Shown: positions 1-64,000, counted from the stretch's first letter. The stretch is DNA of 64,000 bases from a bacterium (GCA_965207065.1 OZ242260.1:3168001-3232000); one strand, 5' to 3'. Program-made: numbers and translations. Notes: generated by a model from the sequence alone, not told the origin.

Positions 1-150
1 CGCCTGGCGGCATATGCAACAGTTTGCTCTGGCTTCGGCGAGCTCGGGGTCCATGATCGCAAGGGGGCATATGGTCAATAAAAGAGCGCCCTCGCCGCTC
101 GATACGATGGGATACGGACTGGCCGGGCTTCCCCAGGGGAGGATGCGAGC

Positions 151-1317
151 ATGACAAAACGGGAGGCGTACGAGCGCATTCTGGCATCGTTGCACGAGGC
201 GGCGCTGGACGATACCCGCTGGTCGAATGTCTCGAAGCTGCTCGACGATACCCTCGGCGTGTACGGCAACACTATTGGGATTGGCGACATACACTCCGGG
301 GAGGACATCGATTACTACTACACGGGGATGTTCTTCCACGGACAACGGGACCTCGACTTAGAGCGCGAGTACTTCGACGTGTACTACCCCCGGGACGAAC
401 GGGTCCCCCTCGTGCGGCAACTCCCCGACGGCCAATCGGCCCATATTTCCGATCTCTACACCAAAGAGGAGTTACGGACCTCCGTTGTATACAATGAATT
501 TTTATACCGTGCGCACGCCCAGAACTGCATCAGCTATCGCCTCGACGGACCCATGGGCTCATCCATCGCCTGGTTTATCCACGACCCCCTCGTAAGTGAC
601 GACTGGTCGTCCGCCCAACTCGACTTGATCCGGCGTCTTCTGCCCCATATACGCCAATATGTGCGCGTGCGTCAGTCGCTGGTGGGCGCCGGCGCGCTGG
701 GCGCGTCCCTCACGGGATTGCTCGATTCGATCGGGGTGGGCGTCATCCAGCTCGACCGCCGTGGGCGGATTCTGGAAATGAATGACCACGCCCGGGATTT
801 GTTGCGCTCCGGAGACGGTCTATTCGACGAGCGCGGGTTCCTGTTCGCCCGAAGGCCGGAGGACGACACGCAACTCCAGCGTTTGCTGAAGCGGGCGCTG
901 CCGCCGCTCAGGTTCCAGGGCGTCAGCGGCTCGACGACGGTGAGGCGAGCATCGGACTTCCCGCTGATGCTGCACGTCAACCCGTTGGGCGGACAAGAGA
1001 GGGACTTCCGCGTATGGCCGGTCGCGGCGCTCGTGCTGGTCGTGGGCCTGGCGAGCCGTCTCCGCATCGATCCGGCCGTGGCCGAGTCGGTCCTCGGCTT
1101 GACGAAGATGCAGAGCCGGGTGGCGGTCCTGTTGGCCGAAGGCATGAGCGTCCCTGAAATCGCCGCGGCGATGGAACGAAAACCAAGCACGATCCGCACT
1201 CACGTGAAGAACATGTCGGCGAAGCACGGTCTCTCGCGCCAGGCCGAACTGGTGGGGCTTGTACTGCAATTGGCGAACGCTCCAGAAAGTCGAGACAGAA
1301 GGCGGAAGCAGTCCTAA
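151..1317 (+). CDS. LuxR-family HTH transcriptional regulator with N-terminal sensory (GAF/PAS-like) region
   Basis: C-terminal LuxR HTH (LTKMQSRVAVLLAEGMSVPEIAAAMERKPSTIRTHVKNMSAKHGLSRQAELV); PAS-like segment GVIQLDRRGRILEMND; GGAGG RBS just upstream of the ATG. Confidence 0.85.
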   Translation: MTKREAYERILASLHEAALDDTRWSNVSKLLDDTLGVYGNTIGIGDIHSGEDIDYYYTGMFFHGQRDLDLEREYFDVYYPRDERVPLVRQLPDGQSAHISDLYTKEELRTSVVYNEFLYRAHAQNCISYRLDGPMGSSIAWFIHDPLVSDDWSSAQLDLIRRLLPHIRQYVRVRQSLVGAGALGASLTGLLDSIGVGVIQLDRRGRILEMNDHARDLLRSGDGLFDERGFLFARRPEDDTQLQRLLKRALPPLRFQGVSGSTTVRRASDFPLMLHVNPLGGQERDFRVWPVAALVLVVGLASRLRIDPAVAESVLGLTKMQSRVAVLLAEGMSVPEIAAAMERKPSTIRTHVKNMSAKHGLSRQAELVGLVLQLANAPESRDRRRKQS

Positions 1318-1714
1318 ATCAGCGCCGAGGTCGTTCGTTATTCCGAAAATTCCCTGGTTAATTGATAAAAATTTCGCAATATCTCCCCATATCTGGGTAA
1401 GCGAAGACGTGTGTGAATTTTTTATAATTCAAACATCTCATCATCGACGTTGGAAAGGAGCCGGCGTGAAACTTCGTGGTGTTTGTGAGGATGTGCTCGC
1501 ACTCTTGGCGGTTTCAGGTATCAACGGATCCGAGGATTGCGGATTGCAGCAGACGGGAACAAAGCAGCCGTTAAAATATTTATCGTTTTCAAAAATTCGT
1601 TCTCGCTGCTGCGCCTCGTTGTCATGGCAGCCTTCTTGACGACCTACACCCGAGATCAGTTGCGATCAACAACCGTTAGCAATACTGGATATGACCTTTG
1701 ATTGGAGGTTTATA

Positions 1715-2518
1715 ATGAAAACAAGAAACATTATCTTGGTTATTTTCCTGTCCATGATTTTGTCGGCATGTTCCGGTTCATCGAATATGTCTGCTCCGGA
1801 GGAGCCGGCGATTGACCCCTCATCAGGTTTATATAAAGTCGTCGCTCTTTCCAATTCATTAAAAACGACTAATCTATATTTTAATGGTAATCAGATTCCG
1901 CTTGAAAGTTGCGGCGGGTCAATTTGTACTGCCGAGGGCGATATTAATATACCAGTCACATTGGCAGCGAGACGTCTTGCAGATCACGGCTTTGAAACAG
2001 AAGCGGAAATTGGCGGGGTTGAAATTGTCAGAACGGATATAGGTGATAACTGGGCGTTGCTCGGTGGATGGATGGATTATTCCGCATTCTTTGTCGTAAA
2101 AGATTTGTTTAGAAACGATAGTTTCTTGGTTTTTTCTCAATCTATAGGTCGGTTTTATTCGATTGACGATGCTCCTTTGCCCGTAGAAGGAAGTGCTTCT
2201 TATGAAGGCGGGATGGTAGGCACAAACATCATGACAACTGATCGCTATACAGGACAATCATCCTTGACTGCAAATTTCGGAGAAACCCCCACTATTGATA
2301 TTCATTTCACCAACGTTATGAACCTGAATACTGGTGTGGCTCACTCCGATATATCATATGAGGGTGCTCCAATAAGCGAAAGGAAGGGGATTTTTAGCCA
2401 ACCTTCAGACAGAAGTTATGTGAATGGTGAATTTATGGGACCGGATAACGAGGAAGTAGTCGGAGTATTTGAGCATGAAGACCTTGTCGGAGCATTTGGG
2501 GCCAAGCGCACGGAATAG
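1715..2518 (+). CDS. Lipoprotein with C-terminal TbpB-like (transferrin-binding protein barrel) domain; probable Slam/T11SS cargo
   Basis: GGAGG at 1704-1708 before ATG 1715; signal MKTRNIILVIFLSMILSA-C (lipobox LSAC); barrel motifs SASYEGGMVG and GEFMGPDNEEVVGVF...GAFGAKR. Visibly AT-richer than its neighbours. Confidence 0.75.
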   Translation: MKTRNIILVIFLSMILSACSGSSNMSAPEEPAIDPSSGLYKVVALSNSLKTTNLYFNGNQIPLESCGGSICTAEGDINIPVTLAARRLADHGFETEAEIGGVEIVRTDIGDNWALLGGWMDYSAFFVVKDLFRNDSFLVFSQSIGRFYSIDDAPLPVEGSASYEGGMVGTNIMTTDRYTGQSSLTANFGETPTIDIHFTNVMNLNTGVAHSDISYEGAPISERKGIFSQPSDRSYVNGEFMGPDNEEVVGVFEHEDLVGAFGAKRTE

Positions 2519-2871
2519 AGCGTGTCAGCGATAAATACCAAGTGTGGCCTTTAATTAATGCCACATTCTTAATTTTCACGACACAATTTGCGGGTGAATC
2601 CGCTACAGAATTATCAGACACATGAAATACTTCAAGATGTTTCGAGACAGCACGAGCAGCGACGTTGATTCTGATTGGCGGCGATCAATTGGAGTTACGG
2701 TCAAATCTGGTGTATGGCCATCCTGAATCCAGCGGCCCTCCCGCCCGTAACTTATTCATTCATCCATCGGCATCAACATCCACAAAGAAGGCAAAGAAAG
2801 CCGCTTACTTGCGAGCGCGCCGCGAAATCGATTTGCTTGAAAGCCCCGCACGACGTGTCCTACCACGGGAG

Positions 2872-4035
2872 ATGCGCCTCATGGAGTTGTTTTTCATAGC
2901 CTTGAAAAGAAAGAAAGCTCCAAGGTGGGCTTTCGTTCTGGCGTGTATCTGCATTGCGTTCATGCTCCCGAGTCCCCCCGCTCACGCCTTCATCGGAGTT
3001 CTCGAGCGTCGTCCCGTCTCATCCGTGGAGAGAGTCCACCGGGCCGTGTGGAAGATTGAAAATGTCGGGGAAGGATATTACGGAACCGCCTTCGCCATCA
3101 GCCGAAAAAACTTCCTGGCGGCCTTTCACACCTGGAACGGTCTTTTGAAAGAGGGAAGAACTCTGGGAGACATCCACCTCGTTCAAGAGGGAAACGGCCG
3201 GACTCACACCGTCTCCAGACTGCTCGCCGTTTCGGCCACCTACGATCTGGCTCTCTTCGAGATCAACGGGAGCGTGGAAGACTACCTGGCTCTGGCGAAG
3301 GGATTTACTCTCGGGCGAGGCGAGCGGCTCTACACTCTGGGCTACCTGGGTGGTGCTTTGTTCAAAGCCGTCCCGGAGTCAAGAGGAGGAGGCTACTATC
3401 AGGACGACTGGGTCTACGGCTTCGCGGCGAATCACGCCGATTTGCGGGGGATGAGCGGCGGACCCGTATTTGATTCGAAAGGGAAAGTGGTTGGGCTTCA
3501 GGCAACGGCTGGTACGAACATGCTATATGGCGTCAGGTCGAGACATTTGCATGGATTGCTCACCTATCGAGTGGGGATTTTGTGTCCGCGGCCTCGTGAA
3601 GCCAAGTCGTGCCTTCGTGCGGGGAAAAAGGACACCAGGAGAATAGCCGGGGCGGGAAACGCCGTTGCCCGGTACCAGTTGGGACACGGGGACAGCTACG
3701 TGAACGAAACCGATAGGGAGCGATTGGCGTCCATCGATCAGCTCAAAGCGTCCGCGCGAAACGGGTTCCCGTTTGCTATGAGAGCATTGGCGAATCTCAA
3801 GGTCCATGGCCAAAGAGGCCTGGAGAAAGACCTGGCATCGGCGGCTTCCTTGTATGAACGCGCGGCGGCGCGAGGCGAGCCCGCCGCCACGCATACGCTC
3901 ATACAGATGTACTATTACGGGATGGGAAAGGTCAAAGACGTGGACAAGGCCCTTGCGATGGCTCAAAAGGGGGTTGCCCGGGATTACGTTCCCATCGTGA
4001 AGTTCCTGAAAAAGATGCGAAGGGAGAATCCCTGA
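2872..4035 (+). CDS. Secreted trypsin-like serine protease fused to Sel1-like repeats
   Basis: Hydrophobic signal ending PAHA; catalytic triad motifs AAFH, YDLALF, GMSGGP; C-terminal Sel1 repeats (GLEKDLASAASLYERAA, YYYGMGKVKDVDKALAM). Start uncertain (ATG 2872 or 2881; the ORF track extends to 2665). Confidence 0.8.
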   Translation: MRLMELFFIALKRKKAPRWAFVLACICIAFMLPSPPAHAFIGVLERRPVSSVERVHRAVWKIENVGEGYYGTAFAISRKNFLAAFHTWNGLLKEGRTLGDIHLVQEGNGRTHTVSRLLAVSATYDLALFEINGSVEDYLALAKGFTLGRGERLYTLGYLGGALFKAVPESRGGGYYQDDWVYGFAANHADLRGMSGGPVFDSKGKVVGLQATAGTNMLYGVRSRHLHGLLTYRVGILCPRPREAKSCLRAGKKDTRRIAGAGNAVARYQLGHGDSYVNETDRERLASIDQLKASARNGFPFAMRALANLKVHGQRGLEKDLASAASLYERAAARGEPAATHTLIQMYYYGMGKVKDVDKALAMAQKGVARDYVPIVKFLKKMRRENP

Positions 4036-4288
4036 TTGCGTGCGCGTTTTCCAGCAACGGTTTCAACAGCCGTCACAGGCTGCCGCCCATCATAGATGAT
4101 CACGGGTATGCGTCCCGTAACTTCTTGCTCGGAAGATCATCCTCTCTGTAATGAAGGCTGCTCTTCAGTCGCGCGCGGGCTTCGTCTTTGGACATGGGAC
4201 GGTGTAGCTGGATCAAATTCGAAGGCGCTGAAGCATGACCACAGGCAAGCCGCTTAAGGCCGGATATTCTAGGAAAATCCGACCCCGC

Positions 4289-4458
4289 CCCGCCTGGGTG
4301 CGCAGAAGTTGTAATTCGTCAGCTTTCGCTTTGATTACATGCTGTAGGTGGCGGATTGTGATCGAGATCGGGAGCCACACATATTTCCCAATGAGATCAA
4401 TGGGATAATGCAATTCCACTACCGCTGGAAATCCCCCACTGTCTGAAAACGGGCGAAA
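4289..4458 (+). repeat. Degenerate two-block direct repeat, copy 1 (pairs with 6415-6584)
   Basis: Block A 4289-4339 matches 6415-6465 at 40/51; block B 4422-4458 matches 6548-6584 at 34/37; both blocks are offset by exactly 2126 bp (hand count). Confidence 0.75.
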
Positions 4459-4685
4459 CATTCTCAACGAGTTCGCTATCCTGCTGGTCCACTTCAGGCC
4501 ATGAAATGCCGTACATCTGCAGGTCGTGATCGCTTCCTCTCCCGCGCGGCCACCGTTGATCATCTTCTGACTGCGACGAAACATGTTCCATCTTCCATGG
4601 ATGGTTCGCGCTGTATTTCCTTTTTAGAATCTTGAACAGCGGAAACCAGTCGGCGCCGGACCCCGACGCCTGGGATTTTGTAATT

Positions 4686-4713
4686 TGTCAGAAACTATTA
4701 TATATTTCTGACA
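4686..4713. promoter_or_regulatory. Inverted-repeat operator upstream of abiEi (probable autoregulation site)
   Basis: TGTCAGAAA-N10-TTTCTGACA, a perfect 9-bp IR with an AT-rich spacer, 15 bp before the ATG. AbiEi antitoxins are known to autorepress at promoter IRs. Confidence 0.7.
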
Positions 4714-4728
4714 GAAAAGGGGTGTCTC

Positions 4729-5322
4729 ATGGAAAAACTGAGCGAAGCGATTCTGCATCACGCAAGAAACAGGCCCGAAGGCGTTCCGTTGAGCGCCAAG
4801 GGGTTGCTGCATCTCGGCAGCCGCGCCGCGGTCGATCAGGCCTTGTCGCGTCTTGCCCGTCGCGGTGACCTGCTTCGCGCGGGACGGGGCCTCTACCTCC
4901 TCCCAGTGAAGAGCCGGTTCGGCAGCCGGGCGCCCTCGCTCCAGAAGACGGTCGAGGCGCTGGCGGCCCAGCGCGGGGAGCGGATCGCTTCCAGCGGCGC
5001 CATGGCGGCGAATACGCTCGGCCTGACGACGCAGGTGCCGGTCAGGCCCGTCTTCCTGACCTCGGGACGCAGCCGTAAACTGAAACTCGGCCGTCAGGAG
5101 GTCGAATTGCGGCACGCGCCGCCATGGCAGCTCGTACTGAGTGGCCGCAAGGCGGGAGACGCCGTCCGGGCGCTCGCCTGGCTCGGACCGGAGAGGGCCG
5201 GGACGGCGCTCGATGTGATCGGGGGATCGCTGAGCCTCGAGGAACGCAGGGAGTTGGCCGATGTCAGTGCGCAAATGCCGGGATGGCTCGCGGGTCCGGT
5301 GAGTCGGTTGACGCATGGCTGA
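4729..5322 (+). CDS. Type IV TA antitoxin, AbiEi-like (DUF6088-type) winged-HTH protein
   Basis: GSRAAVDQALSRL...RAGRGLY and SGAMAANTLGLTTQVP motifs; overlaps the downstream nucleotidyltransferase gene. Confidence 0.85.
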   Translation: MEKLSEAILHHARNRPEGVPLSAKGLLHLGSRAAVDQALSRLARRGDLLRAGRGLYLLPVKSRFGSRAPSLQKTVEALAAQRGERIASSGAMAANTLGLTTQVPVRPVFLTSGRSRKLKLGRQEVELRHAPPWQLVLSGRKAGDAVRALAWLGPERAGTALDVIGGSLSLEERRELADVSAQMPGWLAGPVSRLTHG

Positions 5323-6331
5323 GCGCTGGTTGGAACTCCAGCATGGTGATCGTCGGGAAGTGCTCGAAGTCGCCGCCGGCGCGTCCGGAAGGCCGGTGTA
5401 TCTGCTGGAAAAGGACATCTGGGTCGTCTGGGCCATCCAGACGCTCTTTGAAGCGCCCATAGGCGCGCCGCTCGTCTTCAAGGGCGGCACATCCCTGTCC
5501 AAGGCGTATCGCGCCATTGGGCGTTTTTCCGAGGATGTCGACCTGACCTATGACATCCGGGCGCTCGCACCCGACCTCGTCGCCGACAGCCCGGATGCTT
5601 TGCCGACAAGCCGGAGCCAGGAACAGCGATGGACGAGAGAGGTCCGCCGGCGTCTGGCCGCCTGGATGCATGACGAGGCCGTCCCGTTCCTGGAGAAGAG
5701 GCTGCATGCGGTAGAGACGGACGGCGGAATCAGGGTCGAGGATGGCGATCTCTTCATACGCTATTCGCCGCTGAGCGAGGGGACGGGCTATGTTCGACCG
5801 GAGGTGAAGCTGGAATTCGGCGCACGCGCCACGGGGGAGCCGAACTCGCCGATGCCGATCCGCTGCGACGCGGCTGACCATGTGCCGGATGTCGAATTCC
5901 CGACGGCGTTACCGCGGGTCATGCGGGCCGAACGCACCTTCTGGGAGAAGGCGACGGCCGCGCATGTCTACTGCTTGCAGGGGCGATTGCGGAGCGAGCG
6001 CTTCGCCCGGCACTGGTACGATCTCGCGCGGCTCAAGGACGCCGGCCTGGCGCGACGCGCTCTCGCAGACCGGGAAACCGCCAATGCCGTGGCGGCGCAC
6101 AAGGCCATGTTCTTTCGCGAAAAGGATGCGTCGGGAAACTGGATCGACTACGAAGCGGCCGTTACGGGCGGTCTGCAGCTTGTCCCAGCGGGAGACTCCT
6201 TGGCCGCACTGGCGGACGACTACGCTCGGATGGTTGAAGACCGGCTGCTGCTCGAGGAGGCCGAGCCGTTCAATGTCCTGATGGATACCTGTCGGGCAAT
6301 CGCGGAGCAGGCGAACCTGCTCGACTGCTAG
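5315..6331 (+). CDS. Type IV TA toxin, AbiEii/AbiGii-family nucleotidyltransferase
   Basis: LEKDIWV, FKGGTSLSKAY, RFSEDVDL, ERTFWEKA and RHWYDL motifs. Confidence 0.9.
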   Translation: MAERWLELQHGDRREVLEVAAGASGRPVYLLEKDIWVVWAIQTLFEAPIGAPLVFKGGTSLSKAYRAIGRFSEDVDLTYDIRALAPDLVADSPDALPTSRSQEQRWTREVRRRLAAWMHDEAVPFLEKRLHAVETDGGIRVEDGDLFIRYSPLSEGTGYVRPEVKLEFGARATGEPNSPMPIRCDAADHVPDVEFPTALPRVMRAERTFWEKATAAHVYCLQGRLRSERFARHWYDLARLKDAGLARRALADRETANAVAAHKAMFFREKDASGNWIDYEAAVTGGLQLVPAGDSLAALADDYARMVEDRLLLEEAEPFNVLMDTCRAIAEQANLLDC

Positions 6332-6414
6332 ACGACCCACCCACTCTCGGGCAGCGTATCTATGATTCCTGCTCATGAGTAATCCATTTAGGCTGCACGG
6401 TGGCCAGGTAACAA

Positions 6415-6584
6415 CCCGCCCGGACGCGCAGAAGTTAGAATCCGCCCGCTTCCGGTTTGATTGCACCTTGAAGAAAGCGAATCCCCAACGAAACTCCCCA
6501 AAAACAAATACTCAAAATATTTTCAACAAACTACAAAGACTTCACGTCCGTTGGAAATCCCCCACCGTCTGAAAACGAGCGAAA
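6415..6584 (+). repeat. Degenerate two-block direct repeat, copy 2
   Basis: Partner of 4289-4458; lies between the abiEii stop and the traI stop. Confidence 0.75.
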
Positions 6585-6626
6585 TACGATTTTCCTACAG
6601 CTTGTAGATTTTCGATAGCTGATTTC

Positions 6627-9434
6627 CTACATTTCCATCGTGCGTGCAGAGCGGATCTTCTTCATCTCCTGCGTCCGCCGCTCCATGGATTGAGCCGCCT
6701 CGTTCGTTCTCCCAGCGTCCCTGGGTCTGTCTCCGAACGCTTCCAGGGCCGCGATACGCTCCCCCGTCGCGGCTTCGAGTCGCTCGCGCAGTGCGTTCGC
6801 ATCGTCGGTCACGAGTTCCGCCCGGTCGCGTGCGCGGCTGATCTCGACGTAGAGCGTCTTCTGGTTGGTGAGATTGGGATGGTTGGCCTCCATGGCGGCG
6901 ATGACGGTATCGACCGTCCGACCCTGGAAGGCGTGCACGGTCGAGGCCCAGGCGCGGTCGACGTGGCGAATCTGCGGGTCGGCGCCGGTCATGTCGAGTG
7001 CGCGCCCGTCCTCGAGACGGAAACTGACGCGGTCTCCCCTGACGCTCGTCACCTCCGCGGTCTGGCTGTTGACCAGGCCCAGGTCCTTGTCGTTACGGGT
7101 CCATCGGACCCGGTCGCCGCTTCGAAACTCCATCTGCTCGACCCGGTAGACCTCGACCCCGCCGCTTCGCGCCGCGAGACGGCCCGGCTCCCAGCGGACT
7201 TCCCTTCCGTCTTTTCCTTCCAGCACGACCGCGCCGCCTTTGTGATCCACGCCCGTCACACGTAGTTCGTCTCCCTTTTCGACGCCGAGGCGCTTGTAGG
7301 GACGGTGGAAGGCGACCACGTCGCCGGGCGCGTAGTTCGCGGAGAGCGATTTCTCGGGGTTGGTGTAGCCGCGCGAGACGAGGCGTTCCGATTCCAGGGC
7401 CGGGCCGTGGACGACGCCGTCCCGGATAAGTCGCTCGCGGACGATGGCGTTGATTTTCTCGCGAATCGCATGGCTCGGCGCCATGAGGCCCGCCCGTTCT
7501 CGCGCCTCGGGCGACAGCGCTATCCAACGCGCGGCGGCGGCGCCCGCGAGGTTGTCGGGCTTGACTTCGGCCACGTTCGAGCCGAGTTTTTCGAAGGCGC
7601 GCTTGACGTCGCCTGCGAGGGTGGCCTCTACGGCGGCTTTGAGATCGGGGTCGCGCTGGCGCATGATCTCCTTCATCACCGCGGTCTTCATGCCCGCCGA
7701 CTGTAGCTGTGCGAATGGTTTGCCGGCGTCTACGGCGCCTAATTGTTTCGCATCGCCCACCAGCACGACCCGGGGCAGGCTTAAGGTCTCCGCGATGCGC
7801 AAGAGTTCGCGCATCTCGCGCGTCGATGCGAGGGAGCCCTCGTCCACCACGAGGGCGGTCTTGCCGTAGTCCGCGCGCATCTGCTTCCGGGCCTTCCTCG
7901 TAAGGCGGCCCTGGGCGACCCCGGCGTTTCGCGCCAGGAAACGCTGCAGCGTCTCGCTCGCTATGCCGGCTTCCGATTCGAGCGTCCTTGCGGCGGAGGC
8001 CGAAGGCGCAAGTCCCCGGACCTCGAAGCCGCGCTTCTCAAAAAGCGCGCGGGCGCGTCTCAGCATCGCGGTCTTTCCGGTTCCTGCGTAGCCCTGCACG
8101 CCGATGACGCGGTCTTTTTCTGAAAGAATCAACTTGACCGCATCGCGCTGGCCCGTTGTCAGCGGACCGTTTCGCAAGGACTTGTCCACGGCGCGTGGGC
8201 GCATGGCGGGCACGCCTCGACCGCATCCGGATTTCAGGAGGGCGATGGTCTCTCGCTCCTCGGCCACCGCCTTGTCCGTCGTGAGCATGTCCTTCCGGCT
8301 CGAAAGGTCCGCCGCGTGCAGGACGCTTGTATTTTCCAGTCTCGCCACCTCGCGCTCGGCGCCTGCCATCGACACCGCGCCCGGCCGCCAGGCGAGTGCG
8401 CCTGCGAGGAGGGCGGAACGGTCGAAGACCGCCTCTCGTTCCGCGAGGTGCGCCACGGCCCACTCCACGGCCTCGCGGGCGGGTTCCGCTTCCCTGGATG
8501 GAGCGCTCCTCGTCATCGCTTCGGCCGCCAGGGTCCCGGCGTCGAAGCCCAGGTCCTTCGCCTGCTTCTCCCAGGCGGCCGTCAAGGCCTCCTTGCCGAC
8601 TTCACGCTTGCGCGCCCTCGTCATGAGCGCCGCACGCTGGGCTGCGCGCTGGTTCTCGGCCGTCGCGCCGAGTCCCCGCTCGGCCATCGCCTTCTCGATC
8701 TCGACACGTCTTGTCGAGAACGCCTCGATCACGTCTCTCGGGACGCCCGCGACCTCGAAGCGCCCGTCGGCATGGGTCTTTTCGATACGATATCCGATGG
8801 CTCCGAGTTCTCTGGCGAGTTCGGTCCGGTACATCGCGCCCGTGAGCATCTTGTGCGCGTAGAGTTTCTCGTTGGACATCGTGCGCCACTTGCCGTCCGC
8901 ACCACGCACCATGTTGGCTACAACTGAGTGCGTGTGGATCATGGGGTCGAGGTTGCGCGACGTATCGTGCCGGAAGGTCGCGACCAGTGTTTTCTGGTCC
9001 CCCAAACGGACCATCTGTCCGGTCTTGGGCTCGCTCATCCTGGTCTCGGCGACGTTTCGATCGACCCAGGCGAGGGTGCGCGATACGGCCGCATCGTGCG
9101 CCCTGATTACGCGCGCGTCGCCGCCCACGAGAGCCAGGAGGGAGACGGATTTGGGCGCCGAGAGGGTGAGGTCGCGGCCGGGACGGTGGTGGAGTTCTCC
9201 GTCCTTGCCCCTTCGTCCGAGCCTTTGTCCCGAACCGTCGGGCACCACGCCTTCGAGCACCGCGCGGAATACGTCCGGGTCGACCGGACCCGAGAGGCCC
9301 AGGTCCTCAGCGCCCCTACCGCGCCAGGCGCTCGCCTCCCGGTGCGCCGGGTCGTCCTTCGCGTAGTAGCCGTCGCGCTCGTAGTAGGACGCCCCCTGCG
9401 CGGGAGCGGCGACGGCGCCGATCGATGCGACCAT
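6627..9434 (-). CDS. traI: Conjugative relaxase-helicase, MOBF (TrwC/TraI) family
   Basis: N-terminal YY..YY (SYYERDGYY), DLTLSAPKSVS, HDTSRNLDPMIHTH HUH motif; helicase Walker A QGYAGTGKT, VVDEGS, STVHAFQG, YVEISRAR. Confidence 0.95.
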   Translation of the reverse strand: MVASIGAVAAPAQGASYYERDGYYAKDDPAHREASAWRGRGAEDLGLSGPVDPDVFRAVLEGVVPDGSGQRLGRRGKDGELHHRPGRDLTLSAPKSVSLLALVGGDARVIRAHDAAVSRTLAWVDRNVAETRMSEPKTGQMVRLGDQKTLVATFRHDTSRNLDPMIHTHSVVANMVRGADGKWRTMSNEKLYAHKMLTGAMYRTELARELGAIGYRIEKTHADGRFEVAGVPRDVIEAFSTRRVEIEKAMAERGLGATAENQRAAQRAALMTRARKREVGKEALTAAWEKQAKDLGFDAGTLAAEAMTRSAPSREAEPAREAVEWAVAHLAEREAVFDRSALLAGALAWRPGAVSMAGAEREVARLENTSVLHAADLSSRKDMLTTDKAVAEERETIALLKSGCGRGVPAMRPRAVDKSLRNGPLTTGQRDAVKLILSEKDRVIGVQGYAGTGKTAMLRRARALFEKRGFEVRGLAPSASAARTLESEAGIASETLQRFLARNAGVAQGRLTRKARKQMRADYGKTALVVDEGSLASTREMRELLRIAETLSLPRVVLVGDAKQLGAVDAGKPFAQLQSAGMKTAVMKEIMRQRDPDLKAAVEATLAGDVKRAFEKLGSNVAEVKPDNLAGAAAARWIALSPEARERAGLMAPSHAIREKINAIVRERLIRDGVVHGPALESERLVSRGYTNPEKSLSANYAPGDVVAFHRPYKRLGVEKGDELRVTGVDHKGGAVVLEGKDGREVRWEPGRLAARSGGVEVYRVEQMEFRSGDRVRWTRNDKDLGLVNSQTAEVTSVRGDRVSFRLEDGRALDMTGADPQIRHVDRAWASTVHAFQGRTVDTVIAAMEANHPNLTNQKTLYVEISRARDRAELVTDDANALRERLEAATGERIAALEAFGDRPRDAGRTNEAAQSMERRTQEMKKIRSARTMEM

Positions 9435-9435
9435 T

Positions 9436-11364
9436 TCAGAAGTTCCTCAGGCTATCGCTGTGTGGCTCCCCGGAGCCGTGCGTGTCGTTTCCGATGTTTT
9501 CCGGCAGGAGAGGAGCAGGGCCGCTTTCGTGATCATCGACTTGAGTCGTTTCTTCACCGGAGAGAACGTCCTCGGTTCCGGGCGCTTCGGTTCTCTCGTC
9601 TTCCTTCGGATCGGGAAGCGTCACGCCCTCTCTCGGGATGAAACTCTCGGCCGCCCCGGGCCTTTTCACGTAGTCGAGCCGGATTTGCGCCACGGGCCAG
9701 GGACCGGGGAATTTGAGGTAGCCGTCGAGATTTTCGAGGCGCATGATCTCGGAGGGCAACGCCAGTGGCCGCATCTCCCGGCGCTGCGTGAGCGAGACCC
9801 CGTCCCTCATGGCGCTCGCCCCGTAACTCAGGCCCTCCGCGTATTCGGTGACCTCGCCGCGGCCGAGACTCTCGGCCGACCAGCGCGCCGTCTCCTGGTC
9901 GGGCGCGGCCAGCACCACCCGGGTGCCGCAGAGACCCGATACGGTCTCGGCACCGTTTCGCCCGTACAAATCGCGCAGGGCGGAGATCACCTGGATCCCC
10001 AGCACGAAACACCCCCCGAACTGGCGGGATTCTGCGAGACCGGGTTGTAAGCTCGGCACCTGGTGGAGAGTGGGGAGTTCGTCGAGCACCACCCAGACAC
10101 GGCGCGCGTCGTCCCGGGCGAGGGACAGGAGCGCGTTCACGGCGATCTCGAGCCATGTCGAGATGAGTCCCCGGAGACTCGCGTGCTGGTCCCCCCGCGA
10201 GGTAAGGAACAGGAAGCCGGTCTCGTCCTCCCGCTCCACCCACTCCCTTATCGAAAAAGGCTTTCCCGAGTCGGGCAGGCACTCCAGCGCGCCCAGGTGC
10301 GCGGTCAGCATCGCCCGCACCGAGAGCGCGGTCTTGGGGTTCTCGGGATCCACGATGGACTGCGCCACCGTGCCCTCCATGGCCTCCGCGAGGGCAGTCA
10401 ACTCCGTCTTGAGCAGGTGTTTTACGAGTACGCTGTTCTCCGTCACACCGCGCTTCCAGAGGACGCCCGCGCCGTTCGCGAACAGCTGCCGCGCGGCCGT
10501 CACCCAGAAGGGGTCCACCGTGTCCTTCTGCTGGGGAATGAGCGCAGCCGCCATCGTATCGAAATCCCGCGGCGTCCTGGCTTCCAGGAAAGGCGACCAC
10601 CGCGGCGCCCGGGCGTCTAAGGGATTCATCAGCACGTCGCTGGCGGGGTCGAAGAACGCCCGCGTGTAGCTTCCCATCTTGTCGTAGAGGATGCAGCGCT
10701 CCCCCCGGGCGCGTATCTGCGCGACCAGGTCCGATATCAGAACGGTCTTCCCCGAACCCGTGGTGCCCGAGACGATGGTGTGCTGGGTCTCGGCGCGCTC
10801 GGGCCAGGGGACGCCCGCGATGCAGGGCGTGGACTTGCGCGCGGCCGGGAAGAATCTTCCCGCCAGGCGGGAGAAGAGAGGCGTAACGCGTCTCGCGAGC
10901 GCTCCCGCAGTCGTCATCTCCGCTCCCCGCACCCTGTGCGCCCTCGCCATGCGCCGGCCCAGCAGCCAGAAGAAGAGTGCAAAGAGCACGATGCCGCCCA
11001 GACCGAGCCAGAGGCCCATCCAGGCCCTGGCATGGACGGTATCGAGAATGCGTCTCCTGATCCGCTCGATCCTGGGATCACTTGCGATGAGAGATATCCG
11101 CTCCAGCGTCTTCTCGCCCTCGCTCCACTCGTAGGTCTGGCGCGAATCGGGGTCGAATTTCAGGCCGAGCTTGAACTCGGCGAGGGTTCCCATGCCCAGG
11201 ACGCGCCATTCATGCGCGCTCGTCGTCGTGAAGAGGCTCACCGCAGGGGTCAGGACGATGCTCAGGACGAGTCCTAAAATCCCCCAGCGGACCAATTGGC
11301 CCCACATGCGAGCGTCGTGGAGCAGCGTCTGGCCGCCGCGAAGGGTGGCGTTTCCAATGGTCAT
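9436..11364 (-). CDS. traD: Type IV coupling protein
   Basis: Two N-terminal TM segments; Walker A GTTGSGKT; LDELPTL; ESRQFGG; start set at ATG 11364, preceded by AAAGGAG. Confidence 0.93.
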   Translation of the reverse strand: MTIGNATLRGGQTLLHDARMWGQLVRWGILGLVLSIVLTPAVSLFTTTSAHEWRVLGMGTLAEFKLGLKFDPDSRQTYEWSEGEKTLERISLIASDPRIERIRRRILDTVHARAWMGLWLGLGGIVLFALFFWLLGRRMARAHRVRGAEMTTAGALARRVTPLFSRLAGRFFPAARKSTPCIAGVPWPERAETQHTIVSGTTGSGKTVLISDLVAQIRARGERCILYDKMGSYTRAFFDPASDVLMNPLDARAPRWSPFLEARTPRDFDTMAAALIPQQKDTVDPFWVTAARQLFANGAGVLWKRGVTENSVLVKHLLKTELTALAEAMEGTVAQSIVDPENPKTALSVRAMLTAHLGALECLPDSGKPFSIREWVEREDETGFLFLTSRGDQHASLRGLISTWLEIAVNALLSLARDDARRVWVVLDELPTLHQVPSLQPGLAESRQFGGCFVLGIQVISALRDLYGRNGAETVSGLCGTRVVLAAPDQETARWSAESLGRGEVTEYAEGLSYGASAMRDGVSLTQRREMRPLALPSEIMRLENLDGYLKFPGPWPVAQIRLDYVKRPGAAESFIPREGVTLPDPKEDERTEAPGTEDVLSGEETTQVDDHESGPAPLLPENIGNDTHGSGEPHSDSLRNF

Positions 11365-11530
11365 ACGATTCTCCTTTTTCATACTGTCTGCATGGTTGTG
11401 CTGCCGGCGTCTTGGCCTCGCGATGCGCCGCGCGGAGGCCGGGGAGAGAAGCCCGAGGGCGCGGGTGGAGGATCGAGAGAGAGGCTGCCGCGCCCGCATT
11501 CAGTCAACCCAAAACCAGGGAGGAACACCC

Positions 11531-11878
11531 ATGAAAAACCAAAAACCATCCACCAAGGTACGGATAATCGTCCTCTGTGGACCCCTCCTGGCGTTCATCT
11601 TCACCCTCCATGTCCTCGCGGGCGGAGGCGGCGCGGGTTTTCTCCCTGAAATCTGGTTCTGGACCGTCCTCTGGACCTTTCTCGCGGCGCTTGCGGGCGC
11701 CCTGTGGCGGGCGTACCGGGGGGACCGATCCGCCTTCGCCGGCTACGAGCTCCCCGAAGGGGACGGCGATCGTTTCGACTGGGGCACCCGTACCGGCCGC
11801 CACGCCTGGCGACGGGAATACGAGGAGGAAGGGCTTTATGACGGCGACGATTTCTCCGGTCACGGTCCCATCACCTGA
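11531..11878 (+). CDS. Small membrane protein convergent with traG; candidate entry-exclusion protein
   Basis: GGAGG RBS; 115 aa with two hydrophobic segments and an acidic C-tail; its 3' end overlaps the traG 3' end. Function is inferred from position only. Confidence 0.6.
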   Translation: MKNQKPSTKVRIIVLCGPLLAFIFTLHVLAGGGGAGFLPEIWFWTVLWTFLAALAGALWRAYRGDRSAFAGYELPEGDGDRFDWGTRTGRHAWRREYEEEGLYDGDDFSGHGPIT

Positions 11879-14787
11879 TCGCCAGAAAACCCGCTCCCGC
11901 CTCCGCTTTCCTTCTTCCTCTCCGGTTCGGGCACGGATTTCCTCTCATCCACTCCAGGCGCCGCGTTCCGCGCGGTGCCGTATAGATTCCCGCCCAGCCA
12001 TTCGCCGACGACGGGCAAGTCCTCCACGACGTGCTCCGCGAAGGGTTTCTCTGTCTCGGCTGCCACCTTGGGACGCCCCTGTTGGATGGACTCTCCCGTC
12101 ACGCCCCTGCGGGCTGCACGACCGGCTTCGCGGATGTCGAGTTCGGTCTCGATCTCCGCACGCCCGCGCGCAGCCCGTTCACCGGCGCCGCCCGGCCCGG
12201 GAGCGCCTGCGCCCCGCGCGCGTTCGCGCACCGATCCCGACCAGTCCGACCAGGCCGCGTCCGTCCCCCCCGCTTCGCGCAACCCTTGCCTCGCATGATC
12301 GAATCCTGCTCGACCCGGCGCCGGGTCAGGTCCTCCGCCTGCCGGAAAACGCTCGGCGATGAAGGCGGCGGCGTGAGAGCGAAGCACTTCCGCGTCTTCG
12401 GCCGTCTGCGGCGAGGCCAGGCGCATCGCGCCCGCTACGCCTATCTCGCGCCCGTCCGCTCCCTCCCGCTCGCTGAGCCATGTGAAAAAAGGCTGTCCGA
12501 GTTCGCTCTCGATAGCACGGGAGTTGCCGCGCACCTCCGCCGCCTGGCTCGACCAGTTCTCGGCTTCGCGCCTGCTCACCGCCTCCTGCTCGGAGAAGCG
12601 GCGCATCCGCGTGAGGTTCGCGCCCAGACTCTCATCCAGGCTCTTCATTTCGCTCTCGCCCGACGCCGCCGCGTAGCGTCTCGAGGCGTCTGAGACACGC
12701 GACCAGAGGTCGAGCAATCCATGCTGTCCCGCGTAGTCGGTCATCCGGTTCCATGCCTCGCGACCGATAGTCTGTCCCCGCCAGCTCGCAGACCCGTCGG
12801 CGCCTACCTTGACGATGAAGTCGAACCCCCCGCCCATCCTGGCCTCGCCCGTGAGGACGGCGGCCTGTTCCTTCGTGATGCCGCCGGCTTGCGAGAGTTT
12901 TTCGAGGTGTGATTCGAGTCGCTGCGCGCCCTGGTTCTCGCTCTCCGTCACGCCACGCGCGTGGGTGATGCCGCTCCGCACGTCGCTTGAGAATCGTTCG
13001 ACCATGGCGGCCGAATCCGTTGCGGCGGCCGTCCGCGCGTCAGCCGCTTCCGCCGAGAAGTGACGGGCCTGCTCGACAGCTTCGCCCGCCCGGACCTCGT
13101 GGCTCTGCGCGAGGGATTCCGAGAGCCTGACGCCCGCCGCAGGCACCCGGCTCGTGGCGGAACCCGCGTCCATCACGGCCGCGCCGTCGCCGGTCACGGT
13201 GTAGGCGGCGCCGCCCGGGGCGAAGCCCGTGTATCTCCCTGAGTCCACGTTCGCCGAGGTGCGAAGCTGGTGTCCCTCCATCGTCGCGAAGCGGTGCGTA
13301 TCCGCGCTCGTGTTTCCGAGCGAAATGTTGCCCGTTGCGCCTTCCTGGGCGGCGGACGAGGCCGCGTCCTGGCCGACCGACAGGACTGAGGTCGCCAGGC
13401 TCGTCGCCCGGCCCACCCCGTAGGCGAGGGCGGCGGCGAGAAAGGGCACCGACATCGAGAGGTAGCCCGACATCACCGCCACGTCGGCGGCCACGGCCCG
13501 GATCCCCGCCTGTGCGACGAGCGAGACGCCTATGTCCCCGCCCGGCATGAGCGCGCCCGCGCTCATGCGCTCCGCCGCCTCGCCCATGGCGACACGGTGC
13601 AGGATCGCGTAGAGCGGACCCCAGCTCTGGAGCCAGACGAGGCCCGAGAAGTAGGAGCGGAATATCGCCCCGCCCGCAGGCGTCAGCATCAGCAGGACCG
13701 CCATCGGGAACGCGCCCACGTAGAGGCACTCGAACACGACCCTGAGCATCGGCACCCAGGTCTCGGCCTGCCTGCCGATGGCCCGGTAGGCGGATACGGT
13801 CTGGGCCTCGGCGCGAGCCTCGGTATAGGATCTCAGCGCCGCTGCGTTCCCGGCCTCTGCGCTCCACTGCTCGCCCGCGTCGTGCATGGCGTTCAGCACC
13901 ATTTGCTGGCGCAGGACTTGGGCCGCGCTCCGCGATGCCCCGATCAGGTAGTCGTGCGCGGCGGGAAGCGCGGCCATCAGTTCCGCCTGGGCAAGCGCCT
14001 CGCTCGCAGCCCCCGGGAAGAGCCTCATCCCGAAGACGCCGGACGCCCTCGTGATCTCCGCCCCCCAAAGCGCGTTCAGGCGGGATGCGGCCGTGGCGCA
14101 GGTCACGATTTCGCGGTCCAGCGTCGTGGCGCCCGTGCCCGAGGCCGCGCCACGGGAGACGTATTCCACCATGCGCGCGGGCGAGGCGCCCGCCGAGGGC
14201 GAACCCGAAGCGGTGACTAGCGTCCAGAGGTCCGTGCTCTCGCGCAGGTCGTCGGCCGTTATGTGGCCCAGGAGCAGCGCGTGGAACACGCACTGTCTCG
14301 CGTAGGCCCTCATGTTCCTGGCGAAGACGGCGTCCGTCACCTCCATGCGGGTTACGGCGGCGGCGAGCCTCGCGCCGAAGATGAGCCCGTGGCGGCGGTA
14401 GGCGAGGTCGGCCGGAAGCGAGAAGGCCTGTTCGCTCAGTCGCGTGAGCCCGTCGCCCACCCGGCTCGTGAGCGATGCGAACAGAGCCAGGCCCAGCGGC
14501 ACGTTCGCCACCACGGCGGGCGCCAGGGCGGGGTCGAGCCTGTCCACCACGCGCACCGTTCCCTTCGGAACCACCAGCGCGCCCCACACGACGGTGAACA
14601 GCAGGAGCCATTTCGCGTTGTCCTTCCACGACCCCCCGAACGCGGTTCGGAACAGCGCCCAGGCGAGTCCCGTGACGCCCGCGATCTGCGCCAGCGTTAT
14701 AAAGGCGCCCCCGCCCGTGATGGCGGCGACCGCGTTCAGGAGGTCGACCAGGTAGGTCCCCCCGCCCAGGGTGAAGATTTCATACAT
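11860..14787 (-). CDS. traG: F-type mating-pair stabilisation protein TraG
   Basis: MYEIFTLGGG..LLNAVAA start, VANVPLGLA, WLQSWGPLYAIL, GYLSMSVPFLA; follows traH. Confidence 0.92.
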   Translation of the reverse strand: MYEIFTLGGGTYLVDLLNAVAAITGGGAFITLAQIAGVTGLAWALFRTAFGGSWKDNAKWLLLFTVVWGALVVPKGTVRVVDRLDPALAPAVVANVPLGLALFASLTSRVGDGLTRLSEQAFSLPADLAYRRHGLIFGARLAAAVTRMEVTDAVFARNMRAYARQCVFHALLLGHITADDLRESTDLWTLVTASGSPSAGASPARMVEYVSRGAASGTGATTLDREIVTCATAASRLNALWGAEITRASGVFGMRLFPGAASEALAQAELMAALPAAHDYLIGASRSAAQVLRQQMVLNAMHDAGEQWSAEAGNAAALRSYTEARAEAQTVSAYRAIGRQAETWVPMLRVVFECLYVGAFPMAVLLMLTPAGGAIFRSYFSGLVWLQSWGPLYAILHRVAMGEAAERMSAGALMPGGDIGVSLVAQAGIRAVAADVAVMSGYLSMSVPFLAAALAYGVGRATSLATSVLSVGQDAASSAAQEGATGNISLGNTSADTHRFATMEGHQLRTSANVDSGRYTGFAPGGAAYTVTGDGAAVMDAGSATSRVPAAGVRLSESLAQSHEVRAGEAVEQARHFSAEAADARTAAATDSAAMVERFSSDVRSGITHARGVTESENQGAQRLESHLEKLSQAGGITKEQAAVLTGEARMGGGFDFIVKVGADGSASWRGQTIGREAWNRMTDYAGQHGLLDLWSRVSDASRRYAAASGESEMKSLDESLGANLTRMRRFSEQEAVSRREAENWSSQAAEVRGNSRAIESELGQPFFTWLSEREGADGREIGVAGAMRLASPQTAEDAEVLRSHAAAFIAERFPAGGGPDPAPGRAGFDHARQGLREAGGTDAAWSDWSGSVRERARGAGAPGPGGAGERAARGRAEIETELDIREAGRAARRGVTGESIQQGRPKVAAETEKPFAEHVVEDLPVVGEWLGGNLYGTARNAAPGVDERKSVPEPERKKESGGGSGFSGDQVMGP

Positions 14788-14808
14788 GGATGGTCTCCCT
14801 CGCCGTCG

Positions 14809-16221
14809 CTATCGTGAGGCCCCGGCGCCGCGCGAGAAGGAGAGCGCAGCGCGCAGATCGGCCGAGAGAGCGCCGGCGAGTTCGGTCTCGATGAGACGGA
14901 GTTTTTCGACCACGGCGAGAGCGGTGTTGAAGCGTTTCAGACCCTCGTTCCGGTGGCGCGCGAGAGCGGTGCGGTTTCTTCTCAAACCCTCGCGCCAGCG
15001 CGTGAGACGCTCGCCGTCGGCGACGTCCATGGATCCCGCGCGCTCCTCGATCGCCCGGTGAAGGTCCGATATCCATACCTGGAGCACGTCGAGCGCCACC
15101 GCTTCGGCGAGCGCTTCCACCTCCTGTTCCACCACGGCGCCCCGGTAGGCGGCGGCCGCGTTCACGAGCCGGTAGACGGGCAATGTGGTGAGGTTGACGA
15201 GTCCCAGGGCGTCGGGCGGCGGCGCCGTGTCCGTCCGCACCGCGTCGACCAGGCGGCGGAGCAGTTCCGCGACCCGGTTCCGGAAGCCCCGCGCCGCAGG
15301 GACCGTGAGGCGTCCGAGCGTGGGGTTGAGACACTCGACGGGAGTGTCACAGCGGTAGACCGGCAGGTCGCCGGCGCCTTCCATCAACACCTCGGTCACT
15401 CTCCTGTCGAGCGCCAGGGGTTCGAGCACGCGTACGCGGGGACCGGAAGAATCAGCATCGGTGACAGGGGCGGTCACGATGATGGAACCGGATACGGACA
15501 TGGCGAACTCGCCCAGGTCTCGGTCCGAGGCCAGGAAGCCCGAGGCCCTGACTGCGCGCCAGGCGTAGTTCACGTTGACCGGCGCCTGTTCCTTGAGCGG
15601 CCCCGTGGCCGCGGCAAGGGTCGAATTGCGTTTCCCGTCCGCGCCGCAGCCGTGGCGGGCGGCGGCGTAGTCCGAAAAAATCCCCTGCCTGGTCCCTATC
15701 GCGGCGCAGATGGCCGCGCTCGCCCGGTCGTTCTTCGACCACACCGCGCCGACGAGCGCCTGGGCCGTCTCGCAGGAGTTTACGTTCTGGTTGTTCACCC
15801 ACTGGGCGAGCGCCCTCAGCTTCGACATGGTCTCGGCGATCACGGGCGAGATGGTCTCGAGCGCGAGTTCGAAGGCGAAGCCCGCCGCGTTCTGCGCGAC
15901 GGCGCGCGCGAAGGCGATCATCTGGTCCGAATCGATGAAGGAAAAAGCACCCGCGAACGCGTCGATGCCCCCGCAGCCCGCGCGGTATGAGGGTAGGCTC
16001 ACCGTCGCGATCGACTCGGAACGCACCGGCGCGCGTAGATACAAATTCCCGAGTGTCCAGTGGCCCGAAGCCTGGCCGTCGAAGGCGGTGGGTCCGGTGG
16101 TGTTCACGGCCGCGCCCCGCCAGAAGCTCTCCATCTCCGATAAAACGTCCGCGCGCGCCGGCGCGGCAAAAAGTAACGCGGCGCCCAGGATGAGCAGTAT
16201 GAAATTTCGTTTAGTAGTCAC
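14809..16221 (-). CDS. traH: F-type pilus assembly protein TraH
   Basis: Signal peptide; AGCGGIDAFAGAFSFID; NSCETA. Confidence 0.93.
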   Translation of the reverse strand: MTTKRNFILLILGAALLFAAPARADVLSEMESFWRGAAVNTTGPTAFDGQASGHWTLGNLYLRAPVRSESIATVSLPSYRAGCGGIDAFAGAFSFIDSDQMIAFARAVAQNAAGFAFELALETISPVIAETMSKLRALAQWVNNQNVNSCETAQALVGAVWSKNDRASAAICAAIGTRQGIFSDYAAARHGCGADGKRNSTLAAATGPLKEQAPVNVNYAWRAVRASGFLASDRDLGEFAMSVSGSIIVTAPVTDADSSGPRVRVLEPLALDRRVTEVLMEGAGDLPVYRCDTPVECLNPTLGRLTVPAARGFRNRVAELLRRLVDAVRTDTAPPPDALGLVNLTTLPVYRLVNAAAAYRGAVVEQEVEALAEAVALDVLQVWISDLHRAIEERAGSMDVADGERLTRWREGLRRNRTALARHRNEGLKRFNTALAVVEKLRLIETELAGALSADLRAALSFSRGAGASR

Positions 16222-17008
16222 TTCCGACCTCCCTGGCGGTGAGGGCGAAGATGCGCTCGGCCAGCTGGTCTTCGGCGACGACGCCGTACGAGACCGGAAG
16301 CGCCTGACGGGTCTGCGTGTCGTAGAGGACGACGGCGGGCAGGACGGGAGCCTTAATGCCCAGCCGCGCGGCGCGGCCCTGGTCGGGGACCGCTTCGGGC
16401 CAGCCTTCGAGCGCCCCTCCCGTCATCGAGACGGCGAGCACCTCGAGCCCGTGGCGCTGCGCGAAGGCGCGAAGGAGGGGCCCGAAGACGCGGCATCCCG
16501 GACAGCGCTCGGATCCCAGGTAGATGAGGCCGTAACGCTCCCCGAGCTCCGCCAATGCCGCATTGCGCTCCGCCCGGCGCTCTTCCGTCCAGAGCCTCTT
16601 GGCGAGCGCGCCCACCGGGCGTCTCAGCGTGTAGTCGAGGGCGGGGTTCGCCCAGACCGCGCGGCGGAAGGCGTCCGAGAAGCTCGCCGCGCTCTGCAGC
16701 GTCTCCTGCTGGAGGCGCATGTAGGCCGTGACGTTGGCCGGTGTCGGCTCCAGGATCGCTTGCGCGCGGGCTTCTTCCAGCGCCCGGCGTGTCGCCATGA
16801 TGCGTTCGGTGGCGCTGGTAACCGGCGGCGCCTTCGTCGCCTGTGCTTCCTCTTCCGTTTCCTCCTCGATGCGGTCACAATAAAAATGCCAGCCGAGGGG
16901 AGAAGTCACCTTCGCGCCGCACCAGGAGCGCCATTCCCGAGCGTCTGCGGAGGCGGCGGAGAAGACGTAAAAAAGGCAGGCGAGTATGAGTGCGTACGTG
17001 TTGATCAT
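16211..17008 (-). CDS. traF: F-type TraF thioredoxin-like pilus assembly protein
   Basis: GWHFYC, AILEPTPANV, CPGC, LAVSMTG motifs. Confidence 0.9.
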   Translation of the reverse strand: MINTYALILACLFYVFSAASADAREWRSWCGAKVTSPLGWHFYCDRIEEETEEEAQATKAPPVTSATERIMATRRALEEARAQAILEPTPANVTAYMRLQQETLQSAASFSDAFRRAVWANPALDYTLRRPVGALAKRLWTEERRAERNAALAELGERYGLIYLGSERCPGCRVFGPLLRAFAQRHGLEVLAVSMTGGALEGWPEAVPDQGRAARLGIKAPVLPAVVLYDTQTRQALPVSYGVVAEDQLAERIFALTAREVGSDY

Positions 17009-17017
17009 GGTCTCCCC

Positions 17018-18088
17018 TCACTGGTTCCTCGTATAGAAATTGCGTATGCGCTCCCTCATCAAGGAGCCGGTATCCCCGGAGTCGGGGAGCGCAATGGATG
17101 GTTCGCTCGCGCCGTCCATGAGGTTTGATGTGAACTCCGACAGGTCCACGGCCTCGAAGTCGATTCGTTCCATCTCCTCTACGGTGAAGCCCCGGCAATT
17201 GCCCCAGCCGATTCCGAGCTGCGCCCGCGCCGCTTCCTGCAGGATGCGGCCGAGCTTCGAGCCGAAGACGCACCAGACACGTTTCCGTCGGATACAGACC
17301 CCGAATATCCGCCTGGCGCACCGGACTCCGAGGTAATGGGTATTGCCCGCGTGGCGCTCCTGCGCCAGGAGGCGTTCGGCCTCGGTGCAGTTTCCCAGAC
17401 CGATGAAAAGGCCCGAGTTCTTGCAGCAGTTCGCCAGTCCGCCCCACCTGATCCGGCACGATCTACGTTCGCCCCGGAAGAAGAGCAGGTTCCCGCGGTC
17501 GAATTCCTCGCCGCCCAGTTCCAGCACCATGTTGAGTTTCGCCGCCGCGTCCACGAACCCGGTGCCCGCCTGTGAGGTTGCCGTCCCGCAGTCCGCGCCG
17601 GCGCACCACCTGACGCCACCGCAGGCGCCGCCCGATTCGGCCCGGTCGAGACCCGACGCGCAGTCCGAGATCGACCCCGAGGCCAGGCCCGAGGCGCCGA
17701 AGCGCGAAGCGCCGGGGTCGCTCTGGATTTCTCCGGCGCGCCCTGCGATGGGATCCTCAGCCTCGAGCGAAGCATCCGGTCGCGCGGTTACGCCCTCGAT
17801 CACGGTGCGCCCGGCGCGTCCACCGGGATCTCCGGGATCGGCGAGCGCACGGGCAGCGGCGTTTTCCAGATCGGCCGCATTCAGGTCACGCTCGGGCCGG
17901 TTCGTTCCCGCGTAGCCCGGAACCCCGGATGCCGAAGCGGGGTCTTTCGCGACGGCGGCCGCCGCCGACCGTCCAGCGCTACCCATCGCGCGGGCGGCCG
18001 CCTTGGGGTCTTCGGCCAAGGCGTTGGTGATACTTAAGTGCGCGAGGAGGAAAAGGGTGATCGTTCTCAGCCATAAATTCCGGTTCAT
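17018..18088 (-). CDS. traN: TraN mating-pair stabilisation adhesin (short form)
   Basis: Cys-rich C-terminal TraN motifs NCC, C..AE..L, WCVFGSKLGRILQE, CRGFT, IDFEAVDLSEF; only 356 aa. Confidence 0.88.
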   Translation of the reverse strand: MNRNLWLRTITLFLLAHLSITNALAEDPKAAARAMGSAGRSAAAAVAKDPASASGVPGYAGTNRPERDLNAADLENAAARALADPGDPGGRAGRTVIEGVTARPDASLEAEDPIAGRAGEIQSDPGASRFGASGLASGSISDCASGLDRAESGGACGGVRWCAGADCGTATSQAGTGFVDAAAKLNMVLELGGEEFDRGNLLFFRGERRSCRIRWGGLANCCKNSGLFIGLGNCTEAERLLAQERHAGNTHYLGVRCARRIFGVCIRRKRVWCVFGSKLGRILQEAARAQLGIGWGNCRGFTVEEMERIDFEAVDLSEFTSNLMDGASEPSIALPDSGDTGSLMRERIRNFYTRNQ

Positions 18089-18798
18089 GGGTGTTCTCCC
18101 CTGAGTTTCCCGAGATGATGCCGCGCCGTCTCGCGGCCCGGTCCGCCCTCAAGTGCGATGATCGAAAGCGCGGCGTCGAGACCGGTGTTTCCTTTAATAC
18201 GGTCGTGGGGAGGTGACGGATCCGATGCACAGCCCCTGCTCTTACACGCCGGCACGCCGCCCGGGACGACGACGACGGCGGGCACGGCGGTGACCTCGAA
18301 CAGCCGGAAAAGGCGCGGGTCGATCGCCGCGCCCGCGCCTTCCGCGAGATGCGCCCCGACGCGTTTCACCGTGGCCCTGAGTCCTCCCCGCGCGACGCCG
18401 CGCAGCACCAGCGGCGCGCCGATCCTCGTCGCCTCGGCGCTCCATTCACGCCAAACCGATGCGGGAATCGATAGACTCATGAAAACAATGACTTTGGAAC
18501 CTTTAGGAGGCGCTGACAGATTCTCCGCCAGGCTCCCCGCGAGGTTCTCGGCCGGGAGGGAGGAGGGAGATTTGGGGGCGTTTTTGCCCGCTTGTTCCAA
18601 GGCTCGCTCCAATACCGAGCGCGACCAGGAGCCGAGGTCGCCGTGTGGAGATTCCGGCGTTTTGCGGAGCGCATCTTCCACCATCTCGCGCGCGGCTTTT
18701 TCAGCTGTATCTTGCGAAAAAACCGGAGTGTTCCATGCCGCGAGAAGGAAGGAACAAAAAAGCGCCATAACAGTCATATTGATCACTTTGCAGCCCAT
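18085..18798 (-). CDS. trbC: F-type pilus assembly protein TrbC
   Basis: VFMSLSIP, LVLRG, IDPRLFRLFEVTAVPAVVV, DRIKGN; start uncertain (18798 or a downstream Met). Confidence 0.85.
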   Translation of the reverse strand: MGCKVINMTVMALFCSFLLAAWNTPVFSQDTAEKAAREMVEDALRKTPESPHGDLGSWSRSVLERALEQAGKNAPKSPSSLPAENLAGSLAENLSAPPKGSKVIVFMSLSIPASVWREWSAEATRIGAPLVLRGVARGGLRATVKRVGAHLAEGAGAAIDPRLFRLFEVTAVPAVVVVPGGVPACKSRGCASDPSPPHDRIKGNTGLDAALSIIALEGGPGRETARHHLGKLRGEHP

Positions 18799-18809
18799 TA
18801 TAAAAATAA

Positions 18810-19811
18810 TCAGAGGAGGCAGCAGTTGCGCTTGCGCCAGAGCAGGAAGCCGAAATTCTCCCCCGCGACCGGAAGCTCGCGGAGCGTCTCCCAGAGCACG
18901 GTGGAGCGGCCCGTGGGGTTGCAGCCGGTAAGCGCCGAGGTGGCCGGGACGGGCTGGGTCATCTGCCAGCGGTACTGTGATTTCTTCATGATCGGCATGG
19001 GGTAGCGTCCGCACAGGGCGGCGGATCCCAACGTGCCCCAGGCGAGAAGCATGCGGTGCAGGCGGAAGACGAGACGCTGCGCGGCGAGGAGAGACGCCTG
19101 CACGCCGCCCACGTGCGCGCCCACGTTGCCCGTCAGGGGATACATTGAGCCCTGGCACCCCGCGCACCAGTACAGTGGATCGAGCGGGAGTCCCGCGGAA
19201 GCCGCCGCGCAGTCGGCGGCGCACGCCGCCTGGGCGGGGAGATCCGCGAAGAGCGCGGCTTCGGGGTTCAGAAGAAACGAGAGCTCATCGTCGCGCCAGG
19301 CCGGATCGAGTTCGGATATCCAGGCGATGTCGAGACCGCCGCCTTCGAGACAGCCGAGATCGATCAGCGCCCCGATCCACGAGAGCAGGGGATAGACGTA
19401 GTAGTGGACGTGCCAGGTGGATCCCTGAGCTCCGTCCCCGCCGGAAGTTCCCGTGCGCCCGCGTCCCGCCGGCAAACCCCCGTCGATGGTCAATCCACCG
19501 AGATTCGGAAAACACCAGGGCGCGCGGCTCGCGTCGATAAGACGCGCGGGTTCCCAGACGCCGAGCGAAAGACCGATCCGGGGGATGGGACTCCCGCAGA
19601 AGCAGATCGGGGACCCCGGGTTGGGCGTATCCGGCGCACCGGCGGCCGAGCCTATCCGGATGGGTCCTATCGAAATCGGAAACAGGCACTCCCAGCACAC
19701 GTCCGTCACGGGGTTCACGAAACGACCCGAGCAGGACTGTGCAGAGACACTCTGTGTCGAGAGAATGCAGGAGAGAAAAATGACTGTAGTGAGGAAAATC
19801 AGGCGCCTCAT
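18810..19811 (-). CDS. traU: F-type TraU
   Basis: CSGRFVNPVTDVCWECLFPI, WEPARL, SELDPAW, WCAGCQG, WRKRNCC. Confidence 0.95.
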   Translation of the reverse strand: MRRLIFLTTVIFLSCILSTQSVSAQSCSGRFVNPVTDVCWECLFPISIGPIRIGSAAGAPDTPNPGSPICFCGSPIPRIGLSLGVWEPARLIDASRAPWCFPNLGGLTIDGGLPAGRGRTGTSGGDGAQGSTWHVHYYVYPLLSWIGALIDLGCLEGGGLDIAWISELDPAWRDDELSFLLNPEAALFADLPAQAACAADCAAASAGLPLDPLYWCAGCQGSMYPLTGNVGAHVGGVQASLLAAQRLVFRLHRMLLAWGTLGSAALCGRYPMPIMKKSQYRWQMTQPVPATSALTGCNPTGRSTVLWETLRELPVAGENFGFLLWRKRNCCLL

Positions 19812-20479
19812 GAGCGATCTCCTTCGCTCCCGGCCTTCTCTTCGTCTTCCAGGGGGACTTCCGTAATCCGCAAGAATGCTCCCTCGGCTTCGAGCACCGA
19901 CGGCGTGGCGGCAAGGCCGAACCGCCTCGCGAGCCGCCCGCCCTGGTCGAAGAAAAACGCCCGCCCGTGCGCTCTCATCAACTCCAGCGGACGGCCCGCG
20001 AGCAAAACGATCACGGAGGGTTTTTCACGGGCAATCGCCCAGTCGACCTCGACCGGGCGCGTACCGTCGATGAACAGGAGGTCGCGGGTCAGGGGGTGTT
20101 TTTCGAGGGGATTGATCCGCGTCCCCCGGGCAGCGAGCAACGCTCCGTCCGGCGCAAGGATGTCCCGTTCGACCTCGACCGATGGATCGAAAAGCCGGGT
20201 GCGGCGTTCGCGCGCAGGCCGGACGCCGGCAACGCGTGGAGGCGCCTCGATCCGCTCCCGGGCGCGTTCCACCACCTCGCGCCTCATGCGGTCCGCCTCG
20301 CCCGTGTTCTCCATTTCCTGGAACCTTGCCTCAATCTCGCGCAAAAGGTCAGGCTCCTCGATGCGCCAGACGGCGCCGCGAACGCCCAGGTCCTTCGCCG
20401 AAGCTGTTCCCACCAGCAGGACGAGGGCGCATCCCATCACGGACTTCGCGAGACGTGAATGAAGCAGGAACTTCCTCAT
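19808..20479 (-). CDS. traW: F-type TraW
   Basis: KDLGVRGAVWRIEEPDLL, FDPS, GTRINPL, FFDQGGRL; ATG 20479 overlaps the upstream stop. Confidence 0.92.
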   Translation of the reverse strand: MRKFLLHSRLAKSVMGCALVLLVGTASAKDLGVRGAVWRIEEPDLLREIEARFQEMENTGEADRMRREVVERARERIEAPPRVAGVRPARERRTRLFDPSVEVERDILAPDGALLAARGTRINPLEKHPLTRDLLFIDGTRPVEVDWAIAREKPSVIVLLAGRPLELMRAHGRAFFFDQGGRLARRFGLAATPSVLEAEGAFLRITEVPLEDEEKAGSEGDRS

Positions 20480-21030
20480 GGCCGCGCTTCCCCTCGTTTC
20501 GCGAGGGGTCCTTCGATACCCAGCCAGGGGATGTCGGGAAGCGGGAGGGCGCGGGCCCGGATGCGCTCGCGCGGCACGAGCCCGATCTCCCGGTACCGGC
20601 TGTCGTGGCTGTCCGCGTGATCGGCGTGTACGTAGTAGTGTCCCGGCGGAATCACGCCGGGCCCTATCGTTTCCAGGGCGCGGCCGTCGAGCGCATGCCT
20701 CTTGGCGATCCCGGTGAAATCTCCCCTGACGAAGACGCGGCGTTCTGAATCCACCGCCACGCTGTCTCCCGGCAGGCCGATAACACGCTTCATGTAGGGT
20801 ATGTTGGAACCCGCGGCTTCGGGCGGGTCGAAAAGGACGAGGTCGCCGCGTTTCGGCATCGCCATCATCGGCAGCGCGAAATACCCCCACGCACCGTCCG
20901 ACCAACTCGCGTTCACGTGGACGCGCGAAGCAGCGACGAGCCACAGCCCCGAGAGCACGGCCATACAGACCAGCAGTCTGAAACCCCGGGGGTTGGTTCG
21001 GCCCGGCGTGATGTCATCGGTCATCATCAT
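20476..21030 (-). CDS. S26-family conjugative pilin-processing peptidase (TrhF/TraF_P-like)
   Basis: VNASWS (catalytic Ser region), YMKRVIGLPGD, SHDSRY. Confidence 0.85.
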   Translation of the reverse strand: MMMTDDITPGRTNPRGFRLLVCMAVLSGLWLVAASRVHVNASWSDGAWGYFALPMMAMPKRGDLVLFDPPEAAGSNIPYMKRVIGLPGDSVAVDSERRVFVRGDFTGIAKRHALDGRALETIGPGVIPPGHYYVHADHADSHDSRYREIGLVPRERIRARALPLPDIPWLGIEGPLAKRGEARP

Positions 21031-21407
21031 TTGTTGTTTTCCTCCTTTTTCGGGAAATGCTTCCGGGTCGCGAGTTCCGCCATCGCCGCCTCGACCTCCG
21101 CCGTCAGGTCCTCCCCACCCGCTGCGACGGCGCCCGCCGTGAGCAGGACGACGCCCCGGCGCGCCGCTGTTCGCGCGAGCGCAACTTCGAGCCGTCTCGC
21201 CCATTCGCGGGCGGCGTCCAGGGCTTTCTTGGAATCGCCGCCCTCGCGGAGCGACCTGGTCACGTAGTCCGCCGTAAGGCCTGAGAGACGCACGCTCGCG
21301 ATACGCGGGGGTTTTTCCAGAGAAATCCTTACGGTCACGGCCGATACGGCGGCGGCGACGCCGACTGCGAGCAGGAGAGCGGCCGCGAACGCGGAAAACC
21401 CGCTCAT
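21027..21407 (-). CDS. trbI: TrbI-like F-type conjugation protein
   Basis: N-terminal TM anchor; C-terminal VVLLTAGAVAAGGEDLT motif; position between traC and traW. Confidence 0.7.
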   Translation of the reverse strand: MSGFSAFAAALLLAVGVAAAVSAVTVRISLEKPPRIASVRLSGLTADYVTRSLREGGDSKKALDAAREWARRLEVALARTAARRGVVLLTAGAVAAGGEDLTAEVEAAMAELATRKHFPKKEENNK

Positions 21408-21655
21408 TACCGCTCCCCCGAGACGCGCCGCTCGGCGTCCATCGAGACCCAGGCCTTCCGGTCGCAGCGCCTGAACCAGGCCGTCCCGTCCTCGTCGTGG
21501 AACATGTAGCGGTACAGGCCCGCGTAGAGCCGGTCCCCGGGGTCGTCCGAGAGCACGCCCGCCGCGATCGCCGCGCGGAAGACGCTCTCGGTGTCCTCGT
21601 ATACCCGGATGGAGCGCCTCCCCCGCTCAGGCCGTCGCCTGCGCCTAGGCCGCAT
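21407..21655 (-). CDS. Small hypothetical protein in the tra operon
   Basis: Tightly packed, overlapping both neighbours; body VFRAAIAAGVLSDDP...YRYMFHD looks like real protein; start uncertain (21655 or 21718). Confidence 0.5.
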   Translation of the reverse strand: MRPRRRRRPERGRRSIRVYEDTESVFRAAIAAGVLSDDPGDRLYAGLYRYMFHDEDGTAWFRRCDRKAWVSMDAERRVSGER

Positions 21656-22358
21656 CGCGCGAGCCTCTGTCCGCCTGCGTCCCGGTGTCCTCTTCCGCCG
21701 CTCGTATGCGCATGTCATGAGGGTTCTCCTCTGTGTTTTCGCCGGACGCCTCAGGGTGTGGACCGGATGCGCTCCCTCCCGGGACGGGCGGTCTCTTGAG
21801 ATCGTTCAAGCGCTCGAGCCAGAGCCTGGCCGCGCGCGCGGGATCGAGGGGCCGGATGCGCCTGTCGAGCGGCGGGAAGAGGACGGCGACCGCGTTATCG
21901 CCCGCACCCGGCACGTCGCGCGCTTCCGCCGCATCGGCCATCCGGGCGATGAAGCGCAGGAGCTCGGCCTGCTCCGCCGCGGGTTCCGTCTCGATACCCG
22001 CCGCCTCGCGTAAGGCGCGGTCGACGCGTGCGCCCAGGCGTCTCAGCCTGTCCGTCTTCCGCCGCGAGGGAGCGGCGTCGGGACCGAGCCACGCGACGCT
22101 CGCCTCGAACAGCAGGGCATGGAGCGCCGCCTCGCGCATGTCGCTGCCCAGACCCTCTATCGCCTCGCTCATCGTCACCGCGTGGGCGGCGAGCGAATGG
22201 AAGCGCCTCATCCGCCCGTCCCGGCGGCAGGTGTTGGCGAGCACGTGGGCCAGGGCCTCGAAGTCGACGGATTCGGCCGTCAGCGATTCGGGGTTTCCCG
22301 GCCACTCCAGCGATCTCTCCTCCGCTTCGCCCCCGTGCGCTCTTCTTCTCACGTTCAT
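21645..22358 (-). CDS. HD-domain (phage/YfbR-like 5'-deoxynucleotidase fold) protein with degenerate active site
   Basis: LAHVLANTCR...FHSLAAH...ALLFEASVAWLG resembles the family pattern IAHALS..CRF..FYSVAQH..ALLHDAAEAYLGD, but HD is replaced by FE; AAGGAAA RBS before ATG 22358. Confidence 0.7.
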   Translation of the reverse strand: MNVRRRAHGGEAEERSLEWPGNPESLTAESVDFEALAHVLANTCRRDGRMRRFHSLAAHAVTMSEAIEGLGSDMREAALHALLFEASVAWLGPDAAPSRRKTDRLRRLGARVDRALREAAGIETEPAAEQAELLRFIARMADAAEARDVPGAGDNAVAVLFPPLDRRIRPLDPARAARLWLERLNDLKRPPVPGGSASGPHPEASGENTEENPHDMRIRAAEEDTGTQADRGSRDAA

Positions 22359-22411
22359 GTGGTTTCCTTTCCGTTGATGATTTGTTTGCAGCTGTCGGTT
22401 GGAATGGAGCC

Positions 22412-24913
22412 TCAGGGCGCGCCCTCTTCGGCGACCCGCGCGACGGCCTCCTCGGTGGTGAGACCCTCGCTTTTCAGTTTCTCGATCGCCGCGAAGGCGG
22501 GCCCGCGCGATGAGTAGAGCGCCTGAGACCAGCGGTCCAGCGCGAGCCGCGCTACCCGCCAGCCGTCCGGGCCGTGCAGCACGAGTTCGGCGTGGCGTCC
22601 GTCCACGGTGGCCAGGCTCTTGAGCGCGCGCTCCATCCCGGGGTCGCAGTGGATGCGCTTCTCCTGCTTCAGGAGTTCGACGGACTCGTCCTTTTGCGCC
22701 AGGAATATCGTCCAGTCCGAGTTGTCCCAGGCCGCCCGCGCCGCGGGGTTGGCGTAGTAGTCGTTCACGCTCTGGGTGCCGGTGACGAGCGCGCCCCGGT
22801 ATTTTCTCGCGCGGCGGGCGGCGCCCTCCAAGAACGCCTTGCTGTCCTCGCCCGACAACAAATCCCAGGCCTCGTCGATCACGATAGCCTTGGGCCGCGT
22901 CCTCGGGCCGTGGTACATGCGCTGCGTGGCGAGGAATACGACCAGCATGAGCACGACGCCCTGGAGGTCGCCGCGTCCCTTGAGCTCGGCGAGTTCGAAC
23001 ACGGTGAGCGCGGCGTCCAGGTCCGGCGTCCCGCCGCCCTCGAAGAGGCGTCCCATCTCGCCGCCCGGACACCATGGGCCGAGCGCTACGCTCAGGTCGG
23101 ACGCGCGCCTGTCGCCCGCGGCCCCGAGTCCTTTCTGCACTCGGCCTAAGTCCGCGTCGTTTCCGGCTTCCTCCCAGGCGCGCGCGATGGCCTCGTCTAT
23201 CAGCGCCGCCTCGATGTCGTCGATCCGGCCGCGTCTCCTGCACATGCGGCCGACCACCGAGGCCAGCATGGCGAAGCACTCCTCCCGGTAGTCGCCGTCT
23301 CTCGCGGCGGTATCGGCGTCGATCATGGCGAAGGGGTTGAGCCTCGCGGGGTCCTTCCCGAAGGCGATGAAGGCGCCGCCGAGCGCTTCCGCCGTGTGCT
23401 GGAACGAGCGTCCGTCGTCGATGACTACGGCCTCTCCGCCCGCGCCCGCGATCCCCGCGACGAGTTCCTGCATCAACACGGATTTGCCCGATCCCGACTT
23501 GCCGGTCACGGCCACGTTGTAGTTCCCCGCTTCGTTCGCGAAAGGAGACCAGGGGGCGGGCTGCCCGCGTCTTCCCAGGAGAAGAAGCGCGGGCGGTGCG
23601 TCCGGCCGCGCCCTCTGGCCGCGCCACTCGCCGTGCACGGGCGCCAGGTTGACGGCGGATGAGGTGAGCAGCGTCTTCATCCGGCCCATCCGGGCGAGGT
23701 CGGCGTCGAGTCCGCCTGCTGCGACCATGGGCAGGCAGGAGAGCCAGGTAGGGAGGTGCGCGTAGCGCTCCGCCCCCAGCCGCCAGCCCTGTCCGTGGTA
23801 TATGGCGCGCACCGCCTGTTCGGCTTCGTCTATCGCGTCGAGCGGCGCGTAGACCGCCGTCATGTAGGAGGCCCGCACCAGGCGCTCGCCTTCCTTGAGC
23901 CGCTCGGTCACGAAGCGCCAGTCGCGCGCCTTCTCCGGAAGGCCGGGCAGGTAGCGCGCGATGCCCGTCCCCGCCTGCTGCGTCGCGCGGGCGGACTTCA
24001 AGAACGCGCGCTCTCCGTCGGCCGCCTCGCCCATCATCACGGTGAGCGCGGTCAGAACCGGTGCGCCGGGTTGCAGGAAATCTCGATAGAAATCCCCGAT
24101 CAGGGCATTGCCCCGCCAGCCGGGCCAGACTTCCGGATATGCGCGGGCGGAGAGCACGCGCACGGCAACGTCCGCCCCGTCCGGGTGGTGGAAGACCAGG
24201 CCCGCCGGCGCAACGCTCATCGCGCGTCCGGGCGCCGCGCACTGTAAGTGGATCGGATCGCGCGGCGACCAGCGCCTCCCGGGACGTACGAGTCCGCCGT
24301 CATGGACGCCTTCCGTATCGGGCGCGGCGAGCTCCGCTGCCAGCGAGAGCAGCGCGTCGGGCTCCATCCGCCGGGACCAGGTCCCGATCGAGGCGAACGC
24401 GCCCTCGATCGCGCGGCGGAAGCCGCCGAGCGCGGTCTCAGAAGCCGGTCCCGGACGCCCCGGCAGACTCGCCGCGAGGAACACCCGGCAGTCGTTCATC
24501 GTAAAGGTTGGCCCGCCCGCGTGGAGCGGCCGCCAGCCCGCTCCCGTGAACAGCGCCGAGCGGCGTTTCGCCATCACCGCCTGCAGGCCGCCCGCCGCCT
24601 CCCTCGGCCCGGACCATTCCGCGATCGCGGCCCCGTAGCGCGGGCTCGTCCAGTGGATCACCTGCACCACGGAACGATCGGGTGCGGAGTCCGCGAGCGT
24701 TCCCGCGAGGGCGTCCAGCGTCCCCTCGTCCACCCCCGCGAAAGGCGGGAGTTCCAGGACGAAGCCGAGGCTGCCTGCGTTCACGTAGAACTCGCCCGAC
24801 TCGTCCCAGGCGCGCCAGGGGAGGAGGTCCACGAGCGGGGCCGGGACGGCCGGGAGCGTCCAGGGCGCAAGCGCGTCGGCGCCGCCGAAGATGTCCTTCA
24901 GTCGCTCGATCAC
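22412..24913 (-). CDS. traC: F-type VirB4-like ATPase TraC
   Basis: NYNVAVTGKSGSGKS Walker A, IDEAW Walker B, ARRARKY; GTG 24913 overlaps the traV stop (GTGA). Confidence 0.95.
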   Translation of the reverse strand: MIERLKDIFGGADALAPWTLPAVPAPLVDLLPWRAWDESGEFYVNAGSLGFVLELPPFAGVDEGTLDALAGTLADSAPDRSVVQVIHWTSPRYGAAIAEWSGPREAAGGLQAVMAKRRSALFTGAGWRPLHAGGPTFTMNDCRVFLAASLPGRPGPASETALGGFRRAIEGAFASIGTWSRRMEPDALLSLAAELAAPDTEGVHDGGLVRPGRRWSPRDPIHLQCAAPGRAMSVAPAGLVFHHPDGADVAVRVLSARAYPEVWPGWRGNALIGDFYRDFLQPGAPVLTALTVMMGEAADGERAFLKSARATQQAGTGIARYLPGLPEKARDWRFVTERLKEGERLVRASYMTAVYAPLDAIDEAEQAVRAIYHGQGWRLGAERYAHLPTWLSCLPMVAAGGLDADLARMGRMKTLLTSSAVNLAPVHGEWRGQRARPDAPPALLLLGRRGQPAPWSPFANEAGNYNVAVTGKSGSGKSVLMQELVAGIAGAGGEAVVIDDGRSFQHTAEALGGAFIAFGKDPARLNPFAMIDADTAARDGDYREECFAMLASVVGRMCRRRGRIDDIEAALIDEAIARAWEEAGNDADLGRVQKGLGAAGDRRASDLSVALGPWCPGGEMGRLFEGGGTPDLDAALTVFELAELKGRGDLQGVVLMLVVFLATQRMYHGPRTRPKAIVIDEAWDLLSGEDSKAFLEGAARRARKYRGALVTGTQSVNDYYANPAARAAWDNSDWTIFLAQKDESVELLKQEKRIHCDPGMERALKSLATVDGRHAELVLHGPDGWRVARLALDRWSQALYSSRGPAFAAIEKLKSEGLTTEEAVARVAEEGAP

Positions 24914-25407
24914 GGCAGCCTCCAGCCCGCTGGCCTTATCACCGCGCGTACCCAATTGCCCTCGCGATATATTCCTTTCGCGTCCACGTAGGGTGCGATC
25001 CAGATCCGCGCGATCCGCTCCTTCGTACGGAGGTTTTCATTCGGCTCGGCCGGAGTCTCATCCGAAACCCGTGGAACGACCAGCGGCTCGGCCGTGGCCA
25101 CCTCCTCGTCCTCTTCGGCTGAAAAGAGTTCCGCGAACCAGGCGATGATGCCGCTCAGGAACGGGGTCCCGGTGGTTTCGATGGAACGAACCGGGGAGAG
25201 GGGAGTCGTTTCCCGTGCTTTTTCTGTTGTCGCAACGGCGGGGTCCGCCTCCGAAACGCTCGCGCACGCCGCCCCCTGCGCGATGGGGCATTGCCAGCTC
25301 TCGCCCACGTGGCTTCCCCCCGCACAGCCCGCGAGGAACATGACGGTCAACAGCATCGCCGGCAAATGAAATCTTCCTGTCGATGATGGATGGATATTCG
25401 TTCTCAT
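24910..25407 (-). CDS. traV: TraV lipoprotein
   Basis: Lipobox FLAG-C; WQC...CASV; RIWIAPYVDAKG. Confidence 0.9.
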   Translation of the reverse strand: MRTNIHPSSTGRFHLPAMLLTVMFLAGCAGGSHVGESWQCPIAQGAACASVSEADPAVATTEKARETTPLSPVRSIETTGTPFLSGIIAWFAELFSAEEDEEVATAEPLVVPRVSDETPAEPNENLRTKERIARIWIAPYVDAKGIYREGNWVRAVIRPAGWRLP

Positions 25408-26627
25408 CTGTTCCTCCCGTGTTTGTTGCTCTTCCTGTCTTCGCTCCCGTCGATCCGGGCGCCCTCGATGAACACGACCGTGACCCTCGTTCCCGTCTGG
25501 AGCTGGATCACCGGCTGGTACTGCTCGGCACGGCGGATCAGGTAGTCCGCCACCCGGCGGCCGGCCGATCCCGCGCCCGCTCCCAGGCCCGCGCGTCCCA
25601 GGTCGCTCAGGCTCGCCGCGTTCTCCGCCCCCGCCGTCCCGGCAGGCGCCTGGAGCACGTTGGCGGCGGTCTCGCCCACGCCCGACACCAGGCCCGCGAG
25701 AAAGGCCTTTTCCACGAGCGCACCCTCGCGGCTCACCACGGGACCCCGCACGCCGGCCTTGCCGCCGCCCGCCACGAAGCCCGAGACCTCGGTCTCGATC
25801 ACGGTCGCCGCCTCGGCGCCGGCGCAGGTCATGGTCTGAAGCCGCACGTAGACTTTCTCGGACGAGAGGTCCCCGTAGGCCGCGCCCGTCAGCGTGCAGC
25901 CCTCGACGTCGGCTTCCATCGCCGCTCCACCCGCCGCCGCACTCCGTGCCTTGCCCGTGAGTCGAAGCAGCACCGGGCGCGGGTCGCCCTGGGAGGAGAC
26001 GCCCGCCGAGGCGTCCACGCCCGCCAGAACCACCGCTTCCGCGTAGGCGCCCGCGGGCAGCCAGGAGGAAAGGGGGCGTGGGCCCGTATCAGGGGCGTTC
26101 GTACCCTCGACTCCCGTGCCGGTATGAAATTCCCGGATCATGGGCGCATTCGCCGTAGAGGCTCTCCCGCCGGGTGGCGTGCGATCCCCCTTCGCGCCCG
26201 GCGCAGGCCGCTTCGACCGGACGGGCGCGGCGGGGCGGGTCTCCAGTTTTTTGCGCAGTTCGTCGATCGCCGCCGCCTGGCGGTCGATCACCATCCGTCC
26301 GTCCGCCGCGCCCTTGTCGAGACGCGCCCTGAGCCGCGCGTTCTCCTCCTCCGAGCGCCGGTTCTTCGTCTCCATCTCGCGGAGCCGCGCCTCCATCTGT
26401 CCGATCCGGGCCTCCGATCGCCTGACCCAGACGGCTTCCGCAGACCCTGCGCCCGCGAGCTTCGCCCGGACCCCGCCCCGTGGCGGCGGCGCTTCGCTCC
26501 CTCCCGCCGAGAACCAGGCCGCGAAAGCGACGAGCACGGCAGCGGCCAGGCTTGATAACAGGAGCATCTGGCGACTCCTGATCTTCCGGCTCTCGGGGTC
26601 CATCGGGGTTTTCTCCTGCCCGCTCAT
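25404..26627 (-). CDS. traB: TraB (VirB10-like)
   Basis: TM plus coiled coil; LPAGAYAEAVVLAGVDA, GDLSSEKVYVR, GVRGPVVSREG, AEQYQPVIQ. Confidence 0.92.
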   Translation of the reverse strand: MSGQEKTPMDPESRKIRSRQMLLLSSLAAAVLVAFAAWFSAGGSEAPPPRGGVRAKLAGAGSAEAVWVRRSEARIGQMEARLREMETKNRRSEEENARLRARLDKGAADGRMVIDRQAAAIDELRKKLETRPAAPVRSKRPAPGAKGDRTPPGGRASTANAPMIREFHTGTGVEGTNAPDTGPRPLSSWLPAGAYAEAVVLAGVDASAGVSSQGDPRPVLLRLTGKARSAAAGGAAMEADVEGCTLTGAAYGDLSSEKVYVRLQTMTCAGAEAATVIETEVSGFVAGGGKAGVRGPVVSREGALVEKAFLAGLVSGVGETAANVLQAPAGTAGAENAASLSDLGRAGLGAGAGSAGRRVADYLIRRAEQYQPVIQLQTGTRVTVVFIEGARIDGSEDRKSNKHGRNR

Positions 26628-27370
26628 TGCGCGGCCCTCAATCGCGAGGTTTCGAGCACCGCCACGACGATTCGTCCGCCCGAGGGACCGCTCGCAGACT
26701 CCGCCGCCCAGAACGCGGCCGCGCCCGGTGCGAGGTGTTGCATCATGGCTTGGTTGTCGTCCCCAGGGATGGAATCCATCTCGTACACGCGCGCCGTGAA
26801 CCGCCGCCCGCGCCAGGTTTCCAGGAGCGCCGAGGCCTCTGAACGTGACGTTTCGGATGGCGTGTGAATCACATAGCCCGGCAAGACTTCACGCAGCGCC
26901 ACAGCGCGCACCAGCGCCACGAGCGCGCCCACGCGGCCTTCGCGGGGAGCGGGGCTTTCCGCCCGGGGCGCCGCGGCGGCGTTTCTGATCAGTATCTGCG
27001 CCGAGCCCCGCGCGGCGGTCCGGAGCCTCAGCCGGTAGGTGAAGCCCTTCGCCGTCCCGATGAAGAGCGTAAGCGCCTCCCGCGCAGGGGCGGTTGATTC
27101 CAGGGGCCGCAGGTAGAGGTCCCCGCGCGACTTGTCGTGTTCGAGCGCAAAACCGTCCGGCCCCCGGACCACGCGCGCCACCCGATCATCGGCCAGCGTT
27201 ACCCGGCTCACCGAACGGTCCGATATCTCGGCTTCGAGTTCCGCGCCGTCTGCGGCGACCAGTATCTGCATTGCGGACGCCGGCGCCGCCCAGATAAAGA
27301 TCGCGGCCAGGAGCAGCGTCCGAATCAGCGCGCGAGGGATGGCGTTCCCCCTTCTCGTCAATTGCGTCAT
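26624..27370 (-). CDS. traK: TraK secretin-like protein
   Basis: Signal peptide; ISDRSVSRV, GDLYLRP, TLFIGTAKGFTY; sits between traE and traB; start ATG 27370. Confidence 0.85.
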   Translation of the reverse strand: MTQLTRRGNAIPRALIRTLLLAAIFIWAAPASAMQILVAADGAELEAEISDRSVSRVTLADDRVARVVRGPDGFALEHDKSRGDLYLRPLESTAPAREALTLFIGTAKGFTYRLRLRTAARGSAQILIRNAAAAPRAESPAPREGRVGALVALVRAVALREVLPGYVIHTPSETSRSEASALLETWRGRRFTARVYEMDSIPGDDNQAMMQHLAPGAAAFWAAESASGPSGGRIVVAVLETSRLRAAQ

Positions 27371-27924
27371 TTCTTCTCCTCCAGTTCCTCGAAACGAAGC
27401 AGGCCGATCCGGCCCGCGTCCACGCGGAAGGACAACCGGTAGCGCTTCCGCTCGCGCGAGACCGGCTCGCGCCCCACCCAGGTCGCGAGTTCCCCGCCCA
27501 CGACGACCGTCAGCCTCCCCGGGTCCGCCTCGATCCGCCCGGGGTAGAACGCCGTCGAAAGGTCGCGCCGCGCCATGCGCCCGGCCTCGGCCGCGACCCA
27601 GGCGCCGATGGCGCCCCGCGCGGAGGCGTGGGCGAGCCGCGCCGCCGCTTCGCGGGCGTGCTCCGCGTTCTCGGGCGTGAGCGTAAGCAGCGTCACCGCC
27701 ACGGTCCGTCCCATGTCCTCGAGGTAGCGGAGCCCCGCCCGCCCGCCGCCGACCTCCCATGCCGGTCCCGCGACCGCGGGCACCAGCACCGTCATGCGCT
27801 CCACCGAGGCGAGGCCTATGCTCAGAGCGAGGTTGGCCAGGAGCGAGAGGCCGAGCAGCGCCGCCAGCGCCGCGCGCGCGTCCCGAACGCGCCTGCGCTC
27901 GGTTTCCATCAATTCCCGTCTCAT
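27367..27924 (-). CDS. traE: TraE
   Basis: TM segment, TVLVP, YLEDMG, LTLTPEN; position after traL. Confidence 0.87.
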   Translation of the reverse strand: MRRELMETERRRVRDARAALAALLGLSLLANLALSIGLASVERMTVLVPAVAGPAWEVGGGRAGLRYLEDMGRTVAVTLLTLTPENAEHAREAAARLAHASARGAIGAWVAAEAGRMARRDLSTAFYPGRIEADPGRLTVVVGGELATWVGREPVSRERKRYRLSFRVDAGRIGLLRFEELEEKK

Positions 27925-27934
27925 CAAAACCTCC

Positions 27935-28228
27935 TCATCCGATGAAGCGGCGCAGGTGGCTCGCCGGCGCGCCCCTGAACCCGAGCGCGAAACCGGGCAG
28001 GAACCAGTAGAGCGCGCAGATCGCGACATCCGCCCCGCCGCCCCGCTTGGCCCGGCGCAGGAGCGCCCAGCCCGCAAGTCCGGTCAACAACCCCGTCAGG
28101 AAGGCGTTCGCCGCCAGTCCCAGCAATGCCGGTCCCAGGAGCGCCGCCGCCTCGTCCAGGGTCCAGAACAGCCAGCGTTCCGGGTCGTCGAGGCGCGAGG
28201 GGATCGCGTGCTTGGCCTGATCGCTCAT
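27935..28228 (-). CDS. traL: TraL
   Basis: IPSRLDDPERWLFWTLDE, LYWFLP, PASHLRRFIG. Confidence 0.92.
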   Translation of the reverse strand: MSDQAKHAIPSRLDDPERWLFWTLDEAAALLGPALLGLAANAFLTGLLTGLAGWALLRRAKRGGGADVAICALYWFLPGFALGFRGAPASHLRRFIG

Positions 28229-28237
28229 ACGTCCCCC

Positions 28238-28537
28238 TCATATGATCGCCGTGCCGACGAGCCCGGTGACGATGCCGGTGCCCGCGCCCGCCGCGATGCC
28301 CACGCCGACGGCGCCCGCGAGCTGGGCTGCGTTGAAGCGAAGCACCGAACCCACAAGGGCGGCGCCCACGGCGAGCGCTGCCGCGAGCTGTCCGCCCGTG
28401 CCCGAGACCATCCCGGTCACCGTGCCGAGCGGACCCGAGAACGTCGTGTCCGTCGTCGCCCAGGCGGCGTCGAATCCCCACAGCGCCCAGAGGAGCGCGG
28501 CGAGGGCGCACCTGCTCAGGAAAGAAACTCTCTTCAT
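28238..28537 (-). CDS. traA: Conjugative pilin (TraA/TrhA-like)
   Basis: 99 aa with signal ending AWA and two hydrophobic Gly/Ala-rich helices; directly upstream of traL; GGAGGG RBS. Confidence 0.8.
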   Translation of the reverse strand: MKRVSFLSRCALAALLWALWGFDAAWATTDTTFSGPLGTVTGMVSGTGGQLAAALAVGAALVGSVLRFNAAQLAGAVGVGIAAGAGTGIVTGLVGTAII

Positions 28538-28752
28538 CGCGCGACCCTCCCTCCGTCGTCGGACGTCGATTTCCGCCGACGCGCCGAGGCCCACGCCTCG
28601 AGGTCTGCGAGCAGGTAGCGCACCCGGGCGCCGAAGCGGTGGAAGACCGGCCCGTCGCCGGTCACGCGGTAGCGGTCCAGCGTCCTCGGCGAAAGGCCGA
28701 GCCACTCCGCCGCCTGCCGCGTGCTCAGGTAGTTCCTGGCGTTCTCGTTCAT
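28534..28752 (-). CDS. HTH_17 (excisionase/AlpA-like) DNA-binding protein
   Basis: YLSTRQAAEWLGLSPRTLDRYRVTGDGPVF..GARVRY...DLEAW; AAAGGAG RBS; overlaps the traA start. Confidence 0.88.
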   Translation of the reverse strand: MNENARNYLSTRQAAEWLGLSPRTLDRYRVTGDGPVFHRFGARVRYLLADLEAWASARRRKSTSDDGGRVAR

Positions 28753-29179
28753 GCGAATCTCTCCTTTTTCGTGATCGGCCCCGCCGTCCGGGGCCCTTGT
28801 GTTGAATGCGCCGGGCGCCTCGTCCCGGCGAGTGGTTTCGGATCCGGGCGTCACAAGCCGCGAAAGAAGTCGACGCCGCATCCCGTTCGTCTTTCCAATG
28901 TCGTTTGTCCGGGTAAGTGAAATCTTCATGGCGAGCGAACATAAAGCAAAAACAACAGCGCTTCAATCATCAAGGTTTGTGCTCCAGTAACGTTCTCACC
29001 GGGTTCGCGCCCGCCTCCACGAAACGCTGCGCAGTGATGCGACAATAAAAAAATTCAGGTTTCCCCCGCGAAGGAGGGAAGGAATGGAGAGCGGTAGGAC
29101 TTGCTGCGGAAAGCGTTGGAAAATCGACCGGGAACGTGCGAACGGGCGCGTCCGTTCTGGACCAGGCTCAATAATCTCC

Positions 29180-29893
29180 CTACCGCCCCTTCTTCTTCCG
29201 GGCGGCTCTCTCCTCGGACAGGGAAGTCCACCTCCGGGCGGAGGCCCACGCTTCGAGGTCTTCGAGGAGGTAGCGCACCCGTGCGCCGACGCGGCGGAAC
29301 TCCGGCCCCTCGCCGCTCAGGCGGTAGCGAGCGATCGTCTTGGGCGAGAGTCCCAGCCAGGCGGCCGCCTCCCGCGTGTCGAGACCCCGCGCGGCGGGCG
29401 GTTCTTCCAAGGCTGCGGGCGGGTCTCCCCTGGCGTCCCACGTCCCGTCGAAGGGGTCGTCAAGGTCCGCGAGCCTCTCGCGAACCGCGGGGATCTCCCC
29501 TTCCATCGCGTTGGCCGCCATCCAGGCGCGCACCCGGTCGAAGCTCCGAAGGTAGGGCGAGACGCCCCGGCGCAGGTTCCCCACGAAGGCGGGGTTCCTC
29601 ACCGCCTCCTCGCCCAGTATCGTGACCTTCGTCCCGCTCACTTCGATGAACACCTCGATCTCGGCCCGGAGGAGCGGTCCCAGGGGCGGGTACCCCATGA
29701 ACGCGAGCACCCGGTCCGCCGTGTCGACGCGCAGGGGCCGCCCCCGCGCCTGCAGGCCCACGAAGCCGGGAATGCCCAGCGCGCCCACCCCGAAGCGCCT
29801 CGCGCTCATCCCGCGGCGCTCGCGCCAGAGCGCGATGCTCCGGCGCATCCGCTCGTCCAGGGGCAAGGCGGTATCGTCGCCGAACGCGGTCAC
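29180..29893 (-). CDS. Multi-domain DNA-binding protein: two Cro-like repeats plus C-terminal HTH_17
   Basis: Repeats GMSARRFGVGALGIPGFV..DRVLAFM and GTKVTILGEEAVRNPAFV..DRVRAWM; C-terminal domain 40/57 identical to the 28534-28752 product. Confidence 0.75.
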   Translation of the reverse strand: MTAFGDDTALPLDERMRRSIALWRERRGMSARRFGVGALGIPGFVGLQARGRPLRVDTADRVLAFMGYPPLGPLLRAEIEVFIEVSGTKVTILGEEAVRNPAFVGNLRRGVSPYLRSFDRVRAWMAANAMEGEIPAVRERLADLDDPFDGTWDARGDPPAALEEPPAARGLDTREAAAWLGLSPKTIARYRLSGEGPEFRRVGARVRYLLEDLEAWASARRWTSLSEERAARKKKGR

Positions 29894-29903
29894 GGCGCGC
29901 CCA

Positions 29904-31373
29904 TCAGAACAGCCGCCGCAACCCGACCCGGAACTGGAACAGATTCCGGTCGTAGAGCGGGATGGTCGAATCGGTCCGCGACCAGTCCAGCATCAGCACC
30001 GGCTGGTAGCCCTCCCAGGAGAGCTTGCGGTGGGAGAGCGTCAGGCCGGCGCTCAGCGTCTCGTCCTCGCGCCGGACGAGGAACGCCGCATCCTCCTCGT
30101 CGAACCGGAGGCCGCTCATCCCGAGCCGGACCGACCCGCTCCAGTCCTCCCCGATATCCGCCGCGTATTCGAGGTTTAGCCCACGCGAGCGCCAGCTCTG
30201 GCTGCGCAGGTCCGCGCTCGCGCGCGAGATCGTCCCGCGCGCCGTCAGCCGGCCGGGCCCGGCGCGGCGCGAGACGGAGAGCTCCAGGGACCGCCCGGCG
30301 GGGTCGGCCTCATCGGCCCGGTCGTCGTAGCGCGTGACCCAGAGGCGGGGCGAGACGCCCACGCGCCAGTCCGCGTCCAGCACCTGGTCCACCCGGACAC
30401 CGCCCCACCAGGTCGTCGACTCGCCGGATCCGCCCTGCATGCGCCGCTCCACCCCGACGTCCGCGCCGACCCGCCCGGGCCGGGGACGGCCGCCGAGCGG
30501 CGCCGCGTAGCCGACCCGCGGCCCGGCCGAGAGGCTGAGCCAGGTCCGGTCGTACTCGCTCGCGCCGATCGCCGTGTTGCGCGCCGCAGCCGCGCGCGCC
30601 TCGAACTGCACGCGCCCGTCCGCCGTCACCGTCTCCCGCCAGCCCACGCGCGCGCCCGTGCGCGCCACCCAGGCGGCGACCGGCCGCTCGTTCAGCCGGA
30701 ACTCCAGGTTGCCGAAGGCGGGTATCTGCACCGTATCGACCTCGGCGGCGTTGTTCACGTTGCCGTCGCGCCAGAATCCCAGATCGAGGTCGACCCGCAG
30801 GCGCTGGCGGGCGAGGATGCGGGAGAGGAACACTTCCACCTTGCGCCGCGCGTCGGCGGGGAGTTCCGGCGCGCGGCGCGCTTCGCGGAACAGCGCCCCC
30901 GCCTCGTCGTCCCGCCTCAGGGCGAACAGCGCCAGCGCGCGGTCGAGCCGGACCCGCAGGTTGTCCGGCCGCTCCTCGGCGAGCCGCGCCAGCACCCGCT
31001 CGGCCTGGGCGTGGCGCCCGCCCGCCAGCAAGGCCTGGGCGATCCCGAAGCGGAGATCCGCGTCGTCCGCGCCCTCGGGCAGCGCCTCCATGGCCCCCAT
31101 GAGCACCGCGAAGGCCGCGACGGGCTCTCCCGCCACTATCAGGCGCTCGGCCTGCGCCAGGGCCGCCTCGACGGGGTAGACTTGCGTTTCTTTCGGTGAT
31201 TTTTCCGGGGGAGACTCCGCCGCCTGCGCGCCGCTCCCCGGCCCGGCGCAGAAAAGCGCGACGGCGAGCGCCGCCGCGAACGCGGCGTACAACGCCTGGC
31301 GGCGCGGCAGGGCGGGGGCGCTTAAAAAGTCACCAGAGCACCGGAATGGGTTTCCCGACGTCATACGCGCCAT
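29904..31373 (-). CDS. Surface lipoprotein assembly modifier (Slam / T11SS, TPR + DUF560-like beta-barrel)
   Basis: Signal peptide; TPR helices (RPDNLRVRLDRALALF); DGNVNNA motif at the barrel start; amphipathic strands; RTDSTIPLYDRN; terminal RRLF. Start uncertain (31364/31373/31448). Confidence 0.82.
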   Translation of the reverse strand: MARMTSGNPFRCSGDFLSAPALPRRQALYAAFAAALAVALFCAGPGSGAQAAESPPEKSPKETQVYPVEAALAQAERLIVAGEPVAAFAVLMGAMEALPEGADDADLRFGIAQALLAGGRHAQAERVLARLAEERPDNLRVRLDRALALFALRRDDEAGALFREARRAPELPADARRKVEVFLSRILARQRLRVDLDLGFWRDGNVNNAAEVDTVQIPAFGNLEFRLNERPVAAWVARTGARVGWRETVTADGRVQFEARAAAARNTAIGASEYDRTWLSLSAGPRVGYAAPLGGRPRPGRVGADVGVERRMQGGSGESTTWWGGVRVDQVLDADWRVGVSPRLWVTRYDDRADEADPAGRSLELSVSRRAGPGRLTARGTISRASADLRSQSWRSRGLNLEYAADIGEDWSGSVRLGMSGLRFDEEDAAFLVRREDETLSAGLTLSHRKLSWEGYQPVLMLDWSRTDSTIPLYDRNLFQFRVGLRRLF

Positions 31374-31449
31374 CAGACCACTCCCTCCCCGAGGGGGTTG
31401 TTGAAAACCCTCAAGGGAGGAGGGTATTCCGATCATCGAATCGTTCACC

Positions 31450-31530
31450 GCAGCGGACAGGCCCCCGCGCCTGTCCGAGGCCGCGACCTGTCCCTACAAT
31501 TGGCGGGGCGGTTTTGTTCGCCTGTTCCGG
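31450..31530 (+). repeat. GTAG-type REP-like palindromic element (GGACAGG...CCTGTCC...CCCTAC)
   Basis: Close copy at 33981-34062; related units at 35393, 38581, 38806, 42413, 55776 and 63993. Confidence 0.7.
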
Positions 31531-31578
31531 CGGCGCAATCGCTCTCTCCGGTCGGGTTTGACAAGTGAAACGCTTCCC

Positions 31579-33300
31579 TTACTTGGTGGCGACGAAGCCG
31601 CCCGTAAATTTCGAGGCCCTGTCGCTCCCGTTGATCTCGAACACCGCGCCGACCGTGTCGACGATGTCCGTGTTGGCGTCGTTGTCGTTGTCCTGCTTGC
31701 GGAACTGTCCCTGGATCTTGCGCGTGGTGGTGGTTTCCGAAAAGCTGCCGCCCGAGACCGTCAGTCCGGTCCATGACTGGTTCGTGAAGGTGACCGGCCC
31801 GAAACCATCATCATTTGAGTGATCTGATCCTTGGGTAAGCGTCGTGGCTTTGAGGTTGGTGAGCGACACGGCCGCCGTTACCGCGCCCCCACTGAGCGTG
31901 GCGGTCACGCTCGCGTCGCCGCCGATCAACTCTCCCCGAACCGCGATGTCGTTCACGTCGTCCGCGGCCGCGATGACCTTGCCTGTGAACGTGGCCGTCA
32001 CGTCCGGCTGGGCCTGGGTTCCCTGGACTTGCAGGTATGCGTCGGCGCTGAAGAACTCGGTATAGGGCTGGCCATTCTCTACAGCAAATTCCCACAGGTC
32101 GAGTTTTCCTCCTTTGGCAGCGGTTCCGCCCACGTAATTGGAGGTGCCGGGACCCAGCTTGTCGATTATCAATATTACTCTTGTCTTGCTGCTGTCAGTC
32201 CCCGAAGGGTAGGCATAGCCGTACCTTTTGAAATACACGTTCTGGGTGTTAGCCCAAGCAAGCACGGCAATTCTGGCGACAACGACCTCTCGAACCTGGA
32301 AATTCGGCGCCGTGTTGGGAGTGTCGCCGAGTTGGCCCATATCGTTCGACCACAAGCCGAAGCCGTTCATGTTGACCACGCTGCCCCACGTGTATCCCCC
32401 AAAGCCTGGTGGTACGCTGATCGAAATCGACTTGGTGGATGGCAGAGGGGGCAAGTCGGGGTTCGCCCAGCCCCGCCGGCCCAGCCCCCAGCTCGTCGAG
32501 ATGATGTTCGCACTGGTGGAACCGGACAGCTTCCCGCCCGCCTTGGTGCAGATCGCGCCGGCCGCCGCGCAGTCCGCCGTCGCCGGCAGGCTTATCGCGA
32601 GGGGATTGAGCGAGGACGGGCGCACCCGCACCGTCACGCTGCCGTTCTCGCCCCGCACCGTGCGCTTCACGTCCACCACCCGGCCGCCCGTCACCTGGAG
32701 CGCCTGCTTGAGCGCCCCCAGCTTCAGGCCGTCGAAATCCTCGCTGAACCGTATCTCGAAGCTCAGCAGCGTGCCGTCGTGCTTGTCCGGCAACCCGTGG
32801 AACGATGCCGTCAGCGGCGTCGGCGCGGAAACCGGCTGCGGCTCCGGCGCCGATACCGGCTCCGGCTCCGGCTCGGGAACAGGCGGCGTGACGGGCTCCG
32901 GCAGGGAGGCCGTGGCAGGCCCCGCAACCGTCAGCGAGCCGCCCCCGGCGATGCCGTCGGCCAGCGTGATCGTCAGGTCCCCGGACGAGGAGGGCCGCAC
33001 CCTGACCGTCACGCCGCCGTTCTCGCCCCGCACCGTGCGCTTCACGTCCACCAACCGCCCGCCCGTCACCTGGAGCGCCCGCTTGAGCGCCCCCAGCCGC
33101 AGGCCGTCGAAGTCCTCGCTGAAGCGTATCTCGAAGACGAACAGCTTCTTGCCGTTATGCGCCTCCGGCGCCCCGTGGAACGACGCCGTCAGCGCGGCGG
33201 CCACCCCCGGCAGGGCCGCTACCGAGAGGGCGAGAACCAGAAATGCCGCCGCGCAGACGCCCGGCGGAGACAAAAAGGCATAGTTTTTTCTATTCTTCAT
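31579..33300 (-). CDS. Secreted protein with duplicated N-terminal domain, Pro/Glu linker and C-terminal TbpB-like barrel; probable Slam cargo
   Basis: Sec signal; two ~68-aa repeats (LTASFHG...FEIRFSEDFDGL...VTVRVRPSS); PEPEPEP linker; C-terminal TATFTGKVIA...IQGQF...VGAVF...GGFVATK; adjacent to the Slam gene; GGGAGG RBS before ATG 33300. Confidence 0.7.
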   Translation of the reverse strand: MKNRKNYAFLSPPGVCAAAFLVLALSVAALPGVAAALTASFHGAPEAHNGKKLFVFEIRFSEDFDGLRLGALKRALQVTGGRLVDVKRTVRGENGGVTVRVRPSSSGDLTITLADGIAGGGSLTVAGPATASLPEPVTPPVPEPEPEPVSAPEPQPVSAPTPLTASFHGLPDKHDGTLLSFEIRFSEDFDGLKLGALKQALQVTGGRVVDVKRTVRGENGSVTVRVRPSSLNPLAISLPATADCAAAGAICTKAGGKLSGSTSANIISTSWGLGRRGWANPDLPPLPSTKSISISVPPGFGGYTWGSVVNMNGFGLWSNDMGQLGDTPNTAPNFQVREVVVARIAVLAWANTQNVYFKRYGYAYPSGTDSSKTRVILIIDKLGPGTSNYVGGTAAKGGKLDLWEFAVENGQPYTEFFSADAYLQVQGTQAQPDVTATFTGKVIAAADDVNDIAVRGELIGGDASVTATLSGGAVTAAVSLTNLKATTLTQGSDHSNDDGFGPVTFTNQSWTGLTVSGGSFSETTTTRKIQGQFRKQDNDNDANTDIVDTVGAVFEINGSDRASKFTGGFVATK

Positions 33301-33546
33301 GTGCGCTTCCTCCCTTGCGCTTGCACGAGTTCCACGGCGGACTTCGCCGGCTTGCTGATATGCGTATGGACCCAGCATCGCCCCTCGGACGGGTGACGAT
33401 GGTGATCGATTCCGGGGGGGTATTCCCCCGTCAAGAACCGGCCCTTATTGGATTTATTTTCGGGTTTTTTTGGGTTTAGATGTGGTTCTGCGAGTCTGTC
33501 TTCTGGTTTTTGGGGGTCTAGACGCGGTTCAGAGAGACGGTTCCGC

Positions 33547-33674
33547 CTGTGGGTCTGTGGGTCTGTGGGTCTGTGGGTCTGTGGGTCTGTGGGTCTGTGG
33601 GTCTGTGGGTCTGTGGGTCTGTGGGTCTGTGGGTCTGTGGGTCTGTGGGTCTGTGGGTCTGTGGGTCTGTGGGT
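33547..33674 (+). repeat. Perfect tandem repeat (CTGTGGGT) x16
   Basis: 128 bp, 16 identical 8-bp units, intergenic. Confidence 0.97.
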
Positions 33675-33980
33675 GAGGCCTCAGTCTAGCAGGACGCGCT
33701 CGGCCCGCCAAAGTGGCGAAGGGACGCGCGGCGGCGATGCTCTCTGTCCGGCCTCCCCGGACTAGCGGGGCGCCGGTGGCTAGGGTTTCCAGGTTCGGTT
33801 TCAATTTCGCGTTCCGCTTTCCATGACTTCGAGTACGATAAACACAGGTATATGAAGCCGCATATACACAATATATTACCTATATATATTACATCAAACA
33901 AATAACGGAATTCAACCACGAAATGTGGCGGGTTTTCGGGGCGAGGGGGGAGGCGTCGCCTTTGCCCCCGGCGAGGGGGG

Positions 33981-34062
33981 TGTAGCGGACAGGCCTCTGC
34001 GCCTGCCCGAGGCCTCCGTGCCTGTCCCTACATGAGACGGTGCGGTTTTGTTCGTCATTCCG
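33981..34062 (+). repeat. GTAG-type REP-like element
   Basis: GTAGCGGACAGGCC...CCTGTCCCTACA...GCGGTTTTGTTCG, in the same orientation as 31450-31530. Confidence 0.7.
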
Positions 34063-34303
34063 GTGTCGGGAGCGCCCCTTCGGCAGGCTCAGGAATGCAG
34101 TTCCTCCTTTCTCAGTCGGAACTGACCCTCGATGCGCGGCTTCGCCGCCACCGGTTGCGACCGGCATCCGGCCGCGGCGGAACCTTTACGGAATCTTTAC
34201 CCCCCTCCGGCGCAATCGCTGGTAGCATCCCCGCACTGTCGAAATCTTCCACGGGGTGCGGACTTCACCGGGCGGGCGGCGGCGTTCCGTCGAGAGAGGG
34301 GTG

Positions 34304-34687
34304 ATGGAGCGATACTCGGATGAAAAGGTCCGCCGAGTGGTGGCCGGCATCATACCGACCCTGGATTCGAAACACACGACCGAAGCCTTCTTCCAGGCGG
34401 CGGCGATGATGGTGTTGAAACGGCTCGAGAAGAAGATCGGCATCGTCGTCCTGGACACGTCCACGCTTTCGATGACGCGGCAGTACGGCGCGCCGGACAT
34501 CATCCTCTGCCGGGCCGGGGGGGAGTATGTCGCCATCGACCTCAAGGCGGGGAAGAACGACCTTTCCACGCGTCAGCAGCGGTTCCGGGAGCGTGTGATC
34601 AGAGCCGGCGGCAAGTACTTCGTGTGCCGGACGCTCCGCAACGTGATTGACGCCGCGGTGAGCGGCGACCTGGACCCGGACGAGTAA
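34304..34687 (+). CDS. VRR-NUC / PD-(D/E)xK nuclease-domain protein
   Basis: GAPDII...YVAIDLKAGKNDLSTRQQRF...AGGKYFVCR pattern. Confidence 0.8.
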   Translation: MERYSDEKVRRVVAGIIPTLDSKHTTEAFFQAAAMMVLKRLEKKIGIVVLDTSTLSMTRQYGAPDIILCRAGGEYVAIDLKAGKNDLSTRQQRFRERVIRAGGKYFVCRTLRNVIDAAVSGDLDPDE

Positions 34688-35444
34688 TTCCCTTCTCGGG
34701 GGACGCCTCTTTCCCGGCGGAAACGATTGACGGTCGCGTTACACTTTCGTCCCGGCCGTGATGGCAGCACCCGAGCAGCGTTAGTTTGGTGTCTGTCCAA
34801 CCGTAACTGGTTTTTCCTGATGCTCTCTGCACCATCAATGTCGACACGATTTTCAGGCTCCTTCGGTGCGTGGACGGCATTCCGACATCGATTTTCATCA
34901 CGTAGAGGGCAACTACAATCCGGATCCGGTCGGCGCTATGACCTATTCCGTCACGGGATGAGCGAACGTGTACGACGATTGTAACAGTTCGGCGGAGGGG
35001 TGATAACTTAGTCGATGCCGGAGACATTCGTAGGAATTGCGCGGTGTAGCCAGCTTCAGCAGGTGCTTTCCTTTTCTTTATCACCCCACGACCGAACGAA
35101 TACACTTAACCCGACCGGAAACTGCCTGCATGCGCTGGAGTTGAAATGAATCCGCTTTCGGTATGATTACAGACTGCGAAAGACGGGTTTTCGGTGAGAT
35201 TGAAAAATTAAATATAATTATATATATCAATAAGATACGAGTATTTCATGATTATTGAGAATGCTCTGGCGTCTCTAAAAGGAGCGCTTGTATCGAAGGG
35301 CGCTCTCGATGTGCCCCGTTTGACCCACCCTCCTCGGTCGGGTCAAACCCTCGATACGGCCCTTTACGCCTGCCCGGGATGAGGGGGAGTCCGTAGGGAC
35401 AGGTCGCGACCTGTGCTCATCCTCTCATCGACCGGGAAAAACCA

Positions 35445-35586
35445 CCGTCATTCCGGCGCATGCCGGAATCCAGAGTGGATGTGTGCGAATATGCGCGGTG
35501 CTTCATGCCCTCTCATCGGCAGGAATACGGCAGAAAAGAAATACAATGGCAAAACCACTGGATTCCGGCATGCGCCGGAATGACGG
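35445..35586. repeat. Palindromic GTCATTCCGG-family intergenic element
   Basis: Perfect 29-bp arms CCGTCATTCCGGCGCATGCCGGAATCCAG / CTGGATTCCGGCATGCGCCGGAATGACGG; related copies at 37028-37055, 42251-42392 and 55935-56090. Confidence 0.85.
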
Positions 35587-35894
35587 GCGAAACACGCGCG
35601 CTGCAGGAACAACCCCTCCTCGGGGTAGTCCTGCCCCTCGTGGTTGTCCATTTTCAGTGTGGGCGCGGCCTGGGCAGGCAAAGGGGCCCGCCCCTGCGTC
35701 TTCATCCCGCTCATTGTTCCAGGCCCGGCCCTGAGCTAACCTGCCAGGGAACCATCCGCTTGAGGCCGGTCGAACCAAAGGCGGAATGCCGAAAGCATGT
35801 CAGAGTGCGCCCCGAAAGGAACGCATCTTAGGCTTGGCGCAATCTGCGTGCGGGGTAGCGGATCTCAAACCGAAAACAATCGGAGGAACGTACG

Positions 35895-36833
35895 ATGCTG
35901 AGCAGAAGGAACCGGTTTTCACTTCTTGCAGCAGTCGTGTCGTTCCTGATGATGTTGTCCGGTTGTGGAGGTGGCGGTCAGGGCGCCGGGTCCGTGATTC
36001 TGGAGACGAATGAAATTGAAGGCGTTTTGAGCGACTTGAGGAGCGATGCGAAATCTCCCGCGCTTGCTCGATTTGGTGCTGATCCTCCTCCTCCGGACGT
36101 CCCGACGTGTCAGGCGCTTCTATTGGGATGTGAAGGAGGCCTCGGGCCGGCTCACTACAGGGCGGTTGGCAAGTTTGACTTTTCCGGCTTTCGTTTCACG
36201 GAACGTCGCCGCGGCGTGTCTTTGGCGGAAAGGAGGCGAGTTTCAGGAGGAGGAGGCGATACGACCAGCTACCGTGCCTTGGCCGGCTGGATCGACCATA
36301 GTTTTTTCCTTGTCGAGACTCCCGGAATCGGGGTGTCTGAAGATAACCGGGTTTTCGCAAATTACTATGGCGCCTATTCGATAGGAAACGTAATAGATTC
36401 GAATCCGGATGTTTTGGCTGGCGCCGCCGCGACGTGGTCTGGGATTATGGTTGGTATCCGTATTGCCGAGCCGGACAGTTTCGTCAAAGGCGACGCCACA
36501 ATCACGGTTTCCAATCCGCGAAGAAATGCTGATCTGCTGGTCGATGTCGAGTTCAGCAATATGAAAGACGAACAAACGGGTGCGAATTTCGATGATGTTT
36601 CCTGGGAAGGTCTGGCGCTCAAAGACGGTTCGTTCGGAGTCGTTCCTGTCAGCGGCGACGAGGCGGATGCCAGCCGGCATCCTGCGAGGAGAGGGGTATC
36701 CGGCCGGTTCTATGGTCAAAACCATGAGGAAGTGGGCGGCTTGTTCGGTTTCACGACGGCTGTTGCTGAAAATGACGGGGGCATTGGAGATATTCATGAT
36801 GTTTCCGGCGCATTTGGAGCCAGGCGCGACTAG
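35895..36833 (+). CDS. Lipoprotein with C-terminal TbpB-like barrel; homologue of 1715-2518
   Basis: GGAGG RBS; lipobox LSG-C then GGGG; LAGWIDHSFF, ATWSGIMVG, GRFYGQNHEEVGGLF, GAFGARR. Confidence 0.78.
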   Translation: MLSRRNRFSLLAAVVSFLMMLSGCGGGGQGAGSVILETNEIEGVLSDLRSDAKSPALARFGADPPPPDVPTCQALLLGCEGGLGPAHYRAVGKFDFSGFRFTERRRGVSLAERRRVSGGGGDTTSYRALAGWIDHSFFLVETPGIGVSEDNRVFANYYGAYSIGNVIDSNPDVLAGAAATWSGIMVGIRIAEPDSFVKGDATITVSNPRRNADLLVDVEFSNMKDEQTGANFDDVSWEGLALKDGSFGVVPVSGDEADASRHPARRGVSGRFYGQNHEEVGGLFGFTTAVAENDGGIGDIHDVSGAFGARRD

Positions 36834-37125
36834 TCCGGCCGCTGCGTGAAGGTGAAGGTATCTTGTTTTCCATTGCCGGAAATCATTCGGATTCATGGCG
36901 GCGAAGCCGCGTTTGCCGTAGGGGCAACCCCTCCTCGGAGCTGCTCCACTATTCGCGAAAGTGGGCCGCCTGCGAGTGGTCCCCACCAGGATCGCCGTTC
37001 TCTTGTTCATCGAACGAGATAGACCACCGTCATTCCGGCGCATACCGGAATGACGAACAAAACAGGACTCCCTCGTAGTGGGCCGTTCTTGCTTGTGAGT
37101 GATCCTCATTCACGAACTCGCGGGC

Positions 37126-37153
37126 TTGACATCGGCATGATATTCCCTATATT
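37126..37153 (+). promoter_or_regulatory. Putative sigma70 promoter of the RES TA operon
   Basis: TTGACA-N16-TATATT in an AT-rich patch upstream of 37198. Confidence 0.5.
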
Positions 37154-37197
37154 TATTAATCTAATGGATATCACGCCTCGTCCTGGAGGATGTCCGC

Positions 37198-37872
37198 ATG
37201 ACTGAAGCGTTGTCCCTGATCGATCTGACGCCCGGCGAAATCGACCGGCTGCCCGCCAGTCTCCGGAGGAGGATCGGTGGTTCCTCGCGCTCGGAGGATT
37301 CCCCGCCCGGCGCCTGGCTCCTCGTGGGCGAACGCACAGAGGGGCGGGCGGAACTGCTAGAACGGGCGCTCGAAATGCTGCCAACACTTGCGGCTGAACG
37401 AGGATATCGGTTATCCGAGGCGAATATCGAGAAAATACTCGACGTCATTCTCTCGGACGCGCCCCGCCCCCGGATCGAGAATGAACTCGAAATCGACAAT
37501 GCCAGGCTGCGCTCCCGGTATATTCAGGAAACGCCCCTTCTGACCGGGGCCGAGGTTCGCGCCGCTTCGGGCTTGAAGCCGCGCAACAAGAGCGAGCCCG
37601 CTTCCCGCTGGAAAAGGGAGGGCAAGCTGTTCGCAGTGCGCCGCTCGGGGATTGACCACTATCCGGCCTTTCAGTTCGCAGACGGCTCGCCGCGGCCGGC
37701 CATCAAGGCGATTCTCGCCGCTTTGCCGAAGGACATGACCGGTTGGCAAATCGCCATGTGGTTCGCATCCGGTAACGGCTGGCTGGACGGCGCAGAACCG
37801 CAGGAACGTCTCTCCGATCCGGACGCCGTCGTCGAAGCGGCCTGCAGTCTGGCTGATCCGGCGGTCGGGTAG
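37198..37872 (+). CDS. Putative antitoxin of a RES-domain TA pair
   Basis: RWKREGKLFAV..YPAFQF...WFASGNGWLDGAEP resembles RES-associated antitoxin C-termini; directly upstream of the RES gene. Confidence 0.7.
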   Translation: MTEALSLIDLTPGEIDRLPASLRRRIGGSSRSEDSPPGAWLLVGERTEGRAELLERALEMLPTLAAERGYRLSEANIEKILDVILSDAPRPRIENELEIDNARLRSRYIQETPLLTGAEVRAASGLKPRNKSEPASRWKREGKLFAVRRSGIDHYPAFQFADGSPRPAIKAILAALPKDMTGWQIAMWFASGNGWLDGAEPQERLSDPDAVVEAACSLADPAVG

Positions 37873-37886
37873 GGCATTTCTCCTGG

Positions 37887-38522
37887 ATGTCGATCCGAAT
37901 ACCCCCGTCTGCGCTCGCAGAGCCTACCCTCGTTTCACTCGAAGCCGGTGCGCTCGTGCACCGGGTGCACGACAGGAATTACGGCGCGGTCGACTTTAAC
38001 CCATGCAGGGGTTCTCCCACGCGCTTCGCTCCCGTCTACGATGCGGCGGGTGAGTGCGTTCCGTCTCTTTACGCGGCCGACACGCTGGAGGCGGCGATCC
38101 ATGAAACGATCTTCCACGATGTTCCCGTAACGGCAAAACGAAAGACCGTTCCCAGGACGCTCGCCCAAAGCCGAGCGCACGCCCGGCTGGAAATCCTGCG
38201 GGATTTGCGCCTCGCCTCCCTGCGCGGCCCCGACCTCAAAAGGTGGCGCATCGGACGCAGTTCGTTGATCGGCGCCTCACCCAAGCTCTATACCGAGACC
38301 GCCCGGTGGGCGAGCGCCATTCACCACCAGTTTCCCGAAGTCCATGGCCTGCTCTGGACCTCGAACCAGTGCGATCCGGACAGTGCATACCTGTTCTTCG
38401 GAGACCGCGTCGCGCCGGAGGATTTCCGAATCCTGAACGCGCGCGATGGATTGTTCGACACGACGTTTCTCTCGGACGTTCGCCAGGCGGGCCGAAGATG
38501 CGGAATCACCATCACGGTGTAG
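37887..38522 (+). CDS. RES-domain toxin (NAD+ phosphorylase family)
   Basis: HRVH, TRF, LYAADTLEAAIHETIFHD, GLLWTS motifs (R-E-S). Confidence 0.85.
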   Translation: MSIRIPPSALAEPTLVSLEAGALVHRVHDRNYGAVDFNPCRGSPTRFAPVYDAAGECVPSLYAADTLEAAIHETIFHDVPVTAKRKTVPRTLAQSRAHARLEILRDLRLASLRGPDLKRWRIGRSSLIGASPKLYTETARWASAIHHQFPEVHGLLWTSNQCDPDSAYLFFGDRVAPEDFRILNARDGLFDTTFLSDVRQAGRRCGITITV

Positions 38523-38580
38523 GTCGACTTTTTCTTTTCTTGTCGTTTGGCCTGCCGAGGAGAGAGGGTTATCGGTTCGC

Positions 38581-38850
38581 CGTAGCGGACAGGCCCCTGC
38601 GCCTGTCCGTGCTCCTGCGCCTGTCCGAGGCCTCCGCGCCTGTCCTGACGATGGGCAATCACGGGTATAGGCATATCCCATCTACGGACGGCCACGGGGG
38701 GCCGCCCCTACAATAGATTCGATGGTCACATGCGTAGGGGCGGACCGACGCGTCCGCCTTGCGTCGTTCGCTCGTCAACGTATTTGTAGGGGCTGGATGT
38801 TCAGCGTAGGGACAGGCCCCTGTGCCTGTCCGGGGTCGTGACCTGTCCAA
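38581..38850. repeat. Cluster of GTAG-type REP-like palindromes
   Basis: Several GTAG(C/G)GGACAGG / CCTGTCC and GGCCGCCCCTAC units, similar to 55776-55915. Confidence 0.7.
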
Positions 38851-38999
38851 GCCCGCTCCCCGTGCCGTCGCCGCAGACCCTGAAAGGAACAATAACTCTC
38901 AAAATTCCGCCTTCCCGCCCCGCCGGGCGTTGCTTCCCCGCGAAAATTCCCGTATCCCCTTGAACCAGAGCTTGATGAGGTTGGCGCAAAGCGGGGAGT

Positions 39000-40124
39000 A
39001 TGAACGTGTATATCCTGGGCGTGGAAACGAGTTGCGACGAGACGGCGGCGGCCGTTTTGGAGTTCGAGGCTGGTTCCACCCCCCGTGTCGCTTCCAACGT
39101 CGTGGCCTCGCAGCACGAGATCCACGAGAAATACGGCGGCGTGGTCCCCGAACTCGCGGCCCGCCGCCACGTGGAGATGATAGCGCCCGTCCTGGAGGCT
39201 GCCTTGGAAGAAGCCTCGGTTTCGGCGGAAAAAATCGACGCCGTGGCGGTCACGCGCGGCCCCGGCCTGGTGGTGGCCCTGCTCGTGGGCCTCTCCGCGG
39301 CGAAGGGACTGGCGTTTGGCCTGGGCGTTCCGCTCATCGATGTCCATCATCTCGACGGGCACGTTCACTCGCTGTTTCTGCCGGCGGAAGACGGGAGCGC
39401 AGCACCTCCCCCGTTCCCGCATCTGGGCTTCGTGGTATCGGGTGGGCACACGGATTTCTACCGCGTGGACGGGCATTCCGGGGTAACGCACCTGGGCGGC
39501 ACGCTGGATGACGCCTTGGGCGAGGCCTACGACAAGGTGGCGGCCATCATGGGGCTGGGCTATCCGGGCGGTCCCATCGTCGATCGCCTGCACGCGAAGT
39601 TTCTGGAGGCGAACGGGAGCGGCGCCGCTCCGGTCGAGTTCCCCCGGCCGCATCTGGCGGACAGGCCCTACGCCTTCAGCTTCAGCGGGTTGAAAACGGC
39701 TGTGTTAAACTACCAGAAAGAACGAGGGCTGTACCTGAGCGATAGGAACCTCCCCCCCTGGGCGCGTCCCCAGGAAGTCCCCGAAGAGGTGGCTTGCGCC
39801 GTGGCCGCGGGTTTTCAGGAGGCGGCGGTGGAGGTCCTGGTGGAGAAGGTGAGCAGGGTGGTTCGCCGGGAAAAGCTGCCCGCCGTCTCCGTGAGCGGGG
39901 GCGTGGCCGCGAACTCGTATCTTCGCAGGAAGCTGGGCGAGCGGGCGTCGCAAGAGGACTGGTCGCTCCATTTCCCCGCGCGCAAATACTGCACGGACAA
40001 CGCCGCCATGATCGCCTGCGCGGGCGGCTTCAGGCTCAGGGAACGCGGGCGCGAGGCATTCATGGATTTCACCGATCTGGATGCGGACCCTTCCTGGGAA
40101 CTGGGAGATGCGTCGGATGGATAG
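39000..40124 (+). CDS. tsaD: tRNA N6-adenosine threonylcarbamoyltransferase
   Basis: ILGVETSCDETAAA, GGVVPELAARRH, HHLDGH, DDALGEAYDK, CTDNAAMI. Confidence 0.96.
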   Translation: MNVYILGVETSCDETAAAVLEFEAGSTPRVASNVVASQHEIHEKYGGVVPELAARRHVEMIAPVLEAALEEASVSAEKIDAVAVTRGPGLVVALLVGLSAAKGLAFGLGVPLIDVHHLDGHVHSLFLPAEDGSAAPPPFPHLGFVVSGGHTDFYRVDGHSGVTHLGGTLDDALGEAYDKVAAIMGLGYPGGPIVDRLHAKFLEANGSGAAPVEFPRPHLADRPYAFSFSGLKTAVLNYQKERGLYLSDRNLPPWARPQEVPEEVACAVAAGFQEAAVEVLVEKVSRVVRREKLPAVSVSGGVAANSYLRRKLGERASQEDWSLHFPARKYCTDNAAMIACAGGFRLRERGREAFMDFTDLDADPSWELGDASDG

Positions 40125-40145
40125 CGTTTTAGAGAGGATGAACTG

Positions 40146-41243
40146 ATGCGCCCAGAAGAAGCGGGCCCGAGCGTAAATGAGGAGAGGCTTGAGGCCGTTC
40201 CCCCGCCGCCCGAGGGTTTCGATGCGCCCCTGGAGATCGGCGGGGTGAAGATCGAGAACCGCCTCGTCATGGCGCCCATGGCGGGTTATACGAATCTGCC
40301 CTTCCGCACGCTGGTCAAGGCGCACGGCGCAGGCATGGTGGCCACCGAGATGGTGAGCAGCCAGGCCTTGGTGCGGCGGCACCAGAAGACGTATGACCTG
40401 ATGCGAAACGACGCGGCGGAAAAGCCGGTCTCCATCCAGCTTTTCGGCGCGGATCCGGCCCAGATGGGCGAGGCGGCGGCCATCGTGGAAGAAGCGGGTG
40501 CCGACATCGTCGATCTCAACTGCGGATGCCCCGTCAAGAAGATAACGAAAAACCAGGCGGGCTCATCGCTGCTCAGGTACCCCGAGCGGGCGCACGAGAT
40601 CGTCTCCGCCATGGTTCGCGCCGTGCGCATTCCCGTGACGGTGAAGATGCGCACCGGCTGGGACACCGTAGAGCGGAACTCTGCGGAGGTCTTCGCCAGG
40701 GCGGTGGAAGACGCGGGCGCAAAGGCCATCACCGTGCACGGCAGGACCCGGCAGGCCATGTTCAGCGGCGCGGTGGACCTGGACGCCATCGCGCGGGTCA
40801 AGCGCGCAGTCAGGGTACCCGTCCTGGGGAACGGGAGCATCCTGAGTCCTCAGGACGCGATCGCCATGATTCGCCGCACCGGCGTGGACGCCCTGATGAT
40901 CGGGCGCGGCGCGGTCGGCAATCCGTGGATTTTCTCGCGCCTGCTCCACTGGCTAAAAACCGGAGAATTGCCCGCACCGCCCGGCTTGGCCGAGAAGAAG
41001 AACATGGCGATTCGCCACCTGGGGCTCCTCCGAGAGGTGCTGGGCGAGCGGCTCGCCGCCTTCCACTCCCGGAAGCATCTGCCCGCCTACACGAAGGGCC
41101 TTCGGGGAGGCTCGGCGATGCGCGAAAGGGTGAACCGGCTGGAGGATATGGACGCCGTACTCCGCGAGGTGGAGGCTTTCTTCGATAATCTGGCCTTGCG
41201 CTCCCGGATGATCGGGGCAGGGGAGAGCGCTCATGCGGCTTGA
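40146..41243 (+). CDS. dusB: tRNA-dihydrouridine synthase (DusB-like)
   Basis: MAPMAG, QLFG, DLNCGCP, TVKMRTGW, HGRTR, IGRGAVGNPW. Confidence 0.88.
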   Translation: MRPEEAGPSVNEERLEAVPPPPEGFDAPLEIGGVKIENRLVMAPMAGYTNLPFRTLVKAHGAGMVATEMVSSQALVRRHQKTYDLMRNDAAEKPVSIQLFGADPAQMGEAAAIVEEAGADIVDLNCGCPVKKITKNQAGSSLLRYPERAHEIVSAMVRAVRIPVTVKMRTGWDTVERNSAEVFARAVEDAGAKAITVHGRTRQAMFSGAVDLDAIARVKRAVRVPVLGNGSILSPQDAIAMIRRTGVDALMIGRGAVGNPWIFSRLLHWLKTGELPAPPGLAEKKNMAIRHLGLLREVLGERLAAFHSRKHLPAYTKGLRGGSAMRERVNRLEDMDAVLREVEAFFDNLALRSRMIGAGESAHAA

Positions 41244-42015
41244 GGGCAGACGCGCCTTCGTTACCGGCGGAGGTCGTGGCATCGGGCGCGCCATCGCGCT
41301 CAAATTCGCAGAGGCGGGCGCGGACGTGGCCGTCGCCGCGAGAACGCGTGCCGAAATCGACGCTGTCGCCGGGGAAATACAGGAAACGGGGCGGCGCTCA
41401 TTGGCGATTCCCTGCGATGTGGGCGACTCCAAAGAGGTGGACGAAGCCGTTCAGCAAACGAGCCGGGAGCTGGGCGGCGTGGACGTCCTGGTCGCCAACG
41501 CGGGCGCGCTCGTACACGCGCCGCTGGGCGAGACCACCGACGCCCTTTGGGACGAAATGATGCGCGTGAACCTGAATGGCGCCTTCTACGCCTTTCGCGC
41601 GGCGATCGGCGGGATGAGCGAGCGCGGCTGGGGCCGCCTCATCGCGATCAGCTCGGTGTCGGGCAAGATCGGCGGGCCGAACCGCAGCGCCTACCACGCG
41701 GCGAAACACGGCGTCCTGGGCCTGGTCCGCTCGGTGGCGCTCGAAGCGGCGGCGGCGGGCGTCACCGTGAACGCGATTTGCCCCGGCTTCGTGGAAACGG
41801 GAATGGTCGCCACATTTCGGGAAGGTCTAGCCGAACAAACCGAGGGTGGAGAAAGCGCGGAGGAGGCGATGAATCGCTACCGGGACGAGGTCCCCATGGG
41901 GCGCTTCCTGGCGCCCGAGGAGATCGCCGCGATGGCCTTGTACCTCGCGAGCGAGGAGGCGGGCGGCATCACCGGGCAGGCCTACACCATCTCCTGCGGC
42001 GCGATTCAGATCTGA
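41233..42015 (+). CDS. SDR-family oxidoreductase
   Basis: TGGGRGIG, NAG, YHAAK, NAICPG. Confidence 0.93.
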   Translation: MRLEGRRAFVTGGGRGIGRAIALKFAEAGADVAVAARTRAEIDAVAGEIQETGRRSLAIPCDVGDSKEVDEAVQQTSRELGGVDVLVANAGALVHAPLGETTDALWDEMMRVNLNGAFYAFRAAIGGMSERGWGRLIAISSVSGKIGGPNRSAYHAAKHGVLGLVRSVALEAAAAGVTVNAICPGFVETGMVATFREGLAEQTEGGESAEEAMNRYRDEVPMGRFLAPEEIAAMALYLASEEAGGITGQAYTISCGAIQI

Positions 42016-42033
42016 GGGAAAACGCGGCCTGTA

Positions 42034-42591
42034 GGGGACTGTTGAAAAAGCCCTTGAGTGGGTAAAGGCAACCCCCCCTACCCCCCCTTGTCAGGGGGGC
42101 AAGAAAAAGCAAAACCCCCTCTGCCCGGCGGGGGCGCATCGCCTTTTTATACCCCCCTGACAAGGGGGGGTAGGGGGGGGTGGTTTTCCAGTCGAGCGGG
42201 GTGTCTCCTCTATCCCTGAAAAGTCCTCCTCGCTCGGAACCGACCACCGCCGTCATTCCGGCTTTCGCCGGAATCCAGGGACTTTGCCTTTGTTTTTTAT
42301 TTCTTTTGCACTCCCGCCAATGAATGGAGGATGAAAAATCGGAGCCCCGCCATTCTCCTCGGCTCTGGATTCCGGCATGCGCCGGAATGACGATCAAAAA
42401 CCGCATTCACCCGTAGAGGCGGCCCACCGTGGCCGCCCCTATCGGATATATCCATCCCCGTGGTTGCGCTTCGCAGGGATAGGCGGCGGGGGCATCGAAC
42501 TGGTCACGACCTCGGACAGGCGCGGAGGCCTGTCCCTACGGGGTCATCACGTCGTCGACCGGGGAGATAAATGGGTTTTTCAACAACCCCC
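42034..42591. mobile_element. MITE-like composite element with nested palindromic repeats
   Basis: Terminal IRs GGGGACTGTTGAAAAAGCCC / GGGTTTTTCAACAACCCCC enclosing three repeat families; no transposase. Confidence 0.6.
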
Positions 42592-42615
42592 GGATGTTCC
42601 GGCTTTTGCTTCCCC

Positions 42616-44640
42616 TCACTGCGTCGGCGGCGGCGGGGAGAGCAGGGCGTTTTCGCCCGGGCGCGCGCCTCCTGCGAACGTCCGGTGCGGCGCGACCATC
42701 TGAAGGTGGCGGATTTTCTTCTTCTCGACCGACAGCACGAACAACTGGCGGCGCGCGTCGTTGTCGGCTCCCATGTCCGTCAGCCCCATGACGCCCTCGA
42801 ATCCCCTGAGGGAGGCGAGGTACCGCCTGACGCCATCCCGCGTCTTCGCCCCCGCTGCGATCGCCGAGAAGATGATTTGCGCCGCGTCGTAGCCCAGGGC
42901 CGAGAAAATGTCCGGCGTGCGGCCGAAAATGCTCTTGAAATCGTTCACGAAACGCGCCACCTTGGGCTCCGTAGAGTCTGCGAAGAATCCATCGACGAAG
43001 ACCGCGCCTTCCACGTAGCGTTCCCCGTGTTCGAGCAGGCGGGGGTCGTTCCACCCGCTGCCGCCCAGGAGTCTGACCGCGCGCATGTTGTAGAAGAGGA
43101 CCTGCGGCGCGATGAGCACCGCTTCCTCGTGGCGGACGGGTACGAAGAGCGCCTCGAAGTTCAGCGGGATTTGATACGGGTCCGACCTGCCCAGACCCAG
43201 CGAGCGTTTCCTCCTTCTCAATTGGCGGTCGTCCATGCCGCCGAGCGCCAGCATCTGCGACCTGAAGTCGGTGGCGTTTTCGGGGAACGAAACGATTTTG
43301 ACGACCTCGCCCCCCAGGTTCTCCACCGCCTGGGTGAAGGCGTCGGTCAACTCTATCCCGTCGCGATCCGCCGGGTAGAGGACGGCGAAGCGCCGTACCC
43401 CGAGATAGCGGATGGCGTAGGAAGCGACGCCCTGGGCCTGGAGGCGGTTCGTGAGCGTATTGCGGAACACCCAGGGGAAATCGGGCCTCATGCGCATCCG
43501 GAGCGCAAACGGGGTGAGCATGGGGATTTTCCGGCGGTTCGCGACTTGGGCTGCGCCTTCCGCCGCCTCGGAGATGAGCGGGCCGATGAGGGCGAGGGCC
43601 TTTTCTTTCTCGATGAGTTCGGCGGCCACTTTCGCCGCGTCGCCCGCGGATTGCGCCGTGCTTTTCGTATCGCGGACAGCGAGCTGAACCCGCAAGTTGG
43701 GGTATTTCGCCAGACTGTGCCGGAGCGCCAGTCGAATGCCGTCATAGACGCGCCCGCCCGCGGCGCCCAGGGCGCCCGATAGCGGGAGCATGATGCCCAC
43801 GCGCCCCGAATAGACGGCCATGGGCACATTCGCTTCCTCTGCTGCGCTTTTTGGGGGCGCATCGTCTCGTGCGGCTTTGTCGGGTTTCTCCTGTTGCTCG
43901 CGATCCGACAGGGCCGCTTGCAGATACATCCATGCAGGCGTGCCGGCGAATTTCTCGGCCGCCGTGCGAAGCCGGTGCGGCGCGATTTCTCCCGCCAGCG
44001 CCTCGATGCGCCCGATGAGAATCTTCTTCCCGAAAATTTTCCGGTCGCTCCTCAAGGCGCGCGCGTAGGAGAGCAGGGCGGGGAAGGGTTCGCCCCGCAT
44101 TTCATAGACTGCTCCCAGGGAGGCTTCGAGCAGCGCGCGTCTTTCGGGGCTGGTCTCCTTGCTCAGGCTGCTTCTCAGGGAAATCCACGCCTCATCGTGC
44201 CGGTCGGCGGCCTGGAGGGCGAGACCGCGATAAAACACGCTCTCCGTATACAGGGGTGAGAGGGGAAACTTCTCCTGGAGTTGTTCGAGGCTTTGCGCCG
44301 CGGATTCCAGCTCACCGCGCGCGAGTTGGTGTTTTGCGATGCCAAGCAGCGTCTTGTCGGCGTCGGTGGCGGCTGGATTTCTCTCATATTTCGCTCTCAG
44401 CCCGGCCACAGGCGTCCGGGGCGGCGTCGGGGCGGGGGCCGACCAGTTTCCGGAGCCTGCGGCCAGTGCCTTTTGCGCAGCGGGCTCTGGCGTCGGCGGG
44501 GTTTCGGCCTTCGTTTCTGATGCGGGCATGCGAACGGCGGGCTTGGGCGCGGTCTCTGAGCCTGTGTCCAGCTTGCATCCGGTGAAGAGGGATGCGGCGA
44601 GTACGGCGAAGAGCATGAATCTGAATGTGACGGTGGACAT
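42616..44640 (-). CDS. LpoA/LppC-like penicillin-binding protein activator lipoprotein (TPR + periplasmic binding fold)
   Basis: Lipobox FTG-C; TPRs; VGIMLPLSG, LIGPL, ALGYDA. Confidence 0.8.
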   Translation of the reverse strand: MSTVTFRFMLFAVLAASLFTGCKLDTGSETAPKPAVRMPASETKAETPPTPEPAAQKALAAGSGNWSAPAPTPPRTPVAGLRAKYERNPAATDADKTLLGIAKHQLARGELESAAQSLEQLQEKFPLSPLYTESVFYRGLALQAADRHDEAWISLRSSLSKETSPERRALLEASLGAVYEMRGEPFPALLSYARALRSDRKIFGKKILIGRIEALAGEIAPHRLRTAAEKFAGTPAWMYLQAALSDREQQEKPDKAARDDAPPKSAAEEANVPMAVYSGRVGIMLPLSGALGAAGGRVYDGIRLALRHSLAKYPNLRVQLAVRDTKSTAQSAGDAAKVAAELIEKEKALALIGPLISEAAEGAAQVANRRKIPMLTPFALRMRMRPDFPWVFRNTLTNRLQAQGVASYAIRYLGVRRFAVLYPADRDGIELTDAFTQAVENLGGEVVKIVSFPENATDFRSQMLALGGMDDRQLRRRKRSLGLGRSDPYQIPLNFEALFVPVRHEEAVLIAPQVLFYNMRAVRLLGGSGWNDPRLLEHGERYVEGAVFVDGFFADSTEPKVARFVNDFKSIFGRTPDIFSALGYDAAQIIFSAIAAGAKTRDGVRRYLASLRGFEGVMGLTDMGADNDARRQLFVLSVEKKKIRHLQMVAPHRTFAGGARPGENALLSPPPPTQ

Positions 44641-44771
44641 TTTTTTCTCTAGGGCGGACTGGGTCTCACGCGAGGGTAGGAATTGATGCGCGAAGTGTCA
44701 AGGGTGCGTGAAACGTAAGGGTTGGGTTAAACTCACAACGATACGATATTATTCGTTTTCTCCCGCCGTGG

Positions 44772-45800
44772 ATGCAGCCGTTGAGCGAGCCAACAGGAAA
44801 TTTCGGGGTGGGCGGCCGCCCTCTCCAACCGGTTCCTCGCAAGGAACAAGCGCCGGATGAGCGCGTGGGTGGTTTCCGGTCTGAAGGGGAGACATTCCCG
44901 TTCCCCGCGAAAGACGAAAGCCCCGACGCATTTTTCGAGAGCATGGCCCGGAAGCGGGTGTCCCCGTGGAGAAATGTCGGGATTCCCGCGTTGATGTTCG
45001 TACTGACGTTGCTTTCCACCTTGATGGCGGGCGCGCTCCAGCGCGGCTTTGCGCCGGACGCCGTCTTTTACCGGCCGGCGGCGCTTCTGGCCGGGCTCCC
45101 TTTTTCGCTGACGCTGCTCCTGATCCTCGGCGCGCACGAGATGGGCCATTACGTCGCGAGCAGGAGGTGGGGGGTGGACGCGTCGCTGCCCTATTTCCTG
45201 CCGGCCCCCTCCCTGCTGGGGACGTTCGGCGCTGTCATCCGCATACGCGGCGGCATCCTGAACCGGAACGCGCTGATGGACGTGGCCGTGGCGGGGCCGC
45301 TGGCCGGTCTGGCCGCAGCGGTTCCGGCGCTCATCATCGGGTTGATGATGTCCAGGCTCGCGCCCGGTGGCGGATCGCTCGGTATCGGGCTGGGAACGCC
45401 CCTTCTGTTCGACGGCCTCGCGTGGCTGGTTCATGGCCCCATCCCCAAGGGCCAGACCATCCTCCTCCACCCGGTGGCCTTCGCCGGCTGGTGCGGGTTG
45501 CTGGTGACGTCGCTCAATCTCATCCCCGCCGGGCAACTCGACGGAGGCCACGTCATCTACACGCTTCTCGGGAGGTGGCACGCGAAGATATCGCTCGCCG
45601 TGGGTCTCGTCCTTCTGGTGATGGGGTACTGGTGGCCCGGCTGGGTTTTCTGGAGCGTGATCGTGCTCGCGCTGGGCCGGCGGCATCCACAGCTCATGGA
45701 CGAGTGGGAGCCTCTGACGCGCAAGAGGCGTATTTGGGGATTTGCGTGTATGATGCTCCTGGTTTGTACGTTCACCCTGACGCCCGTTCGGCTGTTTTAG
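44772..45800 (+). CDS. Site-2 (M50) membrane metalloprotease
   Basis: HEMGH, AGPLAG, NLIPAGQLDGGH; start uncertain. Confidence 0.9.
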   Translation: MQPLSEPTGNFGVGGRPLQPVPRKEQAPDERVGGFRSEGETFPFPAKDESPDAFFESMARKRVSPWRNVGIPALMFVLTLLSTLMAGALQRGFAPDAVFYRPAALLAGLPFSLTLLLILGAHEMGHYVASRRWGVDASLPYFLPAPSLLGTFGAVIRIRGGILNRNALMDVAVAGPLAGLAAAVPALIIGLMMSRLAPGGGSLGIGLGTPLLFDGLAWLVHGPIPKGQTILLHPVAFAGWCGLLVTSLNLIPAGQLDGGHVIYTLLGRWHAKISLAVGLVLLVMGYWWPGWVFWSVIVLALGRRHPQLMDEWEPLTRKRRIWGFACMMLLVCTFTLTPVRLF

Positions 45801-45823
45801 CCTGTTTCTGGTAGAGAACCACC

Positions 45824-46873
45824 GTGTCCGACGATTCCATGCCATTGGCCATCGATATCGGGAGTTCCGCCGTCAAGGTGGTGAAGCTCGAAAGGAAAGA
45901 GGAGCGCCTCTTCCTCTCGCGGCTGGGTGCGGTATCTCTCGCGCCGGGCGCCGTTCATGGCGGCTTCGTGCATGACCCCGAGGAGGTCGGGCGGGCGCTG
46001 GCGGTGTTGCTCCCCGCCGGGGAGGAGGAAAGGAAGGTGGTCGTGGCGCTGTCGGGGAGGGCGGCCATGGTGCGGACGGTGCTCCTGCCCGCCGAAGAAG
46101 ATTTTCCCGTCGTCGACGCCATCGAAGCCGAAGCGATGCAGGTGCTGCCGTATCCCCTGGAAGAGGTGCGCCTGTCTCACCTGCGGATCGGCCAGATCGA
46201 AAAACGAACCGAGCGGCTGGACGAGTACCTGATGATCGCCGTGAGGCGCGAGCCACTCGATGCGCTGCTGGCTTTTCTGAAGCGGGTTCGTTGCGAGCCC
46301 GTCATCGTCGACGTGAACTTCCTGGCGATGGAAAGCGCCTTCGAACTCTCCGGAATGCGCGAGGAAGGGGAGATCACCGCCCTGGTGGATATCGGCGGCT
46401 ACGAGACGCTGGTGAACGTTGTGTGCGACGAGCACACCCTGATTACCAGGGCGGTGCCTTTCGGCGGAGAGGAATTGACGAGATTGCTGTCGAATCGTCT
46501 GGAAGTCTCCCGTCAGGAGGCGGAGGCCGTCAAGCGGGGAGAGGCGACCGCCGCCGACCCTGACGCCCTGGAAGACGCTGTGCGGCTGGAAGCGCAAAAG
46601 CTGGCTTTCGAACTGGACAGGACGTTTCGGCTCATGTGGCCGATTACGCCCGCCCCGCAGGTGGAGCGCGTGGTCCTCTCGGGCGGCGGCGCGCTGCTCG
46701 AAGGGCTTCCGGAGCATTTGGCAGAGGCGCTCGATGCCCCCGTGGAAATTCTGGATCCCTTCCGCCACGTGGAAGCGTCCGAAGAGGAGTTCGATTCGGA
46801 CCTCCTGGAATCTCGCGCACCCGCCTCAGCCATCGGCGCGGGGCTGGCGTATCGCGCGGTGGAGTATGTATGA
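45824..46873 (+). CDS. pilM: Type IV pilus assembly protein PilM-like (actin fold)
   Basis: AIDIGSSAVKVV, LVDIGG, VVLSGGGA, ILDPF, AGLAYR. Confidence 0.8.
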   Translation: MSDDSMPLAIDIGSSAVKVVKLERKEERLFLSRLGAVSLAPGAVHGGFVHDPEEVGRALAVLLPAGEEERKVVVALSGRAAMVRTVLLPAEEDFPVVDAIEAEAMQVLPYPLEEVRLSHLRIGQIEKRTERLDEYLMIAVRREPLDALLAFLKRVRCEPVIVDVNFLAMESAFELSGMREEGEITALVDIGGYETLVNVVCDEHTLITRAVPFGGEELTRLLSNRLEVSRQEAEAVKRGEATAADPDALEDAVRLEAQKLAFELDRTFRLMWPITPAPQVERVVLSGGGALLEGLPEHLAEALDAPVEILDPFRHVEASEEEFDSDLLESRAPASAIGAGLAYRAVEYV

Positions 46874-47952
46874 AGAACGTACGGGTTCACCTGGGAGAGC
46901 GCTCCTACACGATTCGTATCGGGGCGGACGCGCTCGGTGATATCGGAAAAGTCTGCCTGCGCCATTTCAGGGGCGGGCGGGCACTCGTCGTGACGGACAC
47001 GAACGTTGCGCCGCTCTACGCCGAAAAAACGCTTGCTTTGCTCGAGGCGGCGGGCGTTCAGGCGTCTGTGCTCAGGATTCCGGCGGGCGAGGCGAGCAAG
47101 TCGATGCGGCAGCTGTCCCGCATACTGGACAGGATGGCCTCCATGCGGCTGGACAGGGGCTGCGGCGCCGTGGCCTTGGGCGGCGGCGTGGTGGGCGACA
47201 TCACCGGATTCGCCGCGGCCGTCTTCCTGAGGGGCGTTCCCTACGTTCAGGCGCCGACGACGCTCCTCGCCCAGGTGGACAGCGCGGTGGGCGGCAAGAC
47301 GGCGATCGATCACCGACTCGGGAAGAACCTCGTGGGCGCGTTTCATCAGCCGATAGCGGTGGTGAGCGACACCTCGTCGTTAAAGACGCTGCCCGAGCGG
47401 GAATTCAGGGCGGGGATGGCCGAGGTGGTGAAGCACGCGGCCATTGCGGACGCCCGCCTGTTCGCCTATCTCGGGAAGAACGAGGCGCGGATTCTCGATC
47501 GCGACGAGGACGTGATGGGGCGCATCGTCGCCACGAACTGCCGGATCAAGGCGAGGGTCGTCGAGCAGGACGAGCGAGAGGGCGGCCTGCGCCAGATACT
47601 GAACTTCGGCCACACGCTCGGGCACGCGGTGGAAGCCCTGGCGGGCTATTCGTCCGCACTGCTCCACGGAGAAGCCGTCGCTATCGGCATGTCCGCGGCG
47701 GGCCGGATATCCTGCGCGATGGGCTTCTGCGCGAGCGGGGACGTGGAGCGGCTGACCACCCTGCTCGATCGTTTCGGGCTGCCCACGCGTATGGAGGAGC
47801 CTCCAAAGCTCGCAGTCTTGAAGCGGCTGCTCGCCAGCGACAAGAAAACGCGCCGGGGGAGTCCCCGGTTCGTCCTGATGCGGAAAATCGGCGCGGTGGA
47901 GCCGGGCGTCGAGGTCCCGCCCCGCTTGTGGCGCGGCGCGCTCGCAGGTTAA
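46870..47952 (+). CDS. aroB: 3-dehydroquinate synthase
   Basis: GEASK, LGGGVVGD, PTTLLAQVDSAVGGKT, LNFGHTLGHA, HGEAVAIG; ATGA overlap with pilM. Confidence 0.96.
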   Translation: MKNVRVHLGERSYTIRIGADALGDIGKVCLRHFRGGRALVVTDTNVAPLYAEKTLALLEAAGVQASVLRIPAGEASKSMRQLSRILDRMASMRLDRGCGAVALGGGVVGDITGFAAAVFLRGVPYVQAPTTLLAQVDSAVGGKTAIDHRLGKNLVGAFHQPIAVVSDTSSLKTLPEREFRAGMAEVVKHAAIADARLFAYLGKNEARILDRDEDVMGRIVATNCRIKARVVEQDEREGGLRQILNFGHTLGHAVEALAGYSSALLHGEAVAIGMSAAGRISCAMGFCASGDVERLTTLLDRFGLPTRMEEPPKLAVLKRLLASDKKTRRGSPRFVLMRKIGAVEPGVEVPPRLWRGALAG

Positions 47953-48349
47953 GGGGCTGTTGAGAAAGTCCTGATGAACGAAGTTTCGACTCGTCAGATA
48001 AAAGAGCAAGAATCACTCCCCCCATGAGGGGGTCGGGTTTCCCGAAGGGAATCCCCATAAAAGCAACCCCCCCTACCCCCCTTGTCAGGGGGGCAAGAAA
48101 AAGCAAAGCACCCTCTGCCCGGCGGAGGCTCATCCCGGCGGGGGGACGCCGCCTTTTTATACCCCCCTGACAAGGGGGGTAGGGGGGGTTGCTTCTGACG
48201 AGGAGAGTCGGGGGTTCGTGCGGAAGCGGCCTTTCCGCTAGAGGCGATATCCCCCGACAAGGTCTTTTTCAACCCCTCTCAATCGGGGAGTGAACATCAA
48301 AAGCGTGCGCGCAACCGAAATCGCTCCACTGGACTTTTTCAGCCACCCC
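47953..48349. mobile_element. MITE-like element containing a CCCCCTGACAAGGGGG palindrome
   Basis: Ends GGGGCTGTTGAGAAAGTCC / GGACTTTTTCAGCCACCCC with TTAA on both flanks; internal 48063-48192 is nearly identical to 42068-42185. Confidence 0.6.
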
Positions 48350-48379
48350 GTTAATCACGGGTTCGGCGGCTCCCGTTCA

Positions 48380-48408
48380 TTGACGCCGCCGCCCGTGTTA
48401 TCTACCAT
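48380..48408 (+). promoter_or_regulatory. Putative sigma70 promoter of aroQ-peptidase-efp
   Basis: TTGACG-N17-TACCAT. Confidence 0.6.
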
Positions 48409-48462
48409 TCCTCCCCGGCTTCCATGCGGACTTGATGGAACGCATCTTATTTGAGTGAGCAC

Positions 48463-48960
48463 ATGAGAATACTGCTGTTGAACGGTCCGAATCTCAATCT
48501 GCTGGGTACCCGCGAACCCGAAGTGTACGGCAAGACGACGCTGGCCGAACTAGAGGCGGCTCTCGCCCGGATGGCGGCGGATGGGGGGGCGGAACTCGAG
48601 TGTCTTCAATCCAACGTCGAGGGAGAACTCGTCGATGCGCTCCAGCGCGCGGGGGGCGCGAAACCGCCCCTGAATGACGTGGCCCCCTCGGGCGAATGCG
48701 CCGCCTGCGTCTTCAATCCGGGAGGGTACACCCACACCAGCGTCGCGCTCAGAGACGCGATAGGCGGCCTGGAGTTGCCCGTCTACGAGGTGCACATCTC
48801 AAACGTCATGAAGCGCGAGGATTTCAGGCATCGCTCGATGATAGGGCCCGTAGCGGCGGGAAGCGTCATCGGGTTCGGCCTGGCGGGCTACGCCCTGGCC
48901 TTGCGCGCGGCGATCAATCTCCACGTCAAGGGGCTGACTTTCCCACTGGAAGAAGAATGA
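48463..48960 (+). CDS. aroQ: Type II 3-dehydroquinate dehydratase
   Basis: LNGPNLNLLGTREPEVYG, NPGGYTHTSVALRDA, EVHISN. Confidence 0.96.
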   Translation: MRILLLNGPNLNLLGTREPEVYGKTTLAELEAALARMAADGGAELECLQSNVEGELVDALQRAGGAKPPLNDVAPSGECAACVFNPGGYTHTSVALRDAIGGLELPVYEVHISNVMKREDFRHRSMIGPVAAGSVIGFGLAGYALALRAAINLHVKGLTFPLEEE

Positions 48961-50027
48961 AGCAGCGTCTGAGCGCATTGAGAAAGGCGATGCGGCGCGA
49001 GGGCGTCTCCGCTTTCGCCGTCACGAACAGGAAGAACGTCCACTATCTCACCGGCTTCACCGGCTCGGCCGGGGCCTGCCTGATCTCCGCGAGAAGCGCC
49101 GTCTTCATCACGGACTTCCGCTACCGTTCGCAGGCGGCGAAGCAGGTGCCGCCCGATTTTCGACGCGCCGAACACGCCTCCCCGGTGCAGGGGATAGCAA
49201 AAGAGTTGAAAAAAACGAGGGCGAAAGCGCTCGCCTTCGAGGAGTCGCACGTTGTCCACGGTGTTTTCAGGCAACTACGCAAGTTCATCAAGGGAGTGCG
49301 CCTGAAGCCCGTCTCGGGCCTCGTGGAGGGTTTGCGGCTTTGCAAGGACGCAGGCGAGGTTCGAAAACTGAAACAGGGCGCGCGAGTGAACGGGGAGGCG
49401 CTGAGCGAGATTTCAGCGTCGATCCGCACCGGCCGCGCCGAATCGGACGTCGCGCTCGACCTCGAGACCGCGATGAGGCGAAGGGGCGCTTCCGGCGCCT
49501 CGTTCGATACCATCGTCGCCTCGGGTCCGCGCTCCGCTCTTCCGCACGGCATCGCCTCCTCCAGAAAACTCAAAAAGGGCGACCTCATCACCATCGATTT
49601 CGGCGCCGTGGTGTCGGGCTACCATGCGGATACGACGCGCGTGTTCTCCCTCGGAAAGCCGTCGCCCAAGGCCGAGAAGATATACGAGATCGTCCTGGAA
49701 GCCCAGGTGACGGCGCTCGAGGCCGTGAAGCCCGGCGTCTCCTGCGGGGACGTGGACAAAGCAGCCCGCGACGTCATCGAGGCCCACGGCTATGGCGAGG
49801 CCTTCGGGCACGGTACGGGCCACGGTGTCGGACTCGATATCCACGAAGCCCCCAGGCTCGGTCCCGGCGTGAAGGAGGAACTCAGGCCCGGCATGGTCGT
49901 TACGGTGGAGCCCGGCATCTATCTGCCCCGCTGGGGCGGCGTGAGAATCGAGGATATGGTGCTCGTCACCGAGCGGGGCAAGGAGGTTCTCACCCGTTCG
50001 ATTACAAAGGAACTCGTTGTTTTGTAG
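48957..50027 (+). CDS. Xaa-Pro aminopeptidase (M24 family)
   Basis: [42 protein letters not shown]. Confidence 0.93.
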
Positions 50028-50059
50028 ACATTTTCATCATCAGGAGGTTTTTTGAACCG

Positions 50060-50626
50060 ATGCCCTCGACAAGTGATTTTCGTAATGGCCTGAAGATTGA
50101 GCTCGATAACGAGCCGTTCATCATCGTGGAGTTCCAGCACGTGAAGCCCGGGAAGGGCGGGGCTTTCGTGCGCACGAAGCTCAAGAATCTGAAAACGGGC
50201 CGCGTTCTGGAAAAGACCTTCCGCTCGGGCGAGTCCGTCGGCGACCCCGGGGTCGAGCAGAAACAGATGCAGTATCTCTACCGCGACGGCGACATCTTTT
50301 ATTTCATGGACACGCAAACCTACGATCAGACGGGCCTTGGGGAGGAAAAACTCGGGCACAGCGTCAAGCTCCTGCGCGAGGAGACGATAGTGGACATCCT
50401 CTTCCACAAGGGCGACGCGATTTCGGTCGAAATGCCCACTTTTGTGGAATTGGCCATCAAGAAGACCGAACCCGGCGTGCGGGGCGATACGGCGACGGGC
50501 GCGACCAAACAGGCGGAGCTGGAGACAGGCGCTACGGTCACCGTTCCCTTGTTCCTGAACGAAGGAGACGTGCTCAAAATCGACACGCGCACGGGGGAAT
50601 ACATCGAACGCGTGAGGACGGCCTAG
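50060..50626 (+). CDS. efp: Elongation factor P
   Basis: HVKPGKGGAFVRTKLKN, PGVRGDTA, VPLF, IDTRTGEY. Confidence 0.97.
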   Translation: MPSTSDFRNGLKIELDNEPFIIVEFQHVKPGKGGAFVRTKLKNLKTGRVLEKTFRSGESVGDPGVEQKQMQYLYRDGDIFYFMDTQTYDQTGLGEEKLGHSVKLLREETIVDILFHKGDAISVEMPTFVELAIKKTEPGVRGDTATGATKQAELETGATVTVPLFLNEGDVLKIDTRTGEYIERVRTA

Positions 50627-50815
50627 CGTCCATCCCACCTGAGAAAAAATATTGAAAGTTGCTTGTTCATGGCGTATTGTATCCATGAGCGAGGTATACG
50701 GTTTCCGAAAAAATCACGAGTGCTGCGAGGGGCGTCACGTGTTGCGTGAAGTCCCCTTGATATCTACGTGAAACCCTTGATTCTATTTCATCCAGCTCCC
50801 TGAAGGAGACACGTC

Positions 50816-51940
50816 ATGCGCGACAAGCTGTTTACCGTCCTGACCATTCTCGCAGCCGCCGCCTTCCTGGGTACGGCTGCGCACGCCGCGACGCTCAAGC
50901 TCGGCGTAGCCGGTCCGCTCACCGGCGATCAGGCGGCGTTCGGCGAGATGCTGAAAAACGGCGCTACGCTCGCAGTCGAGGAATGGAACGCCAAGGGCGG
51001 CGTGAAAGTCGGTAAAAAGAAGATGAAGGTGGATATCCTCTGGGGCGACGATCGCCACGACCCGCGGGAAGGGGTGTCGATCGCGCACAAGTTCGTGAAC
51101 TCGGGCGCCGCCGGCATCGTCGGCCATTTCAACAGTTCGGTCTCCATCCCTGCCTCCACCGTGTATGCGGAGGCGGGCGTCGTCCAGATCACGCCGGCGT
51201 CCACGAACCCCAAGCTCACCGAGCAGGGCTTCTCGACGGTGTTCCGCGTCTGCGGGCGCGACGATCAGCAAGGAGAAGTCGCGGCGAACTACATCGTGGA
51301 CAAGCTGAAGTTGAAGCGCATCGCCATCCTCCACGACAAGACCACCTACGGCCAGGGACTGGCCGATGAGACGAAGCGTTTCCTGGAGAAAAGAGGCGTC
51401 AAGCCCGTCTTCTACAGCGGGGTCGTGCAGGGGGATAAGGACTACACGCCCGTGCTCACGGCCGCCAAGCAGAAAAACCCCGAACTCGTCTATTTCGGCG
51501 GCATCCACCCGGAGGCCATCCTTCTGGTCAAGCAGATGCGCGAGCGCCTCGGCATGAAGGCGCACTTCATGAGCGGCGACGGCATCGTCACGGACGAGTA
51601 CTACAAGATCGCCGGCAAATCCGCCGAGGGCACCTATATCACGTTCACGCCGGATCAGACGAAACTCGCGGCGGCCCAGAACGTCATCAAGAATCACCGC
51701 AAGCGTTTCGGAAAGGAAGTGGGCGCCTACACCATCTACAGCTATGTGGCCGCGAACATGATCCTGAGCGCCATCCAGGCCACGGGCAGCACCAATGGGT
51801 CCAAGCTGGCCGCCCATCTGCGCAGCAAGCCCTGGAACACCTCTTTGGGCAAACTCCAGTTCAACAAGAAAGGAGACGTCCTGGAGAGCCCCTACGTACT
51901 CTGGCAGGTGAAGGGGTCGAAATTCGTAGAGATCAAATAG
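50816..51940 (+). CDS. livK: Branched-chain amino acid ABC transporter substrate-binding protein
   Basis: Signal peptide; GPLTG, VGHFNS, TPASTNPKLT, GRDDQQG, HDKTTYGQGLA. Confidence 0.9.
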   Translation: MRDKLFTVLTILAAAAFLGTAAHAATLKLGVAGPLTGDQAAFGEMLKNGATLAVEEWNAKGGVKVGKKKMKVDILWGDDRHDPREGVSIAHKFVNSGAAGIVGHFNSSVSIPASTVYAEAGVVQITPASTNPKLTEQGFSTVFRVCGRDDQQGEVAANYIVDKLKLKRIAILHDKTTYGQGLADETKRFLEKRGVKPVFYSGVVQGDKDYTPVLTAAKQKNPELVYFGGIHPEAILLVKQMRERLGMKAHFMSGDGIVTDEYYKIAGKSAEGTYITFTPDQTKLAAAQNVIKNHRKRFGKEVGAYTIYSYVAANMILSAIQATGSTNGSKLAAHLRSKPWNTSLGKLQFNKKGDVLESPYVLWQVKGSKFVEIK

Positions 51941-51967
51941 GGCGCACGTCGCCATGTTGAATCGCGG

Positions 51968-51998
51968 GAGGGGAGGCGAAAGCCTCCCCTTCTTTTTT
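51968..51998 (+). terminator. Rho-independent terminator after livK
   Basis: GGGGAGGC-GAAA-GCCTCCCC stem followed by a T-tract. Confidence 0.85.
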
Positions 51999-52025
51999 GT
52001 CTAATTATCATGTAAAGATTTCTCT

Positions 52026-52934
52026 ATGTTTGCGCAACAGCTGGTGAACGGCCTCGTCGTCGGCGCGGTTTACGCACTCATCGCCCTGGGCTATACCCTC
52101 GTCTACGGCATTCTGCAGCTCATCAATTTCGCCCACGGCGAAATCTACATGATAGGCGCGTACGTGGGCATCGCCGTCCTTGCTGTGCTGGGGACCATGG
52201 GCCTCACGCAGACGAGCCTGGCGCTGAGCATCGTTCTCGTCTTTCTCATCCCGATGATCTACTGCGCCGCATACGGAATCACTTTGGAGCGCGTCGCCTA
52301 CCGCCCGCTGCGCAATGCGCCGAGGCTCTCCCCGCTCATCAGCGCGATAGGCATGAGCCTCTTTCTCCAGAACTACGTTCAAGTCGTCCAGGGAGCGCGC
52401 GACAAGGCGTTTCCCAACCTGCTCGAACTCGGGAGTTTCCAGCTTTTCGGCGCTTACGTGAACGGGCTTCAGATCTTCATCCTGGTTCTGGCCCTGGGTC
52501 TCATGGCGGCGCTCCAGCTTTTCATCAAGAAGACGAAGCTCGGCAAGGCCATGCGCGCCACCGCCCAGGACAGGACGATGGCCTCGCTCGTCGGCGTGAA
52601 CGTGAACCGGGTGATCGCGGTCACTTTCGCCATCGGCTCCGTGCTGGCCGCCGTAGCTGGCGTGATGGTGGGCATGTACTACGGAATCGTGAACCACCAC
52701 ATCGGCTTCGTCGCGGGTATGAAGGCGTTCACCGCCGCCGTGCTGGGCGGTATCGGCAACGTGACGGGAGCGTTCCTGGGAGGCTTCCTGCTGGCGCTTC
52801 TCGAGAGTTTCTGGGCGGGGTACGTCTCCGCGGTCTATAAGGATGTCTTCGCGTTCATGGTGCTGGTCGTCGTCCTCATCTTCCGGCCCGAGGGAATCCT
52901 GGGCGGCTCGGGCGGCGAGGCGGACAGGACATGA
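52026..52934 (+). CDS. livH: Branched-chain amino acid ABC permease
   Basis: ALGYTLVYGILQLINFAHGE, KAFTAAVLGGIG. Confidence 0.93.
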   Translation: MFAQQLVNGLVVGAVYALIALGYTLVYGILQLINFAHGEIYMIGAYVGIAVLAVLGTMGLTQTSLALSIVLVFLIPMIYCAAYGITLERVAYRPLRNAPRLSPLISAIGMSLFLQNYVQVVQGARDKAFPNLLELGSFQLFGAYVNGLQIFILVLALGLMAALQLFIKKTKLGKAMRATAQDRTMASLVGVNVNRVIAVTFAIGSVLAAVAGVMVGMYYGIVNHHIGFVAGMKAFTAAVLGGIGNVTGAFLGGFLLALLESFWAGYVSAVYKDVFAFMVLVVVLIFRPEGILGGSGGEADRT

Positions 52935-54112
52935 GCACATACGCGAGAGTCCCGCTCATCGGTCTTTGGTTCGCCTTTCTGGCGCTGCCTCTCGCGGGAT
53001 GGAAGAACAGCCTCTGGATAGGGCTGGGCTGCGCCGCCGTCGTCTTCGTGGTGAGCGCGGCGCGGGCGAGCGCGCAATCAGGCGCTCTGGCGGGGCCGGC
53101 GCAGCACATCAAGACCGGGTTCGCATCCGCATGGGGTTTCATCGAGGAGAAATCCTACGACAAGCGTTACCTTAGCCTGTTCCTGCTCCTCATTATCGCG
53201 CTGCCCTGGACGCTCGATCGCTATTCCACCGACGTGCTCGTCATCACCGGTATCTACGTCATGCTCGCCCTGGGGCTCAACGTGGTGGTCGGCTTCGCCG
53301 GCCTCCTGGACCTGGGCTACGTGGCCTTCTACGCCGTGGGGGCGTATTCCTACGCTCTTCTGAACAGCTGGTACGGGCTTTCCTTCTGGCCGGCTTTGGG
53401 TGTTGGCGTGGCCAGTTCCGCCCTGTTCGGGATCATTCTGGGAATCCCCGTCCTGCGGCTCCGGGGCGATTATCTCGCCATTGTCACGCTCGGTTTCGGC
53501 GAGATCATCCGTCTCGTTCTCAACAACTGGGACAACGTGACGCAGGGTCCGAACGGCATCCTGGGCATCGGGCGCCCCTATCTGGGCGAGATGCGCCTCT
53601 ACAAGCCCATGCACTTCTACTACCTCGTTGTCATCTTGTGTATCGTCACCATCTTCATCGTGAACCGGCTCGACAAGAGCCGCCTGGGCCGCGCCTGGGC
53701 GGCCATGCGCGAGGACGAGACGGTGGCCGAGTGCATGGGCGTCAACATCGTCTACACGAAACTTTCCGCCTTCGCCTTCGGAGCCGCCTGGGCGGGGTTC
53801 GGGGGCGTTGTCTTCTCCGCGAAGCAGACGTTCATCTCGCCGGAGAGTTTCACGTTTTTCGAATCCGTCATCATCTTGTGCATGGTGGTGCTGGGCGGCA
53901 TGGCGAGCATCCCGGGCGTGATGCTCGGTGCGTTCATCCTCACCGTGCTGCCCGAGGTTCTCAGAGAACTCACGCTTTTCCGGCCCATGCTCCTGGGCGG
54001 CGCCATGGTGCTCATGATGGTGCTGCGGCCCCAGGGACTGCTCCAGGCAAAGGGCCAGCGCCACCATCTCGAGCGCGATGAACCTGAAAGCAAGACAGGG
54101 GCGGGGCGATGA
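52931..54112 (+). CDS. livM: Branched-chain amino acid ABC permease
   Basis: GLNVVVGFAGLLDLGYVAFYAVGAY, LRLRGDYLAIVTLGFGEI. Confidence 0.93.
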   Translation: MSTYARVPLIGLWFAFLALPLAGWKNSLWIGLGCAAVVFVVSAARASAQSGALAGPAQHIKTGFASAWGFIEEKSYDKRYLSLFLLLIIALPWTLDRYSTDVLVITGIYVMLALGLNVVVGFAGLLDLGYVAFYAVGAYSYALLNSWYGLSFWPALGVGVASSALFGIILGIPVLRLRGDYLAIVTLGFGEIIRLVLNNWDNVTQGPNGILGIGRPYLGEMRLYKPMHFYYLVVILCIVTIFIVNRLDKSRLGRAWAAMREDETVAECMGVNIVYTKLSAFAFGAAWAGFGGVVFSAKQTFISPESFTFFESVIILCMVVLGGMASIPGVMLGAFILTVLPEVLRELTLFRPMLLGGAMVLMMVLRPQGLLQAKGQRHHLERDEPESKTGAGR

Positions 54113-54885
54113 AACCAATCGTGCGTCTTTTGATGCTGAAAAAACTCACGCGGCGCTTCGGCGGCGTGGTGGCGCTCGACTCTCTGGACCTGAACGTGCA
54201 CGAGGGCGAGGTGTTAGGCCTCATCGGCCCGAACGGCGCGGGCAAGACGACGGCCTTCAATGTGGTGACGGGCCTTTACGCGCCCACCGAGGGCGACGTC
54301 ATCTTCAAGGGGAAAAACCTCGTGGGGCTCAAGCCCAGCGCCGTTACGAGCCGGGGCATCGCGCGCACGTTCCAGAACATCCGCCTGTTCCGGGGGATGA
54401 CGGTGCTGGAAAACGTCCTCGTGGGACGCCACTGCAAGATGTGCACCGGCCCGGTCGGCGCGATTTTCAGGCTCCCCGGCATGGTGGCGGAGGAGCGCCG
54501 GGCGGTAGACGAGGCCATGGAACTGCTCGAGTTCACGGGCATCGCCGCCTATGCCTCGGGTATGGCGGAGGCGCTCTCCTACGGGGATCAGAGGAGGCTC
54601 GAGATTGCGCGCGCCCTGGCGAGCGAACCCAGCCTGCTGCTGCTCGACGAGCCCGCCGCGGGCATGAACCCGAGAGAGAAAAGCGTGCTCAACGAACTGA
54701 TACTGGCGATCCGTGATCGCGGCGTCACTATCTTGCTGATCGAGCACGACATGAAGGTGGTCATGGGCATCTCCGACCGCGTGGTCGTCCTCGATCACGG
54801 GGAGAAGATAGCGGACGGGACCCCCGCCGAGGTGCGGCGCGACCCCAAGGTGCTGGAAGCCTATCTGGGGACGTCCCATGCTTGA
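54109..54885 (+). CDS. livG: Branched-chain amino acid ABC ATPase
   Basis: GPNGAGKT, ARTFQNIRLF, LLLDEPAAG, LIEHDM. Confidence 0.93.
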   Translation: MKPIVRLLMLKKLTRRFGGVVALDSLDLNVHEGEVLGLIGPNGAGKTTAFNVVTGLYAPTEGDVIFKGKNLVGLKPSAVTSRGIARTFQNIRLFRGMTVLENVLVGRHCKMCTGPVGAIFRLPGMVAEERRAVDEAMELLEFTGIAAYASGMAEALSYGDQRRLEIARALASEPSLLLLDEPAAGMNPREKSVLNELILAIRDRGVTILLIEHDMKVVMGISDRVVVLDHGEKIADGTPAEVRRDPKVLEAYLGTSHA

Positions 54886-55582
54886 ACTGAGGGATGTCCA
54901 TTTCTACTACGGACAAATCCATGCGCTGCAGGGCGTGTCGCTGGAGGTGCGCTCGGGGCAGGTCGTCTGCCTCATCGGCAGCAACGGAGCGGGCAAATCC
55001 TCCACCTTGATGGCGATCAGCGGCGTCAACGCCGTCTCCCGGGGCGAGATACTGCTCGAGGGCGAAGCCATCCACGCGCAGGAGCCGGACGACATCGTGA
55101 GGCGCGGCATCTGCCAGGTGCCCGAGGGCAGGCGCATCTTCCCGCACCTGACCGTGCTCGAAAACCTGGAGATGGGCGCTTTTCTGAGAAACGACGCCGG
55201 AGGCGTCAAGGACGACCTCGATTACGTCTGCTCCCTGTTTCCCGTGCTCCACGAGCGGCGCGCCCAGCGGGGCGGGACGCTCTCGGGCGGGGAGCAGCAG
55301 ATGCTGGCCATCGCCCGCGCGCTGATGTCAAAGCCCAGGCTCCTCCTGCTCGATGAACCCTCGCTCGGCCTCGCGCCCCGGATCATCGAGACCATCTTCG
55401 GGGTCCTGGCGAGAATCCGCGATGAGGGGACGGGCATTTTCCTCGTCGAGCAGAACGCGCACCTGGCGCTCAATTTCTCGGACTGGGCCTACGTGATGGA
55501 GACGGGGCGGATCATCATGGGTGATGAACCCGCCGTTCTGCGTGATTCACCCGCCGTCCGCGAAGCCTATCTGGGCGAATAG
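54878..55582 (+). CDS. livF: Branched-chain amino acid ABC ATPase
   Basis: GSNGAGKS, VPEGRRIF, LSGGEQQM, DEPSLGLAP. Confidence 0.93.
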   Translation: MLELRDVHFYYGQIHALQGVSLEVRSGQVVCLIGSNGAGKSSTLMAISGVNAVSRGEILLEGEAIHAQEPDDIVRRGICQVPEGRRIFPHLTVLENLEMGAFLRNDAGGVKDDLDYVCSLFPVLHERRAQRGGTLSGGEQQMLAIARALMSKPRLLLLDEPSLGLAPRIIETIFGVLARIRDEGTGIFLVEQNAHLALNFSDWAYVMETGRIIMGDEPAVLRDSPAVREAYLGE

Positions 55583-55775
55583 GGAGGCTTTTTTCGCCGT
55601 TCGGGTTTTATGAAAAAATCCTGATTTCGTGATTGGGCGAATGGAACCAACCGGGGAAGGAGACTGCACTCCCAGTAGTAGAGCACTCAACAACAACTCC
55701 CCCCTTGAAGGTCGGGCATCCCGAGGGAAATGCCCGATGAAAAAGCCCATATAGAGAGCCTGCAAGTAGATGGGT

Positions 55776-56165
55776 TGTAGGGACAGGCCCCCGTGCCTGT
55801 CCGAGGTTAGTTCGATGCCCCCGCGCTTTTCCCTGCGAAGCGCAACCACGGGGATGGATATATCCGATACGGGCGGTCACGGAGGGCAGGGCGGCCACAG
55901 GGGGCCGCCCCTACGGGTGAATGCGGTTTTTGATCGTCATTCCGGTGTCGGTGCCGATTGATGAATGAGGGTTCGACGAAATCCAGGGACTTTGCTTTTG
56001 TAATTGACTTTCCGCTTTATCGTTTTTCTTGGGCGTCCTGAGATTCGGTAACTCCGTCTGCTCTGGATTCCGGCATTCGCCGGAATGACGGTGAAAACTC
56101 TCAAATGGGAGCAAGAACACCTTAGGGGGCTTTTTCAATAGCCCCTTCCGCAAAGCCTGTCCGGG
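55776..56165. repeat. Composite intergenic repeat cluster (GTAG REP, GTCATTCCGG palindrome, MITE-like end)
   Basis: Units similar to 38581-38720, 42251-42392 and the GGGGCT...TTGAAAAA terminal repeat. Confidence 0.65.
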
Positions 56166-56259
56166 CGAAAAAAGCCCGCTCGTCCTTGCCCGCCCGCCCG
56201 CTTCGGCCTAAACTTCGGGGCGTATCCCTTTTCCACAACCATTCGGGAGGAAAGTTTGC

Positions 56260-56874
56260 ATGATCTACGAAATGCGCACTTATCGGTTGACCGTCGGCGG
56301 TGTGGCCGAGTTCGAGGAGAATTTCGCTAAAGTCATCGACAAGAGGAACGAGGTTTCTCCGATTATGGGATTCTTCCATACCGAGGTCGGGGACCTGAAC
56401 CGCATCAGGCACATCTGGCAGTACGAGAGCATGGACCACCGCGCCGAGGTGCGGGCGAAGACGATGAGCCAGGACTGGTGGCCGCCGCCCAACGGGCATC
56501 TCATTCTCGAGCAGGAGAGCAAGGTGATGACGGCTCCCCCGTTCCGGCCCGAACCGCGGCTGGGGGCGTATGGCAGCGTATATGAGTTCAGAACCTACAC
56601 CGTGCAGCCCGGCAAGACGGGAGAAGTCCTGAGCCGCTGGACCGAGCACATCGCGGCGCGGGAAGAGCTCTCCCCGCTGGCGGCGCTCTTCATGACCGAT
56701 GTGGGGCCGCTCAACGAGTGGATCCACGTCTGGGCGTATGAGGACATGAACCATCGCGCCGAGATTCGCCAGAAAGCGCATGAACTGCCGAACTGGCCTC
56801 CGGGCTCGCGTCCGTTCCTGGACACGCAGAATTCAGAAATCTGGATGCCCTCTTCCTTCTCGCCCATGCACTAG
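56260..56874 (+). CDS. NIPSNAP-family protein (two domains)
   Basis: Duplicated YE.RTY...G.LN...H.W.YE.M.HRAE.R motif. Confidence 0.9.
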   Translation: MIYEMRTYRLTVGGVAEFEENFAKVIDKRNEVSPIMGFFHTEVGDLNRIRHIWQYESMDHRAEVRAKTMSQDWWPPPNGHLILEQESKVMTAPPFRPEPRLGAYGSVYEFRTYTVQPGKTGEVLSRWTEHIAAREELSPLAALFMTDVGPLNEWIHVWAYEDMNHRAEIRQKAHELPNWPPGSRPFLDTQNSEIWMPSSFSPMH

Positions 56875-56884
56875 GCGAGCATCG

Positions 56885-57691
56885 CTACCCCGTGGTGAAC
56901 AGGTAGAGCAGGGCAAGTGCGCCCGCGCCCCAGCAGTAGTAGCGAAAGCGCGCGAGGTTGCCGCCCTTAACGAGCCGGATGAGCCAGCCCAGGGCGGCTG
57001 TCCCCACGATAGCCGCGGCCAGCGCGCCGACGGCGAAGGGGAGCAGCTTGGCCCCGAGCGGGCCTTCCAGGTCTTTTATCTTGAGGGCGAATGCGCCCAG
57101 GATCGCGGGTACCGAGAGCAAAAAGCTGAAGCGCGCGGTCTGTTCGCGCGCCACCCCGCGCATGAGGGCGGCGGCGATGGTCGCCCCCGAGCGGGAGATT
57201 CCCGGAATGATGGCGAACGCCTGGAATACGCCGATGATGAGGGCGTCCTTGGCCGTCATTTCGGCTTCTCCGCGGCCTGCGCCCTCCCGGGGTTCGCTCA
57301 GGCACAGAATGCCGCCCGTCACGAGCAGCGCGCAGGCGGCGAGCCTGGGCGAGGCGAACATCTCTTCGACCAGACCACCCAGAAAAACACCCACAATCCC
57401 CGCCGGGACCGATCCCAGAATCAGGAGCCAGCCAGTTCTTGCCGCGCCGTCGCCTGAATCTTTACCCGCCAGGGACGAGACCCAACCCCGGGCGATGCGC
57501 CATAGGTCTTTTCCGTAGAATACGAGTACGGCGGCGAGCGTGCCGACGTGGAGCAGGACGTCGAAGAGCAACTCGGGTTCTTTCAGTCCCAGAATGCTCT
57601 GGCCCAGAACGAGGTGTCCCGAACTGCTCACCGGCAGAAACTCGGTCAGGCCTTGCACGACGCCGAGAATGAGGGCGTGTTCCCAGGGCAT
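56885..57691 (-). CDS. uppP: Undecaprenyl-diphosphate phosphatase
   Basis: LGVVQGLTEFLPVSSSGHL, PGISRSGATI, ARFSFLLS; start ATG 57691. Confidence 0.95.
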   Translation of the reverse strand: MPWEHALILGVVQGLTEFLPVSSSGHLVLGQSILGLKEPELLFDVLLHVGTLAAVLVFYGKDLWRIARGWVSSLAGKDSGDGAARTGWLLILGSVPAGIVGVFLGGLVEEMFASPRLAACALLVTGGILCLSEPREGAGRGEAEMTAKDALIIGVFQAFAIIPGISRSGATIAAALMRGVAREQTARFSFLLSVPAILGAFALKIKDLEGPLGAKLLPFAVGALAAAIVGTAALGWLIRLVKGGNLARFRYYCWGAGALALLYLFTTG

Positions 57692-57713
57692 GTTCAATCT
57701 TCCGGTGGACGGT

Positions 57714-58829
57714 TCATAGGAATCTGACGCCGTCAGGCCCAAGGTTTTTGACCATCTCGCCGATTTTTTCCGCATCCTCAATCGAGCAGATGAGAAGCGC
57801 GTCGTCCGTCTCGACGACGATGACGTCCTCGACCCCGACTGCGGCGACGAATTTCTTGTTCGAGCGGACAATCAGGTTCTTCGCGCCGATGGCTTCGGTT
57901 TTGCCCCCCTTGGGCAGTATCCACACGTTTCCGTCCTCATCGCGCGGCAGGACGCCTCGTATAGCGGGCCATGTGCCCAGATCGCTCCAGCCGACGTCGG
58001 CCGGCAAGACGATGAGTTTCCGCGATTTCTCCATCACCGCATGATCGATGCTGATAGACTCGCACTTCTCCCAGGATTTCGCGAATGCGGCTGCGTCGCG
58101 CTTCAGTAGTGCAGATGCCGCCCGGCTTAGCGTTGCGCTCAGGCGGGGCAGGTGGACATCGAGTTCATCGACCAGGTGTGCGGCCTGGGAGACGAAGATG
58201 CCGCTGTTCCAGTAATGTTTGCCGGAAGCAGCATACCTCTTGGCACGGGCGAGAGGGGGCTTTTCAATAAACCTCTTTGCGCGAAACGCCTCTTGGTCTC
58301 CCGCATCCGTAATGCGCCCGCCGCGCTCGATGTAGCCGAAACCGGTCTCGGGCGAATCAGGCGTCACCCCGAGCGAGACGATTGCCTCATGCTCACTCGC
58401 CAGACGCGCCCCCGCCTTTATGAGTTGTCGGAATTCCCTCGTCTTCGCGACGAACTGGTCTGCGGGCACGGCGCACATGAGCGCGCCCGGCTCTCTCGAT
58501 TCAATGAGGCGCGCCGCCAGGCCGAGGCAGGGCGCGGTGTTTCTCCCCGCAGGCTCATGGACGACGTTGCGCTTGGGGATATCGAGATTCCGGAAGAATT
58601 TCCGGTGCGCGGTCGAGGCCATGATGAGCGTTCGCTCGGGCGGGGCGAGGCCGCGTATGCGTTTAAGCGTCGCATCAAGCAGCGTGGGGCCTGCGTTTTT
58701 GGGAGGAATCCCTCCGCCCGGGGGCAGGAATTGCTTGGGCTTCGACTTTCTGCTCACAGGCCAGAAGCGCGTTCCCGCGCCTCCCGCCATGATGACCGCC
58801 CACAATGGGGACGTGTCGCGCCTGGTCAC
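57714..58829 (-). CDS. Mannose-1-phosphate guanylyltransferase
   Basis: MAGGAGTRFWPVSR..KPKQF, EPAGRNTAP, FIEKP, WNSGIF, WSDLGTW. Confidence 0.9.
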   Translation of the reverse strand: MTRRDTSPLWAVIMAGGAGTRFWPVSRKSKPKQFLPPGGGIPPKNAGPTLLDATLKRIRGLAPPERTLIMASTAHRKFFRNLDIPKRNVVHEPAGRNTAPCLGLAARLIESREPGALMCAVPADQFVAKTREFRQLIKAGARLASEHEAIVSLGVTPDSPETGFGYIERGGRITDAGDQEAFRAKRFIEKPPLARAKRYAASGKHYWNSGIFVSQAAHLVDELDVHLPRLSATLSRAASALLKRDAAAFAKSWEKCESISIDHAVMEKSRKLIVLPADVGWSDLGTWPAIRGVLPRDEDGNVWILPKGGKTEAIGAKNLIVRSNKKFVAAVGVEDVIVVETDDALLICSIEDAEKIGEMVKNLGPDGVRFL

Positions 58830-59416
58830 TGCAAGAATCCTTTGAACAGGAGAAAACCGCCCAAAAGCAATACGATAAAGATGATGGTCAATAAATTAAA
58901 GCGGCGATCGATGAAACTTCGAATCGGGGGGCCGAAGCGGTGGATAAGCGCGGCCTCGATGAAAAAGCGCGCCGAGCGACTCAAAATCGACGCGATGAGG
59001 AAAACGAGGAAATTGATTTCGAACGCGCCCGCCGAGATGGTGAACACCTTGTAGGGGATCGGCGTGAATCCGGCGATCGCCACCGCCCAGGCGTCATAGG
59101 CGCGGTAGTATTCCTGAACGATCTGGTATTTATCCGCTACGCCGTAGAACGCGATAATGGGCTCGCCGACGCTTTTCAGGAGATAAAAGCCGATCATGTA
59201 GCCCAGCGCGCCGCCCAGGACGGAGAACGCCGAGCAGACGGCGGCGTAGAGATACGCCCTTTGCGGCCTGGCGAGCGCGAGGGCCATCAGGAGCGGGTCC
59301 GGCGGAATGGGGAAGAAGACGGATTCCGTCGTCGATACGACGATGAGGGCGGGCAGGGCGTAGCGCGAATCCGCCCAGCTCAGCACCCACTCGTAGAGCG
59401 CGCGGAGGCTACGCAT
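58826..59416 (-). CDS. YqaA/DedA-family membrane protein
   Basis: ESVFFPIPPD, FTPIPYKVFTISAG. Confidence 0.9.
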   Translation of the reverse strand: MRSLRALYEWVLSWADSRYALPALIVVSTTESVFFPIPPDPLLMALALARPQRAYLYAAVCSAFSVLGGALGYMIGFYLLKSVGEPIIAFYGVADKYQIVQEYYRAYDAWAVAIAGFTPIPYKVFTISAGAFEINFLVFLIASILSRSARFFIEAALIHRFGPPIRSFIDRRFNLLTIIFIVLLLGGFLLFKGFLQ

Positions 59417-60818
59417 CCGGAAGCGTGACGGCGGGGTATTTTTTTATCTCTTCGTATACTTCGCTCTGGTACGCGCGGAGGGAGGGTTCATCGAGCGCCT
59501 CGAAGCGCATGACGAGCACGGGCTGGGTGTTGGATGCCCGTATGAGGCCCCAGCCTTTCTCGAAATTGATGCGCGCCCCATCCACTTCAATGGTTTCGTA
59601 GAGGTTCTTGAAGTGTTTCTTTAGGTTTTCGACGATCTGGAATTTCTCCTCGTCCGGGCACGCGACTCTTATCTCGGGTGTCGAGACTGACGTGGGGATC
59701 TTAGACACCCGCTCGGCGAGCGTTTCGCCGGAGTCGCAGAGAAGATGCAGGAGTCTGGCCGCGGTGTAGATGGCGTCGTCATAGCCCAGGTACCCGTCCA
59801 CGAAGAAGATGTGGCCGGAGAGTTCACCGCCCAGGGGGGCCTTCTCCTCCACAATCTTGGCGCGTACGAGCGAGTGCCCTGTCGCGCTCATCACCGGACG
59901 CCCGCCCATCTGCTTAACGGCGTCGGCGAGGCGAGATGAGCACTTCACGTCGAAGACGATGGCCTCTCCGGGGCTGCGCGCCAGAATGGGCGCGGCAAGC
60001 AGCATGAGCAGTTCGTCCCCCCAGATGATCCGGCCCGTGGCGTCCACCGCGCCGATGCGGTCCCCGTCGCCGTCCAGGCCGATTCCCGCCTCGGCGCCCG
60101 TCTCGCGCACCATCGCTATCAGGGATTCGAGGTTTTCGGGCACCGTGGGGTCAGGGTGGTGATTCGGGTAGGAGGCGTCGGGCTCGGTGAAGAGCTCCAC
60201 CACCTCGGCGCCGATTCTTCTCAGCACCTGGGGCGCCAACGTGCCGCCTACCCCATTTCCCGCATCGACGACCACCTTGACGGGCCGCGAGAGCGCCAGG
60301 TCCTTGGACGCCCGCTCGATGTATTGGGGCCGGATGTCGATTTCCTCGAACGCGCCCCGCACCTCGGCCCGGTGGATCCGGTTCTCCTCGATGATTTTTC
60401 TGATTTCCTGAATTTCAACGCCGTGAATCGCTTCGCGCCCCCGGGTGATCTTGAAGCCGTTGAATTCAGGCGGGTTGTGCGATCCCGTGATCTGCACGGC
60501 TCCCGCCACGTCGAGGTGGTGCGTCGCGAAGGAAACCACCGGGGTGGGAACCATGCCGATCCCGATGACGCGGCAGCCCGAGGCGGTGAGGCCCTTTTGG
60601 AGTGCTTCGTAGAAACCGGGGGAGGAGAAGCGGTTGTCGCGTCCGACGGCGATGGCGGCCCCCTGTGAGCCGCCCAGGTGCGTGCCGAGAGCGCCGCCGA
60701 TGGTCTCGACGATCTCGGTGGTGAGGTCTTTTTCCACAACGCCGCGAATGTCGTATTCCCTGAAGATCAGCGGGTTGATGCCGGGCACGAAAAACTCCTG
60801 TTCCGGGCGAGGACGCAT
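59409..60818 (-). CDS. Phosphomannomutase/phosphoglucomutase
   Basis: FREYDIRG, TGSHNP, DGDGDR, GELSGH, RASNT; start may lie slightly downstream. Confidence 0.93.
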   Translation of the reverse strand: MRPRPEQEFFVPGINPLIFREYDIRGVVEKDLTTEIVETIGGALGTHLGGSQGAAIAVGRDNRFSSPGFYEALQKGLTASGCRVIGIGMVPTPVVSFATHHLDVAGAVQITGSHNPPEFNGFKITRGREAIHGVEIQEIRKIIEENRIHRAEVRGAFEEIDIRPQYIERASKDLALSRPVKVVVDAGNGVGGTLAPQVLRRIGAEVVELFTEPDASYPNHHPDPTVPENLESLIAMVRETGAEAGIGLDGDGDRIGAVDATGRIIWGDELLMLLAAPILARSPGEAIVFDVKCSSRLADAVKQMGGRPVMSATGHSLVRAKIVEEKAPLGGELSGHIFFVDGYLGYDDAIYTAARLLHLLCDSGETLAERVSKIPTSVSTPEIRVACPDEEKFQIVENLKKHFKNLYETIEVDGARINFEKGWGLIRASNTQPVLVMRFEALDEPSLRAYQSEVYEEIKKYPAVTLPDA

Positions 60819-61027
60819 TTTCGGAAAGCGGGCGAATTATTGCACCCCCTTCTTCGCCGGGCAACCTCATTTTCAATCCCGCCCTTTGTTCTTCCCCGTC
60901 GTGAGGGGGTATACTGCGCCTACGACCGCCTGTGCGCAGATACGCTCTACGCCTTCTGGATGGTTCGGTTATTGAAAATCTTGAAATTCAGTAATTATTC
61001 TTCTCTACATGACGGGAGATTTTCGAG

Positions 61028-61726
61028 TTGACCGCAGATACGGGTCCATTGAGCGAGCGAGTAATGATAAAGCTGGGGCGTGGCTTCGTGGGTCTTCTGG
61101 TGCGCGTATTCACCAGGATGAAAATCAGCGGAATGGAAAACATCCCGCCGGGAGGGAACATCCTCTTTTTGAGCAATCATATCTCCGCGCTCGACGTCCT
61201 GGTGATCCCCTGGGCCATCTACCTGAAATATCCTGAAGAACTGCTTCGCCAAGCGGGAAAAGAAGAGCTTTTCGATCTCCCCGTCGTTGGCTGGATACTG
61301 CACAAATGGCGGGGGTTCCCCATCAAACGGGGCGGGGCGGACAGAAATTCCATCCGAATGATTGAGGAATACATCAAAGAGGGAAAAGTGATCCTCTACC
61401 CCGAGGGCACGCGGAGCCGTGACGGGAGGCTCCTGCGGGGAAACCGGATGGTAGGCCGAATCGTGAGAAACACCACCCCCACGGTCATTCCCGTCTCAAT
61501 CACGGGGGCGGACCGGGTGATTCCGGTGGGCAAGACCCTGCCCCGCCCGGGTACGAGGGTCGAGTTGCGATTCGGCGCCCCGATGGATTTAAGCGGTGAG
61601 TATGCAATCGCCAACACGAAAGAGGCGAGCCAGAAGATTATCGATCGCGTCATGATGGCGATTGGGGAACTTCAAAACGGGGAAACCGCCGAAATTCCAG
61701 AGAAAAAGGGCGCTGCAAGTGAGTAG
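61028..61726 (+). CDS. 1-acyl-sn-glycerol-3-phosphate acyltransferase (PlsC family)
   Basis: NHISALD, FPIKRG, YPEGTRS; start uncertain. Confidence 0.88.
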   Translation: MTADTGPLSERVMIKLGRGFVGLLVRVFTRMKISGMENIPPGGNILFLSNHISALDVLVIPWAIYLKYPEELLRQAGKEELFDLPVVGWILHKWRGFPIKRGGADRNSIRMIEEYIKEGKVILYPEGTRSRDGRLLRGNRMVGRIVRNTTPTVIPVSITGADRVIPVGKTLPRPGTRVELRFGAPMDLSGEYAIANTKEASQKIIDRVMMAIGELQNGETAEIPEKKGAASE

Positions 61727-62210
61727 GGGACCCTTCTCGAAGCCCAGAAAGTTTTCATCCATCCTGAGAGAGGTGCGCCAGAAAGAGCCGTGGGGCAAGA
61801 GGCTGGCGAGGAATTTCGTGTTTCGAATCTGGCCGAGGGCCGTGGGTGAGGGCATCTCACGGGCGGCGCGGCCGGTATCTATCAGAAAAGGTTGCCTCTA
61901 TGTGGAAGTTGCGGACTCGAGTTGGCTGTATGAACTCGAACTGAGAAAACAGGATTTGATGGCGAGAATCAATGAGCACATGGAGGATTCTCGCATCGAC
62001 GAGATTCGCTTCAGACTCTCGAACGCAGGCCTCACCTTTGATGATGACGATGAGGAGGATGAACAGGCTGCGTCTTCGCGGAGAGCGACGCCGATTTCCT
62101 CCGGCGATGACGCAGCCATAGAGGACGCCATCGCCGACGTGGGTGATGAGCAATTACGCCGAGCAGCGGAAAAACTCATTTGCCACATTCGTACGCATGG
62201 AAATTCCTAA
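61719..62210 (+). CDS. DUF721 / DciA-like protein
   Basis: WPRAVG..I...ARP.....G.LYVEV.DSSWLYEL pattern; GTG 61719 overlaps the plsC end. Confidence 0.75.
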   Translation: MSRGPFSKPRKFSSILREVRQKEPWGKRLARNFVFRIWPRAVGEGISRAARPVSIRKGCLYVEVADSSWLYELELRKQDLMARINEHMEDSRIDEIRFRLSNAGLTFDDDDEEDEQAASSRRATPISSGDDAAIEDAIADVGDEQLRRAAEKLICHIRTHGNS

Positions 62211-62256
62211 TTATGATAATATCCGGCGCGAGAAATAGTTGGAGAGGTTGCATTTT

Positions 62257-63996
62257 ATGTTGAAATTCTACGGCAAGCTGATATTGCCCCTCGCCCTGAT
62301 CCTGGCTGGGTGCGCGCCCCTCGAACCCGAGGTGAAGCCCGCCGCGCCTGCGCCCGTGGTCAAGCTGCGTCCGCTTTCAGACAAAATAAAGGGTACGTCG
62401 AAGTCCTATTTTCATTTTATCGCCGGGTATCGGGAAGAATTGGCCGGGAACCTCAAAGAAGCGGAAACGTCTTATGTCCAGGCGGACATGTACAATCCGA
62501 ACTCCTCTTTTCTGTCGACTCGCCTGGCGTCGCTTCTCGTCCGTCAGGGGGAACTGACCGAGGCCGAAAAATACGCTCTCAAGGCGACGGCGCAGGATGC
62601 GAAGAACCTGGAGGCCCACTTCGTTCTGGGGGGCATATACGCTTCGAGGATGAAACTGGACGAAGCCGTCGCGATTTATAAAAAAGTGCTGAAAATGAGT
62701 CCCGATCACCAGCAAACGCGCCTGCTCCTGGGCAGCGTCTATCTGGATTTGGGCAAATACTCCGAAGCCGCCGAGACGCTGGAAGTCCTCGTCGAGTCGG
62801 GAAAAAGGCCCATTCTCGGCAGGTATAGTCTCGCGCAGGCCTATGCGGGCTTGAAAAAATACGCCGAGGCGGAGAGAGAAATTTTTACACTGCTGGAGAG
62901 ACAGCCCAGATTCATGCGCGGCAGGCTCCTGCTCGCCAGGCTCTATGAGGCGCAGGAAAAATTCGAAGAAGCGGAAGCAACCTACAAAAAAGCGCAAAAA
63001 ATCGAACCCGGCAACCGAATCATTCGCTCTCGCCTGGGGCAGCTCTACATACGAAAGAAGAATATGAAGCAGGCTCTGGAAGAGTTCAAAGTGCTCCGCT
63101 CGGAGGAACCCGACAACGTGAGTGTGCACCGCACGCTCGGTTTTTTGAACTTCGATCAAAGAGAATTTCAAGATGCGCTTCGGGAATTTCGATTCGTCCT
63201 GGCGAGGAATCCGAAAGACGAAATGGTGCGCAAGTATGTCGCGAGAATTTATGAAGAACTGAAGCAATATAAGCGCGCCGAGGAGGAACTTCTCGAGTTA
63301 TTGTCTTTATTGCCCAAGTCGCTGGATGGGCACATCCAACTCGCCTGGTTGTACATCGACCAGAAAGAGTGGAAAAAGGCGAGCGACATTCTGGATAAGG
63401 CCGTAAAGCACCATCCCGAGGAAGGACGGTTGCATTATACGCGCGGTTTGGCGCTCTCCAGACAGAAGCAGTTCACCGAAGCCCTGCCCCATCTTCAAAG
63501 AGCGGTGACACTGGAGCCCGACAGAGAGGGTTATTTGTATTCTCTCGCCTCGGCGTTTTACGAGCTAAAGCGTTGGGACGACGTGGAGGCGACGACGAGA
63601 AAAATCATTCGTATAAACCCGAAGCATGCGAATGCTCTGAACTTGCTGGGCTATATGTTCTCCGAACTTGATAAAAATATCGCTGAAGCGGAAAAACTGC
63701 TGGACCGCGCCTTGGCGATCGAGCCGGAGAACGCCGCTTTTCTCGACAGCATCGGGTGGATCTACTACCGTCAGGGCCGCTTAAACGAAGCACTCGTAAA
63801 GGTGCGTCACGCGGCGACGAAGATGCCCAAGGACGCTGTCGTCCTTGATCACCTGGGCGACATATATTTCGCCTTGGAAGACCTCGGAAATGCGCTTCTC
63901 CACTGGAAGCGTGCCTCCGAGGCGGACCCGAAAAACGAAAAACTGAAAAAAAAGATTCAAAAGTACCTTCAGAAAAAGGATAAGCCCCTCATGTAG
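62257..63996 (+). CDS. TPR-repeat lipoprotein
   Basis: Lipobox LAG-C; many TPRs; ALNLLGYM, FLDSIGWIYY, DHLGDIY. Confidence 0.88.
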   Translation: MLKFYGKLILPLALILAGCAPLEPEVKPAAPAPVVKLRPLSDKIKGTSKSYFHFIAGYREELAGNLKEAETSYVQADMYNPNSSFLSTRLASLLVRQGELTEAEKYALKATAQDAKNLEAHFVLGGIYASRMKLDEAVAIYKKVLKMSPDHQQTRLLLGSVYLDLGKYSEAAETLEVLVESGKRPILGRYSLAQAYAGLKKYAEAEREIFTLLERQPRFMRGRLLLARLYEAQEKFEEAEATYKKAQKIEPGNRIIRSRLGQLYIRKKNMKQALEEFKVLRSEEPDNVSVHRTLGFLNFDQREFQDALREFRFVLARNPKDEMVRKYVARIYEELKQYKRAEEELLELLSLLPKSLDGHIQLAWLYIDQKEWKKASDILDKAVKHHPEEGRLHYTRGLALSRQKQFTEALPHLQRAVTLEPDREGYLYSLASAFYELKRWDDVEATTRKIIRINPKHANALNLLGYMFSELDKNIAEAEKLLDRALAIEPENAAFLDSIGWIYYRQGRLNEALVKVRHAATKMPKDAVVLDHLGDIYFALEDLGNALLHWKRASEADPKNEKLKKKIQKYLQKKDKPLM

Positions 63997-64000
63997 GGAC

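Follow-up and report, generated by a model that had tools for sequence, protein, structure and literature searches.

We found, at the head of the tra operon of an F-type conjugative element, a two-gene cassette predicted to encode a Slam-type T11SS outer-membrane protein and its secreted cargo. We consider it probable that this cassette is an accessory surface-display passenger of the element and not a component of mating. The window, as the term is used here, is the whole 64,000-nucleotide stretch of DNA analysed (genome 3,168,001-3,232,000). On its minus strand the cargo gene is followed by Slam, a 10-bp gap, the regulator genes hth237 and hth131, and traA-L-E-K-B-V-C...traD-traI, all co-oriented. 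This order had been proposed in a sequence-only reading of the same DNA, and the coordinates of the ORFs confirm it:

33378..31579, minus strand: cargo ORF of 599 aa; likely start at 33300, giving 573 aa (from MKNRKN)
31448..29904, minus strand: Slam ORF; likely start at 31376, giving 490 aa (from MARMTSG)
29894-29903: gap of 10 bp between Slam and hth237
29180..29893, minus strand: hth237, with a C-terminal HTH_17, beginning 10 bp past the Slam stop
28534..28929, minus strand: hth131, an N-truncated HTH_17 gene; probable start MNENARNY at 28752, about 72 aa
28238..28537, minus strand: traA-like pilin gene, by position and sequence character
6627..28228, minus strand: F-type transfer genes, Pfam matches over cut-off
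34256..34687, plus strand: small VRR-NUC-like gene, divergent from the cargo gene
33547..33674, minus strand: octanucleotide tandem repeat (TRF)
33870..33897, minus strand: AT-rich sigma-70-like site (consensus scan only)
35100..35110: end of homology to the metagenome contig L015, taken provisionally as the right edge of the shared mobile unit

The gene at 29904 is predicted to encode a DUF560/Slam T11SS outer-membrane protein composed of a signal peptide, a TPR region and a DUF560 barrel region. It matched PF04575 (SlipAM) over profile positions 120-288 only, of 288, with an E of 7.6e-13 and 49.1 bits (cut-off 22; 48.1 bits in the whole-genome PF04575 search), and the N-terminal TPR region matched TPR_19 at residues 106-162 with 31.6 bits (cut-off 25). 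The score against the TPR_Slam model was 21.9 bits, under the 35.2 cut-off. The HMM search thus bore out the earlier assignment of this gene to DUF560/Slam. A precomputed PF04575 domain was present in 37 of 41 Slam homologues, the other four being short fragments of 291-393 aa, and phmmer of Slam against PDB sequences returned nothing at E<=0.01. The part of the PF04575 profile seen on Slam is the C-terminal 169 of 288 positions.

Family models did not recognize the cargo. The whole protein matched no Pfam and no NCBIfam family at E<=0.01, PF01298 (TbpB_B_D) and NF041636 (slam_lipo) included; its C-terminal 199 or 299 aa gave no TbpB_B_D match at E<=10, a negative outcome for the HMM check that had been suggested; and a profile of 25 relatives found chance-level matches only among PDB sequences. 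In the AF2 model of the last 310 aa (pLDDT 76.9, pTM 0.80), however, the C-terminal 285 residues (model residues 25-310) form a handle and an 8-stranded barrel of the TbpB-lobe type. VIA-align gave Z of 13.9 to fHbp, 13.6 to NHBA-C, 12.7 to hemophilin, 11.5 to the TbpB C-lobe and 10.8 to HpuA; among the 50 matches listed, all were known Slam cargo (fHbp, NHBA, hemophilin/HphA, TbpB and HpuA; Z 10.2-13.9), and the best Foldseek matches were to the same families (E 1.6e-3 to 2e-2). In addition, hhalign aligned the cargo with tbpb312, a canonical TbpB_B_D lipoprotein also encoded in the window, at a probability of 88% (E 2.9e-6), and with tbpb275 at 29% only. The model therefore answers the call for an AlphaFold/Foldseek comparison positively, and the 'TbpB-barrel' description of the 599-aa ORF stands for fold and profile alignment and fails for the family HMMs. 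Judged by the model, the cargo has the fold of known Slam cargo at its C-terminus. At the N-terminus, two Ig-like domains with Pro-rich linkers between them (model pLDDT 72.6) gave Z of 9.0 to GH2 Ig-like domains and 8.2-8.3 to invasin/InvD. They are preceded by a Sec-type signal peptide lacking a lipobox Cys, as read from the sequence; the distant relatives P0016-P0024 have lipoboxes (LSAC/LTAC).

Cargo gene and Slam were both seen in four places (the window, genome 1192564-1196090, L015 and L016), each time side by side, and matches to the two share a longest contig of the same size in four further assemblies. Cargo and Slam thus probably form a cognate pair, with export of the cargo by Slam predicted. 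The cargo would pass the inner membrane via Sec, and the TPR and DUF560 protein would recognize its C-terminal handle-and-barrel and move it across the outer membrane. Since the cargo has no lipobox, it would probably leave the cell or stay only loosely attached to the cell surface, presenting a stalk of two conserved Ig-like domains and a handle that diverges fast and probably binds a ligand. Similarly, in the Slam1/Slam2 systems of Neisseria, with TbpB, LbpB, fHbp and HpuA, a TPR and DUF560 outer-membrane protein adjoins its cargo gene, and the cargo has a C-terminal handle and 8-stranded barrel (Z of our model 10.8-13.9 to fHbp, the TbpB C-lobe and HpuA). Unlike the Neisseria cargo, the protein described here has no lipobox Cys, has two N-terminal Ig-like domains and is missed by PF01298; unlike the Neisseria systems, the pair has no TonB-dependent receptor partner, belongs to an environmental host and lies on a conjugative element.

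The pair could instead capture nutrients, as a hemophore or metal-binding system like hemophilin/HphA, with the released cargo passing its ligand to an unlinked receptor. Indeed, the cargo matches hemophilin and HphA in fold (Z 12.1-12.7), lacks a lipobox as secreted hemophores do and, as for hemophilin/HphA with HsmA in Acinetobacter baumannii and Haemophilus, is encoded next to a Slam (its export here being a prediction). However, fHbp and NHBA score equal or higher without being nutrient binders, and the Ig-like stalk is absent from the matched hemophilin-type chains, whose architecture we take to be free of Ig-like domains. Furthermore, the window encodes no TonB-dependent receptor, as had been noted before: only four PF00593 matches were found in the genome, none of them within genome 3,168,001-3,232,000. 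The passages of PMC10483418 that deal with the hemO cluster place the hemophilin gene together with a TonB-dependent receptor and a haem oxygenase; in contrast to the cluster so described, the window has neither. We therefore regard nutrient capture as unlikely.

The transfer genes constitute an F-type (MPF-F) conjugative system, in which TraA is assigned by position and sequence character only. Pfam cut-offs were passed by TraL, E, K, B, V, C, U, N, F, H and G, the coupling protein TraD and a TrwC-type relaxase, the last being a relaxase-helicase, and 6627..28228 also holds an S26 peptidase. The traA-like gene, which had no Pfam match, precedes traL, encodes a signal peptide and a hydrophobic Gly/Ala-rich product, and is 75% identical to its positional counterpart in a second, collinear cluster of 81.5% nucleotide identity (tra2; genome 2342990-2365170). 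No Slam and no cargo were found in tra2.

The two genes between Slam and traA had been described as an HTH regulator followed by an HTH_17 gene. Two genes are indeed present, but not of distinct types: both match HTH_17 (hth237 with 42.9 bits at residues 171-220, hth131 with 36.7 bits and only the C-terminal HTH_17 part kept), and they are therefore paralogues. The full-length hth237 belongs to the family heading tra operons of this class. It has homologues ~1.2 kb upstream of TraE at 12 in-genus TraE loci, the nearby match being a C-terminal fragment only at two of the 12 (G018:C298 and G013:C2:571009), and shares 48% identity with the tra2 head gene (tblastn). DNA homology to tra2 extends from window 6630 to 28800 and ends inside hth131, the tra2 counterpart of which encodes 245 aa; homology to the second copy of the cassette in this genome ends at 29178, the hth237 stop. 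By these alignments, hth131 appears to be a remnant of the original tra-head regulator, and its truncation appears to mark a recombination junction. We propose that the cassette joined the tra operon via recombination inside the HTH_17 regulator gene usually found at the head of such operons, which would have left an intact hth237 behind Slam and an N-truncated regulator before traA.

Across the genus, PF04575 was near TraE at none of 12 loci outside this genome (nearest same-contig match ~174 kb away). L031 and L032, which carry hth-traA...traC, had no Slam or cargo match in the fetched flanks (~8 kb upstream). The synteny survey that had been called for thus went against a conserved Slam in related tra clusters, which was absent from tra2 and from the vicinity of all 12 in-genus TraE loci, and Slam-tra coupling does not appear to be a family trait. 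Gene context was read for few of the ~40 Slam relatives, among which a wider association may exist. A literature search found no paper describing Slam-tra coupling, in agreement with the earlier remark that none was known. The second cassette copy (genome 1192046-1196811) has no tra operon; traD and traI fragments lie in the surrounding region, and this copy could be a decayed version of the same arrangement rather than an independent context. Also without tra, Slam is followed by two tyrosine integrases in L013 and by a HipA-like gene in L012. A native full-length Slam is present in 21 of 22 other same-genus genomes; the type in the cassette (slam514) had a match in one of 60 other genomes (22 of them same-genus), and that was a 48-aa fragment only. 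This rarity counts for a foreign origin of the cassette, as does the GC content of cassette and tra, ~70% versus 59.5% for the genome.

These data bear on the idea that the cargo takes part in mating, as a surface adhesin that stabilizes donor-recipient pairs and makes up for a short TraN. TraN is as short as had been claimed: its 356 aa match no more of the TraN_Ftype model than positions 378-560 of 572, leaving it without the N-terminal two thirds of F TraN. An adhesin would also fit the position of the cassette (co-oriented with the tra operon and immediately before it) and the tandem Ig-like domains, which recall invasin/InvD-type adhesins with Z in the common-fold range. However, the TraN of tra2 is equally short (358-residue tblastn alignment, 73% identical) and has no cassette beside it. 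The 12 loci lacking a nearby Slam, the cassettes beside integrases or a HipA-like gene, and a junction resembling secondary recombination also argue against the earlier suggestion of compensation, and make a mating role very unlikely. TraN and TraT of the F plasmid, which act in mating-pair stabilization and surface exclusion, respectively, are likewise outer-membrane or surface proteins encoded inside the tra region, and TraN is present here. Both are conserved parts of the tra operon, in contrast to the Slam cassette, which sister tra clusters lack.

An independent 72-kb metagenome contig, L015, is homologous to the window from traC through the cassette to the VRR-NUC-like gene. The homology ends at window 35107 (L015 128-1581 versus window 35107-33659, 94%), and L015 1-127 is unrelated. 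L015 also has the junction marked by hth131, at about 93-98% identity, as do contigs from three public runs that bridge traA-hth-hth-Slam or part of it, so this particular element circulates. The cassette appears, from these homologies, to lie within the stretch travelling with the tra genes, and the VRR-NUC-like gene (VRR_NUC 22.1 bits, under the 23.8 cut-off) seems to travel with it, copies 94% identical adjoining the cassette at genome 1197004-1197426 and in L015. No flanking direct repeat or att repeats were found at the element edges. The surrounding island measures about 79 kb: in G001 and G007 tsaD adjoins a gene that is ~79 kb distant in this genome. A tyrosine integrase pair lies at the left edge (genome 3128845-3130528). 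The island is composite, with 35697-38616 common to G011 and G008 at core-like identity. Within this island, the T11SS cassette would fill a short stretch between the tra operon head and the edge of the F-type (MPF-F, TrwC-relaxase) element. The sequence-only reading had staked itself on related tra clusters carrying Slam and on Slam lying inside the transferable unit. The first expectation nearly fails, because related tra clusters lack the cassette; the second holds. Given the identity of Slam, the fold of the cargo and the place of the pair in a travelling stretch, supported by homology of L015 through the cassette, 'mobile surface-display kit' is therefore the best reading. Horizontal acquisition and a tie to mobile DNA are shared with Xenorhabdus NilB/NilC and the cluster 1 T11SS. 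Grossman et al. 2025 (PMC12282271) report that cluster 1 T11SS co-occur with transposases, which they regard as a signature of mobile islands; the association is a statistical one with transposases and tRNA-related genes, and the only 'conjug' match in the main text of that paper concerns an antibody. Unlike the cluster 1 systems as presented in that text, the pair described here is physically joined to an F-type tra operon at its head.

A mosaic island in a genome with many tra fragments and 54 PF00589 integrase matches, together with a truncated gene at the junction, would also be expected if the adjacency were a meaningless product of accretion and the cassette were decaying. Yet the window, the second genome copy and L015 all have intact frames for cargo and Slam, the junction is kept in L015 and the contigs of three further runs, and GC3 is 0.82-0.91, typical of real genes here. 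We consider such an accident very improbable.

The cargo diverges unevenly. Between the window and the second genome copy, identity is 1.00 for Ig1, 0.93 for Ig2, 0.53 for the handle and 0.67 for the barrel; in the comparison of the window with L015, it is 94-99% for the tra proteins (except TraV, 80%) and 75% for the cargo handle. The contrast between handle and tra proteins is what one would expect of an element-specific surface identity or exclusion factor that marks carrier cells, with the variable handle setting exclusion groups, and a non-exhaustive scan of the cluster ORFs assigned no TraT/TraS-type exclusion gene. Variability of the handle, however, is equally expected in any exposed binding protein, related tra clusters do without the cassette, and we know of no exclusion system that uses a T11SS. 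A dedicated exclusion role is thus highly improbable.

The position of the passenger cassette nevertheless argues for some functional tie to transfer, since it is co-oriented with and directly upstream of tra, Slam ends 10 bp from the only intact regulator of the tra-head type, and a weak scan found no minus-strand terminator-like site between the Slam stop and traA. As the original tra-head regulator is N-truncated and its only intact paralogue sits behind Slam, the cassette might even be wired into conjugation, with hth237 transcribed from the cargo promoter. We hold this to be an unlikely arrangement. If it were true, surface display and transfer competence would switch jointly, and the variable handle could serve as a mating or exclusion identity tag. 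The candidate cargo promoter, TTGATG-16-TATATT, was found by a consensus scan, which is not evidence of function, and the sigma-70-like scan of the region gave six sites versus 0.6 expected in shuffles. This site lies upstream of a repeat of ACCCACAG (coding strand; period 8, 16.0 copies, 100% matches by TRF), itself ~245 bp upstream of the cargo start codon. The homologous upstream regions hold 16 copies of the octamer in the window, 13 at genome 1192310, seven at genome 1144436 and two in L015, and the length-variable repeat probably modulates cargo expression. The stretch singled out by the sequence-only reading ended at 33674, which is the end of this 8-bp x 16 repeat.

The host genome is a single contig of 4.48 Mb with 59.5% GC. 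From about 6.6 kb to 33.4 kb of the window nearly all real genes lie on the minus strand, and GC runs at about 64-73%, well over the genome mean. The gene order and identities proposed in the sequence-only reading were right, the cargo (the secreted surface protein encoded directly upstream of Slam) being recognisable by fold alone. We refer to the cargo gene and the Slam gene together as the cassette.

Genes of the cassette and tra operon, in window positions
33378..31579, minus strand: cargo ORF, 599 codons; likely start (MKNRKN) at 33300, giving 573 aa
31448..29904, minus strand: Slam ORF, 514 codons; likely start at 31376, giving 490 aa
10 bp: gap between Slam and hth237
29893..29180, minus strand: hth237, a regulator gene, 237 aa
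28929..28534, minus strand: hth131, an N-truncated HTH_17 gene in front of traA, 131 codons
after hth131 and ending at 6627, minus strand: traA, traL, traE, traK, traB, traV, traC, S26 peptidase, traU, traN, traF, traH, traG, traD, TrwC-type relaxase-helicase

The 490 aa chosen for Slam is also the length of protein cluster P0026, which represents Slam in a second copy of the cassette and is assigned to the same genome. All transfer genes except traA scored over their Pfam cut-offs; traA was assigned by position and sequence character. The window holds no tRNA genes. On the minus strand, a consensus scan for terminators had no hit from the Slam stop to traA, which is weak evidence.

The gene ending at 29904 is identified as Slam by its profile match to PF04575 (SlipAM/DUF560), which scores 49.1 bits with E 7.6e-13 (the cut-off is 22) and is limited to profile positions 120-288. 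TPR_19 also passes (31.6 bits), and the TPR_Slam model reaches 21.9 bits, under its 35.2-bit cut-off. A search of 5.8 billion proteins returned 41 relatives at E<=1e-5, almost all from metagenome assemblies; PF04575 is precomputed in 37 of them, and the other four are short fragments (291-393 aa). The Slam protein found nothing useful among PDB sequences (phmmer) and had no match in 72,556 PLSDB plasmids (tblastn, E<=1e-5).

The cargo had been read as a TbpB-barrel protein, an identity that family HMMs did not return but the fold did. The protein matched no Pfam family at E<=0.01 and nothing in NCBIfam, its C-terminal pieces had no match to TbpB_B_D even at E<=10, and a profile of the cargo family found nothing useful among PDB sequences. 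For the last 310 residues, AlphaFold2 with 25 relatives as input gave a model with a pLDDT of 76.9 and a pTM of 0.80. The top PDB rows in Foldseek were fHbp, the LbpB N-lobe, the NHBA C-domain, hemophilin and TbpB, with weak E-values (1.6e-3 to 2e-2). On re-alignment, all 50 of the 50 rows listed were known Slam cargo.

Structural re-alignment of the cargo model
fHbp, 8bk2_A: Z 13.9, 161 residues, rmsd 4.7
NHBA, 6cuj_B: Z 13.6, 137 residues, rmsd 2.8
hemophilin, 7re4_E: Z 12.7
HphA, 8gm3_A: Z 12.3
TbpB C-lobe, 3ve2_B: Z 11.5
HpuA, 5ee4_A: Z 10.8

The predicted structure thus settles the TbpB-barrel identity where the HMMs are silent. Profile alignment (hhalign) of the cargo family with the canonical TbpB_B_D lipoprotein at 35895-36833 paired the barrel strands at 88% probability; for the lipoprotein at 1691-2518 the probability was only 29%. 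The N-terminal half consists of two repeats of about 80-90 residues with Pro-rich linkers between them, modelled as a pair of Ig-like sandwiches (pLDDT 72.6). Their best matches, GH2 Ig-like domains (Z 9.0) and invasin/InvD (Z 8.2-8.3), are in the range common for this fold, which makes them uninformative about a specific function. The cargo's signal peptide lacks a lipobox cysteine; lipoboxes are present in distant relatives that share the C-terminal domain. Between cargo copies the Ig-like domains are 89-100% identical and the handle 53-75%. A Sec signal followed by a pair of Ig-like domains and a TbpB-type lobe is an addition to the range of cargo architectures. Family HMMs miss it and it has no TonB-receptor partner, so that PF01298-based cargo surveys will undercount such proteins.

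That no TonB receptor is present, as the sequence-only reading had it, is borne out: PF00593 has no match in the window and only 4 in the whole genome. Of 22 other genomes of the host genus, 21 carry a full-length Slam of their own. The Slam type of the cassette was found in one of 60 other genomes searched (22 of the same genus), as a 48-residue fragment only. TbpB_B_D has up to 16 matches at E<=0.1 in the host genome, of which 7 exceed the cut-off. Two of the matches are classical lipoproteins on either side of the tra region, one at 1691-2518 with an LSAC lipobox and one at 35895-36833 with LSGC. The first (30.4 bits), which is low in GC (GC3 0.39), lies with a LuxR/PAS regulator at window 1-2679; both are duplicated at genome 1321914-1324595 with 98.9% identity, and a trypsin-like peptidase with a Sel1 repeat (2665-4035) comes next. 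Another island-borne Slam-type cargo, encoded by an ORF of 603 aa with a C-terminal TbpB_B_D barrel (34.7 bits), is located at genome ~3121205-3123013 (L004 121-1929; window about -46.8 to -45.0 kb), in a 6.8-kb stretch missing at the same site in genomes G001, G007 and G008.

A survey of related tra clusters indicated that the coupling of Slam to tra is not conserved. The second F-type cluster of the same genome, tra2 (genome 2342990-2365170), is collinear with window 6630-28800 at 81.5% nucleotide identity. It is headed directly by a 245-aa HTH_17 gene; the upstream neighbours are divergent ParB-like and recombinase genes, and neither Slam nor cargo is among them. Of 51 genomes of the class searched, 11 have TraE, this one included. 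The other genomes of the genus have 12 TraE loci, all with a match to the hth237 family about 1.2 kb upstream, at two of them as a C-terminal fragment only (G018:C298, G013:C2:571009). None of the 12 has a PF04575 match nearby; where both share a contig, the smallest distance is about 174 kb (G022), and in G018 and G019 the TraE and PF04575 matches are on separate contigs. Two loci read directly, L031 (G022) and L032 (G044), both have the order hth-traA-L-E-K-B-V-C, and their flanks, about 8 kb upstream, have, at E<=1e-5, no match to Slam or cargo. The class has a second family (G042, G044), in which the Slam protein, the only query used there, gave no match at E<=1e-10.

These comparisons argue against a role of the cassette in mating. 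It had been suggested that the Slam cargo might act as an adhesin compensating for the very short TraN; however, the TraN of tra2 is equally short (a 358-residue tblastn alignment, 73% identical) in a cluster with neither Slam nor cargo, and the in-genus TraE loci likewise have no Slam nearby. For conjugation biology the outcome is mostly negative: the short TraN of this tra family is independent of the cassette.

How the two parts were joined can be read at the junction. Homology to tra2 stops at window 28800, within hth131; of a gene for 245 aa, hth131 retains only the last ~87 codons, HTH_17 included. The second cassette copy matches the window down to 29178, the hth237 stop, and the 378 bp in between have no other match in the genome (E<=1e-20, alignments of at least 150 bp). 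The two end points and the truncation of hth131 indicate that the tra operon's own head regulator was cut and that its intact paralogue, hth237, arrived with the cassette. By tblastn hth237 shares 48% identity with the gene heading tra2; its copies in G002 and G013 are closer, at about 80%. Against the 72,556 PLSDB plasmids tblastn gave 158 records, which match the generic HTH_17 part only, none covering 80% of the query, and are uninformative for synteny.

In both of those same-genus genomes, genes of the hth237 type (~80% identical) are multi-copy, with 14 matches in G002 and 13 in G013. At one locus (L023; G002:C1:3862000-3879000), such a gene (8112-8831) lies directly upstream of a 1644-aa autotransporter (2466-7400) whose passenger shares a 'TA(S/A)F..P..HDG' domain with the cargo Ig-like repeats. 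The homologous segment recurs in L024 and L026, and L025, L027 and L028 have no cargo-domain match. An hth237-type gene with a surface protein looks like a repeated cassette at L023 and related loci.

The cassette probably travels together with tra. A 72-kb metagenome contig (L015; 15 kb read) carries the small divergent VRR-NUC gene, cargo, Slam, hth237, hth131 and traA through traC in the order of the window, with identities of 83% for cargo, 94% for Slam, 99% for hth237 and 94-99% for traA-traC except TraV (80%). Its homology with the window ends at 35107, 420 bp past VRR-NUC, and the 127 contig bases beyond that point are unrelated. This shared order is in keeping with the proposed mobile surface-display kit. 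The junction is also bridged in public runs of three further studies, compared over 22000-33540; these contigs are short and of mixed organisms, and only junction-bridging records were counted.

Public-run contigs bridging the junction, in window positions
X8, record 28: 28140-30005, 43 differences
X4, records 20 and 21: 28271-29540 and 29512-31093
X14, record 3: 28881-29384

As near-identical copies of one element, they speak for circulation, not for evolutionary conservation.

In G001 and G007, tsaD (window 38996) adjoins the gene found here at window -40409, so this genome has an insertion of about 79 kb, with a tyrosine integrase pair at the left edge. On the right, segment 35697-38616 (the lipoprotein gene at 35895-36833, a 224-aa gene and a RES-domain gene) lies beside tsaD in G011 too, and 37104-38522 does so in G008, at 86-88% identity, equal to the core flank; this segment predates the tra element. 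No att-type direct or inverted repeats link the left edge with the 35107 junction at k>=11, and none occur within the island at k=13. The motif GTAACNGTTCGGCG(G/A)..GGTGAT is present at five genome sites (window 34981-35006; genome 939380, 1962087, 2259518, 2289409), and in L015 a second copy begins exactly at the end of homology with the window; the motif could serve these elements as a recombination site.

Other repeats and mobile genes were seen. The traD-traG intergenic stretch (11434-11882) recurs at four other genome sites with 69-72% identity and may be an oriT or other element-associated repeat. Dispersed REP/MITE-like repeats of 150-230 bp (42035-42261, 42366-42539, 48045-48273, 55738-55970) have many genome copies at 74-94% identity. 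PF00589 has 54 matches in the genome. At four places three tyrosine recombinase genes stand side by side, with identical scores (genome 34559-36935, 902899-905275, 1151174-1153550, 2323717-2326093), in a pattern that resembles recombinase-in-trio elements; two of these trios lie within interrupted traI-like fragments. On either side of the tra region there is a toxin-antitoxin-like pair: AbiEi/AbiEii (4729-6331) and the 224-aa and RES-domain genes (37198-38522), the latter pair being kept next to tsaD in G011 and G008.

Cassette genes also occur apart from tra. The second copy, at genome 1192046-1196811 (upstream region, 589-aa cargo, 490-aa Slam, hth237), is 87% identical in DNA to window 29178-33932. 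Next to it come a Slam fragment and a VRR-NUC gene, both reversed, instead of tra. Fragments of traD and traI lie 40-45 kb away, so this copy may be a decayed relative rather than an independent context. Scanning for Slam gave three loci from 103 candidate stretches in genome contigs and four from 137 in metagenome contigs; of the seven, L018 amounts to a 19-residue match and L014 to a fragment of 86 residues, and L017 duplicates L013. L013 carries a Slam with 61% identity and, after it, a 232-aa ORF and two tyrosine integrases. The same downstream sequence is found in L016, behind cargo (71%) and Slam (77%), and in L012 Slam (71%) is followed by a HipA-like gene.

The best-supported reading of these sequences is a portable display cassette of the type 11 secretion system (T11SS), which an F-type conjugative element carries as an accessory at its tra-proximal end and which became joined to it by recombination in the gene of the head regulator. 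A conjugative element would thus contain a complete T11SS pair. Grossman et al. 2025 found cluster 1 T11SS to co-occur with transposases and took this as a sign of mobile islands (PMC12282271); in its available text, supplements aside (these might list tra-type neighbour domains), the sole occurrence of 'conjug' concerns an antibody. The accessible text of a 2021 mBio paper (PMC8406197) does not mention 'conjug', 'mobile' or 'island', and that of PMC10483418 mentions surface lipoprotein assembly and conjugative without relating them. Literature pairing type 11 secretion with conjugative yielded, in the portions available, general reviews only. The element would offer a concrete vehicle for horizontal T11SS spread, which had previously been inferred, in what is available of that work, from transposase co-occurrence (PMC12282271).

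At 33547-33674 the octamer ACCCACAG stands in 16 tandem copies without a mismatch. The array lies upstream of the cargo gene, with an AT-rich promoter-like site on one side and the cargo start on the other; homologous upstream regions have 13, 7 and 2 copies. The repeat is a candidate contingency locus, and its variable length before a surface-protein gene in an environmental bacterium makes it a testable candidate for phase or level variation.
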